Source: Escherichia phage I29. From it: 64,000 nucleotides of DNA. How positions within the stretch are numbered: the first letter of the stretch is position 1; every line of letters starts with the position of its first letter. The stretch lies in sequence record ON286975; one strand, given 5' to 3'. Made by a program: the position numbers and the translations under genes. Positions 1 through 64,000 of this stretch are shown piece after piece. The notes beneath the pieces are model-generated. The model was not told the origin of the DNA and did not search any database. It was given only the letters and a program-made list of their open reading frames with translations.

Positions 1-266
1 TTTTGTTTTCTTTATCCCAACATCTGCTGCAATTTTCCTTGTGCTTGGTGTGAAGCGTGAATTTCCTCCAAGCTTATACCAGTTGTGCAGGTAGCAGTAT
101 ACGATCTTGTCATACAAGTCAAGAACAACAACCTCCCCAGTTGTGTCATTCAAAACTTTTGACATAGATAGTATTTCAAGGGGGACTTTAAGATATAGCA
201 GCTTATCCCCATCTTTCATATCTCCTGATTCTCCTTGTGTGGCAATTTTCTTTAAAATAGCAGGGA

Positions 267-821
267 TTACTCCCTGCTGTCAATATCAAAACTCATTGCA
301 ATACGGTATGCCTCTTCTAATGGTAAGAGTCTCCCCCACACATCCCAACCGACATCAAGCTGCCTGCCAAACAACTGTTGTGTGGTTCCGTGAGCATGAC
401 CGAACAGTTGGACTGATCCGTGAGGCTTTCTGTTCCACTTTGCAAACTGGTAATGGCTCATACAGATCAAATTCTTGTTGTGGCGAAGCTCGTAATAATC
501 TACAACCTCATGACCGAACTCTTTCATAATTCTGACAGTCGTCCTTGTGTCATGGTTGCCACGAACAAGAATAATATGTCCGTTCAACATATTTAGAATA
601 TCTGGAAGTAAGTTGTTGATATTCTTATCATTAGTGCACGCAATATCTCCCAAGTGGAACACAGTGTCTGCAGGTGACACAACAGAGTTCCACTTGGCGA
701 TGATTCCCGCATTCATACTGTCAAGATTGTGATCATACTGAGATCTGTGTTTTTGACATGAATCAAACTCCATGACCCGCTGGTGGAGAAAGTGTGTGTC
801 GCTTGTTACAAAGTATTTCAT
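267..821 (-). CDS. calcineurin-like metallophosphoesterase (Ser/Thr phosphatase or polynucleotide 3'-phosphatase)
   Basis: Motifs SDTHF, HLGDI, RGNHD, FGHAHG; start taken at internal MKYFVTSDTH rather than the track start at 926. Confidence 0.6.
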   Translation of the reverse strand: MKYFVTSDTHFLHQRVMEFDSCQKHRSQYDHNLDSMNAGIIAKWNSVVSPADTVFHLGDIACTNDKNINNLLPDILNMLNGHIILVRGNHDTRTTVRIMKEFGHEVVDYYELRHNKNLICMSHYQFAKWNRKPHGSVQLFGHAHGTTQQLFGRQLDVGWDVWGRLLPLEEAYRIAMSFDIDSRE

Positions 822-828
822 ACATTCC

Positions 829-1239
829 TCATTTAAGTTTAATGCAGTTTTTAAGCTGGCGTTCCATACGATCCACAACCTTGTCTGGAACATCATGAAT
901 GCTTTTATTACCGTGGCGGTTTTCAACCACGATCACGGTATAACTATACCCATGACTGATTGCCATGTCAACATATTCCTGCACATGTTTTTCTTTTGTA
1001 AACGTATTACTTACCACGATACGGTCGTATCCCATACGCATCATATCTTCTACGTTATCTTTGCACCATTTTGCTGCGAGTGTTACTTTACTTGCATCCC
1101 AGTTGTAATTGCCGTCATCGTCATACCAGAACATGTCGTTCTCAAAATGTGGATACAGACCCTCTAAAGATAGCGCATTTGCCAGTGTTGATTTGCCAGA
1201 CCCTGGTAGACCACGCACGATATATAGCATTTTAGACAT
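829..1239 (-). CDS. P-loop polynucleotide kinase-like protein (Pnk kinase domain-like)
   Basis: Walker A GLPGSGKST at N-terminus, T4 Pnk-like layout; start taken at MSKMLYIV with GGAGG RBS. Confidence 0.55.
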   Translation of the reverse strand: MSKMLYIVRGLPGSGKSTLANALSLEGLYPHFENDMFWYDDDGNYNWDASKVTLAAKWCKDNVEDMMRMGYDRIVVSNTFTKEKHVQEYVDMAISHGYSYTVIVVENRHGNKSIHDVPDKVVDRMERQLKNCIKLK

Positions 1240-1267
1240 AGTGACCCTCCGTTTTAATTTCAACGGT

Positions 1268-1296
1268 AGTATACCTGACTGTTTTGTTAATTTCAA
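1268..1296 (-). promoter_or_regulatory. sigma70-like promoter for the leftward kinase/phosphatase unit
   Basis: TTGAAA-17-TATACT on the minus strand upstream of the RBS. Confidence 0.5.
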
Positions 1297-1339
1297 GTGT
1301 TGACACTAGGTTATTTGTGTGGCAGGATAGACTGACAAA

Positions 1340-2275
1340 ATGACAAATGAGGAACGTATGATGAAGTATTTTAATGCAGACGACCTAGTTGACAAAGGTC
1401 TTGTAACCAGTAGGTATTACCCAGATCTCGGGTTAAAGATCTATAAATATGCTAGAAAAGTATTTTACAACAATTTATGGCATTTGTCCCCTCGTTTACT
1501 GGAGTGCCGAGGCATTGTTGTAGGTAATGAAGGAAATGTTGTGGCATGGCCCTTCACAAAAGTGTTTAACTTGGGAGAAAACTCCACCAACCTGCCTGAC
1601 AATAAGCTTGTGACTGCGGTAGAGAAAAAGAACGGATTCCTTGGTGTGGTATCATCTCATAAAGGTGACCTATTGTTCTCAACAACCGGGTCTCTTGATT
1701 CTCCATATTGTAACCTTGCAAAGGAAACCATCCAAGAGCAATGTGGTAATTTAGATCTTATCAAGAAGGTTATGGGCAATGAAAACATGACATTCATGTT
1801 TGAAATTTGTCACCCTTCAGATCCGCATATTGTTCAAGAAGACCATGGCGCATATTTGATAGGTTGCAGATATAATGATTCTGGAATAATGCTACCAGAA
1901 GCAGCTTTAGATGGGATTGCCAAATACCTTGGTGCAAAACGTCCTCACACTGTGCGTGAAATCCCGTTCAGCTATGCAAAAGAATTAGCTGCAGAAACAA
2001 GGGGCGAAGGGTATATGATCCGTAAGCCTTACTACCCTTATGACCTGCAGCTGAAGATCAAGTCTCCATACTATTTGGCACGGAAGGCCGTAATGAGGGG
2101 TAAAGCTTGGAAGATTTGGGATGATGATATCTTTAAACGTATTGACGAAGAGTTTTATGGCATGGTAAACTTCATTCGTAGCAATTACACAGAAGATGTG
2201 TGGAACTGCCTCCTGGAGCAGGAACGCCGTGAGATACTTGATTGCTATTTTCACAACGAGGACTATATGCAATGA
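1340..2275 (+). CDS. RNA ligase, T4 Rnl1-like
   Basis: ECRGI, KVFNLGEN and nucleotidyltransferase motif I EKKNGFLG resemble T4 RNA ligase 1. Confidence 0.6.
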   Translation: MTNEERMMKYFNADDLVDKGLVTSRYYPDLGLKIYKYARKVFYNNLWHLSPRLLECRGIVVGNEGNVVAWPFTKVFNLGENSTNLPDNKLVTAVEKKNGFLGVVSSHKGDLLFSTTGSLDSPYCNLAKETIQEQCGNLDLIKKVMGNENMTFMFEICHPSDPHIVQEDHGAYLIGCRYNDSGIMLPEAALDGIAKYLGAKRPHTVREIPFSYAKELAAETRGEGYMIRKPYYPYDLQLKIKSPYYLARKAVMRGKAWKIWDDDIFKRIDEEFYGMVNFIRSNYTEDVWNCLLEQERREILDCYFHNEDYMQ

Positions 2276-2622
2276 AGAAGTTGATTGTGTGGCTAGATGA
2301 CTTGAGAGATCCGTCAAATTACGGAATCCAAGATGCTCTTTGGCTGAAGAACTCTTCTGAGTTCATGGATTTTATTAACGATAATAGAAAGCTCTACAGG
2401 CGCGTTTCTGAGTGGCATTTTGACAATGATCTAGGTGAAGTGCTTGAAGGGTACGACTGCTTCTCTGCGCTAGAGGAGAAACTTGTATTCGGAAAGCCAC
2501 CACTTATTGACAACGTGATTATTTTCGTGCATACTTCTAATCCATCGGCAGCTCGTAAATTTATGCTTGCTGCTGACTCATTCAAGAAGTTTGGAATAGA
2601 GATTAAACAAAACATCTACTGA
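2272..2622 (+). CDS. hypothetical protein
   Basis: ORF with GAGGA RBS, ATGA overlap with upstream stop. Confidence 0.4.
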   Translation: MKKLIVWLDDLRDPSNYGIQDALWLKNSSEFMDFINDNRKLYRRVSEWHFDNDLGEVLEGYDCFSALEEKLVFGKPPLIDNVIIFVHTSNPSAARKFMLAADSFKKFGIEIKQNIY

Positions 2623-2630
2623 GGACACTT

Positions 2631-3392
2631 ATGCGACGACTGATTATTATCTCCGGTGCTGGTTTGAGCGCTGAATCTGGTATTCCCACTTTCCGATCTG
2701 GTAGCACTGCAATGTGGGAGAATTTCAGCATCGATGAGGTGTGCAACATCCACACCTTTGCCAAGAACTACTATAAGGTGCATGACTTTTACAATGCACG
2801 TCGTGTAGCTCTGGGCAGTGTTGATCCTAACCTTGCACATCTTCGGATCGCTGAGTGGTATTCCCGCTGGTCTGGTCGTGTGATCAACCTTACTACCAAT
2901 GTAGATGATTTGCTGGAGCGTGCTGGTGTAAAACATGAAGATATTTTACATGTCCACGGGTATTTGCCTGAAATCACCTACGAAGATGCTGAAGGTAATG
3001 ATGTAATTAAAAATATCGGATACACGGAGGTAGATACAGGCAAGTATACCTGGGTTAAGCCCAATGTAGTGTTCTTCGGTGAGGTTGCTCCTAAGTATAC
3101 AGACATGTATGACCTGTTGACATCTCTCACAAGCAATGATATGGTGATCCTGGTAGGTTGTTCTAACACAGTTATTAATTTTAACTGGGAATTGTTTCCT
3201 GCTACTTGTAAAGGCACAAAACTGCTGATTGTAAACAAGTATGATTCGCAGAGTGCAGATGGAAGTGGCATTTCACGTAGCGACCTTTATCAATATGAGG
3301 ATCGCGGGATCCCTGTATGGTTTAACGGTGCTGTTGACGCTTTCTCTGATAAAGCATTTATTGAAACTGTAGAAAACTTTATGGAACTTTAA
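2631..3392 (+). CDS. Sir2-family NAD-dependent protein (sirtuin-like)
   Basis: GAGLSAESGIPTFRSG NAD-binding motif, HVHG catalytic His region, VVFFGE; no zinc-ribbon cysteines. Confidence 0.75.
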   Translation: MRRLIIISGAGLSAESGIPTFRSGSTAMWENFSIDEVCNIHTFAKNYYKVHDFYNARRVALGSVDPNLAHLRIAEWYSRWSGRVINLTTNVDDLLERAGVKHEDILHVHGYLPEITYEDAEGNDVIKNIGYTEVDTGKYTWVKPNVVFFGEVAPKYTDMYDLLTSLTSNDMVILVGCSNTVINFNWELFPATCKGTKLLIVNKYDSQSADGSGISRSDLYQYEDRGIPVWFNGAVDAFSDKAFIETVENFMEL

Positions 3393-3405
3393 AAGGAGAC
3401 CTTTA

Positions 3406-4119
3406 ATGCTGAATACTAAACTGATCGACAACCTGGAAAAACTGTCCCAGCCTGAAAACTACCTTTGGTCTGCCAACTGGGTGGAAAACTGGAACCGTGT
3501 GGCAGCTAAAGTGAAAAAATCATACACACCATTCGAATTACAGCTTAGCTTCATTGAGGAAGAGTTCAATGAGGTTTTGGAAGAGCTGGAGAAAGGTGAT
3601 GGTGGAGATCACCTGCTAAAAGAGGCCTGCGATCTTCACGTTGTCACAAGTTATGCAGCTTATCTTGTTAATGATAACCACGAAAAGTGGTCAAACCTGT
3701 TTGATAATCCGCGAGGTCTTAAGTTCAAGATCGGTGAGTTCTATGATACACTGATCGCTGCGAAAAACACATCCAAGCAAAGAGCGTCAGCTTACCGACT
3801 AGCGGAGTTATCAACAGCTTTGCTGTTCCAGCTTAGCGGGGATGTGTGTGGGATGATGCGGAAGGTTCTAAAATCTAATGACAGTAAGTTTGCACGGATC
3901 AACCATCTACGGCATTCACACGGTGCCAGTGCAGATATGCCTGCTGAACAACTCATCGAGTTGGAGATTAAAGATCTTGAGCGTCGTTTTGGTGGTCGCT
4001 ACGAAGGTTTCGTTGCTAAAGAGGAGTTCTACAACGGCAATAAAGTTATTATATTCCTTGACAGTAAAGGTAAGATTATGAAGCCTTCGAGCTTCAAGGA
4101 TGTAACAGAGTATATTTAA
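3406..4119 (+). CDS. MazG-like nucleotide pyrophosphohydrolase (tentative)
   Basis: Acidic helical EEEFNEVLEELEKGD motif. Confidence 0.35.
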   Translation: MLNTKLIDNLEKLSQPENYLWSANWVENWNRVAAKVKKSYTPFELQLSFIEEEFNEVLEELEKGDGGDHLLKEACDLHVVTSYAAYLVNDNHEKWSNLFDNPRGLKFKIGEFYDTLIAAKNTSKQRASAYRLAELSTALLFQLSGDVCGMMRKVLKSNDSKFARINHLRHSHGASADMPAEQLIELEIKDLERRFGGRYEGFVAKEEFYNGNKVIIFLDSKGKIMKPSSFKDVTEYI

Positions 4120-4125
4120 CAACAT

Positions 4126-4150
4126 AGCCGGGATTACCCGGCTTTACTTA
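4126..4150 (+). terminator. intrinsic terminator-like hairpin
   Basis: agccggg-atta-cccggct stem-loop then T-rich tail. Confidence 0.45.
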
Positions 4151-4181
4151 TTATGGAAAGTATGCAGTGAGGTAGTCAGTT

Positions 4182-4490
4182 ATGTACAAGCATTCCAGAG
4201 ATCTTGAAAAAGATGCTGTGTTTGGCGACCAGATGAAGGAGCTGATCAAACTTATTGGTAGAATGGAAGATAAGTTTGACACTAAAATCTACATCGATAG
4301 CAAGGTCTTCAACCACAAAATATGGACAAATGTGTGTGTTGGGCTACATGGTGATAAAGATATTGTAAATTTGGTTGTAATAAAGTTCATAGTGTGGCAG
4401 AATAGGACTATACGTTATTACGACCCACACTTACTTGTTTATCCTATAAAAGACCTACTACAGAAGGAGGACTGCAATGCCGTTATTTAA
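4182..4490 (+). CDS. hypothetical protein
   Basis: ORF in arm orientation. Confidence 0.4.
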   Translation: MYKHSRDLEKDAVFGDQMKELIKLIGRMEDKFDTKIYIDSKVFNHKIWTNVCVGLHGDKDIVNLVVIKFIVWQNRTIRYYDPHLLVYPIKDLLQKEDCNAVI

Positions 4491-4746
4491 TCTTGCTAAA
4501 CCTGTAGAAGCACATCAGTTTGACGGAAGCTCTTCATCAGTATCTGATCTGCAACGGTGGATTGATACAGGTGTGTTTACATCGTCACCTGTTCGGACCA
4601 GAGATCTTCGTCGCATGTGTGAGCTTGTCGAGCCTTTTGGTAACCTTGTCTTGTACCAGGGAGATTGGCTAGTTGACTTTATGGGAGACTGGTTGGTAAT
4701 GAGTAAAGAAGAGATGTTTAAAATTTTTAAGGAAGAGGCCGAGTAA
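4477..4746 (+). CDS. hypothetical protein
   Basis: ORF in arm orientation, overlapping starts/stops. Confidence 0.4.
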   Translation: MPLFNLAKPVEAHQFDGSSSSVSDLQRWIDTGVFTSSPVRTRDLRRMCELVEPFGNLVLYQGDWLVDFMGDWLVMSKEEMFKIFKEEAE

Positions 4747-6029
4747 TGCATCAGATCAAAACAACACTGTACGCACTGAATAAAGATGGCAGCTACCAAC
4801 AGTGGAAAGTATTCACGGATGGTGATAAGGTTATCGTAGAGTTTGGCAAGCTTGATGGTAAACTGCAGTACAAAGAGACGGTATGCACACCTAAGAACGT
4901 AGGTCGTGCCAACGAGACTACAGCTGAGCAACAGGCCGAGCTTGAGGCTATCAGCAAGTGGGAAAAACAAGTCCGTCTGGGGTATGTTGAAAACATGGAA
5001 GATTGCGAGCAGGGTGTTGATCTTTTACCCATGCTGGTGCATGACTACCTGAAGCGTGGCAAGGCACTTAAATTACCTTGCTGGATCTTGCGTAAGTTAG
5101 ATGGCCTTCGTCTGCTTGTTGTTTTCCAAAATGGTGAGCCTAAATTTATTTCCCGTGGTAATAAGTCCTACCCTATTCAAGGAAAGCTTTTAGAGCAACT
5201 TCGTTCTTTCCATTCTACCACTGGGATTAAACAACTTGATGGGGAACTATACATTCATGGTCTTCCTTTGCAGAAAATAGTGTCTCTTGCTAAACGGTGG
5301 CGCACACAGGAAGAGATTCAGGCCGAGATCGATAAAGACTATGAGGCAGATAAAAAACGCCGTCATGCAGCAATTAAGGCAGGTTTATCAACATACAAAA
5401 ACTTCAACAAGGTAGATATTCCTGTCGATGTTGAGCCTGTTCGTGATGATTTGCGTTACGGTGGGTACTGTAGCTACGATCTGGAGTATCACATTTTTGA
5501 TATTCCTAGCGACAAGGTGTGGTGGGATCCAGAAACAGAGTCTGGACGCTGCAAGGATCTTATGGATGCAGAGGATACCGTTACCACTCTGATGCTTGAC
5601 CATATCAAGGTTGTTGACGCAGAGCTTGCGTACACAGTTGATCATTGCGAAGAATCTGTTGGTATATTCATGTCCGAAGGATATGAAGGTACTATCATGC
5701 GTAATTTCTGCGGTAAATACGAGTACGGTCAGCGAACATCTGAAGCATTGAAATGGAAAAAGTTCAACGACGCAGAGGTGAAAGTTATTGACGTTGAGAA
5801 AGATAAGAATGATGAAGGTGTTCTTATCTGTGTTGACAAGGAAGGTGTTATTGTTAAAATGAAGATGAAAGGCACGCACGAGGAGCGTAGCTATGACAGG
5901 ATGCAGGAAATGATCGGCAAGTTTGTCACCTTCAAATATCAATCAAGGACAGAAGACAACAACTACCAATTCCCTGTCGGTATCTGCGTCCGAAATGTTG
6001 ACCCAGACACTTGGGAGGTTCTGGAATGA
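4746..6029 (+). CDS. ATP-dependent DNA ligase (T7-like)
   Basis: Motif I KLDGLR, EGTIMR and ALKWKK motifs as in T7 DNA ligase. Confidence 0.7.
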   Translation: MHQIKTTLYALNKDGSYQQWKVFTDGDKVIVEFGKLDGKLQYKETVCTPKNVGRANETTAEQQAELEAISKWEKQVRLGYVENMEDCEQGVDLLPMLVHDYLKRGKALKLPCWILRKLDGLRLLVVFQNGEPKFISRGNKSYPIQGKLLEQLRSFHSTTGIKQLDGELYIHGLPLQKIVSLAKRWRTQEEIQAEIDKDYEADKKRRHAAIKAGLSTYKNFNKVDIPVDVEPVRDDLRYGGYCSYDLEYHIFDIPSDKVWWDPETESGRCKDLMDAEDTVTTLMLDHIKVVDAELAYTVDHCEESVGIFMSEGYEGTIMRNFCGKYEYGQRTSEALKWKKFNDAEVKVIDVEKDKNDEGVLICVDKEGVIVKMKMKGTHEERSYDRMQEMIGKFVTFKYQSRTEDNNYQFPVGICVRNVDPDTWEVLE

Positions 6030-6153
6030 TGTAGGAAGGTTTAGTAGGTAACGGTAGCCAATCGAATGATGGTTTTTCAATTGGCACCTACATAACCACA
6101 CTGTGTAGTGTTGTTGATCTGGTTAGTTATGAGTAAACTGGAGAGTATGAAAA

Positions 6154-6624
6154 ATGAAACTTGATAAAAATGTTCAACGAAAAGCTTTCTTGGATATGAT
6201 CGCATATTCAGAAGGCACAGATAATGGTAGACAACCCACCAAGGATCGGGGCTATGATGTCATAGTTGGTGGCAAGCTGTTTAGCGATTACAGCAAGCAT
6301 CCAGGTGTGTACGTTAAGCTAAATGCTAAACTTACCTCCTCCGCTGCTGGGCGTTACCAGGTTTTGGAGAAGTTTGCTAAACACTACATGGAACAGTTAG
6401 GATTGCCAGATTTTGGCCCTGCCAGTCAGGACAAGATTGCGTTGCAACTGATCCGTGAGTGCAAGGCTCTCGCCGACATTGACGAAGGGCGTATCCACGA
6501 GGCTATCCATAAATGCCGTTCCCGCTGGGCTTCGTTACCTGGTGCTGGATATGGTCAGCATGAACAGAAGATTGAGAAGTTGATCGAGGTGTTTAAAAAG
6601 GCAGGCGGTGTTGTCCTTGATTGA
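6154..6624 (+). CDS. endolysin, lambda R-like lytic transglycosylase
   Basis: QRKAFLDMIAYSEGTDNGRQ, YDVIVGG, AGRYQ, ASLPGAGYGQHEQK closely match lambda R. Confidence 0.9.
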   Translation: MKLDKNVQRKAFLDMIAYSEGTDNGRQPTKDRGYDVIVGGKLFSDYSKHPGVYVKLNAKLTSSAAGRYQVLEKFAKHYMEQLGLPDFGPASQDKIALQLIRECKALADIDEGRIHEAIHKCRSRWASLPGAGYGQHEQKIEKLIEVFKKAGGVVLD

Positions 6625-6627
6625 TCA

Positions 6628-6656
6628 TTGACATAACCACACGGACGTGGTATTGT
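6628..6656 (+). promoter_or_regulatory. sigma70-like promoter
   Basis: TTGACA-17-TATTGT upstream of 6688 ORF. Confidence 0.5.
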
Positions 6657-6687
6657 TGCCTCATAGAATGTTCGAAAGGGTTTAACC

Positions 6688-6894
6688 ATGAAAGATTTTC
6701 TGTTGGCAATTTTGTTCATGGCAGCATGTCTGGCCTGTGGTGTCGTGTTTGCAGGTGAAACAGCGTATCTTGTCGATGTATATCGGGACAATGGTAAACG
6801 TATTTGCCTTTATGAGACAAGCCAAGGTGAGCTCTACGAGCTTGTGAAACAAGGCGAGGCTGGATCTTGTCCTCGCACCCATTTCTTTGAATGA
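6688..6894 (+). CDS. small putative lipoprotein or secreted protein
   Basis: N-terminal hydrophobic segment ending in Cys-containing lipobox-like AACLAC. Confidence 0.4.
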   Translation: MKDFLLAILFMAACLACGVVFAGETAYLVDVYRDNGKRICLYETSQGELYELVKQGEAGSCPRTHFFE

Positions 6895-6903
6895 GGAGAA
6901 TAC

Positions 6904-7368
6904 GTGGAAGACGGACGTTTAATGAAGTCTGAACGCAGGCTTATTGTGCAACTGATCCCAGAAACAGCTTGGTATAATAACCTACGAAACGCTGTGAAGA
7001 AGAGTGAGTGGGATAAGATCCGTAAGAAGTGCTACAGAGAAGCCAACTACACTTGTGAGGTGTGCGGAGGTAAAGGCAGCAAACATCCAGTGGAGTGTCA
7101 TGAACTTTACACTTTCGAAGAGGGAGTGATCCGGCTTGTCGGACTGATAGCGTTGTGCCCAGATTGTCACACATCTGTGCATCCTGGGTTAGCAAATATC
7201 CGTGGAAAGTATGCTCAGGCAGTTAATCAGTTGGCTAAGGTGAATAAGATCACCAAGGGTATGGCAGAGGCCTATTACCGAGACTGCTTTGCAGAGTGGC
7301 GTGAGCTTAGTAAAGTTCCAGAATGGAAGACTGACTTTTCGTGGATAGAAGGTTACCTTGATGGCTAA
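6904..7368 (+). CDS. HNH-family zinc-finger nuclease-like protein
   Basis: CEVCGG...ECHELY...CPDCHTSVH pattern. Confidence 0.4.
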   Translation: MEDGRLMKSERRLIVQLIPETAWYNNLRNAVKKSEWDKIRKKCYREANYTCEVCGGKGSKHPVECHELYTFEEGVIRLVGLIALCPDCHTSVHPGLANIRGKYAQAVNQLAKVNKITKGMAEAYYRDCFAEWRELSKVPEWKTDFSWIEGYLDG

Positions 7369-7651
7369 GAAACCTGCAAAAGAGAAATTTGATAAGACAG
7401 CTTTTGTATTCGATACACCTCTGGACGATATCATCAGAGGTATGCAAGCCTTGTATCGGAAGTCTGAATCTGAGCAGTTGTCGGAATCAGAGCTTTACTG
7501 GTTGGGTTGGTGGGAGCTTAATCTACCTAAAGCTGAAAGCTCTGATCTAAAAACCGTTAAAACGTGTGCCCAAGAAAATGCTGCACTTGGAATTTACCAC
7601 AAAAGAAAAAGATCAACAAAAAGCTCTCCAAGAAAGACTAAAAAGTCTTGA
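7358..7651 (+). CDS. hypothetical basic protein
   Basis: ORF in arm orientation. Confidence 0.35.
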   Translation: MMAKKPAKEKFDKTAFVFDTPLDDIIRGMQALYRKSESEQLSESELYWLGWWELNLPKAESSDLKTVKTCAQENAALGIYHKRKRSTKSSPRKTKKS

Positions 7652-7677
7652 CAAATGAGTCTCTGATCTGATATTAT
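7648..7677 (+). promoter_or_regulatory. sigma70-like promoter
   Basis: TTGACA-17/18-TATTAT. Confidence 0.55.
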
Positions 7678-7710
7678 CAGTTAACTATTTATTAACTAGG
7701 AGAACTAGGT

Positions 7711-8019
7711 ATGCTTAAAATTTTTATTGTTGAAGATAAAGATATCGTCCAGTTGTATGCAAATGAGAATCACAAAGGTATGATTCTGAAGAAGGCAAGC
7801 AACCTTCATGAAAACACAATTCAACCTGGCGATGTAATTAAGATCTGTGGCTATCTGATACCAGACTCCTTGATGAAAATAACCCACCACTGGGGGTCTA
7901 ATCCGTTCCTTTTTGAAAAGTATTGGGATGTTGAGTCACTTATTGCAGAAAGTGATGATGCATTTCATTACAGCATCCAACCATCTTGCAGAGTAACTAA
8001 CAGGAGGGGCTTTGAGTAG
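7711..8019 (+). CDS. hypothetical protein
   Basis: ORF downstream of promoter, AGGAGA RBS. Confidence 0.45.
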   Translation: MLKIFIVEDKDIVQLYANENHKGMILKKASNLHENTIQPGDVIKICGYLIPDSLMKITHHWGSNPFLFEKYWDVESLIAESDDAFHYSIQPSCRVTNRRGFE

Positions 8020-9151
8020 AGAATATCCACTTATTGAATCTGTAGATTGTCTTGCTGATCTTCTCGAACCTGACGCTATAGTTTATTATGACTTCGACCA
8101 GGTTGCATATCAAGCTGCGGCAAGTTGTGAAAAAAGGACAATTGAGGTAACACACAAAGCCTCCGGACGCAAGAAGATGTTTAAAACACGAACAGAGTTC
8201 TGGGGGCGGCAGAAGAACACCGTTGGTGGTTGGTTAAAAGCTGAGAATACCAACCGTGAAGCCGCATGTAAAAAGGCTGGAAAGGAGTTTATTCCGTGGA
8301 CACGCGAAGATTTCGATGTCTTGGATATCCAAACCCCTGATCCTGTAGAGAACTGCTTACACACAATTAAGTGTAAAGCTAATGCAGTTCTTAACTATCT
8401 AGGTATTCCGGAAGAGCGATGTGTCGGGGTGTTGGGAGGCACAGGTAACTTCAGACTAGATCTTCCAATGCCGGAAAGATACAAGGCCAACCGTAACAAT
8501 ACTCTTCGACCACTGCTGCTTGGAGATGCAAGACAGTATCTACAAAAGCAGTATAATGCTCAAGTGATCAACGGTATCGAGGCTGACGACTGGTTAGCTA
8601 TTCAGCAATTTGAAGGTTGGAACCACTACCAAAAAACAGGTAAGTTCAACAAGTTTATTATCTCTATTGATAAGGACCAAAGAACACTACCTGGGCTTGT
8701 GTTCGATCCCATGCGAAACGATAAGGGGGATTTTGTAAGGGAAACCCCTATGCTGATCGATAACGGTATGGGGAACATCTTCATGAAGCCTAATGGAGAG
8801 GTTGGTGGTTACGGAATGCTGTTCTTCGGATACCAAATGCTGTGTGGTGACTCTGCTGACAACATTAAGCCGTATCAAGGACTTATCGGTAAGGGTAAGT
8901 TCGGGGATGCCTCAGCATTCTACCTACTGTCTCAGTGCAGCACTCCAAAGGAGATGTGGGTGGCTATTATTGATCAGTACAAGAAGTGGTTCCCGAAAGG
9001 TGTTGTTAAGTATACTGACTTCAATGGTGTTGATCGTAGAATTTCCGTAGGTCAATGGATGAGTATAATTTTTGACTGTTTGTATATGAAGCGAACATTC
9101 AATGATCAAACAAAACTTGTTAACGTTCTTAGAAATGTTGGAGCAATTTGA
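8012..9151 (+). CDS. 5'-3' exonuclease / flap endonuclease (T4 RNase H-like)
   Basis: IVYYDFDQVAY, GIEADDWLAI, ISIDKDQRTL, GDSADNIKP resemble T4 RNase H / FEN. Confidence 0.75.
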   Translation: MSREYPLIESVDCLADLLEPDAIVYYDFDQVAYQAAASCEKRTIEVTHKASGRKKMFKTRTEFWGRQKNTVGGWLKAENTNREAACKKAGKEFIPWTREDFDVLDIQTPDPVENCLHTIKCKANAVLNYLGIPEERCVGVLGGTGNFRLDLPMPERYKANRNNTLRPLLLGDARQYLQKQYNAQVINGIEADDWLAIQQFEGWNHYQKTGKFNKFIISIDKDQRTLPGLVFDPMRNDKGDFVRETPMLIDNGMGNIFMKPNGEVGGYGMLFFGYQMLCGDSADNIKPYQGLIGKGKFGDASAFYLLSQCSTPKEMWVAIIDQYKKWFPKGVVKYTDFNGVDRRISVGQWMSIIFDCLYMKRTFNDQTKLVNVLRNVGAI

Positions 9152-9483
9152 TGACTAAAAATTCTGTAGATAATGCAATTATGGAAGCTGTTTTTGAGGA
9201 TGATCATACAACAGGGACCATTAAAACAAAAAATACATTTATTGTTGCCACAGGTATGTGGCGGTTGTATGAAGATGACACTATTTCATACATCCTGTAC
9301 ACGGATGATTACGCAGATGACCGTGTATGGTCTGCTGTTTTAAAAGAGGATTGTGAGCTGATTGAGGGCGAGCGGTTATGCATGTTCACCAGTGTGGAAA
9401 CAGATGTTAAGCTTTGCTCTCTCGTCCTGTTCAAAGATAAGGCTTATGCTCCTGATGAAGGAGAGGAGGATGAGGAAGCATGA
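9148..9483 (+). CDS. hypothetical acidic protein
   Basis: ORF with ATGA overlap. Confidence 0.45.
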   Translation: MMTKNSVDNAIMEAVFEDDHTTGTIKTKNTFIVATGMWRLYEDDTISYILYTDDYADDRVWSAVLKEDCELIEGERLCMFTSVETDVKLCSLVLFKDKAYAPDEGEEDEEA

Positions 9484-10109
9484 GAGAGCGTCTATTATCC
9501 ATAGACCAGTCGTTGACACACACAGCTTGCGTTGTATGGGACGATGGAAAGCCTGTTCACAAGGTTGTGTTACGAACTCAAAGCTCATCTGCAAAAGAGA
9601 AGAAACCAGGGACGGTTTCTTTTGCAACAGCTGCTGAGCGTATTGACTGGATCTGCAAACAGGTCAGATATTATATCCACACGCACCACGTTGACACCGT
9701 GGTTATGGAAGGGCTTTCCTTTGGATCACGCGGGGATGCCACACGTGAACTGGCTGGGTTGTTTTACGGTCTCGAAGTTATGCTTTGGGATGCTTTAGCT
9801 GATTGTGAAAATGACGGCCTGTTTAAGGTTCACACAGTGACACCAACAACTGCCAAAAAGTTTGCTCGTAGTCATCTTCCTGAGGAACTTGCTTTTGAGG
9901 AGAAGAAAAAGCTTGACAAAAGGACAGGTAAAGAGCATACTGTGAAGAAACCTGTTACGATGGATAAAAAGTTGATGGTTAAGGCCTGCGAAGTATCTGA
10001 ACCTGGGTTCCTAGATGGGATCAATTTGGTACAAGGTAAGGCCGATCTTGCAGATGCTTATTGGATAGGCAGGGCGCATCTGGAGGGATTATCGCAAAGC
10101 GTAAAATAA
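9480..10109 (+). CDS. RuvC-like Holliday junction resolvase (tentative)
   Basis: LSIDQS near N-terminus, VVMEG, ADLADAYWIG carboxylate pattern. Confidence 0.5.
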   Translation: MRERLLSIDQSLTHTACVVWDDGKPVHKVVLRTQSSSAKEKKPGTVSFATAAERIDWICKQVRYYIHTHHVDTVVMEGLSFGSRGDATRELAGLFYGLEVMLWDALADCENDGLFKVHTVTPTTAKKFARSHLPEELAFEEKKKLDKRTGKEHTVKKPVTMDKKLMVKACEVSEPGFLDGINLVQGKADLADAYWIGRAHLEGLSQSVK

Positions 10110-10666
10110 GAAAGAAAGCTGTCAAAGCTCCCGTTCATAACGGGTGGTTAAAAGATTCTAAGGACATAGCCAACTTTCGAAAAGAATTGTCAGAGGAGCA
10201 GGATGGTCTTGATCCAATCTTGTGCGAGCCACTTCGTAAGCCTTGTTTAGATCATGATCATCTGACTGGTCGTTGCAGGGGTGTTTTGTCTCAATGCACT
10301 AATACCTTTGAGGGGTATGTGCTTAAATACTGGATGAAATACTGTAACGAGTATACAGATTGCAGTTTATCAGAGGCGTTGCGCCGGATGGCTGACTATT
10401 TGGAGAAAGACTACAGCGACTTCCCGCTCCACAAAAACTACAGAGATGATATGACAAAGTTCTTGAGGAGATGCTCTAAAGCTACGATCATTGCACGAGC
10501 AGAATCAGATCTCAATCTTGTCATTAATCCGGAGTGCACCAAGCATGAGGCTATTGAGTTCTACATGCAGGAGTTTATAAAGAAAACTGAGGAGAGAGAT
10601 TTCTATGGGGATGAAAAAGGTATTCAATCCTTGCGACTCAGTCCTGATCAGGATGAAATACCGTAA
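10061..10666 (+). CDS. endonuclease VII-like junction resolvase (T4 gp49-like)
   Basis: CLDHDHLTGRCRGVLSQCTN...EGYVLKYW matches Endo VII zinc/HNH-like core; true start uncertain. Confidence 0.75.
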   Translation: MDRQGASGGIIAKRKIRKKAVKAPVHNGWLKDSKDIANFRKELSEEQDGLDPILCEPLRKPCLDHDHLTGRCRGVLSQCTNTFEGYVLKYWMKYCNEYTDCSLSEALRRMADYLEKDYSDFPLHKNYRDDMTKFLRRCSKATIIARAESDLNLVINPECTKHEAIEFYMQEFIKKTEERDFYGDEKGIQSLRLSPDQDEIP

Positions 10667-10838
10667 CTGGAAAGGTGTTGTTGCAGATCGCTGCGTTACT
10701 GAGCCTAATTTATGGTTTGGCTCTACAGAGTATCATAAAGAAGAGCAGTGGTTGATGCGTGCCTTCGATGTAGACAAGGGCGAATATCGTGACTTCGCTT
10801 TAAAAGACATTCTTCAGTTTTACTAAGGAATCTTAACG

Positions 10839-11822
10839 ATGATGACAAAGTTAACTCTTGAGCAAATTTTAACACTAAAGCAACAGGGATACACTAATAG
10901 ACAAATTGCTCGTGAATTTTTAGGCCGTGAGTCACGTGAGAGCTGGATCCGACTACAGCTTAAACGTGCACAAGAGAATATGTCAGAGATTGTAGGAGAA
11001 GCAACGGAGCGCTTCCTTGAAGAGCACAAAGGCGCTAAAGTTTGGGTGTATGATACAGAGACATCCCCAACAAACGGCTGGTTCTTTGGGCACTATAAGA
11101 CCAACATTCAAACCTGTGGTATTGAAGTTATGCCTTATATGCTAACTTTCGCAGGTAAGTGGTTAGACAGCCCTAGTGTGGTTGACTGCGCTCTTCCCGA
11201 TTACAAAATGTGGGATGAGGATATTCACAATGATCTCGAATTGATTCAGGATTTGTGGTATTATCTGGATAAATGCGATGTCGCAGTAGCCCACAATTCA
11301 GGTTTTGACTGCGGGTGGGCCAACCAACGATTTGCATTTCACGGGTTGCCTCCAACAAGCCCCTACAAAGAGGTTGACACCCTTAAAATGATCAAGAAGG
11401 CATTCCGTTTGAATGCAAACACTTTGGAGTATGCATGCAAATACTTCCAACTGGCCAGACAGAAACTGATTGATCACACATTTGAAATGTGGATCAAGTG
11501 TGTCCATGGCGATCTTGAGGCATTTAAACAGATGCGGGAGTATAATGTTGGTGATATCCTGTCTCTGGAAGGACTGTATTTGCTGGCTCGCCCGTTTGCT
11601 AAGCAGCACCCAAACATGTCATTGTACTACCAGGACGAGGAGCCAAAGGTTCGTTGCCCACGCTGTGGTGGAGAACACCTTCACGAGGAAGAAGCTTTGG
11701 CATATACTCAGCTGAGTGCATTTAAAACATACCGCTGCGAAGGTTGTGGATCTGTTGTTCGTGACCGTAACAACATCCGTACCAGAGAAGAAATGAAAAA
11801 CACCCTGATTCAGATAATCTAA
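10839..11822 (+). CDS. DEDD-family 3'-5' exonuclease with C-terminal zinc ribbon
   Basis: YDTETS, VAHNSGFD, Y...D motifs; CPRCGG...CEGCG. Confidence 0.55.
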   Translation: MMTKLTLEQILTLKQQGYTNRQIAREFLGRESRESWIRLQLKRAQENMSEIVGEATERFLEEHKGAKVWVYDTETSPTNGWFFGHYKTNIQTCGIEVMPYMLTFAGKWLDSPSVVDCALPDYKMWDEDIHNDLELIQDLWYYLDKCDVAVAHNSGFDCGWANQRFAFHGLPPTSPYKEVDTLKMIKKAFRLNANTLEYACKYFQLARQKLIDHTFEMWIKCVHGDLEAFKQMREYNVGDILSLEGLYLLARPFAKQHPNMSLYYQDEEPKVRCPRCGGEHLHEEEALAYTQLSAFKTYRCEGCGSVVRDRNNIRTREEMKNTLIQII

Positions 11823-11830
11823 CAATTATA

Positions 11831-11858
11831 GGGAGGCTTGCGCCTCCCTTTTCCTTTT
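11831..11858 (+). terminator. terminator-like hairpin (may double as 5'-UTR structure)
   Basis: gggaggc-ttgc-gcctccc then ttttcctttt. Confidence 0.45.
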
Positions 11859-11867
11859 GGAGGCACT

Positions 11868-12686
11868 TTGAGCAAGAAAGAGTCCAACGACAAATATTAC
11901 ACAAACCCTGAGTATGCAGAATATCTTGTTGGTAAAGTAAAAGATAAGTATGGAAATTGTGCATACGTTGAGCCTTCTGCTGGAAGAGGTTCTTTTTCAA
12001 AACTATTTTCAGAGATACTGTCGTACGATTTAGTACCAGATCCTGAATTTGAAGGGCCAACACCGTGCATTCAGGCAAACTTCTTGGAGGTGCACCCCAA
12101 GGCAGATGTCTTCATAGGTAACCCACCATTTGGCAAGAATTCATCTTTAGCTTGCAAATTCTTCAACCATTGTGCATCATTGCTAGAGCTTGGAGGGGCC
12201 ATAGCCTTCATCTTGCCACGGACATTTGAAAAAATATTTTTTGCAAACAAATTGGACATGTCGATGCACCTTGTCTACAGCGAAAGGTGCCCTAAGAATT
12301 CGTTTTTACTTAATGGCAAACCTTATGACGTGCCGTGTGTTTTCCAAATTTGGGAGAAAAAGGCGTGTAATAGGGATCCTGTAGAGATTGGAGAGAATAA
12401 GTTATTTTCTTTTAGCACTCCAGATGACTACGACTTCTGTGTAAGACGTGTTGGGTATAATGCTGGAAAAGTATTGGGGGATGATGACCCAAAATCTGAA
12501 GAATCGACATATTTCATAAAATCTTTAGTTGACGGTGTTGACAGAGTGTTTTCTGAATGCTATTCTTCTTTTCAAGAAGAAGCAGGTAAGACTGCCGGAA
12601 TGAAGAGTATAGGCAAGAAAGAACTACAATACATTTTGGAGACCAGGTATGATCAAAAGCATAGACTTGACCAAAGAACTCACTGA
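11868..12686 (+). CDS. DNA N6-adenine methyltransferase
   Basis: FIGNPPFG motif IV; no ATG, start placed at TTG after GGAGG RBS. Confidence 0.55.
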   Translation: MSKKESNDKYYTNPEYAEYLVGKVKDKYGNCAYVEPSAGRGSFSKLFSEILSYDLVPDPEFEGPTPCIQANFLEVHPKADVFIGNPPFGKNSSLACKFFNHCASLLELGGAIAFILPRTFEKIFFANKLDMSMHLVYSERCPKNSFLLNGKPYDVPCVFQIWEKKACNRDPVEIGENKLFSFSTPDDYDFCVRRVGYNAGKVLGDDDPKSEESTYFIKSLVDGVDRVFSECYSSFQEEAGKTAGMKSIGKKELQYILETRYDQKHRLDQRTH

Positions 12687-13107
12687 TGCGAAAGCTTTTG
12701 GTGAGACAGCGGTACAAAGGGGGCAGGCAATGGGACTGGCACTACCTTTCGTCTTAAAAGAGCACTTTACAGATTTTCAACTTATCAAGGGCGATAAGGG
12801 AATGCTTATCCTGGAGCATAAGTTGAGTAAGAAACGCTATAAAGTTGTTTTTAATTCTAAAGCTCCAACAAAACTGGGATTCAGAACTTACAATCTTAAC
12901 CCATCCTACACTAAGGGTGTTGGAAGGGTAGAACAACAGCATTTCAGTGCCAGAGCTTCTTTAGCCCCTTTGATGCTAAATTTCTCAGGGGTGGCTTTAG
13001 GATACCTTGATAAGAAAAGAGTTCTTCATGTCCGTTTCACAGACTTTGTAACGCTTTTAGCTAACAACGAGGTTGATGAAAAGGGACGTGTAAAAACAAA
13101 CTTCTAA
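12649..13107 (+). CDS. hypothetical protein
   Basis: ORF in arm orientation. Confidence 0.4.
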   Translation: MIKSIDLTKELTDAKAFGETAVQRGQAMGLALPFVLKEHFTDFQLIKGDKGMLILEHKLSKKRYKVVFNSKAPTKLGFRTYNLNPSYTKGVGRVEQQHFSARASLAPLMLNFSGVALGYLDKKRVLHVRFTDFVTLLANNEVDEKGRVKTNF

Positions 13108-13122
13108 TAACGCATAATATGA

Positions 13123-13326
13123 TTGGAGACCACAATGACACTAAAGTTAACAATTCCAGACAGCTTTTCAGAAAACTTTATCCCAGAAATGATGAGTAAG
13201 ATGCGATCATTGCTTGATCAGATTGAGGAGGCTGTTTGGGAAGACGATGCTGTAGTGGCTAACGAGCTGGTAGATAAGTGTAAAAGTATTATTGATGCAG
13301 TTGAAGAATACCACGGAGGTTTTTGA
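13123..13326 (+). CDS. hypothetical acidic protein
   Basis: ORF with GGAG RBS. Confidence 0.4.
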   Translation: METTMTLKLTIPDSFSENFIPEMMSKMRSLLDQIEEAVWEDDAVVANELVDKCKSIIDAVEEYHGGF

Positions 13327-13940
13327 TGGATATTATTGTTCTTAACGCCCCACCCAGCAGTGGTAAGGATCACATTGCAGATCTCTTGTTGGAAGCTATT
13401 CCTAACTCACACCACCGTGAGGTTAAGGAGATGCTCTTCAGTGTGGCAATTAAGGCAGCTGGTGTAACTCCTCAACTCTGGAATGCCCTTTATGACCGCC
13501 ACTACAAAGAAGAGCCTTGCCCTTTCTTAATGATAGACGGCAAGCATGTTTCTCCGCGAGAATGGATGATCCATTGTAGTGAAAATCTGATTAAACCTAT
13601 CTTTGGTGAAGATGCTTTCGGTAAAGCCGCAGTCACATCTTTGAAGAAAGATTTCCCTGAAGGTAAAGGGGTTATTGTTTACTCCGATGGGGGATTCAAA
13701 GAGGAGCTGGCATGCCTTAGTGAGTACGCATACAGTACAGGTGGAGATCTGTTGTTGTTCCGTATTCACCGTGTAGGATATGACTGGGGAAATGATTCCA
13801 GAACCTACCTAAGTCTGGAAAAGAACGGAATAAAAGGGGTTGAGTTTGATGTTGTAAACCCTGAAGGTGCACCTTGGGAGTGTGCATCGGAGATTGTGTG
13901 CAAGTATATTGATGCTAAAGAGGCCCAAGAAGAATGTTAA
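13323..13940 (+). CDS. dNMP kinase-like protein (T4 gp1-like, tentative)
   Basis: Unusual Walker A ending SGKD as in T4 gp1. Confidence 0.5.
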   Translation: MMDIIVLNAPPSSGKDHIADLLLEAIPNSHHREVKEMLFSVAIKAAGVTPQLWNALYDRHYKEEPCPFLMIDGKHVSPREWMIHCSENLIKPIFGEDAFGKAAVTSLKKDFPEGKGVIVYSDGGFKEELACLSEYAYSTGGDLLLFRIHRVGYDWGNDSRTYLSLEKNGIKGVEFDVVNPEGAPWECASEIVCKYIDAKEAQEEC

Positions 13941-14527
13941 TCGGAATTGATGTAGATCTGACACTGGTAGATTCAGGAACAGCATGGTGGGAGTGGTTGG
14001 AGCGTTTGTATGGTCCAGCCAGTAAGACAGTCGCTAAACCTTCTAATGGGTTAATGTATTACGATCTGTCAAAGTATTGGCCTGATCGCCCCAAAGAAAA
14101 CATCATAGGGCCTTTTGATTTCTGGAGTGACCCGTTCCTTTACGACTTTCTTAAGCCTGAAGAGGGGGCTATTGAGGTTATGAAAGATTTGGTGGCTCGT
14201 GGTCACAAGCTTGCGTTTATCTCGGTATGCAAGAAAGGTCACCTTGCATCTAAATCAAGGTTCTTAAAGCGTTGGACCAGTGATTTTATGGATCTGGACG
14301 ATCACACCCAGGGCCACGGATTCTACGCCACACATTTCAAAGGGAATGTGGCTGTAGATGTTATAATTGACGACAGGCATGAATACCTGAACCAATTCGC
14401 TTCACGACCTGAAGTTATTAAAATCCTAAAAGATACGCCTTATGAGCAATTCGAGGAGTTAAAGGTCAGTATTGACTATACCGCCAATAGCTGGTATAAA
14501 ATAGGAAAGTTTTTAGAAGGTATTTGA
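13934..14527 (+). CDS. HAD-superfamily phosphatase (5'-nucleotidase-like)
   Basis: DxDxT motif GIDVDLT at N-terminus. Confidence 0.5.
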   Translation: MLIGIDVDLTLVDSGTAWWEWLERLYGPASKTVAKPSNGLMYYDLSKYWPDRPKENIIGPFDFWSDPFLYDFLKPEEGAIEVMKDLVARGHKLAFISVCKKGHLASKSRFLKRWTSDFMDLDDHTQGHGFYATHFKGNVAVDVIIDDRHEYLNQFASRPEVIKILKDTPYEQFEELKVSIDYTANSWYKIGKFLEGI

Positions 14528-14528
14528 A

Positions 14529-14729
14529 ATGGGCAGATGTTCTAAAGGTGGCGATCCTGTAGTCAGATACGGAGACTGGCTAGAGGTATATAATCTGGAG
14601 GGAAAGCTAGTGTATGCTTCCAGGATCACCCAGGATATGTGCTCTGATATGTTTAACAGGTACCTTGCATTTAAGGCCAACATAAACCCAGACGAAATTT
14701 CCAAAATTAAAACAAGGAGAGCTAAATAA
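14529..14729 (+). CDS. hypothetical protein
   Basis: ORF in arm orientation. Confidence 0.4.
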   Translation: MGRCSKGGDPVVRYGDWLEVYNLEGKLVYASRITQDMCSDMFNRYLAFKANINPDEISKIKTRRAK

Positions 14730-15712
14730 TGCTAAAACTGTGCACTGCAAAGATTATTGCTGACAGCATTTCCGAGAAAGGTAAGCGTATAACCACTTTT
14801 GAGCTAGAGTATCCTAGAATCATTCACTCTGAACTCATGACACACCGAGTTTTCAGCAGAAACGCCATGTCCTCTCGTGCAGTACCTGTTAACAAAATGC
14901 TGCAGCAGGTTGTGGAAAATCCTGCAATGCCAGTTCGTTTTGGTGTAAACCAGCGAGGTATGGAGGATGGTGGCGATCACGATCAGAAGATCCGTGTAGA
15001 GTATACTGATCTTGAGTTCTCTCCTGAAGAGTTCTGGAAAGAAGCTGCCAAAAATGCAGCCTGGCATGCAGAGAAGTTCGCACTTGCTGGTTACCATAAG
15101 CAAGTATGTAACCGCTTAGTGGAGCCTTTTCAGCGCATGAAAACAGTTGTAACAAGCACCGAGTGGAATAATTTTTTCCACCTCCGTTGCTGGCACGATG
15201 CGGATCCTACGATTCAGATGTTGGCTAATTGTATGTGGGAGGCTCTTGGGAATAGCACTCCTGAAATCCTTAAACCGGGTCAATGGCACACCCCATATGT
15301 AGAGCACGTTTATTTGGACGGAGAGTTTAACTACGCTGTGCGTGACACAGAAGGAAAGCTCTGCATTCTCGATACTAAAGAAGCTCTGTCTATCAGTGCT
15401 AGTTGCTGTGCACAAGTATCTTATCGAAATATTGACAGCACGTTTGAAAAGGCAGACAGTGTGGCTAAAAAATTGATTGGTGGGGATCGTATTCATGCAA
15501 GCCCTTACGAGCACCAGGCAACACCTATGGATCACGATAACGCAATGGAACGTTTAAACTACTACCTGTCTTCATGTGAAATCACACAAGACATCAGTAC
15601 TTGGCAGGAAGGTGTAACCCATCAAGACCGTGATGGTAAATTCTGGTCTGCCAACTTTTGTGGGTGGGTTCAGCACAGACAACTGCTTAATAACCACTTC
15701 GTGAAAGGTTAA
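14729..15712 (+). CDS. thyX: ThyX-like flavin-dependent thymidylate synthase family protein
   Basis: ThyX signature region THRVFSRNAMSSRAV, with T where the canonical RHR has the first Arg. Confidence 0.6.
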   Translation: MLKLCTAKIIADSISEKGKRITTFELEYPRIIHSELMTHRVFSRNAMSSRAVPVNKMLQQVVENPAMPVRFGVNQRGMEDGGDHDQKIRVEYTDLEFSPEEFWKEAAKNAAWHAEKFALAGYHKQVCNRLVEPFQRMKTVVTSTEWNNFFHLRCWHDADPTIQMLANCMWEALGNSTPEILKPGQWHTPYVEHVYLDGEFNYAVRDTEGKLCILDTKEALSISASCCAQVSYRNIDSTFEKADSVAKKLIGGDRIHASPYEHQATPMDHDNAMERLNYYLSSCEITQDISTWQEGVTHQDRDGKFWSANFCGWVQHRQLLNNHFVKG

Positions 15713-15716
15713 TCCT

Positions 15717-15740
15717 ATCACAGCGATAGGTAACTTTTGT
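15717..15740 (+). terminator. terminator-like hairpin
   Basis: cctatc-acagc-gatagg then T-rich. Confidence 0.4.
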
Positions 15741-15741
15741 G

Positions 15742-15770
15742 TTGACTAATAGTATCAGATAATCTATAAT
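15742..15770 (+). promoter_or_regulatory. sigma70-like promoter
   Basis: TTGACT-17-TATAAT. Confidence 0.6.
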
Positions 15771-15810
15771 AATGGCTCACTTTGTTAGTGAGCCAGAAAT
15801 GGAGACAGAT

Positions 15811-16272
15811 ATGAGTAATGTTATGATTCCTAAAAAGACATTTATTTCAGTTACTTTGGATTTCCTATCTACCGTTCCCGGGTTTAACGTTCGCACACGA
15901 AACGGTCTCCGAGCTGCACTCTTTGCCGTAGGGTTCGATTTAAAAAGTATTGATGTTCTTCGTGGAAAAAACGTTCGATGCAAAAATAAGCCAACACATT
16001 ATCGAAAGGCAGATGTATTTGCTGGTGTCATGCGTGCAGACTTTAGATATCCGCAAATGTATAACGGTGTAGATATTTTAGATGTAGATAAAGCACCCGG
16101 TGAGGCAATGCTTGTTCAAGATCTTCCGTATGATATCCCTGTAGAGGATCGTGTTAATGTAAGAAAGTATACAAAACAATCTGAAAAGGCTGAAGATATT
16201 CATATTGTTGATGAACCTTTCAATTTTGAAGATCTGCATCGCCTGGAAAAATTATTCGGTATTGAAAGCTAA
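15811..16272 (+). CDS. hypothetical protein
   Basis: Start moved to ATG after GGAG because the track start lies inside the promoter. Confidence 0.45.
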   Translation: MSNVMIPKKTFISVTLDFLSTVPGFNVRTRNGLRAALFAVGFDLKSIDVLRGKNVRCKNKPTHYRKADVFAGVMRADFRYPQMYNGVDILDVDKAPGEAMLVQDLPYDIPVEDRVNVRKYTKQSEKAEDIHIVDEPFNFEDLHRLEKLFGIES

Positions 16273-16282
16273 GGTGGTGAAG

Positions 16283-16513
16283 ATGAGTCATAACTCCAAG
16301 TGGAAGGATCTTGGTTTTGCAAGCCGGGCAGAGTATGTTGGTTGGCTTTGGTTCAATGGCCTGACAAACGATATTAAAATGTATGATGATGTCTATTATG
16401 ACGAGTATACAGGTAAAATTATAAATATCTCTGTAGAAGAGGATACTTTTATCCAGCAAGATACTGATACCTGCCTTGATAAATACGTTAGTGAAGTGGA
16501 GGAAGCAAATTGA
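16283..16513 (+). CDS. hypothetical protein
   Basis: GGTGGTGAAG RBS then ATG. Confidence 0.4.
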   Translation: MSHNSKWKDLGFASRAEYVGWLWFNGLTNDIKMYDDVYYDEYTGKIINISVEEDTFIQQDTDTCLDKYVSEVEEAN

Positions 16514-18825
16514 TCACCAAGGTAATTAAAAGCAACGGATGTGAAGTGGCATTCGATCCAGAACGTTTAAATAAGGCAGCTATTTTCGGTGACGACGGTA
16601 ACGGCAATTGGTCACACATTGCACTGGATGCATACAAACGACTGTATGATGGATGTACAACCAAAGAAGTTAACCAAGCTATCATAGACTCCTGTGTTAG
16701 CCGTAAAGACGAAGCACATTCCCGTATGGCTGGTCGTGTTCTTATTGGTCAGATTTATAAAGAGGCTTTTGGAGGGTTTACAAAGATCCCTTCCTTACCA
16801 TCATTTTACAATACCATGGTTGAGAAAGGGTATTGGGAGGATATGGGCTATAGCTTTACCGAGCTAAACACTTTAGACGCTGTTATTGACCACAGTAAAG
16901 ATCTCGGTTATGGCTATGCAGTCCTTAAACAGTTTCGCGACAAATACGGGATCAAGGATACTCTTAAAGACACCCTGTTTGAATCTCCCCAGATGATGTT
17001 TATGGGGATAGCAATGGCTGTCATGAAGAATATGCCGAAAGAACGTCGTATCAACGATGTTGTAAAATTGTACACTTATCTGTCCGACTTAAAGATCAAT
17101 GCCCCGACACCGTACTTAAACGGGCTGCGCACAGGTAAGACAGGGTATGCATCTTGTTGTGTAATAAAAGCTGACGATACAGCAAAATCTATTGGTGTGG
17201 CACGTGAAGTTGCGTACACAATGACGGTTAACCAAGCAGGTATCGGCTACTATTTATCATCAAGATCTGCAGGCGATGGTGTTCGTGGTAACACTATTAA
17301 ACATATGGGTAAGATTCCATATTATCGAGGTATTGATGCTGGGGTTAAGGAGAACAGACAACAATCACGTGGCGGTTCTGCAACAGTATCATTCCTTGCA
17401 CTGGACCCGCAGATTGATGAGCTAATCCGTTTGAGAAACCCTATGACTGTTGCTTCAAAAAGAATCAACACCATGGACTACTCCATCGGTATTAATAGGT
17501 CGTTTATCAACCGTGTGGCTAAGAATTTGGATTGGATGCTTGTTTCTTATAAGCACGCGCCTCAACTGCATGAGGGTATCTTCACCATGTCTATGGAGGA
17601 GTTTGATGCAGAGGTTGATCGTATCGCTAAAGATGACAGTATTCCTAAAACATGGATCCGAGCTAGAGATCTTGCTGTTGAGCTGATCACGCAGCGTACC
17701 GAGGTGGGAAGACTGTACGTATACTGGACAGATGAGATGAATAGACATACACCTTTTAAAGATGTGATCTATTCAAGTAACCTGTGTGCAGAAATAGCTC
17801 TCCCGACAAAAGGCTATTCAGATATGCGTAATATCTTCAAGCACGATGTTGATGATGGCGAAGTTGCATTGTGCTTCCTGTCATCTCTTGTAGCTGGAAG
17901 GGTTACCCCAGAGGAGTATGAGGATGTTGCATACTACACGGTGCTTATGATTGACAATGTTATGGAAATCATGACATATCCGTATGAAAATATGGAAAGC
18001 ACAGTTAAAAAACGCAGATCCATCGGGGTTGGCCTTACCAATGTTGCACATTTTATTGCCAGCCACAAGGTTACTTACGGATCTCCTGAAAGTAAACAGC
18101 TCGTTCACGATCTTGCAGAACTTCACAGCTACAGCTTGCATAAGGCAAGTTTACGGTTGGCAAAAGAGCGTGGTGTCTGCGAGTGGATGCATAAAACAAA
18201 ATATCCAGAAGGTTGGTTACCAATCGACACCTACAACAAAGAGGTCGATAGCGTGGTGAAAGATCCTTCTCTTAAACAGGATTGGGAAGGGTTACGTAAA
18301 GAAATCATTGAAAATGGTGGGCTACGTAATAGCGTTCTTGAAGCATATATGCCTAATGAAAGCTCTTCGCTGGCAACAAACACCACTAACGGGGTTTATC
18401 CTGTCCGTGAGCACATTATCTTTAAAAAGTCGCCACAAGGGCAGGTGCTGTTTATCGTTCCTGACTATGATGAGTTGAAAGAGTATTACACCTCGGCTTG
18501 GGACGTTGATACTAACGACATGATCGATATGTATGCTGTAATTCAAAAATTCACAGGTCAGGCAATCAGCGCGGATTTATACATAGACTACACCAAGTTG
18601 AAAGATGGTAAAATTTCAATGAAGGAGCAGTTAGGGTACCTTATCCGTGCCACTAAATTCGGGATGAAGACATGGTATTATTTAAACTCTAGGGTTGGTG
18701 CTGGTGACTCCTTGGCAGAGGAACTTCATGCCAAGAAACAGGCTGAAGATGAAACCAGAAAGAACTATCCTTTGATTGCAGATAGTTCAGTTGAAGATCC
18801 GTATTGCGAAAGCTGTGCACTATAA
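16510..18825 (+). CDS. nrdA: ribonucleotide reductase class Ia alpha subunit
   Basis: 771 aa; active-site region SSNLCAEIALPT; directly upstream of nrdB. Confidence 0.9.
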   Translation: MITKVIKSNGCEVAFDPERLNKAAIFGDDGNGNWSHIALDAYKRLYDGCTTKEVNQAIIDSCVSRKDEAHSRMAGRVLIGQIYKEAFGGFTKIPSLPSFYNTMVEKGYWEDMGYSFTELNTLDAVIDHSKDLGYGYAVLKQFRDKYGIKDTLKDTLFESPQMMFMGIAMAVMKNMPKERRINDVVKLYTYLSDLKINAPTPYLNGLRTGKTGYASCCVIKADDTAKSIGVAREVAYTMTVNQAGIGYYLSSRSAGDGVRGNTIKHMGKIPYYRGIDAGVKENRQQSRGGSATVSFLALDPQIDELIRLRNPMTVASKRINTMDYSIGINRSFINRVAKNLDWMLVSYKHAPQLHEGIFTMSMEEFDAEVDRIAKDDSIPKTWIRARDLAVELITQRTEVGRLYVYWTDEMNRHTPFKDVIYSSNLCAEIALPTKGYSDMRNIFKHDVDDGEVALCFLSSLVAGRVTPEEYEDVAYYTVLMIDNVMEIMTYPYENMESTVKKRRSIGVGLTNVAHFIASHKVTYGSPESKQLVHDLAELHSYSLHKASLRLAKERGVCEWMHKTKYPEGWLPIDTYNKEVDSVVKDPSLKQDWEGLRKEIIENGGLRNSVLEAYMPNESSSLATNTTNGVYPVREHIIFKKSPQGQVLFIVPDYDELKEYYTSAWDVDTNDMIDMYAVIQKFTGQAISADLYIDYTKLKDGKISMKEQLGYLIRATKFGMKTWYYLNSRVGAGDSLAEELHAKKQAEDETRKNYPLIADSSVEDPYCESCAL

Positions 18826-18833
18826 TTTTAAAG

Positions 18834-18853
18834 GGGCTTCGGCCCCATTTTAG
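18834..18853 (+). other. intergenic GC hairpin between nrdA and nrdB
   Basis: ggggcttcggcccc then atttta. Confidence 0.4.
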
Positions 18854-18863
18854 AGGTAGAATA

Positions 18864-19952
18864 ATGGCTGTATTTAATGCTGAGAACACCGCTCATAAAA
18901 CTGGTGACTATCCGCTGTTTCTGGGACAGCAAATGGGTATGTACGACTCTATCAACAAAAAATATCCACAACTGTTTGAACTATACAAAAAACAAAAAGA
19001 GCAAGATTGGGCAGAGGATGAAGTGGATTTGTCGCAATCTATTTCAGATTTTGTAACATGCTCAAAGTCAACTTATGACGTGATGGTACAGACCTTGATG
19101 TGGCAATGGGAGGCTGATAGCGTTGCGGCAAGATCGATCATCTGCCTCTTTTCACCATTCATCACTAATAGTGAGCTTTTCACTCTATTGATGAAACAGT
19201 CAGAGATTGAAGTTCTTCACGCACTAACTTACTCAGAGATTGTTAGACAATGCCTCCCCAATGCCCGTGAGATTATAGAAGAGATTCAGGAAAACCAAAA
19301 CGTTCTGAGCAGATCCGGCGTTATTGTCAAATACATGCAAGAGCTTGAGGTTATTGGTGCAAAATACCGCCTGGATCCTTCTAGTGTTGAAGAAGATATT
19401 GTGCGGAAATGCATTCTTAGAGCGCTTTTTGCACTTTTAGCCCTGGAAAGTATTGAGTTTATTGCAAGTTTTGCATGCACTTTCGCAGTAGCTGAACAGG
19501 GTATTTTTGTTCAGGTGGCGCAGCTTGTTCAAAAAATCATGCTTGACGAAATGCTACATTCGAAAGGTGATTTTGCCATCATTGATATCTTGCTTAACGA
19601 TCCCGCATGGGAGAAAAGCTTCCTGGAGATAAAAGGGGAGTTAAAAGAGATTCTTGATGAAGTACGAACCAAAGAGTACGGTTGGAGTGACTATATTTTC
19701 AGCGAAGGAAGAGCGATTATAGGTCTTAACTCACCGTTGCTTAAAGAATGGGTTGACTATAACTGCTCACCGATTTATGATTACTACGACATCGACAAAG
19801 ACTTTGTGCCGCCAACAAAGGACCCGCTACCGTTTATGCAGGTGTGGATGAAACCTTCATTGCAACAGACGGCGAACCAAGAAATGTCGAACACTGACTA
19901 CCGCGTCAACACAACTGTTAACGACGCTGAAGAAGAAATTTGGGAGTTTTAA
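18864..19952 (+). CDS. nrdB: ribonucleotide reductase class Ia beta subunit
   Basis: ~360 aa ORF directly after nrdA; start at MAVFNAEN. Confidence 0.8.
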   Translation: MAVFNAENTAHKTGDYPLFLGQQMGMYDSINKKYPQLFELYKKQKEQDWAEDEVDLSQSISDFVTCSKSTYDVMVQTLMWQWEADSVAARSIICLFSPFITNSELFTLLMKQSEIEVLHALTYSEIVRQCLPNAREIIEEIQENQNVLSRSGVIVKYMQELEVIGAKYRLDPSSVEEDIVRKCILRALFALLALESIEFIASFACTFAVAEQGIFVQVAQLVQKIMLDEMLHSKGDFAIIDILLNDPAWEKSFLEIKGELKEILDEVRTKEYGWSDYIFSEGRAIIGLNSPLLKEWVDYNCSPIYDYYDIDKDFVPPTKDPLPFMQVWMKPSLQQTANQEMSNTDYRVNTTVNDAEEEIWEF

Positions 19953-19955
19953 TAT

Positions 19956-20234
19956 ATGAGCTGCGAAAAATCTTTTTTCATCATCATTTACGGTAAGGAT
20001 AACTGCCCACATTGTGTCAGAGCAAAAGAATTTGCAATCAGCAAAGGTCTGCCTTTTGTATATAAGACACTTGGCGAGGGCTACACAAAAGAAGAGCTTA
20101 TTGAGAAGTGTAGTCCAATCGTCCCCCGAACGTTGCCGCAGATCTTCTTAGAAAGCGATCTTGACAGTATCCATATAGGCGGTGCCGACGATTTCATCTC
20201 TTTTGTTAAGAATGGTTTTGGAGAGAAAAAGTGA
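19956..20234 (+). CDS. glutaredoxin/NrdH-like redoxin
   Basis: CPHC active site near N-terminus, 92 aa, between RNR genes. Confidence 0.7.
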   Translation: MSCEKSFFIIIYGKDNCPHCVRAKEFAISKGLPFVYKTLGEGYTKEELIEKCSPIVPRTLPQIFLESDLDSIHIGGADDFISFVKNGFGEKK

Positions 20235-22369
20235 AAGTTGTAAAACGGGACGGTAGAGAAGAGTTCTATAACGGAATTAAGGTGATCAAGGCGGCAGAGT
20301 CCGCCTTACTTGAGTCTGGACATACTGAAGAAGAAGCTTACCGGATCGCTTGTGCGGTTAATGAAGTTGTTGCTAACAATCTGCCAACCGACCAGTGCAC
20401 GATCTCTGTAAAAAATATCCATATCCTTGTTGAAGATGCTCTTATGGATATGGGTTTAAAATGTGCAGCCAGAGAATACATCCAGTATAGACAGACAAGA
20501 GATAATAACAGAGAGGCAGGTGGAAAACTGCTTGCAGATATTAGTGGCTTCTTGGATCGAACTTGTGATGAATTTACAAAAGAAAACGCAAATAAGCCCA
20601 CTAATCATGTACACACTCATCGTGACCTGCTTGCAGGCATCCTTAGCAAACACCTTGCATCAACACAGATCCTGCCAGACCGTGTCTCCGAAGAGCACAA
20701 TAAAGGCTTCATCCATGTGCATGATCTTGACTACTTGATCAGTCCGTTAACAAACTGTTGTTTGGTAAATTATCCAGATATGCTGGAAAACGGATTCAAC
20801 ATTGGTAACGCCCATGTCAGTAAGCCGAAGTCAATAGGGGTTGCAACAACAATCCTTAGCCAAATCTCCAGTGCGGTAGCTAGTGCTCAATATGGTGGTC
20901 AGACTATGAGCCATATTGATCATTATCTGGCACAGTATGCTGAAGCGACCTATGAGAAGAACCTTAAATTTTGCCAGGAACATTGGTTGCCAGATGCTGA
21001 GACCGTTGCAATGCAAATGACAGATAAAGACGTGTTTGACAGCATGCAGACTTTGCTCTATCAAATCAATACGTTAACCTCTGTCAACGGGCAAACTCCA
21101 TTCATCACATTAAGTTTAGGACTGGATACCTCGGTCTTTGGTAGAATGATTACCAAAAATTACTTGAAAGTCCACAAAATGGGTCTTGGTGAAGAACGGA
21201 TCACACCTGTGTTCCCTAAAGTGCTGTTCTTCCTAGAAGAGGGTGTCAACATGAGCCCTAGAGATCCTAACTATGATTTGAAACGATTAGCTCTGGAATG
21301 CTGTGCAGAACGTATCTATCCTGACTTCGTATCTGTACCACTAAATAGAAAAGTGACAGGCTCGACAGATGGCAAAGTAACGAGCATGGGTTGCCGGAGT
21401 TTTCTTAGCAAATACAATGACTTGGAAACAGGCGAGGAGAAATACCTTGGCAGATTTAACTTAGGCGTTGTTAGCCTTAACCTGCCAATGATTGCGGCAA
21501 AAGCTAAGACGGAAGGTGTTGATTTCTTTGCAGTTCTTGACGAATACTTAGATCTTGCATACGAGGCTCACCTTGTAAGGGTTAACCGTCTAAAAGGAAC
21601 AAAGGCAGGGCAGAACCCCATCATGTGGTGTGAAGGCGCTCTTGCTCGCCTGGATCCTGAAGAAAGTATTGATAAACTCTTCTATGACGGGTACGCTTCC
21701 ATCAGCATTGGGTACATTGGTGTGTATGAAACCTGTCAGATTTTGGGCAGAGAAGGTGACAAGGCTTTAGCTCTTGGAATCCTTCAGCACATGAGAGATG
21801 CTTGTGAGCGATACAAGAAGGAAAGTAGACTAGCATTTAGCTTGTACGGCACTCCTTCTGAGAGTCTATGCTATAAAGCTGCAACCTGTCTGGATCGTGA
21901 ATATCCAGAAGTGTTAAAGCACGAGCATGAATATCTCACCAACAGTTTCCATCAGCCAGTATGGATCAATAGCTCTCCTTTTGATAAGTGGGAGTATGAG
22001 GAAGGTTTTGCTATGATCTCCTCCGGTGGCAACATCGGATACGTAGAGACACCTAACCTGAAAAACAACCTTGATGCTTTAGAGGCTCTTGTTGACTTCG
22101 GGTATAAACACATTATGTATTTTGGTATTAACCAACCTGTGGATAAATGTCTCAAGTGTGGTTTCTCTGGTGAGTTCAGTGCAACAGCTAAAGGGTTCTG
22201 CTGCCCTGCGTGCGGATGCCACGATGAACAATATATCTCAGTGATCCGAAGAGTGTCTGGCTATCTCTCCAGCCCGAACAGTAGGCCGTATAACACAGGT
22301 AAACAAGCAGAGGTTATCGAACGTGTTAAACATGTTGGGAATGTAGACTGTTGTCCGTTGAGTAAATAA
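20231..22369 (+). CDS. nrdD: anaerobic ribonucleotide reductase (class III)
   Basis: 712 aa; C-terminal CLKCG...CPACG zinc ribbon and glycyl-radical RRVSGYLSS. Confidence 0.9.
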   Translation: MKVVKRDGREEFYNGIKVIKAAESALLESGHTEEEAYRIACAVNEVVANNLPTDQCTISVKNIHILVEDALMDMGLKCAAREYIQYRQTRDNNREAGGKLLADISGFLDRTCDEFTKENANKPTNHVHTHRDLLAGILSKHLASTQILPDRVSEEHNKGFIHVHDLDYLISPLTNCCLVNYPDMLENGFNIGNAHVSKPKSIGVATTILSQISSAVASAQYGGQTMSHIDHYLAQYAEATYEKNLKFCQEHWLPDAETVAMQMTDKDVFDSMQTLLYQINTLTSVNGQTPFITLSLGLDTSVFGRMITKNYLKVHKMGLGEERITPVFPKVLFFLEEGVNMSPRDPNYDLKRLALECCAERIYPDFVSVPLNRKVTGSTDGKVTSMGCRSFLSKYNDLETGEEKYLGRFNLGVVSLNLPMIAAKAKTEGVDFFAVLDEYLDLAYEAHLVRVNRLKGTKAGQNPIMWCEGALARLDPEESIDKLFYDGYASISIGYIGVYETCQILGREGDKALALGILQHMRDACERYKKESRLAFSLYGTPSESLCYKAATCLDREYPEVLKHEHEYLTNSFHQPVWINSSPFDKWEYEEGFAMISSGGNIGYVETPNLKNNLDALEALVDFGYKHIMYFGINQPVDKCLKCGFSGEFSATAKGFCCPACGCHDEQYISVIRRVSGYLSSPNSRPYNTGKQAEVIERVKHVGNVDCCPLSK

Positions 22370-22380
22370 GGAAAGAGGTG

Positions 22381-22416
22381 GAGAGCAAGGATGCTCTCAT
22401 TTTTTTTTTTTTTGTT
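22381..22416 (+). terminator. strong intrinsic terminator
   Basis: gagagcaaggatgctctc hairpin followed by a long T run. Confidence 0.7.
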
Positions 22417-22420
22417 TTTA

Positions 22421-22449
22421 TTGACTTCTATTCCTCTTTTCTATAGTAT
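22421..22449 (+). promoter_or_regulatory. sigma70-like promoter
   Basis: TTGACT-15/17-TATAGT. Confidence 0.5.
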
Positions 22450-22487
22450 GCAATATAAAGTGAATAGCGGAAGGGTCTGGTCTGGTA

Positions 22488-23420
22488 ATGAGAAGACTAA
22501 CAACCGAAGAGTTTATAGAAAAAGCTCAGACTATACATGGTGACAAATATGATTACTTCAAAGTGGAGTATAAAAACAACAAGACACCTGTGTGTATAAT
22601 TTGTCCTGAGCACGGTGAGTTCTGGCAAACCCCTGTGGCACATGCTTTCAAGAATCATGGTTGTCCAAGGTGTGGTGGGTCAGCGAAAAAGAACACTGAA
22701 GAGTTCATAAAAGAGGCTATGGCTGTTCATGGGGACAAGTACGATTACTCATTAGTCAAATATGCGAACATGAGAACGCCTGTAAAAATTGTTTGCCCTG
22801 AACACGGTGTGTTTGAACAATACCCTGAAAACCACTTATACCAAAGAAACGGCTGCCCAGAGTGCTATGACTTAAGACGTGGGCAAAGTCAAGCGTTAAC
22901 CCATAAGGAGCATGCTGCAATTATCCACAAAGCCAACCCAGACATAGAAATATTAGAGAAAATTGCCAATGATAACACAAAAGTGCAATGTAGGTGCAAA
23001 ATTTGTGGGTATAAGTGGTCTGCTAAACCTAATAACCTAAAAAGTGGTCGTGGCTGCTGTAAATGCGCACAAAATGGATTCTTATCTCATGAGTACGGTA
23101 AACTCTACATTATGGTTGATGACTTAGAAGTGCCAACACTTATGAAAATCGGTGTATGCGTTAAAATGCACAGGAGGAAAAATGAGGTGCTTAACAGTGC
23201 TCGTAAATCTGGCGCAGGTGTCCACACTCTTCACGTAGTAAAAACATGGAGCGGATCAACTCAAAACATGGTAGATTTAGAAAAATCTGTGCATAAGGCC
23301 TTGAGCAAGTATAAAATAAACTTTCCTGTAAAATTTGACGGTAGCACTGAGTTTTTCTACTACAGGCCTGAAGTGTTTGACACGGTAGAAGAGGTATACA
23401 AGAAGATTTGTGGTAAATGA
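22488..23420 (+). CDS. zinc-ribbon repeat protein with T5orf172/GIY-YIG-like C-terminal domain (homing endonuclease-like, tentative)
   Basis: Tandem CPEHG...NHGCPxC modules; sits between nrdD and nrdG. Confidence 0.35.
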   Translation: MRRLTTEEFIEKAQTIHGDKYDYFKVEYKNNKTPVCIICPEHGEFWQTPVAHAFKNHGCPRCGGSAKKNTEEFIKEAMAVHGDKYDYSLVKYANMRTPVKIVCPEHGVFEQYPENHLYQRNGCPECYDLRRGQSQALTHKEHAAIIHKANPDIEILEKIANDNTKVQCRCKICGYKWSAKPNNLKSGRGCCKCAQNGFLSHEYGKLYIMVDDLEVPTLMKIGVCVKMHRRKNEVLNSARKSGAGVHTLHVVKTWSGSTQNMVDLEKSVHKALSKYKINFPVKFDGSTEFFYYRPEVFDTVEEVYKKICGK

Positions 23421-23472
23421 TTGTAGAAAGATATGCATATCTTAAACATGCTATTAACTAAGGAGGTGCAGT

Positions 23473-23589
23473 ATGTCATCAGGTATTTATAAAATTTGCA
23501 AGTGCGGCTGTAGTTGCAATCTTCGTTGGTGCAAGGCACTAGACGATTTTATTTGGCATTGCCCTAAATGTGATGCGGAGTATCTATGA
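23473..23589 (+). CDS. small Cys-rich zinc-ribbon protein (38 aa)
   Basis: AAGGAGG RBS; CKCGCSCN...CPKCD; not in ORF track (below length cut-off). Confidence 0.4.
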   Translation: MSSGIYKICKCGCSCNLRWCKALDDFIWHCPKCDAEYL

Positions 23590-24059
23590 ACATTGTCGGA
23601 TACACAGAAATATCTTACACCGAAGGGCCAGGTATTAGAACTGCCTTGTGGGTATCTGGGTGCCCACACGCTTGCCCTGGTTGCTTTAATCAGGCATTTT
23701 GGTCAAAAGATAAGGGGAGGGAGTTCACTGAAGAAGACTTGCAAAAAATCTTGTCAGATTTAGATAACCCGTCTGTGTGCGGTATCTCTCTGCTGGGTGG
23801 AGAACCCTTAGCATACTATAATGAGCCAGATATTATTAGCCTGATGGAGAAAATTAAGGAAAAATTTGGTGACAAGAAAACTATTCTTGTATATACTGGG
23901 TTCACATTTGACCATATCTCTAGTGATGTTCTTAAACTGGCTGATATCATCATTGACGGTAAGTATGTAAAAGATTTACCAACCAAGAAACCGTTCCGAG
24001 GCAGTGATAACCAAAGAATGTTTAAAAAAGTATCAGGCGGTTGGGTTCAGGTAGACTAG
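23586..24059 (+). CDS. nrdG: anaerobic ribonucleotide reductase activating protein
   Basis: CPHACPGC radical-SAM-type cysteine cluster. Confidence 0.8.
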   Translation: MNIVGYTEISYTEGPGIRTALWVSGCPHACPGCFNQAFWSKDKGREFTEEDLQKILSDLDNPSVCGISLLGGEPLAYYNEPDIISLMEKIKEKFGDKKTILVYTGFTFDHISSDVLKLADIIIDGKYVKDLPTKKPFRGSDNQRMFKKVSGGWVQVD

Positions 24060-24063
24060 TTGT

Positions 24064-24093
24064 TGACAAAGCTTTGTTTAGATAGGTATAATT
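24064..24093 (+). promoter_or_regulatory. sigma70-like promoter
   Basis: TTGACA-18-TATAAT. Confidence 0.6.
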
Positions 24094-24233
24094 ATCGTAA
24101 AATGAAAGTAGAGGAGGTGCCAAATGGCTAAAAAAGCCTTGAAGAAGGCGTACAAGAAAGAGATTGCGCTTGAGCTTAAGAAAAAACACAAGCGTGAAAA
24201 GAAACATCATGGAGATGAAGAGGGGGTGCAACA

Positions 24234-24584
24234 GTGACACAAGAACGTATCGATTTGGCTAATAAGTTTGTAGATCTCATTTTGCCACGGTTAGTTACTC
24301 AACATGCAGATGCTATTTCTACTAATCTTGATGGCTTACGCCTAATGCTGAATCGCACAGATGACCCTCGTATTCGGGCTGATTTAGAAGCCTCTGCCAA
24401 CAAACTGGAAAAGTTCTTGCAAGTAGACACGCAAGAAGCCTTGCACAAGATTATGGTGGAAGGTTTCTCTAAAGAATTTACCATTAAAGAGCTTAAGGAG
24501 CTGATCCACCAAGAAGAGATGAATATCCGAGTTCAGGCTGTTGCAAGCAGCATGGAAGCGGCTATTGAAAAACTGTTGCAGTAA
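24234..24584 (+). CDS. hypothetical protein
   Basis: ORF in arm orientation. Confidence 0.4.
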   Translation: MTQERIDLANKFVDLILPRLVTQHADAISTNLDGLRLMLNRTDDPRIRADLEASANKLEKFLQVDTQEALHKIMVEGFSKEFTIKELKELIHQEEMNIRVQAVASSMEAAIEKLLQ

Positions 24585-24622
24585 AAGTACTTGGCACATC
24601 TCAATCTGAAAGGAGTCCCAAC

Positions 24623-25411
24623 ATGGGTCGAGCTAAAGAAACAAAACGCATGCGTGATGAAGCTAGAGAGGCTCGCAAATCTGATCGCTTGCGTAAGGCT
24701 GCTGAGAAATTTGCTGACGAAAGAGAGCACACCGCTCCAGCTCTCCGACCAATGAATAAGAAGCAGCAAAAGTATCTTGATTATCTAGGGTCACGTAAGA
24801 TTATTATTGTAAACGGTGTGTTTGGATCCGGTAAGACATTTATGGCATCTGCATATGCAGGTGATCTTCTGCGTAAGAACGAGATTGATAAGATCATTGT
24901 TGCACGTCCTTACGTCCAGACAGGAAAGACTTCAGGATTTAAACCCGGAAATGCAATTCAGAAACTGTGGCCCTATCTTCGAAGCATGATGGACACGATT
25001 TGTCGTCGTGTTGGCAAAGGTGCTTTTGCCGCAATGCTGGGAGACGGTCAGAACAGTCGTATCGAGATTTGTGAGGTTGAAAGCATTCGTGGTCGTAGTT
25101 TCGATGAGCGATGCTTTGTCCTGATTGACGAGGCACAGCAAACTAACCCTGAAGAAATGTTGTCAATTATCACAAGGATCTCTGATCAAGCCACCCTTGT
25201 AATTATGGGTGATAATAGCCAACGTGACATCCCTGGTAAATCTGGCCTTGCGTGGGTGACGGATTTCTTTACTCGTCATCCAGATCCTGAGGTTGGAATG
25301 ATCAGCTTTGATAGTCCAGACGATGTCGTTCGTTCCGGGTTGGGCCGTCAGATCGCACTCAATCTTATTGAGGATCGTGCAAATCATATTTGGACCCCTG
25401 TTTCCGAGTAA
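24623..25411 (+). CDS. phoH: PhoH-like ATPase
   Basis: Walker A GVFGSGKTF, Walker B VLIDEAQ. Confidence 0.85.
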   Translation: MGRAKETKRMRDEAREARKSDRLRKAAEKFADEREHTAPALRPMNKKQQKYLDYLGSRKIIIVNGVFGSGKTFMASAYAGDLLRKNEIDKIIVARPYVQTGKTSGFKPGNAIQKLWPYLRSMMDTICRRVGKGAFAAMLGDGQNSRIEICEVESIRGRSFDERCFVLIDEAQQTNPEEMLSIITRISDQATLVIMGDNSQRDIPGKSGLAWVTDFFTRHPDPEVGMISFDSPDDVVRSGLGRQIALNLIEDRANHIWTPVSE

Positions 25412-25455
25412 TACAGAAGGGTGGTTATTCCACCCTTAAATATCTAAAACAGTTG

Positions 25456-25484
25456 TTGACAAATAGGTAAGCTTTAGATATTAT
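25456..25484 (+). promoter_or_regulatory. sigma70-like promoter
   Basis: TTGACA-17-TATTAT. Confidence 0.55.
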
Positions 25485-25512
25485 TATCGGACAAAACAGA
25501 GAGAAGGACAGT

Positions 25513-25824
25513 ATGGCTACAATACAAGAGAAACTGAATAAAATATACTGCCTGTTTGTCTATAACGGCGAGACAATTTTGGCAAATAAAGGATCCAAGA
25601 ATGTGTGGACCAAGGACAGCGGTGGTAATATAATTAACTTAGCGTTGCTACGTGAGCGCCGACACAGATTCTTTATCGAGTCTCGAATTATTGAAAGCAG
25701 CACTTGCTACAGAACAGGCGATAAAGTAATTGTTGACAATGATACGTGGTATGTGGTAGATTGGCAATCATTGAGTTGTGATGCTTCTGACAATCGTAAG
25801 TACTCCATAGTGATTGCTAAATAA
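25513..25824 (+). CDS. hypothetical protein
   Basis: ORF downstream of promoter. Confidence 0.4.
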   Translation: MATIQEKLNKIYCLFVYNGETILANKGSKNVWTKDSGGNIINLALLRERRHRFFIESRIIESSTCYRTGDKVIVDNDTWYVVDWQSLSCDASDNRKYSIVIAK

Positions 25825-25884
25825 AGGTAAATGTGAATCAGGTTTAAATAAATAGCTTTCAACTTCCAATATTAAGGATTTCTC

Positions 25885-26934
25885 ATGAATTTAACACCTC
25901 GCAGCACCATGGTACACGGCATGAAAGAAAAACAGAACGGTTTCGAACCTATGAGTAATAAAATGTTTGGTATGCCGGGCGGTATCATGGAAACATACAG
26001 CTACCCAACACCTGTTGTTGACCACGTTCTTTATATCGACGATTTGGAGGACCTGCAGGATCATATGTCTCGTCTGCAGACGATCCGTATGGCTCAGCCG
26101 GAAGAAAGCATTCGTGTGATCATCAATAGCCCTGGTGGTTGCGTGCACATTGCAATGGCTTATCTGCAGGCATTCCGCGAGTCTCAGGCAAGCGTTGTTG
26201 CACATGCTGAAGGGATGTGCTGCTCTGCTGGAACAATCTTATGGCTTGGTTGCAAAGAACGTACTGTGGCTCCGGACACAGAATTTATGTTCCACTACTA
26301 TCAAGGTGGCACTTATGGTAACGGTGTTAACATGAATACTCAGGTCAGCTACTGGAAAAAACGTTTTGAACACCTGATCGAAAAATACTACGGTGGGGTG
26401 CTGACAGAAGATGAGATCGCATCCATCACAGCTGGTGGCGAAGTGTGGTTGGACGGAGAAGAGTTGGCAGCACGCACTGGAGCTATTATTCTGGATGAAG
26501 GCAACATACAACGCATCCAGAACGGACAAAAACCGAAAAAGCTTCTGGCAAAAGGTGATGAAGAAGGCGTGTTAGGTGAAGCAGGTCTTCCGGAGATTCA
26601 TCAGTGCACATCTTTAGATGAGTTAGTTCATGCTGTTGAATCTGCAAAAGCGGGTGGTTCGAAAGGTGATGTTCACACTGTGTTCCTGAATCTGCAGATG
26701 GAAAGTGGCGAGACCGTCCGAATTGCCCTGGGTGAGATTACTTCAGAAGATCTGCAGAGATTCTCTGTCGTTGAACTTCAGGATATTCTGTCTCAATTGA
26801 AGACTACTCTGAACGGCGGTGAAGAGGTTAAGGTGAAAGATAAGACTCGCAAGCGTCTTGTGGACAATATTATTAAAACAGCAAAAGAGCTCAATGAAAA
26901 AATCCTGGGTGCAGGAATTGTCGAAGAAGCTTAA
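25885..26934 (+). CDS. ClpP/S14-family serine peptidase-like protein with acidic C-terminal extension
   Basis: INSPGG, GMCCSAGT (Ser), FMFHYYQGG (His) in ClpP-like order. Confidence 0.6.
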   Translation: MNLTPRSTMVHGMKEKQNGFEPMSNKMFGMPGGIMETYSYPTPVVDHVLYIDDLEDLQDHMSRLQTIRMAQPEESIRVIINSPGGCVHIAMAYLQAFRESQASVVAHAEGMCCSAGTILWLGCKERTVAPDTEFMFHYYQGGTYGNGVNMNTQVSYWKKRFEHLIEKYYGGVLTEDEIASITAGGEVWLDGEELAARTGAIILDEGNIQRIQNGQKPKKLLAKGDEEGVLGEAGLPEIHQCTSLDELVHAVESAKAGGSKGDVHTVFLNLQMESGETVRIALGEITSEDLQRFSVVELQDILSQLKTTLNGGEEVKVKDKTRKRLVDNIIKTAKELNEKILGAGIVEEA

Positions 26935-26946
26935 ACATTAATTCTA

Positions 26947-26970
26947 AAGCCCTCTTCGGAGGGCTTTTAT
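26947..26970 (+). terminator. intrinsic terminator-like hairpin
   Basis: aagccctc-ttcg-gagggctt then ttat. Confidence 0.5.
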
Positions 26971-26985
26971 GATCTGGAGATTTGC

Positions 26986-27519
26986 ATGACTTGTGCTAGA
27001 AAACCTGATGAACAACGTAACGCCTACGATGAGTATGTGACACCGGAGTGGTGTGCAGAAGGGCTGTATGACCTTATTCCGTTCCCAGAAGACTGGACCT
27101 ACTTAGAGCCTTGCAGGAATAGTGCCTCAGGTGTGTTCTACTCCCGTATGCCGTTAGGATCTGCATGGGGAGAAATCCAAGAAGGTGTTGACTATCTGAA
27201 TACAGAATACAACCATGTTGACTGTATTATCACCAACCCGCCGTACAGCCTGGCTCGTGAGTTTGTGGACAAGGCGTTGAAAGATGCCGACGTAGTTATT
27301 ATGCTTTTGCGTCTTAATTTTCTGGAAAGCAAGGCCAGATTTGAATGGTGGCTTGATAATGCACCTACCACTGTGATCACAATATCTAAGCGTCCGTCAT
27401 TCCAATCTAATGGTAGAACGGATGGGCAGGCATATGCATATTTTGTGTGGGATAAGAAAAACCGTTTAGACTTGCCGCCATTTATGTGGTTGGCACCCCC
27501 AGAGGTAGACCTGAAATGA
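26986..27519 (+). CDS. small phage-type DNA N6-adenine methyltransferase
   Basis: DCIITNPPYS motif IV. Confidence 0.6.
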   Translation: MTCARKPDEQRNAYDEYVTPEWCAEGLYDLIPFPEDWTYLEPCRNSASGVFYSRMPLGSAWGEIQEGVDYLNTEYNHVDCIITNPPYSLAREFVDKALKDADVVIMLLRLNFLESKARFEWWLDNAPTTVITISKRPSFQSNGRTDGQAYAYFVWDKKNRLDLPPFMWLAPPEVDLK

Positions 27520-27800
27520 AAATGAGTGCTAAGGACAAATTACACCAGTTAGCGCTAAAACGTCCTGTAACGCTCCCTGACGAGCTTAACTCCATTTATG
27601 ATGCGATTGTAGGGGAGATACAAAATAAAGCGTTAGCAGGCTTTCTGGGATGCGGATTTTCGATAAATCTACCGTCGCATCTCTCAGATTACTTCCCGCA
27701 CATTGTTGGAGATTTAAGGGCAGGAGGTTTGCAGGTAGATGTTGTCGGCATCTCTCCAGAGAAAAATAACACGGTTGCCTACTTGACAGTAACCTGGTAG
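27486..27800 (+). CDS. hypothetical protein
   Basis: ORF in arm orientation. Confidence 0.35.
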   Translation: MVGTPRGRPEMKMSAKDKLHQLALKRPVTLPDELNSIYDAIVGEIQNKALAGFLGCGFSINLPSHLSDYFPHIVGDLRAGGLQVDVVGISPEKNNTVAYLTVTW

Positions 27801-27834
27801 TTGTGTATTGTTGTTCTCAACAAGGGGGTCATTT

Positions 27835-28074
27835 ATGTACAAGTCATTCTCAATTTACTCAAGACAGGCGAAACACTACACAGAGATCCTGATTACTCAG
27901 AAAAAATCTGTAGAAGGTGAGTGGGAATATCACCATAAAATGTTGCGTCCAGATTGGGTTTTTGATAGACTTATTGCCATGATCCCTCTTGGGGAAGTAT
28001 ACCCTCTGACAGCCCATCGCGATGCTTGGGATTTAATTGATTACATAGATTCATTTAAGGAGCCTAGATTATGA
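27835..28074 (+). CDS. hypothetical protein
   Basis: Start at MYKSF after AAGGGGG RBS. Confidence 0.35.
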   Translation: MYKSFSIYSRQAKHYTEILITQKKSVEGEWEYHHKMLRPDWVFDRLIAMIPLGEVYPLTAHRDAWDLIDYIDSFKEPRL

Positions 28075-28472
28075 AGATTGAGATTACTAAAGAAGGTAAG
28101 AAAGTGTCCGGCAACTATGCAACAGTAATTCGGGATTTAATGTTTGAAGCCACCAAGATAGGTACATCTAAAGTTGGTCAAACTGTTAGTGTGAAAAGTA
28201 ATATCGCCACAGGAGAGAAGGTATTCATTGTGGTCAAAGGGCAGGATCCTGTGGAAGGAACAGTGGGCCGAGGAGGTTACCTGTGCATTTCTGAAGAGCC
28301 TCGTATGCTAGTGGCTGACTCCGCTACTATAGGTGGGAAACGTGTGTGCGAGGCGGATGAGGTAATGATTATCCAGCCTGTTGACCCAGATGATCCAGCA
28401 ACTTGGGTGGTAGGAAATGAAATCTTCTCTTTAGAAGAGTTATCCTTCCCAGCCCCGCGCTCTGTTCAGTAA
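28071..28472 (+). CDS. hypothetical small acidic protein
   Basis: Tandem small-gene array. Confidence 0.45.
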   Translation: MKIEITKEGKKVSGNYATVIRDLMFEATKIGTSKVGQTVSVKSNIATGEKVFIVVKGQDPVEGTVGRGGYLCISEEPRMLVADSATIGGKRVCEADEVMIIQPVDPDDPATWVVGNEIFSLEELSFPAPRSVQ

Positions 28473-28511
28473 TAATTTATCTTACCAGGGACGGTAGAAG
28501 CAGGAGGTAGC

Positions 28512-28745
28512 ATGAAAGTTAAATTTCTTACAGATTTAGGGTACCCTTCCTTGGTTGACTGTGTTGGTAAAATTGTGGAAGCAAAACGGCTATCTGCAAA
28601 CGAGAATGTTGTCCTGGTTAAAGGGAAGGATTTACTAGCTGCAGGTGCAGAGTCTGGCAGGATCTCTCCTGATTATATGTATTACCTATCTTTAAGTAAT
28701 CTGCCAGAGCGAGGCGGTAAAGGCCTTGAAGTTGTGGAGGAGTGA
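28512..28745 (+). CDS. small acidic protein, MKVKxL paralog family
   Basis: MKVKFLTDLGYP, VKGKDLLAAGA, C-terminal EVVEE. Confidence 0.5.
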   Translation: MKVKFLTDLGYPSLVDCVGKIVEAKRLSANENVVLVKGKDLLAAGAESGRISPDYMYYLSLSNLPERGGKGLEVVEE

Positions 28746-29275
28746 CAGGTATGCTTCTGATTAACTGGGAAGACCTCTATGGGGACAAAGACCCTGTTGC
28801 GTTTGTTGATCGTAGGTGGAGATACACTGAAGAACAACTGGCGGCAAAAAATTTAACTGCAAAACGCAGAAAGATCATCCAGTGCAAGTACAAATACGCA
28901 CAGTTTGCTGCAAAAGTGTCTCCACAAATCGAGAGCTTTGTGCTTAAATTGTATGACGAGTACCTCAAATTCAAATTGGATTTTGTACAGGTGTACCGTG
29001 CACAGGTACGACCAGATACCAACATATGTAGATGGAAGGTTGTTTGTGACGGTAAAGATTTGCCGCTCAGCTTGACAATTGAGTGGCGTTATGGGTATCA
29101 TGAGTGTGGTCTGTATGATATTTGGGATGTCATTGTAGATCCTGCTAAGCATCTGAACACAGAGGAGCTGGAATATATCAATAAGGTTATTCTCGATATG
29201 TTTTTCAGCTACACCCATGAAAACTCTGAGAAAGAACGGGATAATTTTCTTGACACCCTCAGCTGCCATTTGTAG
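28742..29275 (+). CDS. hypothetical protein
   Basis: ORF in arm orientation. Confidence 0.45.
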   Translation: MTGMLLINWEDLYGDKDPVAFVDRRWRYTEEQLAAKNLTAKRRKIIQCKYKYAQFAAKVSPQIESFVLKLYDEYLKFKLDFVQVYRAQVRPDTNICRWKVVCDGKDLPLSLTIEWRYGYHECGLYDIWDVIVDPAKHLNTEELEYINKVILDMFFSYTHENSEKERDNFLDTLSCHL

Positions 29276-29305
29276 TATACAATTTAACCTACAAAGGGAG
29301 GACCA

Positions 29306-29542
29306 ATGAGTATAAATGTTGTGCTAATAGGTTACCTGGTAATGTCCGTTATAACAGCGGTATTCTTGACAGGTGTATGCATCGTGTCCAGACGAAGGGT
29401 GAAGTTTGATGATTTTATCACCATCATCACTGCTGCACCTTTTTGGCCTGTTGTTATCTTCATCGTGATAATGTGCCTGGTTGATTACTACAAGAATATC
29501 CGTAAGGAGAAAAAGGAGGGTAGGGATGGAGACCGCACCTAA
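29306..29542 (+). CDS. small membrane protein
   Basis: Two hydrophobic segments, basic C-terminus. Confidence 0.4.
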   Translation: MSINVVLIGYLVMSVITAVFLTGVCIVSRRRVKFDDFITIITAAPFWPVVIFIVIMCLVDYYKNIRKEKKEGRDGDRT

Positions 29543-29743
29543 AACTGTTTATACTGTTCTTAAAGAGATTGCGTTCTACGCAGATCTTAGTCAGGCACCT
29601 TTATGGGAAAAGAACATGTATTTAAAATGGTGCGTTAATTTAGGGAGACCTTCCAGTGTTTCAAGCCATGTTTATTGAGATGCTATCTGGGGTATTGTTA
29701 CTGGTAGCCATCTTAGGTGGTGCAGTTCTGATGTATAACTATC

Positions 29744-29947
29744 TTGAAAAAGGAGACAGTAATGGCAAAAAATAAATCTTTAGAGCAGGCTGAAAACCTT
29801 CTCCACGAGCTGGTAAAGGAGTGGAAAGTCGAATACTCAGATTTTAATGCACGAGAGGGTGAAGATTATTGGCCTACGGAGCGCTCCGAGGGTGAATGGT
29901 ATCAAGATTTTATAGAGTGGTTATATCAGACGTGCGATGAGGGGTGA
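29744..29947 (+). CDS. hypothetical protein
   Basis: ORF in arm orientation. Confidence 0.4.
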   Translation: MKKETVMAKNKSLEQAENLLHELVKEWKVEYSDFNAREGEDYWPTERSEGEWYQDFIEWLYQTCDEG

Positions 29948-30414
29948 CGATGTTTGTTAAATATGTAAAAACGTGCCTCAACAGCCTTGGCAGAGAGCAT
30001 TGGTACACCTTGCTTGAAAAAGGAGAAATTTTAACAAAATCTGGAAAGATAACTTTGATACCTCTTGATAGTAAAGGTAAAGACCCGTCACGACTTGTTA
30101 TAGATGATTACGTTACAGGTGTGACGTTCGAGGTCTCTGTGGAGAGGTTAATACGCAGAGCTGGCGGCCCTTATGACCGAAGAGAGTATGTTTTCGATTC
30201 CGTTACAGAGATGGGGGAGCATCCGTCTTTAATGTTCAGGATGGTAATCAGAGATATGAGGTCATCTATAGATAGGATCGTAAAGGACATTAAGGAACCT
30301 TTTAGAGTAAAAGTTAAGAAGTTTTTCGATTCTAAGATTAACATACTCGCCGTTGCACTAGGTGTAGTTCAACTTCTGTTAATTTTGCACTATTTTGAAC
30401 TGTTGTTTAAGTAG
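29944..30414 (+). CDS. hypothetical protein with C-terminal hydrophobic segment
   Basis: ORF in arm orientation. Confidence 0.4.
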   Translation: MTMFVKYVKTCLNSLGREHWYTLLEKGEILTKSGKITLIPLDSKGKDPSRLVIDDYVTGVTFEVSVERLIRRAGGPYDRREYVFDSVTEMGEHPSLMFRMVIRDMRSSIDRIVKDIKEPFRVKVKKFFDSKINILAVALGVVQLLLILHYFELLFK

Positions 30415-30474
30415 TGTGCAACAAGGCACAAAGGATGTGCCATAATTAAACAAATTAAGAAAGAGGTAGAGAGA

Positions 30475-30822
30475 ATGTCAAAGATTAAATCGATATTAAT
30501 GTGGGTAGCTGTTGTGGCTTTTGTAGGATACTGGACTTGGGAAACTGAATTAAAAGATATCGGATATACCAGTCTTGAGAGCAAGGCGTGCATTGGCATA
30601 ACCGATGCATTCAGGCAAAATGCTATGGATCACGAATGTGTCGATGCAGATATAGATGAGAAACTGTCTAAGGACAAGGATTTTTACCATGGTCATGCCT
30701 TGCTTGATAGTGGTGACACTGTAGAATTCTGGTCGTGGTTCCGTGAAGATGGAACAATAAAGACAGCAGTAAAGATTTCCAACAAAGAGTTAATGCTGTT
30801 GCAGCAGAAGGAGGTGCAATGA
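30475..30822 (+). CDS. hypothetical membrane-anchored or secreted protein
   Basis: N-terminal hydrophobic helix. Confidence 0.4.
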   Translation: MSKIKSILMWVAVVAFVGYWTWETELKDIGYTSLESKACIGITDAFRQNAMDHECVDADIDEKLSKDKDFYHGHALLDSGDTVEFWSWFREDGTIKTAVKISNKELMLLQQKEVQ

Positions 30823-31106
30823 TTTGGATATCCTACACTGATGGCACCATGCTGTATACTGCAGGTACCAGATATGAAGTTCAGGAGAACGATAAAAAAT
30901 TTATCGTAAAAACATTTGACAAGGACGACAACCTTTTGCTAGAATTGACTTACAAAGTTGGAGAGGTATCCAATATCCAGTTGGATTGTGGTCATAAAGA
31001 TAATCCACTCAAAAAACCTGGAGTAGGTAAGGCTTCAGAAGAACGTCTGTCTCGTATTGCAGAAAGCGTTTCTCCCCAAAAATCTAAGAAGAGGACTAGA
31101 AAATGA
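30819..31106 (+). CDS. hypothetical protein
   Basis: ATGA-coupled ORF. Confidence 0.4.
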   Translation: MIWISYTDGTMLYTAGTRYEVQENDKKFIVKTFDKDDNLLLELTYKVGEVSNIQLDCGHKDNPLKKPGVGKASEERLSRIAESVSPQKSKKRTRK

Positions 31107-31297
31107 AAAACTTACGTTTTAACACTTATTACTACAACACATTGAATGATTTGTATTATATTGTTCGAAGTAAAAGTCCTGAAACAGTCCTATTCTGCCG
31201 CGAACCTTTCAAAGGGGAGGAAGTAGAGTCTGAGATGAATGTTAGCCAGATCACCTCTTTGTTGCTCTCAGGCGCAATGGAAGAAGCAATATTCTAA
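31103..31297 (+). CDS. hypothetical protein
   Basis: ATGA-coupled ORF. Confidence 0.35.
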   Translation: MKNLRFNTYYYNTLNDLYYIVRSKSPETVLFCREPFKGEEVESEMNVSQITSLLLSGAMEEAIF

Positions 31298-31315
31298 ACC
31301 AGGCGGGAGGGTTTT

Positions 31316-31501
31316 ATGAAGCACTATTGCCTGTCTGGTAGAATGGGTGCAGATTGTGATTGGGTTTTCTTAAAACTTGTCAGCATTCGAGAGTTCATCC
31401 CAGAGGAAGAGCAAGAAAGCGAGCTGATGTCATGGATCAACCATTACGGTAACACTTTTCGGCATGTTAAGGTGGAAGAGTTGCCAAGCGAGGCTGATTG
31501 A
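31316..31501 (+). CDS. hypothetical protein
   Basis: ORF in arm orientation. Confidence 0.35.
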   Translation: MKHYCLSGRMGADCDWVFLKLVSIREFIPEEEQESELMSWINHYGNTFRHVKVEELPSEAD

Positions 31502-31596
31502 CTATGATTGCATCAATATTAACGTTTATGGGTGGCGTGGCATTCGGATTCATTGTTTGCCTGTTTATAGTGATTATGTCTATGCGAGGCTGAATT

Positions 31597-31893
31597 ATGA
31601 AACTTTTTGAGTGGTTTAAAAAGTTTAAATATAAAGCTGTAGCCATCGTGCCGTGGTCCATTCAGTGGGTTGATGAAGGTGGTCTACCAATACCTGGTGA
31701 CAAAGATACTGGGTACTGGATTATGATGGAGAACGGGTTTGGAAAGCGAAAGTATACGTGCACAAACTCTACTCGATCTGCACTTAATAGAGTGCCTGGT
31801 TACAAACTTATGGTTGTGTGGAAAATGTCAGGTGTGCCTCCAGCTAATGCTCAATTTCTTACTGACAATCCGACCACGGTGGAGGGAGATTGA
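31597..31893 (+). CDS. hypothetical protein
   Basis: ORF in arm orientation. Confidence 0.4.
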   Translation: MKLFEWFKKFKYKAVAIVPWSIQWVDEGGLPIPGDKDTGYWIMMENGFGKRKYTCTNSTRSALNRVPGYKLMVVWKMSGVPPANAQFLTDNPTTVEGD

Positions 31894-32177
31894 TAATGAA
31901 AAAGATTAACAGTGGTGAAGTTGAGTTTAAACTTGTCGGGAAAGGCACTTACTGGGAAGTTCGTCAAAAGGTATATTTGTTCGGTCTTATTCCCTATTGG
32001 TCTAAATTCTACTGGGGAGCTAACGAGTGGGGAAGATACGCCACCAAATCAATGGCACTTATTGGTATAGCAGAGTACATTGCAGCCAGAGATAGGGTTG
32101 GAGACACTTATTACTATACTGCGGACGATATTCGTAACAGTGTTTACGTCCCACAACCACCTGATGGAGACCGTTGA
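31890..32177 (+). CDS. hypothetical protein
   Basis: ATGA-coupled ORF. Confidence 0.4.
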   Translation: MIMKKINSGEVEFKLVGKGTYWEVRQKVYLFGLIPYWSKFYWGANEWGRYATKSMALIGIAEYIAARDRVGDTYYYTADDIRNSVYVPQPPDGDR

Positions 32178-32401
32178 TGAAAGTTAAAGTTTTAGATTCA
32201 AGCTTCTATATTGGTCAGGAGCCTTTAGTAGGGAAATTGTTTACTGCTGTCCCTAACGAAGATTACCCTGACCTTTTAAAAATAAAAGGGGCAGATCTTA
32301 TTGCCGCTGGTGCATCTCAGGAATGCTTTGACAGTCAGTGGACCTACAACTTTGCCCTAGGTGAGGATGTAGAGGTAGTGGAGGACGATCATGAAGGTTA
32401 A
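32174..32401 (+). CDS. small acidic protein, MKVKxL paralog family
   Basis: MKVKVLDSSFYIGQ, IKGADLIAAGA, VEVVED. Confidence 0.5.
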   Translation: MMKVKVLDSSFYIGQEPLVGKLFTAVPNEDYPDLLKIKGADLIAAGASQECFDSQWTYNFALGEDVEVVEDDHEG

Positions 32402-32645
32402 AATTCTTGATTCTAACGTCTACTTGGGACAATCCTTCCTGAATGGAAAGGTCGTTCCTGCGGTATACTTTGAAGGGTTGCCGTGGGATGATCCTGTGCG
32501 GCAACATCACAGTTATGTAGGCCACAACGTGGTGTTTATCTTGGGATCAGACCTGATCACCGCTGGTGCACCTGAATATTATTTCGGGGAAGAGTCCTAC
32601 TATGCCTTTGGGGTAGGGTCAGATGCAGATATTGTAGAGCTGTGA
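32391..32645 (+). CDS. small acidic protein, MKVKxL paralog family
   Basis: MKVKILDSNVYLGQ, LGSDLITAGA, DIVEL. Confidence 0.5.
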   Translation: MKVKILDSNVYLGQSFLNGKVVPAVYFEGLPWDDPVRQHHSYVGHNVVFILGSDLITAGAPEYYFGEESYYAFGVGSDADIVEL

Positions 32646-32657
32646 TGGGTAACCGTT

Positions 32658-33056
32658 GTGAAAAATAAACTGTTTAAAGTTACAATGAAAATTCGCGGGG
32701 CTTGGAGCGTAAAGCAAGGGCGTATTCCAGAATTTGAGAAGGACTTCTACGTAGTCTCCACCTCGGAGGAGGCTGCATGCTGGCAGGCTGGCTATGCCTA
32801 TGCAAGAACCTGGTACGAAGGATACCAGACTGGGGGCTATGACGGAGAAATTATCAGCAAGGGTGTAGAAGAAATTAATGTGTTGACAAGTGAAAAAGTT
32901 TTTGTTATAGTGCATCCAGATTCCAGAGTGAAGCATTACTGGAATTCCAGAACAAAAACTTGGACACCGTTTGCAGATTCTGCTACACCACTTTTAAACC
33001 AGAAAGCTCTTGATTCTGTCCCAAGCTATGGGGTTGTTGAAGAAAAGCTAAACTGA
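32658..33056 (+). CDS. hypothetical protein
   Basis: ORF in arm orientation. Confidence 0.4.
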   Translation: MKNKLFKVTMKIRGAWSVKQGRIPEFEKDFYVVSTSEEAACWQAGYAYARTWYEGYQTGGYDGEIISKGVEEINVLTSEKVFVIVHPDSRVKHYWNSRTKTWTPFADSATPLLNQKALDSVPSYGVVEEKLN

Positions 33057-33073
33057 AACAGTGAGGTGCCACT

Positions 33074-33364
33074 ATGATGGATTTAGTTCTGAATATTGAT
33101 AACGCAGGAGAGGTTAAAGACGATGGTGTAACAAGCATGGACCAGCCATGCCCTGCCAAGATTGACTCAAAATGGACCTATAAGTTTGACGGAGAGATCT
33201 TTGCAAATGATGAAAAGGTTGTAGATGCTGCAGCCATTTTGAACGCTCTAGGGTACGACCCTGTAAATTCTTTGATCAAGGATCCTGTTGAGTTTGCAGA
33301 GTATGTTCGAAAAATGGCAGATCTTGCTGTAGATATTTTAAATACTATCGACAACAATCTGTAA
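33074..33364 (+). CDS. hypothetical acidic protein
   Basis: ORF in arm orientation. Confidence 0.4.
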   Translation: MMDLVLNIDNAGEVKDDGVTSMDQPCPAKIDSKWTYKFDGEIFANDEKVVDAAAILNALGYDPVNSLIKDPVEFAEYVRKMADLAVDILNTIDNNL

Positions 33365-33370
33365 AAACTG

Positions 33371-33399
33371 TTGACACAACGCTTCAGATTTAGTATCAT
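33371..33399 (+). promoter_or_regulatory. sigma70-like promoter with 5'-UTR hairpin, upstream of the HPF-like gene
   Basis: TTGACA-17-TATCAT, then agaggg-tttggtt-ccctct hairpin and AAAAGGA RBS. Confidence 0.55.
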
Positions 33400-33446
33400 T
33401 GTTTTCAAAGAGGGTTTGGTTCCCTCTTCTTTAAAAGGAACACGTT

Positions 33447-33764
33447 ATGCAAATTGAAATCACTGGCAACGTAGAAATCACTGAAGGTATGGTGTCTTTC
33501 ATTTCCCACAAAATGTCTAAGCTGGAGCGTTTGCACCCCTCTGCCAACTATGCACGTGTGAGTGTAAAAGTTGAAAATGATCACCAGGAAGTTATGGCGT
33601 TCATTTTTGACAATTCTGGAAAAGAAGTTATTGCCAAAGCTAAAGGCAGTGATGCTTACGAGGCAACTGACCGTATGGTAGATGTTGCAGCACGTCAGCT
33701 GGCTAAATGTGGTGGAAAGAAAGGTAAGGGGAAAGGCAAAGTAAAGATTGACTTTGGAGAATGA
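33447..33764 (+). CDS. ribosome hibernation promoting factor / RaiA (YfiA-HPF family) homolog
   Basis: MQIEITGNVEITEGM...KLERL...VSVKVE...GSDAYEATDRMVDVAARQLAK follows E. coli HPF/YfiA. Confidence 0.75.
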   Translation: MQIEITGNVEITEGMVSFISHKMSKLERLHPSANYARVSVKVENDHQEVMAFIFDNSGKEVIAKAKGSDAYEATDRMVDVAARQLAKCGGKKGKGKGKVKIDFGE

Positions 33765-33901
33765 GGTGCTACAATGGGTGTGATTAAGAAATTAGTCCCA
33801 AATGTAGAGATTGCATGCTTTGAAATTATGTTTGCAATCGCAGTTGTAGTTAATGTGTTAGGTTACGGCTATTAATATCAAATAATTGAGGAGACCTCTA
33901 A

Positions 33902-34171
33902 ATGAAAATTAAATTATTCAAAACTGAGCTGGCAGACAAAAACTGTGGACTGGTTGAAGGCATGATTGTCGAAGCACAACCAGTTGACTATATGAAGGTG
34001 GTTCGTGATGCCCTGGGTGAAGGTTTTGATCTGATGGAGCCAGCTCTGCGCGAAGATGTTATCGAGATGGCTAAAAAGCACACACCTGAAGGTTTGGTGG
34101 TGTTTGTTGCACCGGGTAACGGAGAAGAGTTGATTGTAACTCCTGATGTGTATGAGATTGTAGAGGAATAA
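33902..34171 (+). CDS. small acidic protein (MKIKL/MKVKxL-like)
   Basis: MKIKLFKTEL..., C-terminal EIVEE. Confidence 0.45.
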   Translation: MKIKLFKTELADKNCGLVEGMIVEAQPVDYMKVVRDALGEGFDLMEPALREDVIEMAKKHTPEGLVVFVAPGNGEELIVTPDVYEIVEE

Positions 34172-34262
34172 TCCTGCTTGGATTAGCATACTTCCTCGAT
34201 AAGGAAGATTTGTAATTATTTGTGGGAAAGGAATCCCAATCTCTTACCAGAGGTGATACTAT

Positions 34263-34526
34263 ATGATTGTTTATTTTAAAACTTCAGGTGGATACCCTGA
34301 TTCTCAAAGCTTGATCGGAAAAACGTGCACAGCATACTCACCTCTTGATGAGGAGGTAAGCGATATTCTACGAAATATGTATCGGATTGATCCCCAAGAA
34401 GCTTTTGATCAAAACCTTGTATTTGTCAAGGGCTCAGACATGAAGTCTTTGGGAGCATTCCCTGAAGCAGATGATGATGCCGTTTATTCGTTCATGACCC
34501 CTTTTGAAGCTATGGTTGTTGGGTGA
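34263..34526 (+). CDS. small acidic protein, MKVKxL paralog family (divergent)
   Basis: GYPDSQSLIGK, VKGSDMKSLGA. Confidence 0.45.
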   Translation: MIVYFKTSGGYPDSQSLIGKTCTAYSPLDEEVSDILRNMYRIDPQEAFDQNLVFVKGSDMKSLGAFPEADDDAVYSFMTPFEAMVVG

Positions 34527-34530
34527 TAAT

Positions 34531-34863
34531 ATGAAAGTACGCTTTATTGGTGAAACAATTCCTGTGCATCTCCGGTCGCCTGAAGATTCTGCGGATCTTG
34601 CATCTCAGAAGGCGAGAGGTTATGATAAGAAAGTAATCTCAACCGATGTAGAACTTGAGGCTACTAGTCTACCTGACCCTGCTGCATTCTTCAATCATTA
34701 TGGATACTATTTCAGCAATCTGATGAATATCGGTGAGCTTGTGTTTATTAGTGGTGGAGAGATTGTTAGCAAGCTTGGCGGCGATCCAGATGTCTTTCAT
34801 GAAACCTGTCCTTTTGCATTTGTGGTAGGTTCAGATGTGGAAGTTATTGAGGAGGTGCGGTAA
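34531..34863 (+). CDS. small acidic protein (paralog family, divergent)
   Basis: MKVRFIGE start, FISGGEIVSKLGG, VEVIEE. Confidence 0.45.
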   Translation: MKVRFIGETIPVHLRSPEDSADLASQKARGYDKKVISTDVELEATSLPDPAAFFNHYGYYFSNLMNIGELVFISGGEIVSKLGGDPDVFHETCPFAFVVGSDVEVIEEVR

Positions 34864-35258
34864 TGGTAAGCCTATACCGTGTTGAGTATAGCTCAGATAC
34901 TGTATACAACGTAAGAAGCAAAGATCGCAGCGACAGAGTGCAAGAAATGTATGTTCTTGCCGACAGTCCGTTATCTGCAGCGTTCAAGGCAGGGGCTCTT
35001 GCATCTCGTTGGAAATTTGAAGGCGGATCTTTCTATGAAGAAACCCTTGAAGATTCTGTTGTTATTTCTTCTGTAGAGGTTTCAGACGACTACGAAGGGA
35101 AAAAGTTCGTAATGCGGCACCCACACAGCAACATTGCGTACTACTGGGATGTTCTGAACAACGAGTGGACCCCAGATCTTCAGAAGGCTACTGTGCTAAC
35201 ACCGTTTTTGGCAGATAAGTTCCCACCAGAAGGTAATTTATCCGCACTGTTTCAGTAA
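34863..35258 (+). CDS. hypothetical protein
   Basis: ATGG-coupled ORF. Confidence 0.4.
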   Translation: MVSLYRVEYSSDTVYNVRSKDRSDRVQEMYVLADSPLSAAFKAGALASRWKFEGGSFYEETLEDSVVISSVEVSDDYEGKKFVMRHPHSNIAYYWDVLNNEWTPDLQKATVLTPFLADKFPPEGNLSALFQ

Positions 35259-35275
35259 TTTTCTTGCACACAGGT

Positions 35276-35306
35276 GTTGACAACGCCAACCCTGTGTGAA
35301 ATAATA
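35276..35306 (+). promoter_or_regulatory. sigma70-like promoter
   Basis: TTGACA then A/T-rich -10 region. Confidence 0.45.
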
Positions 35307-35334
35307 CCTTCATCTTAACAAGACAGGAGACCGA

Positions 35335-35595
35335 TTGATGAAGATTAAATTGAAAAACCTTGAAACGGCAGAGATTCAGGACGGTGTTGATTTCCGTTCT
35401 AAAGATGGTGACATCTTAGAGGTAAATATTCCAACCTACGAGCTGATTAAAGGTTTTGGCAACGTTCCGGAAGAGGATATTACAGAAATTCTTATGATGT
35501 TGATTCTTGACGGAACTGTGTTTGTAGGTGAAGGTGAGAACGCTATTGCAATCCCAGGCCATTTTTATGAAGTAGTTGACGAAGAGGTGCTGTAA
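35335..35595 (+). CDS. small acidic protein
   Basis: MMKIKLKNL start, C-terminal EVVDEEVL. Confidence 0.45.
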   Translation: MMKIKLKNLETAEIQDGVDFRSKDGDILEVNIPTYELIKGFGNVPEEDITEILMMLILDGTVFVGEGENAIAIPGHFYEVVDEEVL

Positions 35596-35946
35596 ATGAA
35601 AGTAGAAATTACCGGTTTTGATGTGAATGTGGTTCCGGAAGATATTTTAGCTAAACTTCCAGAAGGTTTTGGTAACGGCGTTGTGGTGGATGCTGTTCCT
35701 CCTACCAAAGACATTCTGCTGCAGTATGGTGTAGCAGAGGAAGATGTCGATAAAGTTCTTACAATGATGGCAATCGATCGTGTTGTCGTTGTTAAAGGTC
35801 TCGATAATTTTGAGAGTGATCCCCTGATTATTCGTGGAGATGACTACAAAATCATCGATAATGAAGGCCAAGAGTTCTATGAACCTTGTGCAGAAGATAT
35901 TCTTAACTTATTACTGGAAGCAGGTACCGAAGAGGAGGACGAATAA
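35596..35946 (+). CDS. small acidic protein
   Basis: MKVEITGFD start, acidic tail. Confidence 0.45.
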   Translation: MKVEITGFDVNVVPEDILAKLPEGFGNGVVVDAVPPTKDILLQYGVAEEDVDKVLTMMAIDRVVVVKGLDNFESDPLIIRGDDYKIIDNEGQEFYEPCAEDILNLLLEAGTEEEDE

Positions 35947-36275
35947 TGAAGATTGACCCGTTACTGAAGGCTCGTGCAGAAAAAGCGTACACCATTAAGC
36001 TGACCAACCTGGTTCCTACTTGTCATCCAGATGTAGGTTGGCCTGAAGGTCTGGTAGAGGGGACTGTAACAGCTGCATACCTCCCTAACATCAAATACCT
36101 TATGGAAATCTTGGAGCTGGATGAGGAAACGGCAGAAGAGTTACAGTTGGACATGAAACAAAGTGGGACTCTGGTTATTCACGGGTGGTATAATACTAAA
36201 GACGCAGAAGACCCTCTTGTAACTTCTAATCTGGCATATGAAATCTTAGGACCTTTGAACCTGGGGGAAGACTAA
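35946..36275 (+). CDS. small acidic protein
   Basis: ATGA-coupled ORF. Confidence 0.45.
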   Translation: MKIDPLLKARAEKAYTIKLTNLVPTCHPDVGWPEGLVEGTVTAAYLPNIKYLMEILELDEETAEELQLDMKQSGTLVIHGWYNTKDAEDPLVTSNLAYEILGPLNLGED

Positions 36276-36568
36276 TGAAAGATCTGGTTAAGATTAAGAT
36301 TAAGATTAAAGATACCAACGGCGAACTCAGCCATTTTGGAATTAATGATGGTGACGAGCTGATCGCACACCTTCCTACCAAGGAAGTTGTAAGCAAGGCG
36401 GTTGCCGGAGAAGAAGATGCAATGCAGGCTGCAGGTGTGGATGAAAACTATGTAGCCATGTGCATGTGCCGAGATCAGGTTGTTCTGTATAAAGCGTATC
36501 GACCAAACGGAGCCACGGAGTGGCTTGTATTCCGACCAGAAGGATATGAAATCTTAGAGGCACTATGA
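36275..36568 (+). CDS. small acidic protein
   Basis: ATGA-coupled ORF. Confidence 0.45.
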   Translation: MKDLVKIKIKIKDTNGELSHFGINDGDELIAHLPTKEVVSKAVAGEEDAMQAAGVDENYVAMCMCRDQVVLYKAYRPNGATEWLVFRPEGYEILEAL

Positions 36569-36657
36569 TAAATCTTGCCAAGGTTGCAACGGCACTATTA
36601 ATTATTTGCTGGTCAGTAACCTTAACACTGTGTCTTGTATTTCAGTAAGGTGCTTGT

Positions 36658-36921
36658 ATGAACATCCTGATGTGGGTTATAGCAGTGGCGTTTGTTGCAT
36701 GTTTTTGCTGCTGGGTTGCGGTGAGGATTTCTGTAGCTACCCTTCGGAAGTTGGGGTTCTCAGAATGGGATATTAATATCCTTTCTTTTCGCAATGAAAC
36801 AATCTCAGCCGCCCTGCTTTGTAAGAAATTTAAGTGGGAACCTTGTGAGGTCATGAGCTATCTAAGAACAGGCGATATCCCTGAAAGATTTAAAAAAGTT
36901 CTTGACGGCAAGGATAAATAA
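36658..36921 (+). CDS. small membrane protein
   Basis: N-terminal hydrophobic helix. Confidence 0.4.
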   Translation: MNILMWVIAVAFVACFCCWVAVRISVATLRKLGFSEWDINILSFRNETISAALLCKKFKWEPCEVMSYLRTGDIPERFKKVLDGKDK

Positions 36922-37076
36922 CAGTATAGTGACTAACAAGAGGTGAGGGGTGACTGATTTTACTGAAGCTTTAATGATGGCCTTGTCTGTTTTAGCGCTA
37001 TCGGTGTGTTTTGGGGCGTTATTCACATCTCTGGTTAAAGTTTTACATACAGTATTATTACCCAAGGAGCGCAGTA

Positions 37077-37328
37077 ATGACGAAGATTGACTTGAATGCT
37101 GGTGATCATGTTGTTGTCAAATGCATTGGAGATTATCTTGGATTCACAATCGGCAATACTTATGAGGCGGTAGTGGCGAAGGTTTATCATGATAAAGTCC
37201 TCAGTCTTGTATTTGACTGCGATGATGATGGGGATGACCGATACGTCTGTGAGGTGCTGGCACGAGACGATAGTGAAGACCAGAAATTCCTGGTTATTGA
37301 ACTGAACGGTATTTTTGTAGAACGTTAA
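37077..37328 (+). CDS. hypothetical acidic protein
   Basis: Start at MTKIDL after AAGGAG RBS. Confidence 0.4.
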   Translation: MTKIDLNAGDHVVVKCIGDYLGFTIGNTYEAVVAKVYHDKVLSLVFDCDDDGDDRYVCEVLARDDSEDQKFLVIELNGIFVER

Positions 37329-37356
37329 TTTAAAACAACATAAGGAGACTCTTACT

Positions 37357-37662
37357 ATGGCTAAATCTAAAGTTGAACTGTTCACCTCTCTTCCTTCTGA
37401 CACTGCAGAACGTGATCGCCTTCGCAAAACAATCGAAGAACTGGTGGAACTCCAGCTTCAGATTAAAGACCTGAAAGATGCCATCAAGGATATCATTCTC
37501 GTTGAGAAGCAGGATCATCTGTATTCTCCTAAATTCATCAAATCTCTGGTGGCTACAGAGTTCGATATTCGCTATGAGGCTGAAAAACGTCGCGCTAAAA
37601 TCGAAGAAGAGGTTGAGCACATGTCTGAGGCAGACATTCTGTTCAAACGCTCTGTAGAATAA
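37357..37662 (+). CDS. hypothetical coiled-coil protein
   Basis: AAGGAGA RBS; charged helical sequence. Confidence 0.45.
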   Translation: MAKSKVELFTSLPSDTAERDRLRKTIEELVELQLQIKDLKDAIKDIILVEKQDHLYSPKFIKSLVATEFDIRYEAEKRRAKIEEEVEHMSEADILFKRSVE

Positions 37663-37670
37663 TGACAAAG

Positions 37671-37697
37671 AGAGGGGCTTGGGCCCCTCTTTTTACT
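37671..37697 (+). terminator. intrinsic terminator
   Basis: agaggggc-ttg-ggcccctct then ttttact. Confidence 0.6.
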
Positions 37698-37717
37698 ATC
37701 TATGAAGGAGATTTGAG

Positions 37718-38044
37718 ATGGGTATACCGATCACTGTAAAAGAATTGAATGAGCGTGATGCAGGCGGTCTATGGCCTGCACGAAAAATACGCTGCGTCCG
37801 TATGAAAGAGAATCTTGAACATCTTGATCAACAGATCAAGGTAGGTGATATTTTTGAGGTCTTCTATTCCAATCGTCGCAACTGGGAAACCATTCAGCCT
37901 TCTGGTTTTGTTCTTGCCAAACTTGACACCGGAGAAGTGATTATCCCTGGGTTAGATATTGTCTTCGAAATTATCCAGGAGTGGGATCCGGATAAGATTA
38001 GATACGAAGAGTTATTCGGTAAAGGTATTATCAAACCTGTGTGA
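37718..38044 (+). CDS. hypothetical protein
   Basis: ORF in arm orientation. Confidence 0.4.
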   Translation: MGIPITVKELNERDAGGLWPARKIRCVRMKENLEHLDQQIKVGDIFEVFYSNRRNWETIQPSGFVLAKLDTGEVIIPGLDIVFEIIQEWDPDKIRYEELFGKGIIKPV

Positions 38045-38352
38045 GGTGGATTATGTCTACAAAGGCGGCTAAATACTCTTACATGCCATCAACCTCTGCA
38101 GAGGTAGACTTTAGTTTCGATGTGTTTCCACTGTTTGAGGTGGTTCTGGCATACCCAACAATACTATCTACTCCTGAATCACTTGTGCCTGTTAAGTTGC
38201 AGAACGCTATGCATTCTATGCACTACAACAATAAATGTAGGCACAGATGGTGTCAGGACGAGGAAAAAGATTTGGATAGTTTGAGAGATTTTGACAGTCA
38301 CCTTTTGACACCTTTCAGCTACTCCAACCTTGATAAGCCCTCATGGGTATAG
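38041..38352 (+). CDS. hypothetical protein
   Basis: ATGA-coupled ORF. Confidence 0.4.
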   Translation: MRWIMSTKAAKYSYMPSTSAEVDFSFDVFPLFEVVLAYPTILSTPESLVPVKLQNAMHSMHYNNKCRHRWCQDEEKDLDSLRDFDSHLLTPFSYSNLDKPSWV

Positions 38353-38376
38353 CAAAATATCAAATTTAAGACACCT

Positions 38377-38404
38377 AGGACGCTCTGTGGCGTCCTTTTC
38401 TTTA
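38377..38404 (+). terminator. intrinsic terminator
   Basis: aggacgc-tctgtg-gcgtcct then ttttctttatc. Confidence 0.6.
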
Positions 38405-38565
38405 TCTGGTGCACGATTGCATACCTTGGACAGATAATCTCATTACAGAGCGTTTAAGAGCTTCCTACAAACAAATCTCTCTTTCGAGCGTAGCGAGAAC
38501 GCACGTCCGTTTTGACCCAAATCACCATACGCTCGGATTTTAACCAAACCCTCGCGGCGTTTCTG

Positions 38566-38594
38566 TTGACACATTACCGATCCAGTGATAGTAT
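38566..38594 (+). promoter_or_regulatory. sigma70-like promoter
   Basis: TTGACA-17-TAGTAT, upstream of a 29-aa hydrophobic ORF at about 38627-38716. Confidence 0.5.
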
Positions 38595-39045
38595 CCACAC
38601 ATAGTTTGTAGAATATGGAGTACACAATGAGAACATTGTCCGAAGTTTTAGTGGTGATCCTGATGATCATTACGTCCATAGCGGCTGTTGCCGGAATACT
38701 CACGGGTGGAACATGATAAACACACATGCATCTGAAGAGACATCCAAAGGAGTGACTATATGTCCCTTGGCTGAGCCAGTGAAAGAGGAAAACTTAGATT
38801 CTGAAGATTCTCCATCTTCGCTCCAGGTAGATCCTGAGGCTGATGACCTAACGTGGGAAGACATCGTAGACATCTGGTTCTCCATTATGCCTGAGCACGA
38901 AGAGTTCAGAGGTGGTAGACTATGAAGCACCGAGCCCACACAGGTTCCTCATGCTAAAGCATGGCCTGAAGAGGCAAACGTGCATAATTCCTGTGCATTG
39001 TGACGTATAAAACCCGTTCACACTCTCATTTCCAGAGGAGATTTT

Positions 39046-39261
39046 ATGAAGATAGAAATATTTGGTGGAGCTGACAACACTCGTGGCCTGATTTACCTGG
39101 AATTCGATGAATCATACCTGCCAGAGGTGTTAAATATAGACTCTGTTGCTGAGGCTTTGGGAGTAAACCCTAAAGAACTCCACTCTTGTGCTGAGATCGA
39201 TGGTTGGGAAGAGACCATGAACATTGATTTCAGTGAAGTAGAGGATGAACCGCTGGACTGA
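39046..39261 (+). CDS. small acidic protein, last gene of the rightward arm
   Basis: MKIEIFGG start, GGAG RBS. Confidence 0.45.
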   Translation: MKIEIFGGADNTRGLIYLEFDESYLPEVLNIDSVAEALGVNPKELHSCAEIDGWEETMNIDFSEVEDEPLD

Positions 39262-39388
39262 CACACAATTAGCTGCCCGACTAAAGGGCTGGAAGCACCT
39301 ATAACACATCTTTCAACTAAATTTCCTACCACCACAATCACTTACCTCCCACACATGACTGTTTGCTTGTTTAGTGAGCAGTCATGCC

Positions 39389-39416
39389 TTGACATTCTTG
39401 CCTATCCTGATAAAAT
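39389..39416 (+). promoter_or_regulatory. sigma70-like promoter facing a non-coding region
   Basis: TTGACA-16-TAAAAT just after an 8-bp-stem hairpin (catgactg...cagtcatg); no convincing ORF downstream. Confidence 0.45.
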
Positions 39417-39894
39417 TAAGTTCTTCTCTTTTCTTTTACCGAGTAATTCGGGTTTTCTGTTCTCTTCGGTTTGAAGGGGTATGGAGATACACCTGAGTGA
39501 ACAGGGTGAACAACCGAACATTTGGCTATGGCATTAGCATGGCGAAGCGGACGGGTGACGAAAGAGGGGCCGGAGGACACCAGTCACTGCCATATGATAT
39601 ATGGGTGATAACCTGAAGAGTCTGAATAAGTGTTTAAGTACCAGTCAGAGGAAAAGGTGAATGGTAGCCGAAGGGGGAGGGGGGTTTCTTGTATCTTTAA
39701 TTTGTATATTATGTATACACTCGTAAACCAATCTCATCTGAATCTGTTTACCACACAAAGTAGATAGGGACAAATATCACCTATTAAACTTGAATTATTT
39801 ATAGAAAATACCACAACACCACTTAAGTCTTTGATTTTACACACAAATTCTACAGATATTCAACCTCCATATTTAACATACTTGTAACATATTC

Positions 39895-40440
39895 CATACT
39901 CTACCTGTCTGATCAATTTCCCCAACCACATCCTCCATATTTTCCCTGTCTGTACTACCCCTGCCCCGCCGTGAGTCCCGTCATATCTGGCTTTCCAGCA
40001 AATATCACACCCACAAATATCATTGCCTGAAGAGGGTTTCATCTCATAATATATGCCTTACCTGAAGAGCGCTTCATACACCACGTAATTTTTTTTTTAA
40101 TTGACCCCCTCCCCGCCGCTGGAGAGGTTGGCTTTTCCCACACAGACCTGAAGAGTCAGCCAGAAATATCTGAACAGGCCCAATTCTACCACGATTTTGA
40201 CCTGACCTACAGGAGTGCTGCCAGGCGGACGAAATGGGAATCATTCTCATTCTTATAACAATTCTCAAATATCGAGGCAGTGAGGCAAATTAATAGGTGA
40301 GGCCGTTCACACAATGGCACAACATTTGCAACCTATCTTGTGGGAGTGAATGAGAATACCTATCATTGTGAGAATAGTTATCATTACGGGCAATTTAACA
40401 TAATACCCATTATGCGCACCGCTGGTGATACATACAGGGA
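39895..40440. repeat. direct repeat copy 1 (546 bp)
   Basis: Identical to 40489-41034 as far as compared; track ORFs inside the two copies translate identically. Confidence 0.85.
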
Positions 40441-40543
40441 AAATATGGAGGATGTGGTTGGGGAAATTGATCAGACAGGTAGAGTATGCATACTCTACCT
40501 GTCTGATCAATTTCCCCAACCACATCCTCCATATTTTCCCTGT
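40434..40543. repeat. 110-bp perfect palindrome at the junction of the two repeat copies
   Basis: 40441-40488 is the exact reverse complement of 40489-40536, and the match extends 7 bp further on each side; centre gtatg|catac. Confidence 0.85.
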
Positions 40544-41034
40544 CTGTACTACCCCTGCCCCGCCGTGAGTCCCGTCATATCTGGCTTTCCAGCAAATATC
40601 ACACCCACAAATATCATTGCCTGAAGAGGGTTTCATCTCATAATATATGCCTTACCTGAAGAGCGCTTCATACACCACGTAATTTTTTTTTTAATTGACC
40701 CCCTCCCCGCCGCTGGAGAGGTTGGCTTTTCCCACACAGACCTGAAGAGTCAGCCAGAAATATCTGAACAGGCCCAATTCTACCACGATTTTGACCTGAC
40801 CTACAGGAGTGCTGCCAGGCGGACGAAATGGGAATCATTCTCATTCTTATAACAATTCTCAAATATCGAGGCAGTGAGGCAAATTAATAGGTGAGGCCGT
40901 TCACACAATGGCACAACATTTGCAACCTATCTTGTGGGAGTGAATGAGAATACCTATCATTGTGAGAATAGTTATCATTACGGGCAATTTAACATAATAC
41001 CCATTATGCGCACCGCTGGTGATACATACAGGGA
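40489..41034. repeat. direct repeat copy 2 (546 bp)
   Basis: Period 594 bp relative to copy 1. Confidence 0.85.
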
Positions 41035-41325
41035 TTGATAACATGAGTTACAGTTTACACACATAACAATTATATTTCTTACTATTTGTGTGGGATATAG
41101 TTAGCAACCAATAGATTAGATATTGACCTGTAGACTTCCAACCGTCTAGACGTCTAAACGCCCACACAACAAGGCTTATACATACACAACTGAATGTAAA
41201 CAGGGCCGCAAAAATGCTACCATACCAGATTGTAAATTTTCATGCAGCACTTGACAAAGAGGAGAAAAACTTGTCTGACATAATGGTGACACTGAACATA
41301 ATTGACATGCCTGACTGTTTACGCT

Positions 41326-41420
41326 ATCACTATTCACTCCCTTTACTGTTTACATTCTCAATAGTTTACATGTCTAATAGTTTACATAGCTAACTGTTCA
41401 CGCATAGATTGTTTACTCAA
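41326..41420. repeat. iteron-like array of GTTTACA motifs at ~17-bp spacing
   Basis: ctgtttacat, aatagtttacatg, aatagtttacata, actgttcacg, gattgtttactc; further copies in both orientations across 41050-41930. Confidence 0.6.
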
Positions 41421-41491
41421 AAATGATAAGCCATGCCATTCGTTTGCATGATAAAGATTAGCAAGTTAATAATCTTTCGCTGGCTATGCCA

Positions 41492-41709
41492 GGTGACTAG
41501 GTCACCCCTTCGGGCGTTCCTATGACATAATATAAAAGCAGGGCAACTATTAGCAGATCTATAGTTGCCTTGCTTGTTATGTCATGATTAACTAAATACA
41601 AGGCAACTATGATCTGATTAATAGATTGCAGACAAACTATCACGGGGGTGATGGTTACTGCTTTTATATTATGTCGCGACTCCGTCGCGCCATGCCATTC
41701 GTTTGCATA
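41492..41709. repeat. nested inverted and direct repeats
   Basis: 18-bp inverted arms gacataatataaaagcag / ctgcttttatattatgtc; palindromes ggtgactaggtcacc, ggcaactat...atagttgcc, cgcgactccgtcgcg; flanked by direct repeats of ccatgccattcgtttgcat at 41431 and 41691. Confidence 0.7.
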
Positions 41710-42320
41710 GTTGCCTTATTGTTACAGATAAAATAATTGTATTGTTAATTATTTCTTATCTTTCTCTTAGTCATCTAATGATTCCAGTCAGTATAGTAAT
41801 GTACAGTAAACATTAGACGACTAAAGATTTCTCTGTTTATGATAACTCACCGTGATAATTTCAGACTGTTTACGAAAAATGTTGACACCTAAGCTGATTT
41901 ATGCTATGCAGTTTACACGAATAATTATTTTATGCAGGTATTGACTATTCCGTTATTCTATGGTTGGAATAAATACTTAGTAGGCTATAGAATGGCGAGC
42001 GTACGTAAATTCTGAGATCTGGCGGCTATAGTTATACTCGATTTTTCACGTAGAACACGCTTTTGTGGTTATGTAAGTGTATGACTTATAAAGATTTTTA
42101 GTTGTTGACAAGATACTGAAGATGTGCATCAGGTTAAATTTTATGCAATAGCTGCATTACGTGCAATTTTGGAAGGAAAAACGTGTAAAAATGGCCCTGC
42201 TACCACACAATGAAAGATTATGCAATAGCTATTTTACATGTATATTTGTACAGTGTGTGGGATTGATGGCTAGTCAATTATTCCACTTGCCAGGTAGGGC
42301 CGTTTATGGTAGGAGAAGAG

Positions 42321-42352
42321 CAGACAAAAAGAAAGGGGCCTTTAAGCCCCTT
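42321..42352 (-). terminator. intrinsic terminator ending the leftward arm
   Basis: aaggggc-ctttaa-gcccctt hairpin with a U-tract on the minus strand. Confidence 0.6.
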
Positions 42353-42370
42353 GATAATTCAGTTAAGAAA

Positions 42371-42790
42371 TTATAATGATTCGTATATTTCAAAAATCCG
42401 ATTTGCCAGGTCGTTACGGTAGCGGAATTTTTCCTCACGTTTGATCATCAGATCTTTAAAGCCATATTCTTTAAGCACTTCATTAACTTTATGGCGGCAC
42501 ACCTTCATATTATCTTGAGCGTCACCAATAAACTTGTTGCTGTGGTGCATTGCTTTAATTTCTTCTTCCAGGACCAGGGCAACTACCCGGACCGGATCAA
42601 GCTGGTAGGCGGTAACATCGATGCGGCATTGTAGACGGCTTTTAACGTCTGCCACCGGATATACTGCAACCTCTTCCCCGTCAACATTGACAATAACTAG
42701 TTTACCATCGATTTCGAATCCTTTCGCCGCCGGACCGTGACAAAAAGCGTTATCAAAGCTATATGCCGGATTATTAGATTTAATGTTCAT
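42371..42790 (-). CDS. hypothetical protein
   Basis: ORF in arm orientation, AGAGG RBS. Confidence 0.45.
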   Translation of the reverse strand: MNIKSNNPAYSFDNAFCHGPAAKGFEIDGKLVIVNVDGEEVAVYPVADVKSRLQCRIDVTAYQLDPVRVVALVLEEEIKAMHHSNKFIGDAQDNMKVCRHKVNEVLKEYGFKDLMIKREEKFRYRNDLANRIFEIYESL

Positions 42791-42934
42791 GGTGTTTTTA
42801 CCTCTTAGTTAATTTTCTTACAACTTCCCTTCAAAAAAGAATATAGCAAAACTGCCGATCCCTGTCAACCAAGGATGGCATAATTTTTATGTGATCAAGG
42901 GGCTTTATTGCCCCTGACCATGTAACTTGTTGTA

Positions 42935-43198
42935 TTATTTGTTATTCATCCAGTTTTCCCAAGCTGCCTGATAATCTGCCTCACTGCGGCGGATCTCTTC
43001 TTGCTCTTCAAGCCGGATCTCTTCTTCCAGGTACCCCAAGATATCGGCTTTTTTGGTCTGGCGTAACATCCAATCATCTTTTTTGCGAGTGAAGATCTTA
43101 TAAGCTTTCTCGCAAACCTCTTTTTTGCTACCTTTCTGGACTTCAAGAACACGATAAGCCATATATTGAACTAATTTGAGCTGATCAAGACGTTTCAT
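42935..43198 (-). CDS. hypothetical protein
   Basis: AAGAGG RBS, upstream hairpin. Confidence 0.45.
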   Translation of the reverse strand: MKRLDQLKLVQYMAYRVLEVQKGSKKEVCEKAYKIFTRKKDDWMLRQTKKADILGYLEEEIRLEEQEEIRRSEADYQAAWENWMNNK

Positions 43199-43260
43199 GA
43201 TGTTTTTCCTCTTTATGTGGTTTTTGTTTAGTGGGCCTTTTGGCCCGTGTCATTATCTTA

Positions 43261-43533
43261 TTACTTACGGCGGCAGAATTCAAGCGTTTTTAATTGATAA
43301 TCTTCCTCAGCCTGGAGTACAACCGCCTCGATCATTTCGTTGGCATTGTTGAAGCCATATCCTTTAGCGAATTCATCCGCACCACCTTCGTGATCATGTT
43401 CTGCGTTCATCGCTTCCACAAAATGGAATTCAAGATTATTGAGGTAGGGGCTTGATGTTCCGTCCTCTTTTTCAATGAGATCCCAAATAGCATTAAAACG
43501 TGATTCGACTTCTTGGTTAATCCAACTTGACAC
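43261..43533 (-). CDS. hypothetical acidic protein
   Basis: GTG start with AGAGAGG RBS; promoter TTGACA-17-TAACAT at ~43585-43613 and 5'-UTR hairpin. Confidence 0.45.
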   Translation of the reverse strand: MSSWINQEVESRFNAIWDLIEKEDGTSSPYLNNLEFHFVEAMNAEHDHEGGADEFAKGYGFNNANEMIEAVVLQAEEDYQLKTLEFCRRK

Positions 43534-43747
43534 GGCGTTTTCCTCTCTTCTGGTTGTGTGGGCACTTTTGCCCTTTCAAGATAAATGTTACCTCACCCCA
43601 TGGCAGATGTCAACGGTTTTTATAGTTCTTATATGACAGGCAGGCCCGGTGATTGTCTCCCCCTGTTCCCAAGTGCCGCCCGTTTAATAAGAATAGCAAA
43701 AGGGGCCGAACAAGTCAACCCCAAAATCAGTACCAAAACACTTTTAT

Positions 43748-44059
43748 TTATACGGTCCGATCATTGGCCTTTGTCCAGGACCTGGCGATCCGTTTCCCGG
43801 TCACCTGGAACGGAGGCTGCATTGTGTGTAATGAGTCCAGCGTAAGGGAGGACCGTTTACGGCGTATCTTCAGGATCGCTAACGTATTGTCCATCTCACG
43901 GCCAGGTCCTGGGCGGTATGGTGTGCCTCCAGCGTTAAGGTTGATGATCTCATGTATTGAGATCCGGCGTTGTTTTGCTTCCGCATCTTTGAAGATAGCC
44001 AGCGGAGGCGCTATGCGTTGCCGATACCAATCTAAAACGGTTGGCGTAATAGCGATCAT
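43748..44059 (-). CDS. hypothetical protein
   Basis: ORF coupled to upstream stop; weak. Confidence 0.3.
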   Translation of the reverse strand: MIAITPTVLDWYRQRIAPPLAIFKDAEAKQRRISIHEIINLNAGGTPYRPGPGREMDNTLAILKIRRKRSSLTLDSLHTMQPPFQVTGKRIARSWTKANDRTV

Positions 44060-44247
44060 ATTTTACCCCCTATGTAGTCCGGTCGGTTTTTCTCTGTCAT
44101 GCGCTTTAGCAATTCTTGAATAATCCCTATTGCGGTCAATGTCTCATCTTCACGCTTTGAGTCAACATAATCAGGATCGTTTATAACTTTTGTCTGATTA
44201 TGATATCTCAATACCGCCAACACTTTTACAGCTTCATCAGTGGTCAT
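44056..44247 (-). CDS. hypothetical protein
   Basis: ORF in arm orientation. Confidence 0.35.
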   Translation of the reverse strand: MTTDEAVKVLAVLRYHNQTKVINDPDYVDSKREDETLTAIGIIQELLKRMTEKNRPDYIGGKI

Positions 44248-44392
44248 TATCGCACCTAAAACAGTAAGTTAATATATAACACCAGATCGCTGACCACTAG
44301 AACAGCACGGATCAGCACATACCTAACCATAAGGGGAAAGAGCGCCAATATTGCCACCACAATCCCAAAGGTGATGATTATCTTTCTCATGG

Positions 44393-44677
44393 TTAACGGT
44401 TTACGTAAGCTTTACCGTTTACGGTGATGGGCAAATCTTCCAGGTCTGGATCTTCCTTAAGGTCGCGAGCAAGCTCACCGCACCGGACACCCTCGAATCC
44501 GTAGTACTCTGTTGTGCCGTCCTTAAAAGTTTTAGCGGCAAGGCATAAGCGATAAGTAACCCCGATTCGATTGACGGCATGAATATCCGTTAGATTAACC
44601 TCTTTTGCCAGCTCTTTAGCCATTACAGGCGCATTAAGTCCAACAACCAGGGCAACCACTGCGATCATCTTTTTCAT
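44393..44677 (-). CDS. small secreted/periplasmic protein
   Basis: Signal peptide MKKMIAVVALVVGLNAPVMA. Confidence 0.5.
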   Translation of the reverse strand: MKKMIAVVALVVGLNAPVMAKELAKEVNLTDIHAVNRIGVTYRLCLAAKTFKDGTTEYYGFEGVRCGELARDLKEDPDLEDLPITVNGKAYVNR

Positions 44678-44768
44678 TGTGTCTATCCTCTTTCTGCTAC
44701 GTTTAAGGCGGCGGTAACCGTCTGTTTATGCCTTGTTGGTTAATTTTCGGGTATCGGTATAAATTAAA

Positions 44769-44984
44769 CTATGCTGTACGCTCAACTATAACAACGGTTT
44801 GAGGGATCTCACCTTCCACCACTATCAAGGCTTTTTTCTGCGTGATGGATATCTTTACCCGTTGCAGCGTGGCGGTGAAGTCTTTCATTTCGTCACGTGG
44901 TGTTTTAGTGCAATACCAGATCTCAGGCTTGCCGATCTGCAAGTTGCGTAAAAATTCTGTTTTGCCTGTTTTGTTAGTGATCAT
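44769..44984 (-). CDS. hypothetical protein
   Basis: ORF in arm orientation. Confidence 0.4.
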   Translation of the reverse strand: MITNKTGKTEFLRNLQIGKPEIWYCTKTPRDEMKDFTATLQRVKISITQKKALIVVEGEIPQTVVIVERTA

Positions 44985-44993
44985 TTGCCAACC

Positions 44994-45098
44994 TCACCCG
45001 ATACCGTTGGAAGATAAGATCACATTAGCCATGGTTGCAATCAGGCCAATACCCAGGGCAATAACCAGGATCACCGCATCAATTAATTTCTGTTTCAT
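44994..45098 (-). CDS. small hydrophobic peptide (34 aa)
   Basis: AGAGGAAAA RBS; single predicted transmembrane helix; below ORF-track cut-off. Confidence 0.4.
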   Translation of the reverse strand: MKQKLIDAVILVIALGIGLIATMANVILSSNGIG

Positions 45099-45187
45099 TT
45101 TGTTTTCCTCTTCTTGTTCCAGGTGGCGGACCATTCCACCGCCTTATGTATTATGCTTTGTAAGATGGTTGTTTGTTTTCAAACTAT

Positions 45188-45368
45188 TTTAACGATAATC
45201 ATCGTACGCTTTATTAACCTGGCGAATATAACATTCAAAAGCCAGATCAATAGATTTATATTCACGGATATACTCACCATAGGAAACCACATACATTTCT
45301 ATAGCTTCCTCATATGCGAGGAGAATAGAATCCAAGCCTACGATCTCAGTCTTTGCAATAATAGCCAT
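45188..45368 (-). CDS. hypothetical small protein (59 aa)
   Basis: AAGAGGATAAAA RBS; own promoter and 5'-UTR hairpin. Confidence 0.4.
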
Positions 45369-45415
45369 GATTTTTATCCTCTTTGTGGTTGGTGGGGCTT
45401 GCCCCTTTGATTTAT

Positions 45416-45443
45416 ATACTACAGTCTTATATGGTCATGTCAA
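45416..45443 (-). promoter_or_regulatory. sigma70-like promoter
   Basis: TTGACA-16-TAGTAT on the minus strand. Confidence 0.5.
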
Positions 45444-45673
45444 CTATTTTCAAAAAATTTTTCTGCTGTGATATTTTTCCCGGTAGGATTGGCTACTTTT
45501 AAAATTCTATCATGCACCGGACGCCCGAAAGAATAAGATCCGTATACAGTAAACCAATAATCGCCGTCAGGTTGTACTATTACCGCCGCATATGGTACGC
45601 CTTTTTCGTTTTTGCTGACAAAATAGATCACATTGCCATTAATAGCCTCAGCGCGTTTAATTTGTTCCATCAT
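45440..45673 (-). CDS. hypothetical protein
   Basis: ORF in arm orientation. Confidence 0.4.
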   Translation of the reverse strand: MMEQIKRAEAINGNVIYFVSKNEKGVPYAAVIVQPDGDYWFTVYGSYSFGRPVHDRILKVANPTGKNITAEKFFENS

Positions 45674-45727
45674 GATGATTTACCTCTCTTTATTTTCATA
45701 ATTGGGGCCTTTTCGGCCCCGCCAGGT

Positions 45728-46012
45728 TTATTTATTGATAGCGTGCAGCGGGAAAGGTACGCCAGGTTGATAGATAACTTTTACAACCTCATCAGGGCAA
45801 AAGAAATTGCAGAATTCACCCTGATAAGCCTCATCCTCTTTTAATTCTTCATCAACATACTGGAAAAAGTAGTCAATGCTTGGATAATCCTGACCGGGAT
45901 TATATTCAACCATGGTTAATAACAATTCTTGATCATTCCGTACGATATGCATACCAGCTTTTAAGTATTTGGCTTCCATTTCTACTACATCGCCAACGGT
46001 AACAATAGCCAT
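45728..46012 (-). CDS. hypothetical acidic protein
   Basis: ORF in arm orientation. Confidence 0.4.
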   Translation of the reverse strand: MAIVTVGDVVEMEAKYLKAGMHIVRNDQELLLTMVEYNPGQDYPSIDYFFQYVDEELKEDEAYQGEFCNFFCPDEVVKVIYQPGVPFPLHAINK

Positions 46013-46217
46013 GGTTTTAACTCCTATCTATCCGGTTAATGATTGGAGGCCTCACCGCCCCCGACACCCTTTATTATCCATATTGTAGGACTTGATGCAA
46101 GTACTTCTTTAAAAATTTTTTAAGCGCCTTGGGGGCCGCTGTAACGCCAAAATAATAAAGGCTATGCAACCGCATAGCCTTTATGTGATTATATCGCTGC
46201 AGGCCCTGCCAGGGGCC

Positions 46218-46568
46218 TTATTTTGCATTCTTTCCTATATTGCCGCTACGGTACCAGCGTTTACGGTGAAAATGGTAATAATCACCATCGGCATTAAACA
46301 TCAGATGATTTTCAATAACCAGCTTACGAAGGTGGGCCGGATCTTGTTCCATTCTTGCCAGATTCTGGCGGCTGTTACGTAAGCGGATAAATTCCATATT
46401 CAGGCCGTTGATTGCAGCATGGATGTCAAAGTAACCACCTTTGAGACGTTCACGCATGGCGTTAAGCTCAACACAATATACAGATTTCTCACAAATCAAG
46501 GTATTAGCCAGGGCGCGGACCTGGGCAAGGGGGTTAAGCTCATTAAGGTAATATAGTTTTACTTTCAT
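46218..46568 (-). CDS. hypothetical protein
   Basis: ORF in arm orientation. Confidence 0.4.
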   Translation of the reverse strand: MKVKLYYLNELNPLAQVRALANTLICEKSVYCVELNAMRERLKGGYFDIHAAINGLNMEFIRLRNSRQNLARMEQDPAHLRKLVIENHLMFNADGDYYHFHRKRWYRSGNIGKNAK

Positions 46569-46585
46569 AAAATCACCTGCTGAAA

Positions 46586-46891
46586 TTAGTTTGAGAAAAC
46601 ATCGTTCACAATAGCGATCACAATGCCGCCCACCTTGTCACGGTCAACAATGCACAAATCACCATAGATCATGTGGTAGTCTGGATGATCTTTGACGGAA
46701 TAGTCGATAAGTGTTTTCTTGTCATCCAGCTTACTAACTTCCATTCTCATAACGATATGAGAATCATCAAAGGCATTATTCCGAAAAGTCATAACCTGAC
46801 CGCCAGGGCACCCGGTGATTTCCACCTCCACGCCGTCTACGATCTGACCATCAAAGAAATAAAGATTATTAGCCTGGATAAACATGATCAT
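46586..46891 (-). CDS. hypothetical protein
   Basis: Start at MIMFIQ after AAAGGAG RBS. Confidence 0.4.
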   Translation of the reverse strand: MIMFIQANNLYFFDGQIVDGVEVEITGCPGGQVMTFRNNAFDDSHIVMRMEVSKLDDKKTLIDYSVKDHPDYHMIYGDLCIVDRDKVGGIVIAIVNDVFSN

Positions 46892-46930
46892 TACTCCTTT
46901 TTGCACTGATTATTTTAACAGGGTTTAAAT

Positions 46931-46974
46931 TTACTTTATTGATGGCCCTGGAGTCAAGGCCATCTAAAAATAAA
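46931..46974 (-). promoter_or_regulatory. conserved 44-bp promoter/palindrome element, copy 1
   Basis: Minus strand TTGACT-18-TAAATT with embedded palindrome gatggcc...ggccatc. Confidence 0.5.
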
Positions 46975-46976
46975 TT

Positions 46977-47177
46977 TTACAGGCCTACAATCTCTTTAAT
47001 TCGTTTTACTGCTGCCTCAGCGCCTTGAGGGTAAAAATTATGGTAACCAATCACGCGAGTGATACTAATCGCCGTTTGATGATCTTCATAATCACCTTTA
47101 AAGATTTCTTGACCGTCAATCAGCACGGCAATTTTTTCTTCTTTTTTGAAGTTAATAACGCGGATATTGTTGCTCAT
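46977..47177 (-). CDS. hypothetical protein
   Basis: ORF with promoter TTGCAA-18-TAATAT and 5'-UTR hairpin. Confidence 0.4.
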   Translation of the reverse strand: MSNNIRVINFKKEEKIAVLIDGQEIFKGDYEDHQTAISITRVIGYHNFYPQGAEAAVKRIKEIVGL

Positions 47178-47279
47178 TTTGTTTCTCCTTTTGGAACTTT
47201 GTCTATGCGGTGGGGAGTGTCTCCCCGTTGATTGATATTATCCATATTCTGGATCGGATTGCAACACTCAGGGAGAAAA

Positions 47280-47312
47280 AATTTGAAAAGTTAGGCCCCA
47301 GGGATCGGGGCC
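47280..47312 (-). terminator. terminator-like hairpin
   Basis: ggcccc-agggatc-ggggcc with U-rich tail on the minus strand. Confidence 0.4.
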
Positions 47313-47655
47313 GTTATCAGTTACTTACAGCGATAAAATACATCCCTACGCCTAACAATATTTCAAGGGCGATGATCTCAAGCCATACCATAACACGGCG
47401 CGCCTTATCGGTGCGGGGCTTATCCTTGGGTGTCATCGTCTCCCCCTTTCCTCCTGTTAGCAGTGACGTGGTTTGCAATGGCCCCCAGGAGTATTATCAC
47501 CACGCACATTACAAGAAAAATTATCTCTGTCGTTGTTCGATCCATTGTTATAAAATTCCTTAAGATCAGGCCTGAAAATAAAGCTTTCGTTATTGAATCC
47601 ATCCCGCCAGGCGGCTGGCTTCAAATCTTCACTAAAGGGGTTAATTAACGTGGCA

Positions 47656-48027
47656 TTATTTAAACGGCTGGTCCACATATTTTCTATTCCTCTCAAATAG
47701 GCGATCCGCCTCAGTTAAACAAATCTCATGGGCGTGATCTCTGGTTTTAGCTTCATCGAAAACCTGTTGTGCAAGGCTGCAACGTAGGGAGACTGGAAGA
47801 TCGCTGTAGTAGGCGTTGACAAATGTTTGAGCGTCGTACAGGTCTGAAAATACTTTACCCTTTCTATTATTCCCCTTGTCAACAATTGCAAGGATAACCA
47901 ATACAATAGTTGCAACCACTCCCAGGAAAATAGATATAACAAACCATAGAAAAGCGGATCTACCCATCTTGCCAGCGATCCAGGCGTTGAACAAGGCAAC
48001 TACTACAGCCAAAATAATAAATTCCAT
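47656..48027 (-). CDS. membrane protein (two predicted TM helices)
   Basis: Start at MEFIIL after AAGAGG RBS. Confidence 0.45.
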   Translation of the reverse strand: MEFIILAVVVALFNAWIAGKMGRSAFLWFVISIFLGVVATIVLVILAIVDKGNNRKGKVFSDLYDAQTFVNAYYSDLPVSLRCSLAQQVFDEAKTRDHAHEICLTEADRLFERNRKYVDQPFK

Positions 48028-48091
48028 TCTATGTACCTCTTTTGCAGTTCTGTTTAACAATAAGGCGGCAAATATGCCGCCTGTTACCTGA

Positions 48092-48472
48092 TTAAAAATT
48101 ATCGCCGTAAATCTTTCCGCTTTCTGCCCACACCACCACGCGGGGCATGTTATCCCATACGTCTTGTTTTAGATTTAACGCGTGCAATTCTTCTGTGGTG
48201 CTCATACCAGGCACGGGCTGATTGTATACTGCAAAACGACCACCTGCATAATCATAAGCTAAAGTCAAATCGCACTGAATCATTTTCTTGATCATGGCGT
48301 TAAGCATAGCGTTAGCCGCGTACTGGTCACGTTTTAAAGGCAACTCTTTGATTAGTTTGCGATAGTTTTCGATATGGTCGCACACTGTTTCACGTGGAAG
48401 ATCTTTCATATCTTCACGGAATGTAACCAGGTTAAACATAACGGTGTCAATAGCTTTAGTAGTGTTTTTCAT
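48092..48472 (-). CDS. hypothetical protein
   Basis: AAGAGGAAAA RBS. Confidence 0.45.
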   Translation of the reverse strand: MKNTTKAIDTVMFNLVTFREDMKDLPRETVCDHIENYRKLIKELPLKRDQYAANAMLNAMIKKMIQCDLTLAYDYAGGRFAVYNQPVPGMSTTEELHALNLKQDVWDNMPRVVVWAESGKIYGDNF

Positions 48473-48527
48473 GATGTTTTCCTCTTTGTTTTGTGTGGGG
48501 GCAAGTCATCTCGCCCCCTTAAGTTTT

Positions 48528-48555
48528 AATATAGCAGGTTTTTAGATTATTGCAA
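48528..48555 (-). promoter_or_regulatory. sigma70-like promoter with 5'-UTR hairpin
   Basis: TTGCAA-16-TATATT, then gggggc...gccccc hairpin at 48496-48517. Confidence 0.5.
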
Positions 48556-48563
48556 CACTTTAT

Positions 48564-49187
48564 TTATGAAAAACTCATCTCTCCATATTCATCCACATCA
48601 AACCGCCAATCATTGGCTTCAATAAGGCCGATCAAGTTTTCGGTAGTAAACTGTTCAAGATAGGCCTCCTCCAGGTCTACATAAACCTTGCGGGATAGCT
48701 CCCGTACCGTCTCGGTGATCAGCTCTTCCAGATCTTCCACTTTATTTTCTTGTTTTGCGGTCAGATCTAGCCAGGTAGTATCAATATATCCGCTTACAGT
48801 GTTTTCATGGCTGTAATGGCTGTACTTGTCGCGTTCAACACTGGCTGATAGTTCGCCATCGTGCATTGTGCCGAACAAGTGACGAATTGATCGGAACTTG
48901 GTCAGGGCCTTGACTTTACGCAAGAATTTCTCTAAGTCTACATTTTCAGCACTAATTGACGCGCCATCGCCTTGACACCAAAAGCCGGACCAATGTACAT
49001 CGGTATCTTCAAGGCCGTACTCTGGAAAAACTTGTTCTTTATAATATTCAATTACACTTTCTGCGAAAAAATCCTCTCCGCTGTGTTCTTCTCTTTCGCG
49101 GACCATTTCAATAGCTTTTTCTTTTTGTTCGTCGGTCAGCACGTCGAAAGATAAATTGCAACCTGTGGTAATGTTAACGGTAGTCAT
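48564..49187 (-). CDS. hypothetical acidic protein
   Basis: ORF in arm orientation. Confidence 0.45.
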   Translation of the reverse strand: MTTVNITTGCNLSFDVLTDEQKEKAIEMVREREEHSGEDFFAESVIEYYKEQVFPEYGLEDTDVHWSGFWCQGDGASISAENVDLEKFLRKVKALTKFRSIRHLFGTMHDGELSASVERDKYSHYSHENTVSGYIDTTWLDLTAKQENKVEDLEELITETVRELSRKVYVDLEEAYLEQFTTENLIGLIEANDWRFDVDEYGEMSFS

Positions 49188-49244
49188 GATATTTTCTCCT
49201 ATTTTCTTTGTTAGTGGCGGGAAGTTTTCTCGCCTGTGTGTTTA

Positions 49245-49272
49245 AGTATACTTATTGAGGCTTACTTGTCAA
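49245..49272 (-). promoter_or_regulatory. sigma70-like promoter with 5'-UTR hairpin
   Basis: TTGACA-16-TATACT, hairpin at 49217-49235. Confidence 0.55.
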
Positions 49273-49522
49273 CACTATTTTTTAAATTATTGTGGCGTAA
49301 AATGTTTAGAATCTCTTCAACGTCATCAACACGGCGGCAATTTTTAAACGCTACCAATTGCCCCATGATTTTAATCACTGGGCGGCCTTGCCAGTGCCCC
49401 TGGAGAAAGCGCGCCTTGACTTTATCGGTGGAACTATCACGCCACCAAATGGCCTTGTTGTTGCAGTAGTAAAAATTATTCAGGACAACATCAACTTTAT
49501 CAAAATTTTTTAATTTACGCAT
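49262..49522 (-). CDS. hypothetical protein
   Basis: ORF with promoter TTGACA-16-TATACT at ~49556-49582. Confidence 0.4.
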   Translation of the reverse strand: MRKLKNFDKVDVVLNNFYYCNNKAIWWRDSSTDKVKARFLQGHWQGRPVIKIMGQLVAFKNCRRVDDVEEILNILRHNNLKNSVDK

Positions 49523-49724
49523 GGCGTTTACTCCTTTCTCTCTTTGATGTGGTTAGTATAGCTAACCTGTTTAAGATGTCAAGCTTTAAATAAAATCACT
49601 GTCAATGATATTTTTAACGCCATAAAACGGCCCTAAGCGATGTTTTCAGGTTAAAGGGGGGCGATTGCATAGGTGGGGCCTTTTTGGCGCTTACAGGGCC
49701 AACCAGGGGCGCTATTCGTAGGAT

Positions 49725-49755
49725 AGAAATAAAAAGCCCCGCACAATGGCGGGGC
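49725..49755 (-). terminator. intrinsic terminator
   Basis: gccccgc-cattgt-gcggggc with U-tract on the minus strand. Confidence 0.55.
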
Positions 49756-49763
49756 GTTGGTTG

Positions 49764-49961
49764 TTATTTGTCTTTATGGCGGTATCGTTCTGCCTGTCGT
49801 TCACGTTCCAAAAGTAGGCCAGGCAATTTACGATCATAATGATTCCGCCAGATCTTCCCAAATCTTTTTGGCTTATTCAGTTTATTGTTGCGCTGGCGAC
49901 GTTCCGGCAACTCTTCGGAATCATGAGGGCGCTTTACAATTTTTTCGAAATTAATTTTCAT
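49764..49961 (-). CDS. hypothetical basic protein
   Basis: Start at MKINFEK assumed. Confidence 0.35.
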   Translation of the reverse strand: MKINFEKIVKRPHDSEELPERRQRNNKLNKPKRFGKIWRNHYDRKLPGLLLERERQAERYRHKDK

Positions 49962-50322
49962 AACTTCCCCCCTTACTGATCTCAATATTTGCCTGAATCG
50001 CCCGGATACGCCGTTTTATAACCTCCTGATCCTTGCAATCATATCCCCAAAAGTCTACGATTTTTGCGCCTCCAGCCTTTAGGCGGTATAGTGTTTCTTG
50101 CATCTTGTAGGCCGGGATCGGTCGCGGTGTTACCTGGTCGCCCTTCTCATTCTTGTACTTGATAATGTAGTCTTCATTGTCGTTGAATACCCAAAATGGG
50201 TATTCTGTGAGCGCGTTGCTCTCTTTTTCGTTTTTAGATTGGATCTTGTTTACAATTAAAGCCGTAGCAATAGCGCCAATAATAAAACTTGCCCCACTGA
50301 TCATGTTACTTTCTCCTTTCAT
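49951..50322 (-). CDS. hypothetical membrane-anchored protein
   Basis: N-terminal hydrophobic helix. Confidence 0.4.
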   Translation of the reverse strand: MKGESNMISGASFIIGAIATALIVNKIQSKNEKESNALTEYPFWVFNDNEDYIIKYKNEKGDQVTPRPIPAYKMQETLYRLKAGGAKIVDFWGYDCKDQEVIKRRIRAIQANIEISKGGSYEN

Positions 50323-50380
50323 TGTATTGATAAACTATCTTTATAGATGGCCCTGCTACCAGGACCACCGAAAAAACAGT

Positions 50381-50626
50381 TTATTTGACGATACCGACAA
50401 AACAGATCCCGCCTTCCCCTATATAGGCAATATCGGTAATTTTATAATTTGTCAAGATCCGCGTGTTCAGCTCATTAATAAAATCTGTCATCGCGTTGGT
50501 GTAGTTGTCTTCCGTGTCTAAGGCATAATCCCAGGTGTAAACCTTTTTACGTCCGAAGCCTTTTACCATGATACGGGCGCTTTTGGTGTTGGTAGGGGCA
50601 TAATATTTGGTGATTAGTGCTGCCAT
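50381..50626 (-). CDS. hypothetical protein
   Basis: AGGAG RBS. Confidence 0.45.
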   Translation of the reverse strand: MAALITKYYAPTNTKSARIMVKGFGRKKVYTWDYALDTEDNYTNAMTDFINELNTRILTNYKITDIAYIGEGGICFVGIVK

Positions 50627-50670
50627 GGTTTTAACTCCTATGCATTAGTTCAGTGTTAACAGTATAAAGT

Positions 50671-50714
50671 TTACTTTATTGATGGCCCTGGAGTCAAGGC
50701 CATCTAAAAATAAT
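50671..50714 (-). promoter_or_regulatory. conserved 44-bp promoter/palindrome element, copy 2
   Basis: TTGACT-18-TAAACT with the same palindrome. Confidence 0.5.
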
Positions 50715-50715
50715 C

Positions 50716-51066
50716 TTACTCGTTTTCTTCCAGCTCCGCAAGCTCTTCTTTTGCTTCTTCCAACTCTGTCTGTAATTCCTGGTATTCTTCATCGTCCTCA
50801 ATATCCAGGCTGTCGATGTAGTCGCTAAATCCGCAGCGGTAAGCGATAGGATCTAGCTCTTTGAGGATACGCGACGGAAGAAAAGAAATGTTTCCGATCA
50901 TAATTTCGCCGTAGATCTCGTCTAACCATTCATCATAGTTTTCGTCGTACTTGTCCTCGTCGATTTCAAAGTTATCGATCTTGTCTTCAAGTTCTGCAAT
51001 CTGTTTTTTCAGGGCGGCGATCTGCAGGGCTTTTTCTTCGGCGGTCATAGTGATGGAAGTATTCAT
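50716..51066 (-). CDS. hypothetical acidic coiled-coil protein
   Basis: ORF in arm orientation. Confidence 0.45.
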   Translation of the reverse strand: MNTSITMTAEEKALQIAALKKQIAELEDKIDNFEIDEDKYDENYDEWLDEIYGEIMIGNISFLPSRILKELDPIAYRCGFSDYIDSLDIEDDEEYQELQTELEEAKEELAELEENE

Positions 51067-51118
51067 AATGTTTTCTCCTTTTGGTGTTCTGGGAAGTTTT
51101 CCCGTTTATGTGCTTAGT

Positions 51119-51146
51119 ATTATACTGATTTAAGTTAGCTTGTCAA
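51119..51146 (-). promoter_or_regulatory. sigma70-like promoter with 5'-UTR hairpin
   Basis: TTGACA-16-TATAAT, gggaaaacttccc hairpin, AAAAGGAG RBS. Confidence 0.6.
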
Positions 51147-51258
51147 TTAAAAGTTTAAGAAAAATTTTGCGAAATCATTGGCGCTACTCATCAACATTTG
51201 CGCCAGGATGTAACCAATGATGCAAACGATAATAGTTACCTTTGTGTGCTGGCGTGTA
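51139..51258 (-). CDS. small hydrophobic peptide (39 aa)
   Basis: AAGGAGG RBS; one predicted TM helix; below ORF-track cut-off. Confidence 0.4.
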
Positions 51259-51295
51259 GTGCTCATCTTCAAGCCTCCTTTTTAACTGGGATTAG

Positions 51296-51340
51296 TTTAC
51301 TTTACTGATGGCCCTGGAGTCAAGGCCATCTAAAAATAAA
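51296..51340 (-). promoter_or_regulatory. conserved 44-bp promoter/palindrome element, copy 3
   Basis: TTGACT-18-TAAACT, near-identical to copies 1 and 2. Confidence 0.5.
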
Positions 51341-51341
51341 C

Positions 51342-51737
51342 TCAATAAGTTTTTAGTACTTTCCCGTCCAATCTGTCAAGCTGGATCTCGATAGCTGCAG
51401 AAAACCTATTGTAAACCACATCGCCCAAGGAGTCCAGCCAATCTATGACGTTATACACCTGCTCTTTATTCTTGCAAGTCCGGATCCGTTTCATTACGTA
51501 AGACGGATCAATATTAGCGCTCTCGTTGTTGTGGTCATGCTCCTGGCCTGCTGCATTAGTTATAGATTTTACAACCACCTGAAAAGGCTTTAAGGTGCCT
51601 TTTGCGTTCATCTCACGCGCTTTTGCGGCGCGGTTGTTATATGTTACACAACGGCGGCAAATGTTGACCAAATGCATGTCAATAATTTTTTCATCGTTTG
51701 CCAGTTCGTTCATGATGCGGCGTACGTTCTTATTCAT
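51342..51737 (-). CDS. hypothetical protein
   Basis: ORF in arm orientation. Confidence 0.45.
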   Translation of the reverse strand: MNKNVRRIMNELANDEKIIDMHLVNICRRCVTYNNRAAKAREMNAKGTLKPFQVVVKSITNAAGQEHDHNNESANIDPSYVMKRIRTCKNKEQVYNVIDWLDSLGDVVYNRFSAAIEIQLDRLDGKVLKTY

Positions 51738-51785
51738 GATCTTTTTCCTTTGTGTTGGCGGGAAACATTCCCGCCTTTTGTGATT

Positions 51786-51813
51786 AGTTTACTTGAATTT
51801 TGCAGCGTGTCAA
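51786..51813 (-). promoter_or_regulatory. sigma70-like promoter with 5'-UTR hairpin
   Basis: TTGACA-16-TAAACT, hairpin ggcggga...tcccgcc at 51751-51769. Confidence 0.55.
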
Positions 51814-51819
51814 CAATTT

Positions 51820-52218
51820 TTATTCGTGGGCGCATGTTACAATGTGCTTTTTATAGCCCAGGTGGTTAGCAAGTGCCGACAAAAACTCTTCTTCATAGAT
51901 CCAGCCGTTGGCAGTGATCCCCATAGCATTTAATGCGCTCTCAAGTGCTGCATTAGCTTTATCGTAACCGTGACCGCTCGCCTTCCCGCCAGTATAACCG
52001 TACTTATTGTTCTTGTTGTCGTGAATCCAAAAAACGCAGTATTGAGTGTTCCCGCTGGCGGCGGCATAATACCGGATCTCAGCTACTTCGTGCAAATTAT
52101 TGTCATCGTCCAGGCCCACCAGATTATAAGCCTTGTAAAATCCACGATCCCGGCGGCAGTTCTTGACATCAGAAAAAGAAAAGTCCGCATTATCAAAATT
52201 AAAGGTAGTGGTTTTCAT
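51820..52218 (-). CDS. hypothetical protein
   Basis: Promoter TTGACA-18-TACACT upstream. Confidence 0.45.
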   Translation of the reverse strand: MKTTTFNFDNADFSFSDVKNCRRDRGFYKAYNLVGLDDDNNLHEVAEIRYYAAASGNTQYCVFWIHDNKNNKYGYTGGKASGHGYDKANAALESALNAMGITANGWIYEEEFLSALANHLGYKKHIVTCAHE

Positions 52219-52282
52219 GATTTTATCCTCTTAGTGTCTTTTGTGCTTTTAGTGTATTTGGTGTCAGACTATATGTCAATAC

Positions 52283-52480
52283 TTATTTTTTATTAAACCA
52301 GTGGTTGATCTGGCCTTTTGTCAGGGCGCAACGATTAAGCTGTTGCCGGGTATAGCTCTGACCGCGACGGAATTTATAAAGGCCTTGCCCGTTGTTGATG
52401 GTTACGTCCACCTGGCAAACCATTTGATCGGTGACGGCCTGGTAAGTGTTGCGACGTACTTTAATTCCGTAGGCGTTCAT
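52283..52480 (-). CDS. hypothetical protein
   Basis: AGAGAGG RBS. Confidence 0.4.
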   Translation of the reverse strand: MNAYGIKVRRNTYQAVTDQMVCQVDVTINNGQGLYKFRRGQSYTRQQLNRCALTKGQINHWFNKK

Positions 52481-52857
52481 GATTTTTTATCCTCTCTGTT
52501 AATTAGTGTGGTGTTGTTCACCTTGCGAGGATAAGAATAACAGAACTCTCCGAGCTGTCAACCATTAGTTAGAATTATTTTTTGGGAAGAATTCTCCAGC
52601 CGCCGCCCCTGCCAGGTTAACCATCATTTTTCGTACTCTTCTTTATGTTCCAACGCTCCCGCCATAGCCTTTTCAACCAGGGTGATAACTTCAGCGGCGT
52701 TGATCGCTACATTTTCCAGGGGATTATATTACTTTTCATTTTTGTACCTCCTCTTCAATTGTTACCTGCCCTGTAGCATAGGCCTGCCAGGCTGGCCCCG
52801 CCAGGTTGCAACGGTTAGCGCATCAGGTTAGAAAAATTTTTTGAAAAGTGTTGACAG

Positions 52858-53115
52858 CGGCCCCGCCAGGTGGCACAATATACCTATCGAAAGGACGGCA
52901 GGCACCGGTGACGGGGGAGACAACCACCGGGGATGGGCGCTGCATAAAATGAGAACGGTTATCATTATCATTTAAAAATTTATGCAAAAAATCCTTGCTT
53001 TCTTTGTCCTGTGTGATACTATAATAACAAGCCGGGGCAACAGGGGCCGGGAGACAATCACCGGGGGTGCCCGTTATTCTGCAAACGAGAATGATTATCA
53101 TTCAAAATTCTAAAT
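52858..53115 (+). other. two paralogous sRNA-like elements, each with an upstream promoter-like sequence
   Basis: Two ~60-bp imperfectly matching units (gggagacaaCcaccgggg... / gggagacaaTcaccgggg...) each ending in an ...atcattatcatt... / ...attatcattc... A/T stretch; TTGACA and TTGCTT-16-TACTAT upstream; strand assignment uncertain. Confidence 0.3.
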
Positions 53116-53228
53116 GAGAACTCCTCGCATTTAATAAATTTAATTAGCGTGCTAATTACCCTCCGTAACAATTTCCTATAAAACAGTATCCCATAAAATA
53201 TTCCCATATAGAAATTTTAAAAATCCAT

Positions 53229-53395
53229 TTCTGAAAACGAAAAATCGATTTCGTTCCCAAAAATTTCAGGTCGAGCTCCGGAACGATTTCCAGAAAATCC
53301 GATTCAGAAAACGAAAAACAGATCGAGTACTGAGAAATTTATCGAGAAAAATTTTCAGAAAATTCAATCTTTGAAACGAAAAACAGATCGAGTAC
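53229..53395. repeat. three tandem ~60-bp iterons
   Basis: Consensus ttcaGAAAACGAAAAAcaGATCGAGTAC repeated three times. Confidence 0.6.
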
Positions 53396-53640
53396 CCGGA
53401 AAGCTGTACCGCAACCTCAAGATAGTGGTTAGACTATTACCATAAAAAGTCAAGGGTAAGTGGAGGAAGTTCTAGTAGAAGGATGTGAGCATGTGCGGGA
53501 AATCTGTAGTGGTGGTCTGGAATATGGTGCAAACGATAGGATGAGCGATTCAGCTTGTCGCGCCTACTCTGAAAAATCCATTTTAGTTTTCGATCCATTT
53601 TCTGATTTTCTAAGAATTTTAAAATATCTGGTCCGGTGAA

Positions 53641-53677
53641 ATATCAAAAGGAGGAAATCCATTTTAGAAATCCTCCT
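53641..53677 (-). terminator. terminator-like hairpin ending the polymerase-side operon
   Basis: aggagga...tcctcct stem with U-rich tail on the minus strand. Confidence 0.4.
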
Positions 53678-53707
53678 GATCTCTAGCAACCTGATAACTT
53701 AAAAATA

Positions 53708-54040
53708 TCAGGTGCCCAGTTTGTTCTTTCCTTTATACAACCGTAAGGGTATAGTTTTTGTAACAGTCCATCTCCCCAGCCCTTCCCAGTTCCAGTTGTA
53801 GGCATGGTACCCGGTTACGCATGCACTGCTAGAGTGGTCATAGGCATAAGAGAACGCTATACGCACCAAATGGAACCAGTCTTTCCACGGTTGTGGTCCG
53901 TAAGCTTTTCTCCAACACCGACACAAACTAAATGTCTCAAGAATAGGTAGGATAACAAATCCATACACCGCCACCAGAATAGCCAGCGCAATGATTGTCA
54001 GGAATACATACCCTGCAGTTGAAACGATGATCTCTGTCAT
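53708..54040 (-). CDS. membrane protein
   Basis: N-terminal hydrophobic helix. Confidence 0.4.
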   Translation of the reverse strand: MTEIIVSTAGYVFLTIIALAILVAVYGFVILPILETFSLCRCWRKAYGPQPWKDWFHLVRIAFSYAYDHSSSACVTGYHAYNWNWEGLGRWTVTKTIPLRLYKGKNKLGT

Positions 54041-54240
54041 TTGTCGTCCCCTTTCTTACGGATATAGATGTGAGAGCCTGCCTGTATATAAATTTCTCGA
54101 CCATCTTCTGCAAAGATATGAAATACACGATCACCTTCATACTCGATACGTGATATCTTCATAATGGTCTTTCCACCTGGGATGCGGATCTCGTCCCCCA
54201 CAGCGATGTTCCATGCAGATTTAAGCTTAAACATCTGCAC
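54037..54240 (-). CDS. hypothetical protein
   Basis: ATGA-coupled ORF. Confidence 0.4.
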   Translation of the reverse strand: MQMFKLKSAWNIAVGDEIRIPGGKTIMKISRIEYEGDRVFHIFAEDGREIYIQAGSHIYIRKKGDDK

Positions 54241-54472
54241 CCTCCTTTGGGAGCTCTAACTCTGGCATAGCCATATACGCCACAACAGGGTTGTAATCAA
54301 AGTAGAAATGACCGTTAATTATCCCAGTTTTGTGAGCATAGTCACCAGATCCTGCAAGAACAACCTCGCAAACTCCGAAATCCACCTTGCCATTCTCATC
54401 TGCCATGGCTACAATATACTTTCCTAGAGGCATGTTTTTAACGCCGTCTACAAATGTCCACCCTTTGTTCAT
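54227..54472 (-). CDS. hypothetical protein
   Basis: ORF in arm orientation. Confidence 0.4.
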   Translation of the reverse strand: MNKGWTFVDGVKNMPLGKYIVAMADENGKVDFGVCEVVLAGSGDYAHKTGIINGHFYFDYNPVVAYMAMPELELPKEGADV

Positions 54473-54492
54473 ACTTTATCTCCTGCATTCTC

Positions 54493-54825
54493 TTAAGGTA
54501 ACCAGTAAACAATCTCGCCTTTCAGCTTCATGTCGTTTCCAACATAAATTTGCCAGCCATCCATCTTAGCAGCTGCAGGCCCAAAGTCATCCGCACCCCT
54601 TACCTCTTTCCAGGTCCCGTAGTCAGGTTGCCAGATGTAAAATCCACCTTCTTTGTCCCATGCTCCATACACTACGTTTAACAAGTTTCCCATTGCAACA
54701 ATAGTGGGCCGTGGGAACAATGCATCTACAGATGCGCCACAATATTTGGTATCTTTTAAATTGCACTCCCAAAAGATGTCTGCCAGTGTGGCGGCGATAG
54801 CTTTACGTCTTTCTAATGTTACCAT
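54493..54825 (-). CDS. hypothetical protein
   Basis: ORF in arm orientation. Confidence 0.4.
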   Translation of the reverse strand: MVTLERRKAIAATLADIFWECNLKDTKYCGASVDALFPRPTIVAMGNLLNVVYGAWDKEGGFYIWQPDYGTWKEVRGADDFGPAAAKMDGWQIYVGNDMKLKGEIVYWLP

Positions 54826-54832
54826 ATCATAC

Positions 54833-55024
54833 TCACTTGTTGTTAATAAGTTCTAAAACTTTCTGTCTTACCTTATCAATATCTGTTGATTCAAAAACTG
54901 TACGATATCCCCAACTTTGCCCATAAGAATGGCTGCAATCACCATAACACCATTGCTCAATTTGATAGTATTCAAGGAACGGGTGCTGTCTAACTATGAT
55001 ACCGTCCCGGTTAAAAATTACCAT
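54833..55024 (-). CDS. hypothetical protein
   Basis: ORF in arm orientation. Confidence 0.35.
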   Translation of the reverse strand: MVIFNRDGIIVRQHPFLEYYQIEQWCYGDCSHSYGQSWGYRTVFESTDIDKVRQKVLELINNK

Positions 55025-55087
55025 AATACATCACTCTCTGTTAGTTTATGCGTATATTATACACTGCAGTTTTCAGATGTCAACCTC

Positions 55088-55339
55088 TTACAGATTGCTC
55101 CAGTACAATCGGCATTTACATTTTGGGCAATGAGGTTCTTTTATGTAATAACCGTCAGTCTTTGGAACACTTTTTGGTGCAGTTTTAAGATTGTACCTGG
55201 TAAAACATCGGAAGCAGGTTACCTCTCCCACCTGTTGATCGTTGATCCACTCACCAGAGTAAAGTTCTTTCTTGTTTCTCATAATTCTCTCCCAAATCCT
55301 CTGCAATCTTATACCAAAATCTCCAGCCAGAAAGCACAC
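55088..55339 (-). CDS. hypothetical zinc-ribbon protein
   Basis: CFRCF...CPKCKC. Confidence 0.4.
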   Translation of the reverse strand: MCFLAGDFGIRLQRIWERIMRNKKELYSGEWINDQQVGEVTCFRCFTRYNLKTAPKSVPKTDGYYIKEPHCPKCKCRLYWSNL

Positions 55340-55533
55340 GGGAACACTTTGAGGATTGAATCTTTACTTGGCTCGGAAGTTCTTTTTCCGTATGGTAGGT
55401 AGAAATACCCTCCTGCAGATTCGAATATAGCTCCTTCGGTTGTATCTACCACAGCAAGAATTAAGATTTTAGTCTCCACAGTGCTCTCCTCTCTTAGTTG
55501 TCGTGGAAACTATATCACCTCAGAAGATGGTCG

Positions 55534-55990
55534 TCAACACTTTTTGTACTCCACCACGACAATATCTATGTCGAAAGTGGCAAGGTTAATAACGTCCTCT
55601 ACGTGTTCCCACTTCAAACCGCCTATGCCGCACCCGATCTTAGGTATGTAGAATGGTAAAGTCGATCCGCTGAATACTTCATTGACTAGCTCAAAGCCTT
55701 TCAGGATTGAGAAATACTCAGCATTAGGTCCTGGGTAGAACTGGGTATATAGATTGATTCCGTAGACAATACCTATCGGAGATAAGTGCTCCCATCGGGA
55801 GAACGCACCCAGTTTACTTAGGCAACCGTATCTAGTCTCTTTGTCGGCTGACAGTGCTTGAGGAAACTCACGGGCAATCTGTTTTGCTATACCCTTGCCC
55901 ATTGTGTGGAAGCAGTTACAACCGTGGATCAGGTGACCAGCACCGCTCTTAAAAAGGGAGATTAAATCTCCCTCTACAGTATCAATAATC
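55534..55990 (-). CDS. macro-domain protein (ADP-ribose binding/processing)
   Basis: IIDTVEGDL, HGCNCFHTMGKGIAKQI, IPKIGCGIGG follow the macro-domain pattern; GTG start assumed after upstream gene. Confidence 0.6.
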
Positions 55991-56407
55991 ACGGTAAGCC
56001 AGCTCCTCTTCCGCAATTTCAAAAAACTCAGTCCAGCACTGTGGCATATTGGAGTTACCGAAGTGGCTTTCATAGTAAAGGTTCTTACCGCTAGGAAGGT
56101 AGAAATCTGTTACCTCATAAAATCCACAATCGTCGCACTCACCTTCTTCAAACTTGGCCTTAACCTTAATACCGAGGAAGGTGAAAAGTTTATGGACATC
56201 TTCAGTTTCGAACTCCCAGGGAATGTTGTTTTCCGCATCGGTGTAGAACTGGATCAGCAGACCATTGTCCAGTTTACCAAAATACTCTGTGAAGTAACTT
56301 CCTTCCCAGAAATCTTTATGACAAATAATATCCATGCGTTTGCCCATAATAATGGTGTGAGCGTTTTGGGCATCGTCACGAATCAGTTTTGGCATTTCAT
56401 AGATCAT
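55982..56407 (-). CDS. hypothetical protein
   Basis: ORF in arm orientation. Confidence 0.4.
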   Translation of the reverse strand: MIYEMPKLIRDDAQNAHTIIMGKRMDIICHKDFWEGSYFTEYFGKLDNGLLIQFYTDAENNIPWEFETEDVHKLFTFLGIKVKAKFEEGECDDCGFYEVTDFYLPSGKNLYYESHFGNSNMPQCWTEFFEIAEEELAYRDY

Positions 56408-56475
56408 CTTAGTTCTCCTGGTTCAACAGGTGGTGGCGCTACAGGAAGATCATAAAACATAGCTATCACAGTCTC

Positions 56476-56673
56476 TTACACAGGAATTGCTTCAAACAGG
56501 CCGTTATCTATACCGTCCTTCAGATAGAGATTATATTCTATGTCGGTATCTGTGTAAAGGGCAGCATCCAGCATTCTATCTGTGAGTCCATCCATTGGGT
56601 GGAGAAACCACCACCCACGCCAGTCAAAGTAACAGCCTGGTGCATCTTCTCTTACACGGATTCGATAAATCAT
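56476..56673 (-). CDS. hypothetical protein
   Basis: ORF in arm orientation. Confidence 0.35.
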   Translation of the reverse strand: MIYRIRVREDAPGCYFDWRGWWFLHPMDGLTDRMLDAALYTDTDIEYNLYLKDGIDNGLFEAIPV

Positions 56674-56769
56674 GGGCAGTGGCCTCCTGTTAGTTATACA
56701 TCCCAGTTTTCTTCGTTCATCACGTCCTCCCGTTCTATGAAGTTATAATTGCACACCTTTCAATCTGTG

Positions 56770-57186
56770 TCAACAGAAAACTTCAACAAATTCTTCCACA
56801 GTTTTAATGTCGTGGGAAAAAGGTTTACGGCTATAACGGGCAATAGCACTATCAACCACCGCCCGGTACTCCAAATCTTCAGAATATTTCATGAAGCATT
56901 GTAGCGTCTCTGGACAGATAGCTAAATAGCTCCACCACCCCTCTTCAGATTGGTAGTCGAATCCCATACTCTCCAACCATGAAGCATATACGCCTGCACC
57001 CTCAAGCCAGTGAGTATTTTCATCCAGAAACTTGTTAATAGACATGTGAGCTTCTAAGCATTTATCCAGCTCCTTTCCGTTAACCAGCCACGCACTGACC
57101 GTGGCGCATCCAAGGTCTACAGATTGAGTTGACAGGTTGTATTGGTCATAGTTCTCAGGCTTAACAATGATATCTTCTAATGTCAT
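56770..57186 (-). CDS. hypothetical protein
   Basis: ORF in arm orientation. Confidence 0.4.
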   Translation of the reverse strand: MTLEDIIVKPENYDQYNLSTQSVDLGCATVSAWLVNGKELDKCLEAHMSINKFLDENTHWLEGAGVYASWLESMGFDYQSEEGWWSYLAICPETLQCFMKYSEDLEYRAVVDSAIARYSRKPFSHDIKTVEEFVEVFC

Positions 57187-57248
57187 TTTTCAGATCTCCT
57201 TATACAAAAATGCCCCACCCTTTCGGGCAGGGCTATGTCAGTTAGGTG

Positions 57249-57871
57249 CTAAAAGTATTCATAGAGGTATCCATCGGGAGCTGGAATTTTTTCATGAATG
57301 TAGTAATCAACACATATTCCGGTTTCTCTTCTACAAGAATTGTGGGATACCCATTCTTTAAGAACGTTGCCATTCATGTCCAGCCTCCTTACATTTTTAC
57401 ACCGTCTACCGCTGGTGCTTCTATGCAACAGAATATCCTCCGTCTGCTTGTCTTTATTTTCTCCCCAGGTCGTTAAACGGATATTATCAAAAGAGTACCC
57501 TTTGAAATCATCTATCCTATCACAAGAAGGCTTTTTCCTTTTGTCGTATCCGCTGGCTACCCACTGATCATACAACTCTTTGTAACCGTTCAGGTATAGC
57601 CACTCCTTAAACTCCTTTTTGGTGTAAGTAGGAGGCGGGTGACCTCTCTTCTTACTGTTGCACTTTTGAGTCTTGTACAACACGCGGATAACACCTTTTT
57701 CTGAAGAGTCGTGGGAAAATTGGTCAGCCTCCCTGCTGGCCTTCTTACAACACTCTTTGCACTTATTAAGATGACCGTCAGACATCTTTGGGTGTTTGTA
57801 GAACTCGGAGAGGTTTTTCACCTCTCCGCACTTGATGCACCTCTTACAATGCGTGGATTCTACTTTTGCCA
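57249..57871 (-). CDS. zinc-finger/HNH-like homing endonuclease candidate
   Basis: CKRCIKCGE...HLNKCKECC near N-terminus, basic; start at MAKVESTHC assumed; overlaps 3' end of upstream gene. Confidence 0.35.
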
Positions 57872-59115
57872 TATTGCAAACCCACCGGAGCGAAAGGTAT
57901 GTCATCACAGAAGTCATACTGTGCTGGATTCTGATCCATTGGGTCATCTTCCTCATCATTTACAGGAGGAGCGTCTACAGTGTTTTGCTGTGGAGCTGCT
58001 TCCTGTTTGGCAGCCTGGGGTTCTTGATAGTCAGTTGACCCAGCACCGTTCTTGATCCAATCGTACAACGGCTCAGCCAGATTAGTCAAGACATCTTTTG
58101 CTTCTGCAGTAATTGCCGCTGCAAAATCATCAACTTTCGTTTTCTTGTCAATACGGCGACAAGCGTTCAACACCGCATTGCCGACACTGGCACCTACTTC
58201 ATCTTCAGTTCGGTTGGTGGCTTGAGCATACTCTTTCTTAAGCTCAATGGTGACTACGTGCAGTGTTTTAGCCACGCCTAGTGGGTCGTCCACCTTAAAC
58301 CCGCGATCCAGGATGATCTGCAACGCATTGATGCTATGTCCCGTCTCCACACCGATAGGGTCGTAAGAGGATTTACGCTTGCCACCAGAGCCTTGAGTGC
58401 CGTTCTCTGCCTTAGGAGGATAGGCCTTGAAACCACTGATAATGTTTCCGGTGTCTTTGTCAACAATGGCTGCAACACGACCACCTACCACCAGGTCTTT
58501 AAGCTGCTCATCAGTGACAACCATAGCACCTTCGCCAATCTTGTGGTCATTAACAGTAACCACGTTGCCAACAATCTGAGTCACATCACCATAGATGCGT
58601 AAAACGTCTTGATTGGCATTCTGCTGAGGTTTCTGCTTCTGGCCTTGTGATTGTGCACCTTGTTGCTGTTTTTGCTGCTGAGTCGCTGCTGGAGCCTCTC
58701 CTGCACCCAGCTTAACCATCTTAGCCAGTGAGCCTTTGTAATAGGTCTTACCGTTATGCTCGTTTGCCTTCAAAGGGATATTTACGATCCATCCTGGCGT
58801 TACGGTTTCCCACTTGTCATCAATCTTAACAGAGACAGAGTCTTGATGACCCGGTTTAAGCAGTTTATCACCCATGCTGATCCAGACTTCTTCACCACCT
58901 TGAAGCAGGTTATCAGAGGAATCCAGTTCAGAAATCAGTAAAGAGATGGTGTGGCTGGATTCAATTTTCTTACCTTGCCACACAGTGGTTTTAATACCTG
59001 TTGTAGGATCAGCACCTTTGATAGGCTTGATGCTGACACGTTTAATCATGCCGTGAGCCAGTAAAACAGTTTCACGCGGATTCATCGGGTTAGCGAATTG
59101 TTGAATAACGCTCAT
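57844..59115 (-). CDS. putative DNA-binding protein with Q-rich linker and SSB-like acidic C-terminal region
   Basis: Gln-rich linker and acidic DEEDDP...DFCDDIPF segment resembling an SSB tail, but followed by 15 more residues. Confidence 0.3.
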
Positions 59116-59480
59116 TATTTGTCTCCTTGTTCTTCGTTAGTGTTTGCCGTGTGTGCAAACCCTGCTTGAATTAATTTGTCCTGAACTTGAGCCAACAGCC
59201 CCATTGCAAAACTTGTGGTCCCAGAGAGGGCCATCAGCATATCTCGTTGTTGAGCTACCCAACCTAAGGCATAGTCCAAACGACGATATTTTTCTTCTTC
59301 ACGCAGAGCTTGAAATAATTGTTCAGCCTCTGGTTGTTGTGTGAGCTCCTGAAGTCTTCCCATGAAAGAAGAAAGCACTAGCAGAAGAGACACTTGATCT
59401 TTACTTAACCCTAAGAAAAATTCTTGAGGTTGTTCTTGCTCGTTCATCGCAACCGACGCTTGATCGTTCATTTGTTCCAT
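59115..59480 (-). CDS. hypothetical protein
   Basis: ATGA-coupled ORF. Confidence 0.4.
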   Translation of the reverse strand: MEQMNDQASVAMNEQEQPQEFFLGLSKDQVSLLLVLSSFMGRLQELTQQPEAEQLFQALREEEKYRRLDYALGWVAQQRDMLMALSGTTSFAMGLLAQVQDKLIQAGFAHTANTNEEQGDK

Positions 59481-59563
59481 TATGGAATCTCCGATTTTAT
59501 TTGAACAACATAGAAGGAGACACTATTTTAGCATCCCCTTCTGCAAATTACAATAGGTATTTG

Positions 59564-59809
59564 TTAGCCAATCACTTCGAAAGTTCCCCAATTCCCGTCC
59601 AGCAGGCAGGTGATCGGATCCCCATCGTCGTCAAAGATTTCAAAGTTTTCAGCATCCAGGATGTGGCCCTCGAACACAATACTTTCGTCGCCACCACCAG
59701 AAATAACAGCGTATTCCTTACCTTGAGTCAAGTTTTGACACCCTTTGCCACCAAAACCTACTTCCACACAACGTACTTTCTGTCCTGCGCGAGCAACTAC
59801 TTCAGCCAT
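59564..59809 (-). CDS. hypothetical protein
   Basis: GGAGA RBS. Confidence 0.4.
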   Translation of the reverse strand: MAEVVARAGQKVRCVEVGFGGKGCQNLTQGKEYAVISGGGDESIVFEGHILDAENFEIFDDDGDPITCLLDGNWGTFEVIG

Positions 59810-59826
59810 CTTAAGGTCTCCTGATA

Positions 59827-60147
59827 TTAATCGTCAAGTTCAAAATAGATTTTAACAGCTTCATCAAAGATTGGAATCCCGATGTTGTTGATAAGCTGCC
59901 AAACTACCATATCTTTACCTGGGTCTGGGAGAATGTCAACCTTTCTCCATGCGCTGTATATCCAGTTCGGACCACCTTCTGCACTAACTGGCAGATTTTC
60001 ACCAGCCTCCTGCAGATACTTATACAGCAAAAGATACTCTGGATACTCTAGAACACTGTCCTCTGTAGTATATAGCAGTTCACGGTATACTTTTAAGAAC
60101 CCTGCTGGGGTAATGTTTTCAGTCTTCATTTGCCGCTTCTCCTGCAT
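59827..60147 (-). CDS. hypothetical protein
   Basis: ORF in arm orientation. Confidence 0.4.
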   Translation of the reverse strand: MQEKRQMKTENITPAGFLKVYRELLYTTEDSVLEYPEYLLLYKYLQEAGENLPVSAEGGPNWIYSAWRKVDILPDPGKDMVVWQLINNIGIPIFDEAVKIYFELDD

Positions 60148-60511
60148 TCATCAGGTCTGCCATAGCGTCACCCACGAAGAGAACAACCACATCGTTGACA
60201 GCGTCAGCATCATCTTTGTTGACGTTGCTGAATTTAGGACACACAGCAATGATCATATAGACACCGTTACCCACCTGAACTGTCTGTGTGGTGCACATCA
60301 TGGCTGTATTTGTGCCTTCTTTGAAGGCGAAGCCTTGAAGACGCTCCTCTAAAGTGTTACCGGTAGATTTCAGAAGCGCCAGCTCGTCCAAGGCATAGAT
60401 GATATCTCCTGAAGTTAGTGTTGCCTTGCCATCAGACACCATAATCACTCCATCAGCACCGTCAAGCTTAGAGGCTTCAAAGATATCAATATCCCAAATA
60501 TTTTTCATCAC
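60119..60511 (-). CDS. hypothetical protein
   Basis: ORF in arm orientation. Confidence 0.4.
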   Translation of the reverse strand: MMKNIWDIDIFEASKLDGADGVIMVSDGKATLTSGDIIYALDELALLKSTGNTLEERLQGFAFKEGTNTAMMCTTQTVQVGNGVYMIIAVCPKFSNVNKDDADAVNDVVVLFVGDAMADLMNAGEAANED

Positions 60512-60840
60512 GCTTCCTCGTCGTCTAAGTAATCATCAAGAGAGGTGAAGATTTCACCGAAGTATTCTAAGATTTCTAGCTCACGTGTGGTGCAGAAAAC
60601 ACAGTCACCGTTGTCATCCTCGATAACGGCCTTTTTACCCAGCACATCTACTTCAAGTTTATCGTTCAACAGGACAGCTCCTGTGTAAACTTTGTCGGCT
60701 GTACAGTCCCGAAAAGCAGAATCCTTCTCCAGATAGTCTGGCTTAACCTTGGCTTTAATTCGTTGATATTGTTTAGTCATTGCTGTGGTCCCCTTTCGTT
60801 TTGATAGGGCCATTATATTAGGCCCCATCACTGTTGTCAA
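60508..60840 (-). CDS. hypothetical protein
   Basis: ATGA-coupled ORF. Confidence 0.4.
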   Translation of the reverse strand: MTTVMGPNIMALSKRKGTTAMTKQYQRIKAKVKPDYLEKDSAFRDCTADKVYTGAVLLNDKLEVDVLGKKAVIEDDNGDCVFCTTRELEILEYFGEIFTSLDDYLDDEEA

Positions 60841-60843
60841 GTA

Positions 60844-61098
60844 TTAATGTTCAGGTTTTACAAAAACTACTTCGTTAACAGTGCACCAGACAGAATCTCC
60901 TTCGTCATCTTTAAAGGTAAGGCACTGGGCTGAGTTTTCCAGCTCATCAATCTCTTCTTGTGATAAAGGAGCCCCTTCTTCCAAAAGGGCTTTTACTAAA
61001 GGGTTCTCACAAAACTCTGCTTCATAAATAGCACCAAGCGTGCAATCTTTAAAAGCTCGGTCATTTGCAACGCATGCTGGTTTCAACATGATTTTCAT
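60844..61098 (-). CDS. hypothetical protein
   Basis: GGAGA RBS. Confidence 0.4.
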   Translation of the reverse strand: MKIMLKPACVANDRAFKDCTLGAIYEAEFCENPLVKALLEEGAPLSQEEIDELENSAQCLTFKDDEGDSVWCTVNEVVFVKPEH

Positions 61099-61174
61099 TT
61101 TAGCAGTCTCCTCAATTATTTAAAAATCAACTCTCTGTTTGTGTGAAGCATCTTATATCTAATCTTACTTCTTG

Positions 61175-61573
61175 TCAATGACTATTTTCAATCAGCCACA
61201 CAGGGTCGAGGTAAATTTGTTGGCGTGTTGCCCAATGACAAACTTCATTGTACGTCTGAACCTCTTTGTCTGTCAATTCACGAATAGGCTCATCTATACC
61301 CTCATTTTTGTGGTAATCCCAGTCGGCATCGATTTCCCACAGCCATGACTTGTTGTCACCACGCTTACGCACACAGAAGTCACCAGGACGGCCTGCCAGT
61401 GCATTTAAGAACTCGTTCTCTGCTCGCTCCTGAAGAATGCTAAGGAGCAAAACGTTGGAGCATGACCGTAAAATATGCTTCAGCTCGCAGTCATCAATCT
61501 CAACTTCAATACGTTGTTTGACTGTGTGGGTACCTTTTACTAACATTCTACCTCCTCTATACAAACTCTGCAA
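61175..61573 (-). CDS. hypothetical protein
   Basis: ORF in arm orientation. Confidence 0.4.
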   Translation of the reverse strand: MQSLYRGGRMLVKGTHTVKQRIEVEIDDCELKHILRSCSNVLLLSILQERAENEFLNALAGRPGDFCVRKRGDNKSWLWEIDADWDYHKNEGIDEPIRELTDKEVQTYNEVCHWATRQQIYLDPVWLIENSH

Positions 61574-61751
61574 GTGTTGTGTTGTTCACTGCACCGCAGT
61601 AAATGGAGTATCCCAGCCCATTAGGGTGCAGAAACCACGGCGTGCCGAAATTATCTTTCACGTAGACATCGCCGTTGCTTGTAAAGGGCCAATATTCTTC
61701 ACCAAGGGTGAAATACCTACTCATACCCTCAGCCAGATACTTTACTTTCAT
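61557..61751 (-). CDS. hypothetical protein
   Basis: ORF in arm orientation. Confidence 0.35.
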   Translation of the reverse strand: MKVKYLAEGMSRYFTLGEEYWPFTSNGDVYVKDNFGTPWFLHPNGLGYSIYCGAVNNTTLAEFV

Positions 61752-61975
61752 AGGTCCTCTTCAACAGCTACAAACTTGGCAAGCAGGGTGGTTCCGTAGA
61801 TATGATACTCACCGTTTGCCAGATGGGAGATAAACCAGGCAATCCCTTCCTCGTCTTTAATCATCTTGTTTGCACGAGCTTTATCGTAATAAACCTCGTA
61901 GGTCTTTCCTTCTTTAAAGAATGACAGGTCTGTCATCTTTTCTTCTACAAAGGTAGCTTTAACCAAAGTCGTCAT
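61748..61975 (-). CDS. hypothetical protein
   Basis: ATGA-coupled ORF. Confidence 0.4.
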   Translation of the reverse strand: MTTLVKATFVEEKMTDLSFFKEGKTYEVYYDKARANKMIKDEEGIAWFISHLANGEYHIYGTTLLAKFVAVEEDL

Positions 61976-62289
61976 TGATCAGTCTCCTTCTTGTTAAGTC
62001 TGAATACTGCAATAATAGCATTCCCAAGGTGCAGTGTCAAATCATTTCCAAGATACCACAGCATTCCACGGTCATCTTTGATGAAAGGGTGACAATCTGG
62101 TGCCTTCCAGACATTGTACACTTTCCCAACCTGAAAGAAATCAGGCCCTGTTGGGATTTTAGTGCCTGGCCACACTTGAGATACCTGAACACACTCCACC
62201 TGCATAATAACAGGGATAGTCATGGATGTAAATGTTTTTGTTGGTTCTACTACCATAAAAGTCTCCTCTTTGCTCAACAACACTTCCAT
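61972..62289 (-). CDS. hypothetical protein
   Basis: Start trimmed to MEVLL to avoid overlap with polymerase exon 2. Confidence 0.35.
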   Translation of the reverse strand: MEVLLSKEETFMVVEPTKTFTSMTIPVIMQVECVQVSQVWPGTKIPTGPDFFQVGKVYNVWKAPDCHPFIKDDRGMLWYLGNDLTLHLGNAIIAVFRLNKKETDQ

Positions 62290-62305
62290 GTGTTGATAGT
62301 TTACA

Positions 62306-62659
62306 TTAGTGACAATCACCCCAATTACGACCACACAGGTATTCACCTGTGATCTGGAACGGGACGCCCATCATTTTAGAAGCTTGCCAGAAGCAATGCA
62401 CCACCATTTCACCCACAGGGCTCCAGATAAGTTCAAGCTTTCCGTCATCGTTCAGGATAGGATCGTACACCGTGTTTCCGTCTCTGTCAACCACTTCGTT
62501 TCCGTCCTCATCCTTGCGTGCCTTTTTGTACTTATGACCGTCGAACACATGAAGTTTGGCCTCCTGCTCTGCCTTAAATGCTTCCAGTTCTTCGATTGTG
62601 TCGAAGGTGTACACAGTCTTATACTTAGGCGTGTCAGGGACCTGAAGTTGGTACTCATC
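62306..62659 (-). CDS. DNA polymerase I family (family A), 3' exon
   Basis: Begins DEYQLQV, which completes an HDE motif with exon 1; ends GRNWGDCH like the Pol I C-terminus GENWDQAH. Confidence 0.75.
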   Translation of the reverse strand, partial: DEYQLQVPDTPKYKTVYTFDTIEELEAFKAEQEAKLHVFDGHKYKKARKDEDGNEVVDRDGNTVYDPILNDDGKLELIWSPVGEMVVHCFWQASKMMGVPFQITGEYLCGRNWGDCH

Positions 62660-63501
62660 CAATAGTTCAGGTAGGTCGTTAAGCTACCCCGCACCATTAC
62701 GTGCACAGCCATACGGTTTCCTGTATGGATCGGACTATCTCATTACCTTGTTACCAAGGCACCTCTCATTTCGACCGCACTTGCTGGCCTACTCTACTCG
62801 CTTCTTCACACCAAACTATGTTGGAGCTATGCTTTCGATAGTCTCTGAACGTTACTACCAGGTGTAGTTTTTAGAGATATGTTTCCACTGTCTTCTTTGC
62901 TTTATGGCTCTGACCGTCTCATAAGGATACCCAAGATCCCTAATCTCGCATTGTCGTAGACCACTCTGCAACAGTTCGCAAATCTCCGTTACCTCATCCT
63001 CGGTCAGCACAGCGTTGGCATTATACTCACCGACTGGCCTTACTCTGAGTTCATTATCGTAGGCGTGTTTGATATTTCCACCAGGGGTAGTCCATTCCAG
63101 GTTCCAGTGTGCATTGTTGTACTTATTTCCATCCTTATGGTTCACCCATGTGAGCTTTTCAGGATCAGGGTTCGGTACAAAGCATTCAGCAACCAAGTGG
63201 TGGACACCTTTTGTGCACTGCTTCCCCTCGATGAGCATGGTTACGCAAAGGTAACCTCTACCATTATCAAAACAAAACATTGTTGTATGATCACGTTTCG
63301 ATAAAGGTATTGTTCCATCATCAAACACGGTATACCCGTGATAATCAGCTGATCTAGCCATTTTAACTACACCCCTTTAGTCTTCGCTGCGGATTAGCAT
63401 ATTGAGCTTTTACCATGTTCAGGTGTAAAAGTCAACTTAGCCTTCCCGTCAATTAAAGAGGTTTTCGACGTGCATCACTGCACGAAGCCACAATGTTATT
63501 T
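62660..63501 (-). mobile_element. group I intron (~840 nt) carrying an HNH homing endonuclease ORF
   Basis: Core elements P aattgacgggaagg (63441-63454), Q aatccgcagc (63386-63395), R gttcagagacta (62839-62850), S gagatagtcc (62732-62741) on the minus strand; exon 1 ends in T, intron ends in G. Confidence 0.8.
62855..63361 (-). CDS. HNH homing endonuclease (intron-encoded)
   Basis: HHLVAECFVPNP...VNHKDGNKYNNAHWNLEW HNH motif; ORF lies between Q and R elements. Confidence 0.8.
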   Translation of the reverse strand: MARSADYHGYTVFDDGTIPLSKRDHTTMFCFDNGRGYLCVTMLIEGKQCTKGVHHLVAECFVPNPDPEKLTWVNHKDGNKYNNAHWNLEWTTPGGNIKHAYDNELRVRPVGEYNANAVLTEDEVTEICELLQSGLRQCEIRDLGYPYETVRAIKQRRQWKHISKNYTW

Positions 63502-64000
63502 ATGGTAATAGATAATACGACGAACACCTTCATCGTACCACCCACGCTTCACCATTTGATGGTGCATGAGTATCCCAACTAAGTCACACAACGATGCGCC
63601 GCCATTTTGTTGGTATGCATTAAGTAAAGAGTGTTTAGATCGGGTCCAGATAGCATGACCATCAAAAGAGTAGATAAACTTCTTACCCGTTGCTTCCCAG
63701 AATTTCTCCAGATCTTCTTTACGCCCCTTAAGACCAGGGTTGGCATCCCAGAGTGCATCGATTACCCTTTGTCCCAACTCTGGAGAGATGTCCAGCATAT
63801 CTGCAACTTTATCTTTTTGTGCCCCATACATAACCCCATACGTGATAGGTTTACCGTCGTTACGAGACACCTCTCTACCTGCTACTTTTGTATATGCCTC
63901 AGCATTGTTTTGGTGTGCGTCCCCGTTACTTACAACATCGTAATACAGGCCGTTGTCGAACTCAAAGGCACCCCAAGCCCCGATAAGCTGCTCTAAGTTG
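63502..64000 (-). CDS. DNA polymerase I family (family A), 5' exon, partial (continues past window end)
   Basis: Open frame to the window edge; motif-B-like RNDGKPITYGVMYG and NAYQQNGGASLCDL; ends ...RRIIYYH before the intron. Confidence 0.75.

Follow-up and report, generated by a model that had tools for sequence, protein, structure and literature searches.

Promoter-linked 5' hairpins in the early-arm cassettes of a Vequintavirus: candidate mRNA stabilisers

Introduction

What might be the role of the short GC-rich hairpins that lie between promoter and ribosome-binding site in the leftward (early) arm of an rV5-like phage? The window analysed here, 64,000 nucleotides of Escherichia phage I29 (ON286975), is from a Vequintavirus and has 98.5% identity to Shigella phage CM1. 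The section at 43.2–52.3 kb is the distal, plastic and ORFan-rich part of this arm, and is built of self-contained expression cassettes. A preliminary description of the sequence held that nearly every small gene there has its own consensus promoter and a hairpin in its 5' UTR, and that these hairpins look like 5' stabilisers, processing sites or regulator-binding structures, and are unlikely to be terminators. It overlooked two sets of earlier results. Promoters P168, P174, P185, P192 and P194 had already been predicted in rV5, and cover most of the consensus promoters given below; the hairpins are not described for rV5 there. Cassettes with promoter-early stem-loops (PeSLs) are known in T4-like phages (Arbiol et al. 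2010, PMC2839356; Comeau et al. 2014, PMC4122927), and the cassettes of this arm are a local variant of these.

Results and Discussion

Promoter-hairpin cassettes in the arm

The recurrent plan, hereafter referred to as class I, lies on the minus strand and consists of a TTGACA-like -35 element, 16–17 nt, a -10 element, 9–11 nt, a GC hairpin, an A/C-rich spacer, a Shine-Dalgarno sequence (SD) and ATG (Table 1). The four hairpins quoted in the preliminary description (51775-51757, 48518-48497, 51104-51089 and 43246-43233) were found where it had placed them, and its consensus promoters are real, with -35 elements at 51813, 51146, 49272, 48555, 47264, 45443 and 43613, and weaker ones at 46100 and ~45181. 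Its "nearly every small gene" is overstated, as a promoter with a 5' hairpin is present at 9 of the 28 genes between 43.2 and 52.3 kb (seven clear, two weaker), about one third. A hairpin with no convincing promoter precedes two others (43246-43233 and 45720-45704), four carry a 47-nt repeat whose hairpin lies over the -35 (class III), two have promoters with no hairpin downstream (52279 and 49582), and about nine overlap or abut a neighbour and have no intergenic region.

The repetition itself stands. I scanned positions 43100-52650 for a promoter scoring 9/12 or more, a hairpin with dG at or below -5 starting 5–16 nt past the -10, and an SD with start codon, which returned six composites on the minus strand and none on the plus strand; 200 dinucleotide shuffles averaged 0.07 composites and never exceeded 2, placing the architecture far above chance. 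The design is local to 43.2–52.3 kb: the other strong promoters of the window, in the plus-strand arm and in the minus-strand arm at 52.5–62 kb, have short leaders lacking a hairpin, with 22–54 nt from -10 to start codon, with two exceptions (15742 and 33371). Since roughly one in two strong promoters of the window has no class I-type hairpin, the hairpin is an optional element, and might be no more than baggage inherited with a cassette family.

Table 1. Promoters, hairpins and terminators of the 43.2–52.3 kb section.
Feature	Position	Strand	Promoter; distance from -10 to hairpin	Leader or hairpin	Shuffle z, rV5 equivalent, remarks
Promoter without hairpin	52251..52279	-	TTGACA-17-TACACT, consensus	26 nt, unstructured	
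Class I, gene 51342-51737	51738..51813	-	TTGACA (51813-51808), 16 nt, TAAACT (51791-51786); 10 nt	GGCGGGAATGTTTCCCGCC (51775-51757), AACACA spacer, AAGGA, ATG	UTR fold -14.6 kcal/mol, z = -4.3; P194
Class III, copy 1	51295..51341	-	TTGACT at apex, TAAACT in 3' arm	imperfect hairpin of 47 nt; lower stem AU-rich, then internal loop, upper stem GC-rich, GATGGCCTTG/CAGGGCCATC	
Class I, gene 50716-51066	51067..51146	-	TTGACA-16-TATAAT, 12/12	14 nt with CACATAAA, CGGGAAAACTTCCCAG (51104-51089), AACACCAA, AAGGAG, ATG	z = -1.9; P192
Class III, copy 2	50669..50715	-			
Class III, variant	50334..50380	-	TTGACT -35 lost	GGTGGTCCTG/CAGGGCCATC	G.U wobbles keep hairpin
Intrinsic terminator	49736..49755	-		GCCCCGCCATTGTGCGGGGC then TTTTTATTTC	canonical; contrast class
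Promoter without hairpin	49582-49555	-	same kind as 52251..52279		
Class I, gene 48564-49187	49188..49272	-	TTGACA-16-TATACT; 10 nt	GGCGAGAAAACTTCCCGCC (49234-49216), A-rich spacer, AGGAG, ATG	z = -2.7; P185; A.C mismatch in stem, G-C in relatives
Class I, gene 48092-48472	48473..48555	-	TTGCAA-16-TATATT, TG-extended; 9 nt	GGGGGCGAGATGACTTGCCCCC (48518-48497), ACACAAAACAAA, GAGGA, ATG	fold -18.4 kcal/mol, z = -5.4; orthologues differ by loop inversion
Intrinsic terminator	48082-48063	-			canonical; t184
Intrinsic terminator	47312-47294	-			canonical; t181
Class I, gene 46977-47177	47178..47264	-	TTGCAA-16-GATAAT; 10 nt	GGGGAGACACTCCCC (47226-47212), 21-nt spacer, AAGGAG, ATG	z = -3.7; terminator 47312-47294 directly ahead; stem GGGGA/TCCCC constant, loop variable in 12 orthologues
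Class III, copy 3	46928..46976	-			
Intrinsic terminator	46184-46155	-			canonical; t177
Class I (weaker), gene 45728-46012	46013..46100	-	TTGCAT-16-GATAAT; 10 nt	GGGGGCGGTGAGGCCTCC (46062-46045), spacer, AGGAG, ATG	UTR fold z = -0.6, no different from shuffles; terminator 46184-46155 ahead
Hairpin upstream of gene 45440-45673	45704..45720	-	none convincing	GGGGCCGAAAAGGCCCC	repeat family D6
Class I, gene 45189-45368	45369..45443	-	TTGACA-16-TAGTAT; 10 nt	GGGGCAAGCCCC (45405-45394; GGGGCAACAAGCCCC in relatives), ACCAACCACAAA, GAGGA, ATG	z = -1.1; P174
Cassette (promoter doubtful), gene 44994-45098	45099..45186	-	-10 CATAAT, no good -35 at normal spacing	GGCGGTGGAATGGTCCGCCACC (45143-45122), spacer, GAGGA, ATG	z = -3.0
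Intrinsic terminator	43722-43702	-			canonical
Class I, gene 43261-43533	43534..43613	-	TTGACA-17-TAACAT; 11 nt	GGGCAAAAGTGCCC (43573-43560), ACACAACCAGAAGA, GAGGA, GTG	z = -2.3; P168; terminator 43722-43702 ahead
Hairpin upstream of gene 42935-43198	43233..43246	-	weak promoter-like TTGAAT-17-TAAGAT, 8/12	GGGCCAAAAGGCCC	

Hairpins and termination

Class I hairpins have in common with intrinsic terminators a GC-rich stem of 4–9 bp and a loop of 3–5 nt, but differ in what follows: a sense-strand U-tract is absent after the promoter-linked hairpins, with 0–1 T in the 8-nt tail of eight of the nine. Because of this, and because real U-tract terminators occur separately in the arm, they are not sense-strand intrinsic terminators, in agreement with the preliminary description. 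The cassettes at 47264, 46100 and 43613 lie immediately behind canonical terminators, so the hairpins there are not needed to stop upstream transcription.

It has to be considered whether the hairpins act only on transcripts that come from upstream, as PeSL-type attenuators or 3'-end barriers, damping read-through or blocking 3' exonucleases after cleavage, in which case their promoter-proximal position would be incidental. Some GC hairpin is present in 17 of the 19 intergenic gaps of at least 50 nt, whether or not there is a promoter, and other hairpins of the arm lie across the -35 (class III) or across the -10 (49582, 59553 and 60840), and therefore cannot belong to that promoter's own transcript. 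The class III hairpin, moreover, is clearly selected as sense RNA (see below), and a PeSL stem-loop cut lacZ expression in vivo like a strong terminator (PMC2839356). This explanation is nonetheless unlikely, as it leaves the fixed distance from the -10 unexplained, upstream transcripts are already ended ahead of three class I hairpins, and the sense strand is devoid of a U-tract.

Termination of antisense transcripts, arriving on the plus strand from the convergent rightward arm, seems very improbable. The plus-strand tails after the hairpins are T-rich (3–6 T in 8 nt), and four of the hairpins score as terminator-like in a consensus scan (51757, 49216, 51090 and 47208). However, these T mirror the A-rich stretch that separates -10 and hairpin on the other strand, and thus come free; at least three consecutive T directly follow the stem in only three of nine. 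The arm has no plus-strand genes, the promoter-like matches on that strand look weak, scattered and intragenic, and the -10 spacing is again not accounted for.

Spacing, leader structure and conservation

Among 43 unique promoter, hairpin and SD composites from 11 loci, the hairpin begins 9–11 nt past the -10 in 30, with a mode of 10. When cassettes from 12 phage loci are grouped by downstream gene, the modal distance is 9–11 nt in 15 of the 24 resulting families (p = 1e-4 against a uniform distribution over 5–16), which take in non-homologous cassettes of the phi92-like phage KKE7M and Klebsiella phage FKP3. A canonical +7 start is predicted to leave 3–5 unpaired nucleotides ahead of the hairpin in seven of the nine window cassettes, and a start at the conserved pyrimidine-A at positions 7/8 would leave 2–3. 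A literature search returned no mapped 5' ends for any rV5-like phage, and these start sites and numbers are therefore predictions. Besides the single hairpin the predicted leaders are unstructured, with a mean probability of being unpaired of 0.5–0.8 from SD to AUG; two of the window hairpins are weak by shuffle z (-0.6 and -1.1).

I then compared 10–12 sequences per cassette, from the window and its orthologues. Pairwise differences per site are 0.000 in the -35, 0.056 in the stem, 0.059 in the -10, 0.09–0.10 in the flanks and 0.162 in the loop, and loop replacements, indels and inversions all leave the class I hairpin intact. Class I stems are invariant at 92% genome identity, and no pair of truly compensatory substitutions was found in them. 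As G.U pairs are very rare, at 3 of 218, and the folds of the sense and the antisense strand are equally stable, the selected form may be the sense RNA, the DNA or the antisense RNA.

The near-complete Watson-Crick pairing of the stems, and their equal stability on both strands, would also suit palindromes acting as DNA and having no RNA function, either as hitch-hikers in a recombining family of promoter cassettes or as sites of recombination or template switching. In two cases the hairpin is the exact reverse complement of its orthologue, which amounts to inversion at the DNA level, breakpoints cluster at the cassettes, and hairpin families such as GGCGGGAA...TTCCCGCC recur before unrelated genes. 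Nevertheless, stems are conserved 2–3 times as strongly as loops and flanks, the resolvable crossovers fall in the spacer and SD and not in the hairpin, and the exact -10 spacing is retained in non-homologous cassettes of two subfamilies, which makes this a rather improbable explanation.

The regulator-binding option of the preliminary description is not supported. A phage or host regulator could use the hairpins as operators, at +5 to +25, to shut off early promoters, or could be an RNA-binding translational repressor; a location just past the start site is typical of roadblock operators, and GGCGGGAA/TTCCCGCC half-sites are common to several stems. However, the stems fall into four or more families with no relation to one another, the half-sites are 1, 3 or 5 nt apart, and the loops are free to change, two of them being inverted between close relatives. 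I therefore consider regulator binding highly unlikely.

A proposed role in mRNA stability

The best explanation, which I hold with roughly even confidence, is that class I hairpins are 5'-proximal mRNA-stabilising structures of the ompA or T7 g10 type, within self-contained early cassettes. The 5' stabiliser, among the roles put forward previously, is the one favoured by the fixed distance from the -10 (placing the stem 2–5 nt from the predicted start), by conserved stems with variable loops, and by the three cassettes situated behind terminators. Host sigma-70 RNA polymerase would start 7–8 nt past the class I -10, in most cases at an A that a pyrimidine precedes, and the next 12–22 nt of the transcript would fold as a GC-rich hairpin, leaving ~2–5 nucleotides unpaired at the 5' end. 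By analogy to the ompA, papA and T7 gene-10 leaders, this stem-loop may slow 5'-end-dependent decay (RppH, RNase E), and so prolong the life of very short, mostly monocistronic early mRNAs, while the A/C-rich spacer would pair with nothing nearby, keeping the strong SD open. As there is no U-tract, polymerase would presumably pass through class I hairpins; on read-through transcripts every cistron would lie between class I or class III hairpins, which could also serve as 3'-exonuclease barriers after processing.

Stem-loops at the 5' terminus have been described as stabilising E. coli mRNA (Emory 1992, Bouvet 1992, Arnold 1998, all cited in PMC3997798), and that of T7 g10 raised mRNA level and expression (PMC6146998). 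The ompA, papA and T7 gene 10 leaders resemble class I in their short stable hairpin near the 5' end, the lack of a sequence requirement and the open ribosome-binding region, and the T7 g10 hairpin is, like class I, part of a phage promoter-leader unit. In contrast, these are single proven cases with mapped 5' ends, whereas class I is a design that recurs at many of the small early genes, its starts being predicted and its unpaired nucleotides numbering perhaps 3–5; protection with 4–5 unpaired 5' nucleotides would be marginal.

Mosaic joints and similarity to PeSLs

Homology breakpoints are intergenic in 16 of 31 cases, more than the 23% expected by chance (p = 6e-4); the others mostly lie no more than 20 nt from a gene end. 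Spacer and SD segments are duplicated on both sides of inserted genes, as seen with the ATG included for cassette 45099..45186 in Murica and JES2013, and for 43205-43232 in three relatives, each flanking an extra gene. One entire promoter-hairpin-gene-hairpin unit (cassette 51067..51146) is shared at 90% identity with phage KKE7M, which belongs to a different subfamily. The joints of the mosaic between related phages are thus found at the cassettes, as is the case for PeSLs of T4-like phages. The cassettes have short sequences in common (promoter, hairpin families, spacer with SD and 47-nt repeat), and are therefore also the sites of gene gain, loss and exchange.

The similarity to PeSLs extends to the intergenic location in ORFan-rich plastic regions, the consensus sigma-70 early promoter, the AT-rich upstream stretch with the upstream stop codon, the Gn-loop-Cn stem-loop followed by SD and start codon, and the indel or replacement junctions between close relatives. 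All three PeSL stem-loop placements (over the -35, over the -10 and downstream of the -10) also occur in this arm. However, PeSLs belong to T4-like phages and the present cassettes to Vequintavirinae and Stephanstirmvirinae. In PeSLs the stem-loop most often occupies the interval from -35 to -10 or covers the -10, and the "downstream" subclass is described as lying just before the start site, whereas the dominant class here is fixed 9–11 nt past the -10, within the predicted transcript. The stem-loops of PeSLs are read as terminators or attenuators, unlike class I hairpins, which have no U-tracts and in three cases follow real terminators. Finally, homology between class I cassettes is short (18–26 nt), and PeSL-like homology is confined to the 47-nt repeat.

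Promoter-less hairpins and the 47-nt repeat

A processing-site role, the remaining suggestion of the preliminary description, may apply to hairpins that lack a promoter and to the 47-nt repeat. The latter is present in the arm as three copies and one variant, and was found in 110 phage records. It forms a sense-strand RNA hairpin, conserved with compensatory changes and clearly selected as such. The early genes of T7 are separated by RNase III processing hairpins, which are intercistronic, ~20 bp long and contain an internal loop. Class III appears to share these features and the conservation as sense RNA, but has in addition a promoter-like match (TTGACT-18-TAAACT), and its cleavage is putative. 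In one related record, the repeat is annotated as a terminator.

Genomic setting of the minus-strand arm

The region 43200–52300 is 98.5% identical to Shigella phage CM1 and 92–95% identical to many rV5-like phages (Vequintavirus). The window is a Vequintavirus and not T4-like (Tevenvirinae), unlike all described cases of the promoter-early stem-loop (PeSL) cassette. Plus-strand genes extend up to ∼39 kb, while from ∼42.3 kb to the end of the window every gene is encoded on the minus strand, with the DNA polymerase genes at the head of the series. This series matches a portion of the rV5 transcription unit described as "genes 238-164". CM1 is annotated with its family A DNA polymerase (62306–63361 and beyond, minus strand) in two ORFs, split by an HNH homing endonuclease gene (window ∼62855–63361).

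The genes between 43 and 52 kb are small ORFans, and the gene content of the arm is mosaic among relatives. Ten proteins were searched against Pfam: eight gave no match, one gave a sub-threshold match only, and a 65-residue T7 gp1.1-like protein was above the cut-off. A tRNA scan found none, and Rfam 15 gave no gathering-score match in the whole window; at E ≤ 1, a single sub-threshold chance match and nothing meaningful was obtained for 43000–52700. The segment 53102–53707, 606 nt long, is devoid of ORFs, with three direct repeats of ∼57 nt (53207–53402) and a 16-bp hairpin (53264–53227). It is a candidate origin or other cis element, and perhaps the "non-coding" box on the rV5 map.

About a third of the genes carry the full cassette

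I built a gene list for the arm and read each minus-strand intergenic gap, which yielded five kinds of gap (see the table). Class I cassettes, each named by its −35 coordinate, combine a sigma-70-like promoter, a GC hairpin, an A/C-rich spacer, a Shine-Dalgarno sequence (SD) and a start codon.

Features of the minus-strand arm and related elements
Feature	Position	Strand	Remark
Class I cassettes, clear	−35 at 51813, 51146, 49272, 48555, 47264, 45443, 43613	minus	promoter, then hairpin, spacer, SD, start
Class I cassettes, weaker	−35 at 46100, ∼45181	minus	
Class II hairpins	43246–43233, 45720–45704	minus	no convincing promoter
Class III 47-nt repeat, near-identical copies	51295–51341, 50669–50715, 46928–46976	minus	TTGACT −35 inside hairpin; named 51341, 50715, 46976
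Class III variant	50334–50380	minus	named 50380; hairpin kept, TTGACT lost
Canonical terminators	49755, 48082, 47312, 46184, 43722	minus	with U-tract
Promoters without downstream hairpin	52279, 49582	minus	
Stem-loops enclosing the −10	60840–60812, 59553–59525, 49582–49555	minus	e.g. GGGCC-TAATATAAT-GGCCC
T7 gp1.1-like protein, 65 aa	49764–49961	minus	Pfam Phage_1_1, E = 2.6e-11; sole above-cut-off match among ten tested

An automated scan of 43100–52650 required a promoter matching at least 9 of 12 consensus positions, a hairpin of dG ≤ −5 starting 5–16 nt past the −10, and an SD with a start codon. It returned six composites on the minus strand and none on the plus strand, against a mean of 0.07 (maximum 2) in 200 dinucleotide shuffles, a difference large enough that the architecture must be considered real. 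The preliminary description had attributed it to nearly every small gene, which is too strong: the full design is found in 9 of 28 genes, although some GC hairpin is indeed present in 17 of the 19 gaps of at least 50 nt, and the four hairpins it quoted are all in place. The pattern is non-random but limited to about a third of the genes. In the rest of the window, where a strong promoter precedes an SD, the leader is short and lacks a hairpin (−10 to start codon, 22–54 nt), except at 15742 and 33371. The cassette design is local to the most plastic portion of the arm.

Anatomy of the class I cassettes

Class I promoters match the consensus at 9–12 of 12 positions, and the −35 is invariant across the 10–12 sequences (window and orthologues) available per cassette. 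A+T content in the 20 nt preceding the −35 is 55–90% (at least 75% in seven of nine cassettes), and the upstream stop codon usually falls there. Most promoter spacers are 16 nt long, and the hairpin follows the −10 by 9–11 nt in the window cassettes, once by 14. Between hairpin and SD, base composition is skewed, at 56/25/10/9 (A/C/G/T, in per cent) as opposed to 32/20/23/25 region-wide. The units are mono- or bicistronic, with the next GC hairpin within ∼70 nt past the stop codon.

For folding, leaders were counted from the seventh nucleotide after the −10. They are predicted to form one hairpin and to be otherwise unfolded, with z-scores against shuffles of −0.6 to −5.4 (five of nine below −2.5), and the mean probability of being unpaired from SD to AUG is 0.5–0.8; the leaders of three hairpin-less promoters show no structure whatever. 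With a start at the seventh nucleotide, 3–5 unpaired nt are predicted ahead of the hairpin in seven of nine cassettes. Pyrimidine-A is very common at positions 7/8 past the −10 (for example gtatcac|ATA-GGGCGG and ataaatc|AAA-GGGG), and a start at this A would leave just 2–3 unpaired nt. Judging from the −10 spacing, the stem-loop is thus predicted to lie 2–5 nt from the mRNA 5′ end; stabilising stem-loops of the ompA, papA and T7 g10 type, defined by longer mRNA half-life through obstruction of 5′-end-dependent RNase E and RppH attack, lie ∼2–4 nt from it.

A different arrangement is seen at 52481–52533 (minus strand), the leader of gene 52283–52480. Complementarity exists between the nucleotides right after promoter 52561 (UUAUCCUC) and the SD region of the same leader (GAGGAUAA), so this SD may be occluded in the primary transcript.

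The same plan in related phages

Homologous arm loci were collected from CM1, nine more Vequintavirus genomes or contigs, and two phi92-like phages, KKE7M and Klebsiella phage FKP3 (genus Justusliebigvirus), so that the comparison covers 12 loci out of some 230 rV5-like and phi92-like genomes. A search of IMG/VR with a 207-residue protein, made for diversity, added only two close relatives, the six distant loci being unusable. The plan is also found upstream of genes with no counterpart in the window, such as TTGACA-16-TAAGAT gtatcacata GGGCGGCAATAGTGCCGCTC and TTGACA-16-TAAACT gttaatcaa GGCGGGAATGATTCCCGCC. The hairpin lies 9–11 nt past the −10 in 30 of 43 unique composites, with a mode of 10. 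When composites are sorted into families by the gene they precede, the modal distance is 9–11 in 15 of 24 (p = 1e-4 versus a uniform distribution over 5–16), and several outliers arise because weak AU pairs lengthen the called stem.

The rV5 genome paper predicted the same promoters (P168, P174, P185, P186, P192, P194, P195 and P195A) and, as t177, t181 and t184, several of the arm's terminators, but makes no mention of hairpins downstream of promoters. A literature search for Vequintavirus start-site mapping or transcriptomes found none.

Structure is conserved over sequence

Seven window cassettes were aligned with their orthologues (10–12 sequences each), and the mean pairwise difference per site was computed for each element. 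It is lowest for the −35 (0.000), followed by the stem (0.056), the −10 (0.059), the coding sequence (0.061), the spacer plus SD (0.092), the leader (0.094), the promoter spacer (0.104) and the loop (0.162). The hairpin is kept in every orthologue, despite loops being replaced, shortened or lengthened. In two cassettes (51757–51775 and 48497–48518, compared with the related-phage loci L010, L001 and L005) it is the exact reverse complement of the orthologue in close relatives, the pairs being GGCGGGAATGTTTCCCGCC versus GGCGGGAAACATTCCCGCC and GGGGCAAGACGTTTGCCCC versus GGGGCAAACGTCTTGCCCC. The palindrome has therefore undergone inversion as DNA (template switching is one possible route), and the orientation of the loop is not selected.

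Unrelated stem families occupy the same position, and stems are conserved where loops vary or are inverted, all of which indicates that structure is kept over sequence. A sequence-specific regulator or operator, one of the roles suggested in the preliminary description, is unlikely for the same reasons: the stems belong to several unrelated families, the half-site spacing varies, and the loops are inverted. The class I stems give no signal of which strand is selected: G.U pairs are rare (3 of 218), sense and antisense folds show no asymmetry in stability (11 versus 7, with 14 equal), and no compensatory double substitutions were seen among the 10–12 sequences per cassette, the stems being essentially invariant.

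Possible functions of the class I hairpins

That the hairpins are unlikely to be terminators, as proposed earlier, is borne out by their tails, with 0–1 T per 8 nt in eight of nine cassettes. A sense-strand intrinsic terminator can be excluded, as there is no U-tract while the real terminators of this arm possess one, with 4–8 T within 10 nt past the stem. An RNase III site is likewise ruled out, the stems being just 4–9 bp. An attenuator of the PeSL kind, acting on transcripts arriving from upstream, leaves the fixed distance to the −10 unexplained, and cassettes 47264, 46100 and 43613 keep their hairpin despite a canonical terminator 50–110 nt upstream of each promoter. Termination of antisense transcripts has some support, in that the plus-strand tails are rich in T and four were called terminator-like in the scan. 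However, this T-richness is merely the complement of the A-rich start region, at least three consecutive T stand beside the stem in only three of nine cassettes, and the arm has no plus-strand genes, its plus-strand promoter-like matches being weak, scattered and intragenic.

With these functions disfavoured, what is left is a structure acting at the 5′ end, and precedents for this are known. Stem-loops near the 5′ end shield E. coli mRNAs from 5′-end-dependent decay (Emory 1992; Bouvet 1992; Arnold 1998; Bricker 1999; as listed in PMC3997798), and the T7 gene 10 leader has a hairpin that increases both mRNA abundance and expression (PMC6146998). I therefore favour, with confidence that is about evenly balanced, the view that the class I hairpin is a 5′ stabiliser of its promoter's own transcript. 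Since each class I unit ends near the next GC hairpin, the hairpins may also guard 3′ ends after processing.

T4 Srd stimulates RNase E, and host mRNA is destroyed as a result. The rV5-like phages encode a homologue, gp11 of rV5, located outside the window. It is conceivable, if rather improbable, that hairpin-capped early phage mRNAs escape the 5′-end-dependent decay that the phage itself stimulates; the hairpin would then be a cis-acting "self" mark on mobile ORFan cassettes, swapped as promoter-hairpin-gene-hairpin units between two phage subfamilies.

Should the hairpins stabilise mRNA, the arm would be a natural library of compact, portable cassettes, each with a strong promoter, a cap-like 5′ hairpin, an A/C leader free of structure and a strong SD, allowing phages to plug in and express new small genes. 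Protection of mRNA ends would then be suggested as part of what makes ORFan cassettes transferable, and on the practical side the cassettes could be ready-made parts for synthetic biology.

Comparison with PeSL cassettes

A cassette of promoter plus stem-loop is itself already known from T4-like phages. In PeSLs a polyG/polyC stem-loop accompanies a consensus sigma-70 promoter that has an AT-rich region upstream. Five subclasses are distinguished by where the stem-loop sits: upstream, across the −35 or the −10, between the two boxes, or immediately past the −10. The cassettes are concentrated among ORFans, and indel junctions between close relatives coincide with them (Arbiol et al., PMC2839356). 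The arm shares the consensus promoter, the AT-rich upstream stretch with its stop codon, the Gn-loop-Cn stem-loop by the promoter, and the clustering among ORFans. Its hairpins lie over the −35 (class III), over the −10 (49582, 59553 and 60840, which correspond to the commonest PeSL subclass of T4-like phages) and downstream of the −10 (class I).

The arm's mosaic joints are also comparable. Between the window and 12 related loci, 16 of 31 homology breakpoints are intergenic, versus 23% expected (p = 6e-4), and most of the remainder fall no more than 20 nt from the end of a gene. In typing phage 14, naswa and Mangalyan the extra genes have the same spacer and SD on both sides (window 43205–43232), as do those in Murica and JES2013 (window 45083–45114). 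KKE7M has only gene-sized patches in common with the window. One of these patches, 90% identical, starts precisely at the −35 of promoter 51146 and stops where the class III repeat ends, at 50664. Short repeats (families D1, D4, D8, D14 and D17) connect the cassettes. A 20-nt segment comprising SD and start (ATAGGAGTTAAAACCATGGC, gene strand) precedes two different genes (46008–46027 and 50622–50641), and further short spacer/SD segments are shared at 43204–43221, 48477–48494, 45093–45112 and 48467–48486; all are candidate crossover sites.

In contrast to PeSLs, the phage lineage is not T4-like, the dominant class is fixed 9–11 nt past the −10, inside the predicted transcript, homology among class I cassettes is short, and their hairpins have no terminator features, the sequence arguing against canonical termination. 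PeSL stem-loops are characterised by terminator or attenuator activity in vivo, and neighbouring PeSL cassettes by the formation of mini-circles. The arm probably works like a PeSL-type cassette system, with a new placement of the stem-loop and probably a different role for it, but is not counted here as a proven member of that family. What appears new, and of moderate interest, is the fixed 5′-proximal placement, the probable mRNA-stabilising role, and the occurrence in Vequintavirinae and phi92-like phages. A true stabilising role would extend the PeSL idea, of regulatory cassettes as mosaic joints, beyond T4-like phages to the Vequintavirinae and the phi92 group.

The class III repeat

The 47-nt class III repeat is present in 110 phage records, and in Murica two copies coincide with 45-nt "terminator" features. 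It folds into a long imperfect hairpin, in which an internal loop separates a lower stem of ∼11 bp from an upper stem of 10 bp. Across 22 distinct copies, 97.2% of cells are paired, versus 36–57% with slid partners. Four pairs of the lower stem change on both sides (GC/AU, UA/CG, UA/AU and AU/UA), and all three variable pairs of the upper stem vary by way of G.U wobbles, whose pairing is confined to the minus (sense) strand, so that strand selection could be read from G.U pairs and stability here, unlike for class I. These compensatory changes and sense-only wobbles, together with the variant that keeps the hairpin while losing TTGACT, identify the conserved feature as a sense-strand RNA hairpin in transcripts derived from upstream.

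The repeat has a U-tract on neither strand, and the "terminator" label given to it in related records deserves a second look; the hairpin could be a processing site or a 3′ barrier. It also carries a promoter-like match, TTGACT-18-TAAACT. In KKE7M a class I hairpin lies 10–11 nt past the TAAATT of the same repeat, which suggests that the TTGACT-18-TAAA(C/T)T match is able to double as a promoter. A partial further copy of the variant is present at 42186–42205, in the zone where both arms converge, and this zone also has two 36-nt direct repeats that are 75% identical (42136–42171 and 42213–42248).

Follow-up and report, generated by a model that had tools for sequence, protein, structure and literature searches.

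Why a virulent coliphage should carry the same 44-bp sequence, almost unchanged, between several of its small early genes is the question raised by this locus. The window, that is, the whole stretch of 64,000 nucleotides analysed here, derives from an rV5-like Vequintavirus and shows 99.9% identity to phage CM1. The first-pass annotation regarded the repeat as a promoter overlapped by a shared operator for a repressor or activator, whereas the analysis presented below indicates that it is most likely a conserved RNA hairpin of early mRNAs and not a DNA operator.

Copies of the repeat and their genomic setting

A search tolerating up to 3 mismatches confirmed exactly three occurrences of the 44-mer, at 46930-46973 and 50670-50713 (0 mismatches each) and at 51296-51339 (1 mismatch, T->C, tttactttaCtg), with a chance expectation of 0.00 in 100 shuffles. 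Of the starts given previously, 51296 is exact, and 46931 and 50671 are each one base too high. A diverged fourth copy at 50336-50379, with 71% identity, had been overlooked. The three main copies (A1, A2 and A3, or family A) are alike over ~62 nt, beyond the 44-mer, and the fourth (B) represents a diverged family. With a covariance model, the window yielded the 4 copies and the remaining 76 kb of the CM1 genome yielded none. The element, with 4 members per genome, is restricted to the genus Vequintavirus, apart from a cassette in the Stephanstirmvirinae phage KKE7M that is described below. No match at E<=1 was found in 5,426 complete E. coli genomes, nor does any Rfam family match the element.

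The genes around the elements are carried by the minus strand, which is the sense strand of the element, and all those flanking it encode small proteins without assigned function. The location of the repeat just past a stop codon and ahead of the next gene, as first described, holds well: the stop codon lies 2-3 nt away in the three main copies (0-3 nt across all four), and the following start codon 31-44 nt past each of the main elements. In three of the four copies, the preceding gene occupies the first place behind a strong early promoter. The strong promoters of the region are located away from the elements and have leader hairpins of their own. Judged from the operon layout (Table 1), the elements would be transcribed; the two genes behind copy B lack their own promoter ahead of the terminator at 49755 and depend on read-through, which implies that this hairpin must be transcribed through.

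Table 1. Hairpin copies, promoter matches and neighbouring features in the window
Feature	Position	Strand	Basis	Context
Copy A1, two-tier hairpin	46927..46977	-	RNA fold -25.2 kcal/mol, z -4.46	After 66-aa gene (stop TAA 46977-46979)
Copy A2, same hairpin	50667..50717	-	z -5.57	Between 116-aa gene (stop TAA 50716-50718) and 81-aa gene
Copy A3, same hairpin	51294..51342	-	z -5.39	Between 131-aa gene (stop TGA 51342-51344) and 41-aa ORF
Copy B, diverged family	50330..50384	-	-28.7 kcal/mol, z -6.18; 72.6 bits	Spans stop TAA (50381-50383) of 81-aa gene
Sigma70-like match in A1	46928..46957	-	Promoter scan, 9/12	TTGACT (46957-46952), 18-nt spacer, TAAATT (46933-46928)
Sigma70-like match in A2	50697-50668	-	Promoter scan, 9/12	
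Sigma70-like match in A3	51323-51294	-	Promoter scan, 9/12	TAAACT
Early promoter TTGACA-16-TATAAT	51119..51146	-	Promoter scan	Consensus; equals rV5 P192; drives operon with A2 and B
Promoter TTGACA-16-TAAACT	51786..51813	-	Promoter scan, 10/12	Then leader hairpin; upstream of 131-aa gene preceding A3
Canonical intrinsic terminator	49736..49755	-	Terminator scan	GCCCCGCCATTGTGCGGGGC then TTTTTATTT; ends operon with A2 and B
Terminator-like hairpin with U-rich tail	46155..46184	-	Terminator scan	Ends unit with A1
626-bp repeat unit	50714..51339	-	Missing from at least 5 related phages	From A3 to base before A2

A two-tier hairpin conserved on the sense strand

The inverted repeat gatggcc/ggccatc noted over the -35 is present, but it is longer than first claimed: the inner stem GATGGCCTTG/CAGGGCCATC counts 10 pairs, including one G.T, and pairing continues in the flanks TTTATTTTT/AAAGTAAA. 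In all four copies, the whole element folds as a two-tier hairpin of the sense strand. Its lower stem, AU-rich and 11-13 bp long, takes in the stop codon; above it come a 2x3 internal loop, a GC-rich upper stem of 10 bp and a tetraloop. In A1, positions 46967-46977 pair with 46927-46937 in the lower stem, the upper stem lies inside 46941-46964, the tetraloop is ACUC, and the 5′ end of the hairpin shares the last base of the stop codon. The internal loop of A3 reads AGU where the other A copies have AAU. Copy B combines a 13-bp lower stem and the 2x3 internal loop with a 10-bp upper stem GGUGGUCCUG/CAGGGCCAUC (two G.U pairs) and a GUAG loop, and retains this full hairpin despite the absence of -35 and -10 boxes (no sigma70-like match of at least 9/12). 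Sense-strand folding gives z values from -4.5 to -6.2 across the four copies; the antisense strand folds worse, and the same bias is seen with DNA parameters.

Among 42 distinct copies from ~20 phages, the sense strand has 95.8% of the cells paired and the antisense strand 84.5%; with slid partners the share does not exceed 56%. The imperfect pairs comprise 110 G.U cells on the sense strand versus 10 A.C cells, a count that rules against a strand-neutral dyad at the DNA level. Four lower-stem pairs covary with both sides changed (e.g. C-G / U.G / U-A), and the observed covariation score was reached by 0 of 500 shuffles, a statistic inflated by the kinship among the sequences; the independent substitutions behind it are few, most both-side changes distinguishing family A from B or being restricted to a few lineages. 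Diversity among phages amounts to 0.046 in the stems, 0.023 in the internal loop, 0.217 in the tetraloop, 0.145 in the downstream spacer and 0.085 in the upstream coding sequence. The stems are thus one third as diverse as the neighbouring non-coding spacer, and the tetraloop is the most variable part of the element, with its first base or first two bases invariant inside each family.

Recombination between copies and possible cassette exchange

The 626-bp unit between A3 and A2 contains, besides the strong promoter at 51146-51119 and a leader hairpin, the 41-aa ORF and the 116-aa gene. In phages ECP32, ECP26, phiWec189, ime and magaca, as well as in one IMG/VR contig, the unit is replaced by a single chimeric A3/A2 element. 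Identical loop alleles are also found at differing paralogous positions in different phages, and the gene block is highly plastic, with further deletions at unrelated microhomologies. The cassette 51147-50664, absent from at least 5 Vequintaviruses, is present in KKE7M with 90% identity, and the block common to this phage starts at the promoter 51119-51146 and ends 6 nt beyond the element. The hairpin could be imagined as the 3′ boundary of a mobile cassette of large virulent coliphages, made up of a strong promoter with a leader hairpin, a single small ORFan and the two-tier hairpin, and swapped between subfamilies by recombination at its conserved ends and doubling as a dosage signal for RNase III or ribosome stalling or, alternatively, as the site of a phage RNA-binding factor, although we regard this composite scenario as rather improbable.

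Candidate roles and known counterparts

The TTGACT-18-TAAA(C/T)T motif of the first-pass annotation was recovered by the promoter scan in all three main copies, preceded by a T-rich stretch. Matches of 9/12 are common here by chance (44 found versus 28 expected), and scores of 10-12/12 are reached by the clear early promoters. The upper stem extends over the -35 and a portion of the spacer, with hexamer positions 4-6 in the tetraloop. TTGAC is nevertheless unchanged in 32/32 family-A variants even though two of its bases are loop bases, as expected if the -35 matters. PhagePromoter annotates promoters at the orthologous sites in phage Gotham, and the curated promoter list of rV5 does not include the match of the element. 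The match is real yet weak, and the promoter activity that it predicts is possible. It was also correctly recognised that the conservation exceeds what a promoter requires, the spacer being conserved too.

Such an excess could be explained by a sigma70 promoter whose -35 lies under the palindromic operator of a dimeric phage or host regulator, which would coordinate three early genes. The perfect 7-bp dyad GATGGCC/GGCCATC across the -35 of three copies, the spacer conserved past promoter needs and the presence of three identical sites would all fit one shared regulator. However, the substitutions are compensatory and strand-asymmetric (sense G.U), which is not predicted by recognition of double-stranded DNA, and the AU-rich flanks likewise pair and covary, while the loop, including the dyad centre, varies freely. 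Copy B, where the promoter is absent, keeps its stem through wobble pairs, so that its DNA half-sites are unlike each other (they differ at 2/7 positions, both wobble-compatible changes). A search of ten flanking proteins gave neither a helix-turn-helix nor any other DNA-binding domain, which is weak negative evidence. Altogether, the G.U bias, the covariation, the conservation of stem over loop and the promoterless copy B favour an RNA element for processing, stability or attenuation, akin to T7 RNase III sites, REP or PeSL stem-loops, over a DNA operator and make the latter very unlikely. An RNA element could also be bound by an RNA-binding protein that the phage encodes (a nut/boxB- or put-like antiterminator, or a translational regulator) and not be a nuclease target. 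Conserved stems and internal loop at the RNA level, the terminators present in early operons with elements, and the one or two invariant first loop bases of each family are compatible with such a site, but the loops differ between families (ACUC vs GUAG) and vary within them, the ten neighbouring proteins offer no candidate, Rfam has no matching family and some phages dispense with copies, all of which leaves this option with hardly any likelihood. It is also quite unlikely that the element has no dedicated function, being a selfish or neutral palindromic repeat spread by duplication and homogenised by gene conversion, with recombination as its sole consequence. Loop alleles shared by different paralogous sites, copy-to-copy deletions, viable phages with lost or damaged copies, and a gene block that is plastic as a whole, with other deletions at unrelated microhomologies, would be expected of such a repeat. 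Against it, compensatory and wobble changes have preserved the stems of copy B as its loop drifts, and conversion cannot homogenise this copy because it is the single one of its family; moreover, the stems are threefold less diverse than the adjoining non-coding spacer, and 4/4 sites keep the same position with respect to the stop codon.

The remaining alternative is an insulator of the PeSL type. In T4-type phages, PeSLs combine an early sigma70 promoter with a stem-loop that lies over or between its hexamers; they are found among small ORFans and have been shown to terminate, promote and recombine (Arbiol et al. 2010, PMC2839356; Comeau et al. 2014, PMC4122927). The hairpin would then terminate or strongly attenuate upstream transcription and TTGACT-18-TAAAYT would restart it, resulting in single-gene units within a recombination-shuffled cassette. 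Besides the sigma70-like match and its prediction in Gotham, the GenBank record of phage Murica annotates the element as a terminator, deletion junctions fall inside it, and in KKE7M a leader hairpin and a ribosome-binding site come after it at the usual distance, as with the clear promoters of the region; the 10/12 promoter at 51813 has TAAACT as its -10 too. These features must be set against stems neither of which is followed by a U-tract (a U-run lies upstream), a terminator scan that skips the elements and finds canonical terminators nearby, a copy B with the same hairpin, no promoter and two read-through-dependent genes behind, a 9/12 promoter match with an 18-nt spacer, of a level common by chance and missing from the rV5 list, and four copies per genome, as opposed to the many-copy spread of dozens of PeSLs. 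On balance, an insulator of this type seems unlikely.

As for the RNA hairpin, its shape and position alone would give about an even chance to a post-transcriptional action in processing or stability. The early polycistronic sense RNA would form the two-tier stem-loop from the upstream gene's stop codon onwards, and this structure may work as a processing signal of the host RNase III type or as an exonuclease barrier. Either action would leave a protective hairpin at the 3′ end of the upstream message, so that the first gene could be expressed at a level different from that of the genes behind. Ribosomes may also be hindered in a REP-like manner, since the stem begins at the stop codon, and the weak sigma70-like match of the three A copies may restart transcription. 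The analysis shows the hairpin structure with its strand, its conservation and the recombination; we infer a role in processing or stability, as well as any activity as a promoter. As 44-62-bp identical repeats, the A copies in addition serve as homologous recombination sites that delete or move small gene cassettes. In any case, there are viable phages (rV5_ev146, Gotham, C7) in which A1 and A3 are absent or damaged, which indicates that the role is not essential.

RNase III substrates of E. coli comprise about two helical turns, with 11 bp from the cleavage site to the tetraloop, and internal loops in them lead to single-strand cleavage and a protective 3′ hairpin (PMC1540722, PMC3867540). 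The geometry of the element agrees with these rules: it has two coaxial helices (10 + 11-13 bp = 21-23 bp), and the 2x3 internal loop lies right under the 10-bp upper stem in the four copies. The lower stem is almost devoid of G-C pairs. The pair adjoining the internal loop is G-C, which at that position is a catalytic antideterminant in the minimal T7 substrate (PMC1540722), and the next pairs, A-U or G.U and then U-A, are permissive under an approximate mapping of the boxes. With a G-C pair beside the internal loop, RNase III could bind but fail to cleave, or play no part.

Elements of this kind are already known from other phages, and several families of repeats and signals invite comparison. 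An intrinsic terminator was considered, given the GC-rich hairpin after a stop codon, and rejected: the scan does not list the elements, the tail after the upper stem is AAUAAAGU, that after the lower stem is A/C-rich and, unlike in intrinsic terminators, the U-run is upstream and A-rich sequence downstream of the hairpin on both strands. REP hairpins located <=15 nt from a stop codon stall ribosomes and stabilise the upstream mRNA through exonuclease protection (PMC12306157). The phage element resembles them as an imperfect palindrome with wobble pairs between genes of the same, presumably transcribed, operon, <=15 nt away from the stop codon upstream, and as a recombination substrate, but it is phage-borne, longer (~51 nt) and two-tiered, with four copies instead of hundreds and no RAYT transposase context. 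With PeSLs it shares a stable stem-loop overlapping a promoter match, an AT-rich stretch upstream, a location among small early ORFans in a plastic region, and recombination between copies that deletes the gene cassette in between. It differs from them in the phage group, in having just four copies, in a match that is weak and absent from copy B, and in its second, AU-rich tier without a U-tract; terminator and promoter activities are here only candidates.

The closest build is offered by phage T7, whose early intergenic gaps fold into the same arrangement from the stop codon on, with promoters annotated in 3/4 of the folded gaps. The positions of the sites within these gaps (R0.3, R0.5, R1, R1.1, R1.3), not annotated in the T7 record used, we take to be those of Dunn & Studier 1983. 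There is no sequence homology to the T7 signals, the R1 duplex resembling the inner stem only 'inside-out', with its arms swapped about the loop, and the disfavoured G-C pair beside the internal loop departs from the minimal T7 substrate, cleavage being here only predicted. As with the T7 early RNase III signals, however, the element is intercistronic in the early polycistronic RNA of a virulent coliphage, occurs in several similar copies per genome and forms a hairpin from the upstream stop codon; the two-tier build common to both has a lower stem rich in AU, an internal loop whose 3′ side is of the UAU/AAU type, and a GC-rich upper stem of 9-13 bp with G.U pairs and a loop of 3-5 nt.

The repeat and its occurrence among phages

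The 44-mer pointed out in the first-pass annotation is present, as had been described, in three copies (A1 to A3, together family A), each beginning 2-3 nt past a stop codon; the start given for A3 was exact, and those for A1 and A2 were off by one. Beyond these copies, no match to the 44-mer at ≤3 mismatches occurs in the window, the chance expectation being none. The similarity among the A copies reaches about 62 nt, longer than the 44 bp originally delimited, and a diverged fourth copy, missed at that time, constitutes family B with 71% identity. The genes around the elements lie on the minus strand, taken here as the sense strand.

Repeat elements, hairpin parts and neighbouring features of the window
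Feature	Position	Strand	Description
A1	46930-46973	minus	44-mer, identical to A2; follows TAA 46977-46979
A2	50670-50713	minus	44-mer, identical to A1; follows TAA 50716-50718
A3	51296-51339	minus	44-mer with one mismatch; follows TGA 51342-51344
B	50336-50379	minus	diverged fourth copy
Lower stem			11-13 AU-rich pairs, UUUAUUUUU with AAAGUAAA; takes in the stop codon
Internal loop			2 and 3 nt
Upper stem, family A			10 bp, GC-rich, GAUGGCCUUG with CAGGGCCAUC
Upper stem, family B			10 bp, GC-rich, GGUGGUCCUG with CAGGGCCAUC
Hairpin cap			tetraloop
Unit 1	promoter 51813	minus	promoter, leader hairpin, 131-aa gene, A3, 41-aa ORF
Unit 2	promoter 51146; terminator 49755	minus	promoter, leader hairpin, 116-aa gene, A2, 81-aa gene, B, 117-aa and 65-aa genes, canonical terminator
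Unit 3	terminator-like hairpin 47312; promoter-like site 47264; terminator 46184	minus	terminator-like hairpin, promoter-like site, leader hairpin, 66-aa gene, A1, 99-aa and 116-aa genes, terminator
Promoter-hairpin-RBS gaps (within 45369-52281)	51818->51737, 51146->51066, 49261->49188, 48563->48473, 47316->47178, 45727->45674, 45439->45369	minus	RBS, ribosome-binding site
Gene of 65-aa protein	49764-49961	minus	PF08200
Extended -10-like motif	46912-46920	minus	TGTTAAAAT, 10 nt downstream of A1
12-mer CCTGGCGGGGCC	45715-45726, 46202-46213, 52794-52805, 52859-52870	minus	four copies, one with a mismatch
Segment without annotated gene in the CM1 record	52480-53706		1227 bp; three 57-nt direct repeats (53207-53402), GC-rich structured segments
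300-nt exact direct repeat	39895-40194, 40489-40788		spacing 594 nt

The window belongs to a myovirus of the rV5 type (genus Vequintavirus); over the 8 kb compared, it and Shigella phage CM1 are 99.9% identical. The element was found in 120 GenBank phage records, at about three places in each, all of them Vequintavirus except the Justusliebigvirus phage KKE7M (PQ356295), and 117 records each carry exactly one family-B copy. The four window copies were recovered at 73-83 bits by a covariance model of all the variants, which gave no further member in the window, in the other 76 kb of CM1 or at the KKE7M locus (L021), where a 22-bit match at 4215-4264 was discarded as a partial sequence resemblance without the hairpin. 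Nothing in 5,426 complete E. coli genomes matched the element, which is thus neither a host REP (repetitive extragenic palindromic element) nor a prophage sequence; a CRISPR-repeat mimic was also considered, but the element is not known to resemble the I-E and I-F repeats of E. coli. Rfam returned nothing at the elements at E≤1 over 44000-56000. A scan of IMG/VR with the shared 17-mer gave 15 loci, three of them (on two rV5-like contigs) real relatives and the others chance matches. Viral and metagenome scans with the neighbouring 81-aa protein retrieved close relatives only. The element is absent from the promoter/terminator table of the rV5 genome paper (Table S4; PMC3606486) and from the rV5 record, and literature searches found its sequence in no paper and no transcript mapping for the Vequintavirinae. 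The repeat is, in sum, undescribed in the searchable literature, yet of a kind already known. Current GenBank records label it inconsistently, as a 'promoter' in Gotham (PhagePromoter) and as a 'terminator' in Murica, both labels being predictions. Among the records are 17-21 'Campylobacter phage' entries (MG0656xx; C7, D1, C14 and others), which are 90-100% identical here to E. coli Vequintaviruses and of which at least one (C7) is marked UNVERIFIED; their host assignment is doubtful.

Hairpin structure and alternative readings

All four copies fold on the sense strand into one long hairpin, with energies of -23.5 to -28.7 kcal/mol and z-scores of -4.5 to -6.2. Folding of the opposite strand is clearly poorer, a bias that does not change with DNA parameters. 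For comparison, about 20 phages and metagenomic contigs supplied 61 copies, yielding 42 distinct sequences once one truncated copy had been excluded. In their alignment, standard pairs fill 95.8% of the cells of the two-helix structure, against 36-56% when the partners are slid by 1-3 columns. Both sides have changed in four lower-stem pairs, one of which runs through C-G, U.G and U-A inside family B, and in their upper stems the two families differ only by changes that pass through G.U. The sense strand holds 110 G.U cells versus 10 A.C cells, and pairing drops to 84.5% when the other strand is considered. The observed covariation score was reached by 0 of 500 shuffles, a test inflated by relatedness, and the independent substitutions are few; the slid-partner control and the strand bias are free of the relatedness weakness. 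Orthologous copies vary least in the internal loop (nucleotide diversity 0.023) and the stems (0.046) and most in the tetraloop (0.217); the non-coding spacer immediately downstream shows 0.145 and the upstream coding sequence 0.085. Such a substitution pattern is the one predicted for a structured single strand of sense polarity, in practice RNA.

The element had initially been proposed to combine a promoter with a palindromic operator, a reading that is partly supported. Both the palindrome and the promoter-like match are there, the latter being reported by the promoter scan on the minus strand as TTGACT, 18 nt and TAAATT or TAAACT (score 9/12); the operator reading is disfavoured, and the palindrome is better taken as an RNA hairpin. 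A double-stranded DNA operator would bring a dimeric DNA-binding protein to the dyad, but such a protein would not favour substitutions that are wobble-compatible on one strand, would not require the AU-rich flanks to covary, and would be expected to constrain the centre of the dyad, which here varies freely. Moreover, family B keeps the whole hairpin with CUGGUA in place of the family-A TTGACT and no promoter match ≥9/12, and the ten neighbouring proteins, small and of unassigned function except for one T7 gp1.1-like protein, show no DNA-binding domain and no regulator in Pfam and PHROGs. For all these reasons an operator is rated as improbable. The TTGACT-18-TAAAYT match of family A, for its part, may act as a sigma70-like promoter. 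Its TTGAC is invariant in 32 of 32 family-A variants even though two of these bases, A and C, are loop positions. The 10/12 promoter of unit 1 shares TAAACT as its -10, and behind the element in KKE7M come, at the usual distance, a leader hairpin and a ribosome-binding site, the arrangement found at the clear promoters of the region. However, 9/12 matches are common in this region (44 found versus 28 expected), the spacer is 18 nt, and the obvious early promoters (TTGACA-16/17-TATAAT-like) score 10-12/12 and have another layout, in which a short GC-rich 5′-leader hairpin without a U-tract, such as GGCGGGAATGTTTCCCGCC, GGGGGCGAGATGACTTGCCCCC or GGGGCAAGCCCC, precedes an ACAAAGAGG-type ribosome-binding site.

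The natural variants do not discriminate for or against a promoter: at A1, C7 keeps the upper stem but is missing the -10 and the lower arm on the 3′ side, the WM variant has a 19-nt spacer, and the two indels of HMD-6 together restore the 18-nt spacer. The A3 site of Gotham, considered as an 'empty site', turned out to be a copy that lacks 5 nt, a loss that damages the stem and shortens the spacer to 13. Next to A1 lies the extended -10-like motif of the table, replaced in relatives such as JES2013, navn and C7 by TGGTAAAAT, the same -10 form as in several listed rV5 promoters; this motif could be the real promoter of the 99-aa gene.

Operon context and recombination

Every A copy comes after the first gene behind a promoter, and B sits within an operon. 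Since the genes behind B have no promoter of their own, this hairpin must be transcribed through, and it cannot be an efficient terminator. A canonical intrinsic terminator was likewise rejected: neither stem is followed by a U-tract, the U-run lies upstream whichever strand is read, and the canonical terminators nearby were picked by the terminator scan but none of the elements was. The repeated promoter-hairpin-RBS unit itself resembles the promoter-early stem-loop (PeSL) cassettes of T4-type phages and may stabilise mRNA from the 5′ end. A Pfam match to 'Bacteriophage 1.1 protein' (E 2.6e-11) marks the gene of the 65-aa protein as T7 gp1.1-like, as the annotators of Murica also noted. The 12-mer, of which 0.05 copies are expected, stands in every case at the foot of an intergenic GC-rich hairpin and looks like a second small repeat family. 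The rV5 genome map also bears a 'non-coding' box (PMC3606486), which may correspond to the segment without annotated gene.

Genome comparisons document recombination at the repeats. In ECP32 and one IMG/VR contig a single chimeric element joins the upstream flank of A3 to the downstream flank of A2; window positions 51293-50728 are missing, and the overlap of the BLAST segments falls precisely on the element. The same contiguous junction is present in ECP26, phiWec189, ime and magaca, with flanks 94.5-100% identical to those of ECP32. The loop alleles ACUU, ACGC and ACAC occur at differing paralogous positions in different phages, which indicates either inter-copy exchange or recurrent mutation. 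KKE7M, from another subfamily (Stephanstirmvirinae), has window 51147-50664 at 89.9%, a block with the strong promoter, its leader hairpin, the 116-aa gene and an A element, and homology stops 6 nt past the element. Several separate blocks of small early genes in KKE7M (5001-5334, 6518-6711, 7825-8298 and 12361-12640) are common with the window at 74-93%, with unrelated DNA between them, and indicate cassette-wise exchange between phage subfamilies. The region is plastic in other respects as well. The 4.4-kb shortfall of rV5_ev146 (LR699804), suspected to be an A3-A1 deletion, is not one: the two deletions of this phage (51744->51254 and 49816->43654, the second removing about 6.2 kb of early ORFans) are joined at other short homologies, namely 13-19 nt of microhomology, one inside the ACAAAGG leader motif. 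Both A3 and A1 are lost in this phage; the elements are thus not the sole breakpoints, and two copies are dispensable.

Possible function and relation to known elements

Most plausibly, the element would serve as an RNA signal between cistrons that governs processing or stability. Substrates of E. coli RNase III have about two helical turns, with about 11 bp from the cleavage site to the tetraloop, and an internal loop confines cleavage to a single strand, so that a protective hairpin stays on the 3′ end; the geometry of the element fits these published structural rules (PMC1540722; PMC3867540). Four early intergenic gaps of T7 fold from the stop codon onward into the same two-tier build, with G.U pairs in upper stems of 9-13 bp; in the T7 record, three of the gaps have annotated promoters. 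According to Dunn and Studier (1983), these gaps contain four of the five RNase III signals. The pair beside the internal loop is, however, G-C in the element, a catalytic antideterminant in the minimal T7 substrate (PMC1540722), which argues against efficient cleavage by RNase III. A plain exonuclease barrier or an attenuator, as with REP hairpins, would also fit; REP hairpins ≤15 nt from the stop codon stall ribosomes (PMC12306157), a rule that could apply here too, since the stem starts at the stop codon.

Phages of the rV5 type are widely used in biocontrol and phage therapy, and have an early region made up of small genes yet to be characterised. A conserved RNA element that lies behind a stop codon at every site, and at three of the four behind that of the first gene downstream of a promoter, would be a handle on relative early-gene expression and offers a concrete test of a T7-like use of host RNase III. 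The repeats also account for part of the variation in gene content, with recurrent loss of a 626-bp cassette, among therapeutic phages otherwise 90-95% identical. No general principle is altered, as T7, T4-type phages and bacterial REPs already provide examples of intercistronic hairpins and promoter-hairpin cassettes.

Membership in any of the classes compared cannot be claimed: intrinsic terminators have the U-tract that the element lacks; REPs, closest by stop-codon position and wobble-containing palindrome, are a host family to which it does not belong; and PeSL cassettes (PMC2839356; PMC4122927), closest by their context of promoter, stem-loop and ORFans and by recombination, differ in copy number and probably in their strong promoter. 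By architecture and position, the closest known systems are the early RNase III signals of T7, whose overall structure the element shares; it is a candidate for cleavage of that type.

Follow-up and report, generated by a model that had tools for sequence, protein, structure and literature searches.

What is the function of a nearly gene-free block of 1.2 kb whose neighbouring genes all lie on the minus strand? The block spans positions 52481–53707 of the window, by which we mean the whole 64,000-nt stretch of DNA analysed, and it carries no annotation in the matching record MK962749.1 (Shigella phage CM1, a rV5-like Vequintavirus). A preliminary description of the locus had proposed a second replication origin, a cluster of small regulatory RNAs or a transcriptional boundary. 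All the features that it listed were located where it had placed them and stood above chance level. Our preferred reading, to which we give a probability of about one half, is that the block is the form taken in Vequintavirus by a conserved non-coding control module made up of putative small RNAs, host-Fur operators and a protein-binding repeat array. As judged from its sequence, this control region is situated within the long arm of leftward early genes in rV5-like and phAPEC8-like phages. The features of the locus are as follows.

52534–52561, minus strand: leftward sigma-70 promoter for CM1_00182, TTGACA-16-TATTCT, equivalent to rV5 promoter P195A
52565–52739, minus strand: decayed small gene, 58 aa in relatives, with a ribosome-binding site GGAGG at 52747–52751
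52780–52816, no strand assigned: GC-rich zone with motif GGCCCCGCCAGG, of which more copies lie at 52605 and 52859
52851–52879, plus strand: unit 1 promoter, TTGACA-17-CACAAT, with TG upstream of the -10
52886–52975, plus strand: unit 1, GC-rich, helix CCGGUG/CACCGG around a loop ...GGGGGAGACAAC, core at 52916–52930, followed by Fur-like box 1
52947–52969, no strand assigned: Fur-like box 1, AAATGAGAACGGTTATCATTATC, 16/19 to the Fur consensus (52951–52969), the best in the window
52995–53025, plus strand: unit 2 promoter, TTGCTT followed by an extended -10 TGaTACTAT or an overlapping TATAAT, as read from the sequence
53031–53110, plus strand: unit 2, outer helix GGGCA/UGCCC, inner helix CCGG/CCGG presenting GAGACAAUCA, core at 53050–53064
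53083–53105, no strand assigned: Fur-like box 2, AAACGAGAATGATTATCATTCAA, 15/19 to the Fur consensus (53087–53105), top matrix score in the genome
53112–53132, no strand assigned: degenerate box 3, AAATGAGAACTCCTCGCATTT, 29 bp after box 2
53144–53155, no strand assigned: palindrome TTAGCGTGCTAA, with the perfect form TTAGCATGCTAA in most relatives
53219–53258, plus strand: iteron 1, AAAAATCCATTTCTGAAAACGAAAAATCGATTTCGTTCCC, 93% invariant
53291–53330, plus strand: iteron 2, CAGAAAATCCGATTCAGAAAACGAAAAACAGATCGAGTAC, 93% invariant
53356–53395, plus strand: iteron 3, CAGAAAATTCAATCTTTGAAACGAAAAACAGATCGAGTAC, 70% invariant
53396–53565, no strand assigned: hypervariable spacer, 38% invariant columns, small indels
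53566–53637, no strand assigned: conserved A/T-rich element, motif AAATCCATTTTAG shared with iteron 1 and the terminator loop
53638–53677, minus strand: predicted leftward intrinsic terminator, stem AGGAGGA/TCCTCCT followed by TTTTGATATTT
53689–53713, no strand assigned: second A/T-rich hairpin, ACCTGATA-N9-TATCAGGT, overlapping the CM1_00183 stop codon
43630–43717, minus strand, outside the block: third unit copy, promoter TTGACT-17-TATTCT followed by ACGGGCGGCACUUGGGAACAGGGGGAGACAAUCACCGGGCCUGCCUGU

The preliminary description saw no convincing ORF in the block. This held except for the left 175 bp (52565–52739), which are a frameshifted 58-aa gene. In CM1 this gene has lost one nucleotide in a G-run (52719–52722) and another in a T-run near 52627. 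Among eight aligned Vequintavirus genomes it was intact in four (PMBT16, FV3, L048 and typing phage 5) and disrupted in CM1, L033, L046 and L049. It looks like the only genuine gene in the block, broken in CM1. The GC-rich zone at 52780–52816, where three relatives carry a 48-bp insertion, is possibly a leftward promoter or hairpin serving this gene. The decayed gene at the left edge had been overlooked earlier, as had the likeness of the A/T-rich tails of the units to Fur boxes. The remaining coding candidate is a 92-aa minus-strand ORF (52823–53101) that runs over both units. It is open in CM1 and annotated in FV3, rV5 and several other records, but its variable sites were spread 11/10/14 across the codon positions, which is no codon-position bias, and 18 of the 24 variable codons were non-synonymous. 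One relative has an in-frame stop, and the ORF is missing from other genera. We rejected its coding status for want of any coding signature, and a protein-coding role for the block, through this or other small ORFs, is extremely improbable. No tRNA or tmRNA genes were found in the block. Host mimicry was also dropped, as no complete E. coli genome was similar to the block; the sole long plasmid match was a complete phage genome deposited as a plasmid.

Two predicted tandem sigma-70-type promoters point rightward in the block, each standing before a ~50-nt GC-rich element that presents GAGACAAYCACC and has the core GGAGACAAYCACCGG. A Fur-operator-like palindrome follows at most ~25 nt behind each element, and the third, degenerate box comes next. 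The preliminary description had reported two related units behind promoter-like sequences, and both the promoter-like sequences and the relationship were confirmed: the units have a common 21-nt core with 90% identity and a 33-nt tail with 73% identity. The predicted unit 1 promoter matches the consensus at 10 of 12 positions, plus the TG, and has a single variable column in the 8-genome alignment. Across six genera the promoter hexamers are kept at the homologous position, with divergent spacers. The core GGAGACAATCACCGG with up to three mismatches had five matches in the window against 1.06 expected, and with up to two mismatches it occurred only three times in the whole 139.6-kb genome. The third copy, outside the block, is followed by a second promoter (rV5 P168) and a gene (43533–43261). 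Copies in an unrelated contig (L039) also occupy a leader position upstream of genes and end in T-runs. The position of these copies in gene leaders suggests that the element works without help from the repeats, either upon its own transcript or as that transcript.

We examined the units for signs of selection on RNA structure. Unit 2 continues beyond its core with a hairpin UUAUUCUG...GAAUGAU, which leads into Fur-like box 2. In relative L046 the unit 1 helix reads CUGGUG/CACUGG, a double transition that produces two G-U pairs. In the CM1-type unit, which we call unit B, G-U pairs occurred in 10 of 13 sequences at two pairs, and the G-U-preserving changes in the units favour the plus strand. 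With a hand-specified structure on the 13-sequence alignment of unit B, 80.6% of cells were paired compared with 31–42% in slid controls, while double changes under the same structure were no commoner than in shuffles. Folding z-scores of single unit sequences were modest (+1 to -3). MAFFT followed by RNAalifold on 17 unit-B copies returned no structure, because loop indels throw the 5' strands out of register. The first unit in the other genera is a different RNA (unit A), which is absent from CM1 and contains a covariation-supported pseudoknot. In unit A, 8 of 12 pairs were changed on both sides, and its covariation of 0.264, pseudoknot helix included, compared with 0.085 in shuffles and was reached by none of 500 shuffles.

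No plus-strand hairpin with a T-run was found between 52880 and 53700, that is, no intrinsic terminator to mark the 3' ends of the proposed RNAs. The Rfam check that had been recommended assigned no family: with Rfam 15, neither the block nor any of four homologous loci had a meaningful match at the gathering or the permissive threshold, and the output held only chance-level eukaryotic snoRNA and thermometer matches far under threshold. An IMG/VR scan for GCGAGACAAACACCG recovered mainly chance matches in protein-coding sequence and only one or two new members. Literature searches turned up no transcriptome of any Vequintavirinae phage. Of the three alternatives offered in the preliminary description, a cluster of small regulatory RNAs is nevertheless the best supported on sequence grounds: the kept promoters, the conserved units, the G-U bias and the covariation in unit A speak for it, whereas the double changes in unit B stay at shuffle level and a plus-strand terminator is missing. 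Some readings judged by eye were dropped because they were not conserved or did not fit in spacing, namely the resemblance of GGCCCCGCCAGG to a CRISPR repeat, unit 2 as a G-quadruplex and TTGCTT as a MotA box.

The '...atcatt...' stretches noted earlier behind the GC elements proved to be 7-1-7 palindromes, with 16/19 and 15/19 positions in agreement with the Fur consensus. The proven Fur sites of the ent-fep region score 15–16/19, level with the phage boxes, and a shuffled window gave 0.05 expected matches at 16/19. The dyad reads TGAGAAT-G-ATTCTCA in relatives and cGAGAAT-G-ATTATCA in CM1 box 2; the deviations from the Fur consensus are symmetrical, at positions 4 and 12. We built a weight matrix from phage boxes only and ran it on 26 kb of E. 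coli DNA. The top four sites all fell in the intergenic regions fepA-fes, fepD-entS and fepB-entC, which hold known Fur operators, and none of 300 column-permuted matrices put at least four of the top five sites in ent-fep regions. Bacterial plasmids carry a copy of box 2, identical at 27 of 28 nt, after the -10 of a Peripla_BP_2 binding-protein gene and before its start codon. On this specificity of sequence, the boxes are putative host Fur operators. They consistently read GAGAAT...ATTCTC and not GATAAT...ATTATC, and they might conceivably be targets of a different protein with Fur-like specificity. The exact box sequence is common to unrelated phages, which favours a conserved host protein over co-evolving phage repressors.

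Strong boxes in the CM1 genome were confined to its two non-coding blocks. In T5-like terminal repeats the boxes form arrays, at 2–4 places each in 542 phage records, and they also occurred in 70 IMG/VR stretches from many unrelated contigs, some of them directly behind a promoter in an operator position. The 29-bp box spacing is found in the arrays of other genera as well, and the TTAGC-NN-GCTAA palindrome adjoins boxes in a T5-like phage too. In many genera the distance of boxes 1 and 2 from the RNA element is constant. However, relative L012 has the unit and the iterons with no box, which shows that the modules are separable. A minus-strand promoter overlapped by the Fur-like sequence (TTGAAT-18-CAGAAT) was considered by eye and not proposed, since its -10 position 2 varies between A, T and G among genera. 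Literature searches turned up no paper describing Fur boxes for either T5-like or rV5-like phages.

Downstream of the boxes, the three tandem repeats of the preliminary description were present and could be refined to ~40-bp bipartite direct repeats with spacings of 72 and 65 bp. The iteron zone has 32.8% G+C compared with 42.7% for the window. Tandem Repeats Finder, the check suggested earlier, missed the iterons because the spacers between them differ. Each of five genera has three iterons, 63–78 bp apart; number and spacing are kept across genera while the sequence drifts with the genus. The hypervariable spacer contained no conserved ORF or structure in the 8-genome alignment. Both A/T-rich hairpins described earlier were found. 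The one at 53649–53677 is nearly invariant in 8 genomes and is followed by a minus-strand T-run, which identifies it as a leftward terminator, predicted to end the transcript of CM1_00183 and upstream genes; our terminator scan omitted it because of its 15-nt loop. The second hairpin sits in a segment with two alleles among relatives. At the opposite edge, the sequence of the CM1_00182 promoter is identical to one listed in Table S4 of the rV5 paper (PMC3606486). The terminator, which faces leftward transcription coming into the block, and the promoters that restart it leftward close the block between them.

The units were the most conserved part of the block, with 86–93% invariant columns (unit 2: 93%) in eight Vequintaviruses, compared with 54–81% for the flanking genes. 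Unit 2 was conserved at the DNA level in 235 phage records from several genera, always in unannotated DNA, and its 3' two thirds retained 80–94% identity in distant genera. The layout of promoter, one or more RNA units, Fur-like boxes and three iterons also occurs in Seunavirus, Mydovirus, Certrevirus, Henunavirus and Phapecoctavirus, and the same layout was found in PVP-SE1, BIS47, DU_PP_I, Hena1, Schickermooser, ABPH49 and AV124. Seunavirus and Mydovirus have a third promoter that is also directed into the repeats.

We consider it an even call that the block works as a rightward transcription module set against the leftward neighbour genes. Short non-coding RNAs would be made from both promoters soon after infection. 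Fe-Fur bound at the boxes, at about +55 to +100 from the starts, would limit transcript extension by what we infer to be a roadblock. How far transcription reads through into the repeats would then vary with iron status, or with the titration of Fur as phage DNA accumulates. The repeats would be a binding platform for a phage-encoded protein, and the repeat-protein complex may form a transcription-activated replication origin or another nucleoprotein assembly. More tentatively, and with the odds against it, we suggest that unrelated large virulent enterobacterial phages (T5-like, rV5-like, phAPEC8-like and many metagenomic ones) have near-perfect Fur operator arrays in common, placed in gene-free control regions, so that the host iron regulator would serve the phage for sensing, for timing or as a brake, relieved by titration, on non-coding transcription early in infection. 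The arrays of rV5-like phages would be wired to two undescribed small-RNA families (the unit A pseudoknot and the unit B GAGACAAYCACC loop) and to an iteron array that is perhaps an origin.

The block could instead be a replication origin as such, at which a phage initiator binds the iterons, the A/T-rich DNA unwinds and the tandem promoters supply activating or priming transcripts. We regard this as possible but doubtful. Just downstream of two promoters, a zone of 33% G+C holds three conserved direct repeats, into which the third promoter of Seunavirus and Mydovirus also runs, and the T7 primary origin likewise has tandem promoters before an A/T-rich region. Most genera have a palindromic repeat core (TCGATCGA), the form that a DNA-binding protein acting as a dimer would be expected to recognise, and the phage has the replisome genes of a family-A polymerase and a DnaB/gp4-type helicase-primase (also noted in the rV5 paper, PMC3606486). 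These points permit the second origin of the preliminary description and go no further. Cumulative GC skew has its extremes at ~66 and 104 kb, at switches of transcription direction, with no inflection at the block (117.7–118.9 kb), and the rV5 authors likewise saw no skew inflection (PMC3606486); the test is weak, because the skew is dominated by transcription direction. DnaA boxes are absent (no TTWTNCACA on either strand in 52400–53800). There is no adjacent initiator-like gene, and Pfam and PHROG assign neither replication nor DNA binding to any flanking protein: the right-hand neighbour is an HNH-AP2 homing endonuclease in three genera, and the CM1 neighbours are small proteins with no assigned function. 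The 40-bp size and 65–75-bp spacing are unlike classical 17–22-bp iterons, and the third unit copy has no repeats beside it.

Other explanations take the parts of the block separately. The Fur-like boxes may mainly be decoys or sensors that, in both non-coding blocks, titrate host Fur as the phage DNA increases, and so de-repress iron uptake or Fur-controlled phage promoters, or that read host iron, with the RNA units and repeats as separate functions sharing a gene-free region. The restriction of the boxes to two CM1 blocks, the arrays of identical boxes in T5-like terminal repeats and the 70 IMG/VR stretches are in keeping with such a role. T5, however, degrades host DNA early, which makes the de-repression of host genes pointless there, and the fixed distance between box and RNA element suggests functional coupling, not mere co-location; we consider the decoy explanation unlikely. 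A transcriptional boundary, as raised in the preliminary description, is consistent with the leftward terminator (53677→53638), the leftward restart promoters at 52561 and possibly near 52815, and surrounding genes that are all on the minus strand. If the block were only that, one leftward operon would end at the terminator, the next would start at the promoters, the rightward promoters would insulate by antisense transcription or collision, and the repeats would have no function. For such a boundary, two structured units that are 90% invariant would be superfluous, as would three operators and three iterons that five genera keep in number and spacing. Moreover, the spacer, which a pure boundary could tolerate, is indeed hypervariable, unlike the units and iterons, and there is little to recommend the boundary as the whole explanation. 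A packaging (pac) site or physical genome end is highly improbable. A few database records begin 0.2–4 kb from the block, but their start points do not coincide, the terminase gene is ~58 kb distant in the record, and PhiTE and PVP-SE1 have been reported to be terminally redundant and circularly permuted (PMC3475682). The control module of small RNAs, operators and repeats is the reading that we keep.

The locus matters because phage therapy and biocontrol collections make wide use of rV5-like phages. No other non-coding DNA in the genus is as conserved as the block, which the rV5 map had shown as a grey box without explanation. Should the boxes bind Fur, it would follow that a set of strictly lytic phages, the classical T5 group among them, tie their early programme to the iron status of the host through a shared host operator; the searchable literature held no report of lytic phages doing so via Fur. 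The two RNA units, which are not in Rfam, are concrete candidates for phage small RNAs, and the iteron array offers a candidate origin that can be tested.

We compared the block with known systems. On the map of rV5 (Kropinski et al., 2013, PMC3606486), the same locus is drawn as a 'non-coding' box, free of ORFs and between the predicted leftward promoters P195 and P195A. That paper marks the region without description and lists no plus-strand promoters, RNA units, boxes or repeats (PMC3606486). The closest parallel in T5 is Repeat Region 3 in the left terminal repeat, a candidate injection-stop region that is also large, highly conserved and untranslated (Davison, bioRxiv 10.1101/866236). Both loci have arrays of AAATGAGAATSATTMTCATTT boxes and TTAGC-NN-GCTAA palindromes followed by direct repeats. 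The AAATGAGAATSATTMTCATTT boxes are probably the DRC/pal elements of Davison, whose paper does not mention Fur (bioRxiv 10.1101/866236), and if they bind Fur these unexplained T5 repeats gain a concrete candidate ligand. On the other hand, the T5 region has paired DnaA boxes and nine copies of another repeat (GTGCAAATCCGACA in the T5-like locus examined), whereas CM1 has no DnaA boxes. The T5 region also lies in a terminal repeat and has neither unit A nor unit B, while the relatives of CM1 are circularly permuted.

Compared with enterobacterial Fur operators (the 19-bp GATAATGATAATCATTATC; 7-1-7 TGATAATNATTATCA), the phage boxes match at 15–16/19 positions, have the same dyad and likewise form arrays of adjacent sites. 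They differ in preferring G/C at dyad positions 4 and 12 (TGAGAAT-N-ATTCTCA), in lying 29 bp apart where Fur operator arrays overlap by 6 bp, and in standing ~55–100 nt downstream of the predicted starts in CM1 and not over the promoter. The block resembles the T7 primary origin, lambda ori and P1 oriR in its tandem promoters into an A/T-rich region, its direct repeats with a dyad core and a T7-type replisome. In contrast to T7 and iteron origins, its promoters are those of host RNA polymerase, its 40-bp repeats are 65–75 bp apart, and it has no linked initiator and no skew signal. The pseudo-ToxI locus of PhiTE (Blower et al., 2012, PMC3475682) is likewise a non-coding, repeat-containing RNA locus in a rV5-like phage. 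We rejected identity with it, as DU_PP_I has its ToxI-like repeats at 143.7 kb and its homologous block at 73.9–74.8 kb, ~70 kb apart, and the CM1 block contains no tandem 36-nt ToxI-like repeats. In HK022, the put-type leader RNAs are short structured elements that immediately follow early promoters. The L039 copies and the third copy of CM1 resemble put in lying in gene leaders, whereas the units of the block point away from all genes.

The conserved non-coding block at about 52500-53700 is most likely a control module of separable parts: units that resemble small RNAs, each behind a sigma-70 promoter, putative operators of the Fur type, three putative protein-binding repeats, and a terminator with a restart boundary. 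Its anatomy and conservation were established from sequence and comparison. Shigella phage CM1 (MK962749.1), an rV5-like Vequintavirus, matched the 1.9 kb around the block at 99.9% identity, with window position equal to MK962749.1 position minus 65214. No feature is annotated at 52481-53707 in MK962749.1, and the block is flanked by minus-strand CM1_00182 and CM1_00183 within a long arm of small leftward genes. In the rV5 genome paper the region is a grey box with the label 'non-coding'; it 'contained no ORFs', and the paper describes it no further. For this region its promoter table gives only the leftward promoters P195 and P195A, in the left flank (PMC3606486). The preliminary description had reported a 1.2-kb gap with paired units, repeats and hairpins; this observation was confirmed and its interpretation was partly supported.

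A search of E. coli genomes found nothing similar to the block in any of them. One complete Vequintavirus genome, with 95.9% identity over the units, has been filed as pRHB39-C03_2 (CP057073.1; 137,565 bp), a circular 'plasmid' of RHB39-C03, an E. coli isolate cultured from cattle; the deposit points to a carrier state, to pseudolysogeny or to phage DNA that was co-purified.

A conserved gene did appear after frameshift correction, but for about 175 bp only and not over the units or repeats, since the block has one genuine small gene at its left edge (52565-52739, minus strand, GGAGG ribosome-binding site) and the longer ORF proved non-coding. Four relatives carry the left-edge gene as a 58-aa ORF. 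CM1 and three further genomes have a disrupted version, which in CM1 results from two single-base deletions in homopolymer runs. The 92-aa minus-strand ORF over both units, annotated in FV3 and other records, was not under coding selection: in the eight-genome alignment its variable sites fell 11/10/14 by codon position, the amino acid was altered in 18 of 24 variable codons, and one genome had an in-frame stop. A small rightward gene (60 aa, Pfam DUF7170, PHROG 4653; L003 1097-1279 and L004 1073-1258, plus strand) was seen in the homologous block of Seunavirus and Mydovirus, behind its own promoter and upstream of unit A, a different RNA of other genera. CM1 has no DUF7170 counterpart, and its decayed small gene lies on the opposite strand and is unrelated.

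Two related units (unit 1, about 52886-52975; unit 2, about 53031-53110), each with a promoter-like sequence upstream, were present as first described; they are 90% identical over a 21-nt core and 73% identical over a 33-nt tail. Allowing up to 3 mismatches, the core GGAGACAATCACCGG gave 5 hits in the window against 1.06 expected; with up to 2 mismatches it occurred 3 times in the complete 139.6-kb genome, as units 1 and 2 and a third copy with its own promoter upstream and a second promoter and gene downstream. The three repeats (iterons 1-3) were also found, refined to units of about 40 bp starting at 53219, 53291 and 53356, as were both hairpins. The first hairpin is followed on the minus strand by TTTTGATATTT, and is therefore a leftward terminator. 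The located elements were as follows.

52851-52879, plus strand: promoter of unit 1, TTGACA-17-CACAAT (promoter scan)
52995-53025, plus strand: promoter of unit 2, TTGCTT, then TG-n-TACTAT or an overlapping TATAAT (read from sequence)
53649-53677, minus strand: leftward terminator, first hairpin then TTTTGATATTT (sequence)
43646-43660, minus strand: third copy of the core (genome-wide core search, up to 2 mismatches)

The proposed transcriptional boundary stood to the extent that the module holds a leftward terminator and restart promoters, but the block also holds units, putative operators and repeats. A GC-rich motif, GGCCCCGCCAGG or its complement, occurred 5-7 times against 1.3 expected (window 52605, 52794, 52859, 45715 and 46202), in the unit 1 promoter spacer, near the leftward promoter zone and in a terminator-like hairpin running from 45726 to 45700. 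GC-rich spacers of the GGCCC/GGGCC type were common in early promoters of all related genera.

Conservation within the genus was measured as the fraction of invariant columns per segment in eight Vequintavirus genomes, 86-93.5% identical to CM1 over the block.

Unit 1 and promoter: 0.86
Unit 2 and boxes 2-3 (Fur-like palindromes): 0.93
Iterons 1, 2 and 3: 0.93, 0.93 and 0.70
Right-hand A/T-rich element and terminator: 0.80
Spacer 53396-53565: 0.38
Flanking coding DNA: 0.54-0.81

Judged by these fractions, constraint on the non-coding elements exceeds that on the neighbouring genes. The 3' two thirds of unit 2 was found at 80-94% identity in 235 phage records, in unannotated DNA in every case, with hosts including Salmonella, Klebsiella, Pectobacterium, Erwinia, Cronobacter, Enterobacter and Acinetobacter. 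Homologous gaps in PVP-SE1, BIS47, DU_PP_I, Hena1, Schickermooser, ABPH49, AV124 and several IMG/VR contigs had one layout, in this order.

Promoter with a GC-rich spacer
Unit A
A/T-rich stretch of TGTAAAGA type
Promoter
Unit B, to which units 1 and 2 of CM1 are homologous
One to five boxes of AAATGAGAATGATTCTCATTT type, often exactly 29 bp apart
Third promoter, in some genera
Three bipartite repeats ending CGATCGAGAMC

The repeats numbered three in each of five genera, with a spacing of 63-78 bp. In Vequintavirus a second, diverged unit B has taken the place of unit A. In one metagenomic phage (IMGVR_UViG_3300026472_000003; L012 4920-5530) a homing-endonuclease-like ORF was inserted after the first ~20 nt of unit B, with a complete second unit B and its own promoter downstream; here the unit is not followed by a Fur-like box, and the iterons are five and closely spaced (GAAAAAGCTATCGAGACC).

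The suggestion of a small-RNA cluster held in part, with retained promoters, plus-strand G-U pairs and covariation in unit A of the homologous block on one side, and a plus strand of the block without a terminator on the other. Promoter hexamers were retained across genera despite differing spacers. Single-sequence folding repeatedly gave the units an outer and an inner helix with GAGACAAWCA in the loop; the helix sequences varied between copies and genera. Many pairs were G-U; if the opposite strand were the RNA, these would become A-C mismatches. In one relative the helix CCGGUG/CACCGG had become CUGGUG/CACUGG. Pairing in a 13-sequence alignment of unit B was 80.6% against 31-42% in slid controls, with two-sided changes no commoner than in shuffles, and the folding z-scores of CM1-type units were modest. 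In unit A, both sides had changed in 8 of 12 tested pairs, and the covariation score was 0.264 against 0.085 in shuffles (0 of 500 reached 0.264), including a pseudoknot helix, with pairs switching among C-G, A-U, G-C and U-A. Unit A of other genera is thus clearly a structured RNA, and its covariation shows that in a block homologous to that of CM1 the plus strand encodes RNA; we infer that RNA is produced at the CM1 block as well. The proposed comparison with Rfam returned no family for unit A or unit B (Rfam 15).

In an unrelated, smaller phage contig of 46.8 kb (IMGVR_UViG_3300027123_000194; L035, L039) the GGAGACAAWCACCGGGG element recurred as at least four short copies. Every copy stood a few bases downstream of a TATAAT promoter and had a T-run at its end, and the three copies read in context (L039) were all in a gene leader. 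The positions of these copies and of the third CM1 copy suggest that the element acts on, or as, its own transcript.

Unit A, an RNA of about 90 nt served by a promoter of its own, directly precedes unit B in Seunavirus, Mydovirus, Certrevirus, Henunavirus and Phapecoctavirus (L003 1338-1427 in PVP-SE1; also L004, L005, L006, L008, L120-L122 and others), and is absent from CM1. It is built of a hairpin, a loop-to-downstream pseudoknot (CCCC:GGGG, CCAA:UUGG, CCAG:CUGG, CCAU:AUGG) and a variable hairpin, with an invariant 3' segment, AAGGUKGAUCGCCGGUAG. A shorter unit A with a terminator occurred in unrelated 116-139-kb contigs (L009, L017, L022, L026).

Against GATAATGATAATCATTATC, box 1 (52947-52969) matched at 16/19, the best match in the window with 0.05 such hits expected by chance, and box 2 (53083-53105) at 15/19; proven operators of the E. 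coli ent-fep cluster have the same consensus scores. A weight matrix built from 25 phage boxes only was scanned over 26 kb of E. coli K-12 (entD to cstA), and its four best distinct sites all fell in the fepA-fes, fepD-entS and fepB-entC intergenic regions, 2.8% of the sequence scanned. None of 300 column-permuted matrices of the same composition placed at least 4 of the top five sites there (mean 0.69). On Lysinibacillus and Stenotrophomonas plasmids, a gene for a Peripla_BP_2 binding protein has, in the interval from its -10 to its start codon, a sequence identical to box 2 at 27/28 positions. The exact 20-mer box was found in 70 IMG/VR stretches drawn from many unrelated contigs, where it formed arrays, stood immediately behind a promoter or adjoined DnaA boxes. 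That phages without common descent share one identical site suggests a conserved protein of the host as ligand, for which Fur is the obvious candidate and would bind at the block; the symmetric GAGAAT/ATTCTC preference leaves room for another protein of similar specificity. No report of Fur boxes in such phages was found in the literature searched.

The box AAATGAGAATGATT(C/A)TCATTC was present in exact form in many unrelated metagenomic viral contigs (L133, L139, L149, L169, L171, L177 and others), for example as a triple array at 30-bp spacing (L139), in a mixed array at 25-bp spacing (L149), adjoining two TTATCCACA DnaA boxes (L133), or in operator position directly after a TTGACA-17-TATGAT-type promoter (L169, L171, L177). 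The palindrome TTAGC-NN-GCTAA, which no protein is known to bind, comes after the Fur-like boxes both in Vequintavirus (window 53144-53155; as TTAGCATGCTAA in most of the genomes) and in a T5-like phage (L007 770-835; TTAGCCTGCTAA, TTAGCGCGCTAA). Apart from those in this block, the CM1 genome had strong boxes in a single place, its other large non-coding block (window 40.2-41.0 kb; 40232, 40348, 40366, 40826, 40942 and 40960). That second unannotated block (39289-41070) lies where the rightward and leftward arms converge and where the cumulative GC skew reaches its maximum (about 104-105 kb in MK962749.1), with a direct repeat of at least 300 nt at a 594-bp period (39895/40489) and a 2x65-nt palindrome (40424-40553) that is 95% complementary. 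CM1_00155 (40550-40840), a gene annotated within this duplication, may be spurious.

The most likely mechanism would begin with early rightward non-coding transcription; Fur bound just downstream would limit read-through into the repeat array, and the array would assemble a phage nucleoprotein complex, possibly an origin. That the block is itself a replication origin, as also offered in the preliminary description, is possible, at rather less than even odds. In its favour, the three conserved repeats have a dyad core and stand in DNA of 33% G+C, with the tandem promoters upstream, and the phage encodes a gp4-type helicase-primase along with a family-A polymerase. Against it, the block has no DnaA boxes; no initiator-like gene adjoins it, and the right-hand gene in three genera is an HNH-AP2 homing endonuclease; and cumulative GC skew, with extremes near 66 and 104 kb, shows no inflection at the block, in agreement with the rV5 paper. 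A genome end was rejected because relatives are circularly permuted and record starts near the block do not coincide. The pseudo-ToxI RNA locus of PhiTE was likewise set aside, as it lies elsewhere in Certrevirus genomes. ToxI-like 36-nt repeats (type III antitoxin mimics) matched 200 phage records, most of them Klebsiella phages, with others in Salmonella, Escherichia, Pectobacterium and Vibrio phages, far above the single PhiTE case of 2012.

The control module can be set beside known phage regions. The HNH endonuclease gene (PHROG 953; weak AP2-domain match) directly adjoins the homologous block on its right in PVP-SE1 (L003 2093-2680), DU_PP_I (L005 2113-2706) and Hena1 (L006 2068-2634). 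The same boxes occurred within the terminal repeats of T5-like phages (542 records), in a region whose published account names it Repeat Region 3, lists 'DRC' repeats and palindromes in it and does not mention Fur (bioRxiv 10.1101/866236). Repeat Region 3 is like the CM1 block in its arrays of these boxes, and T5 likewise has an HNH gene, between its repeat regions.
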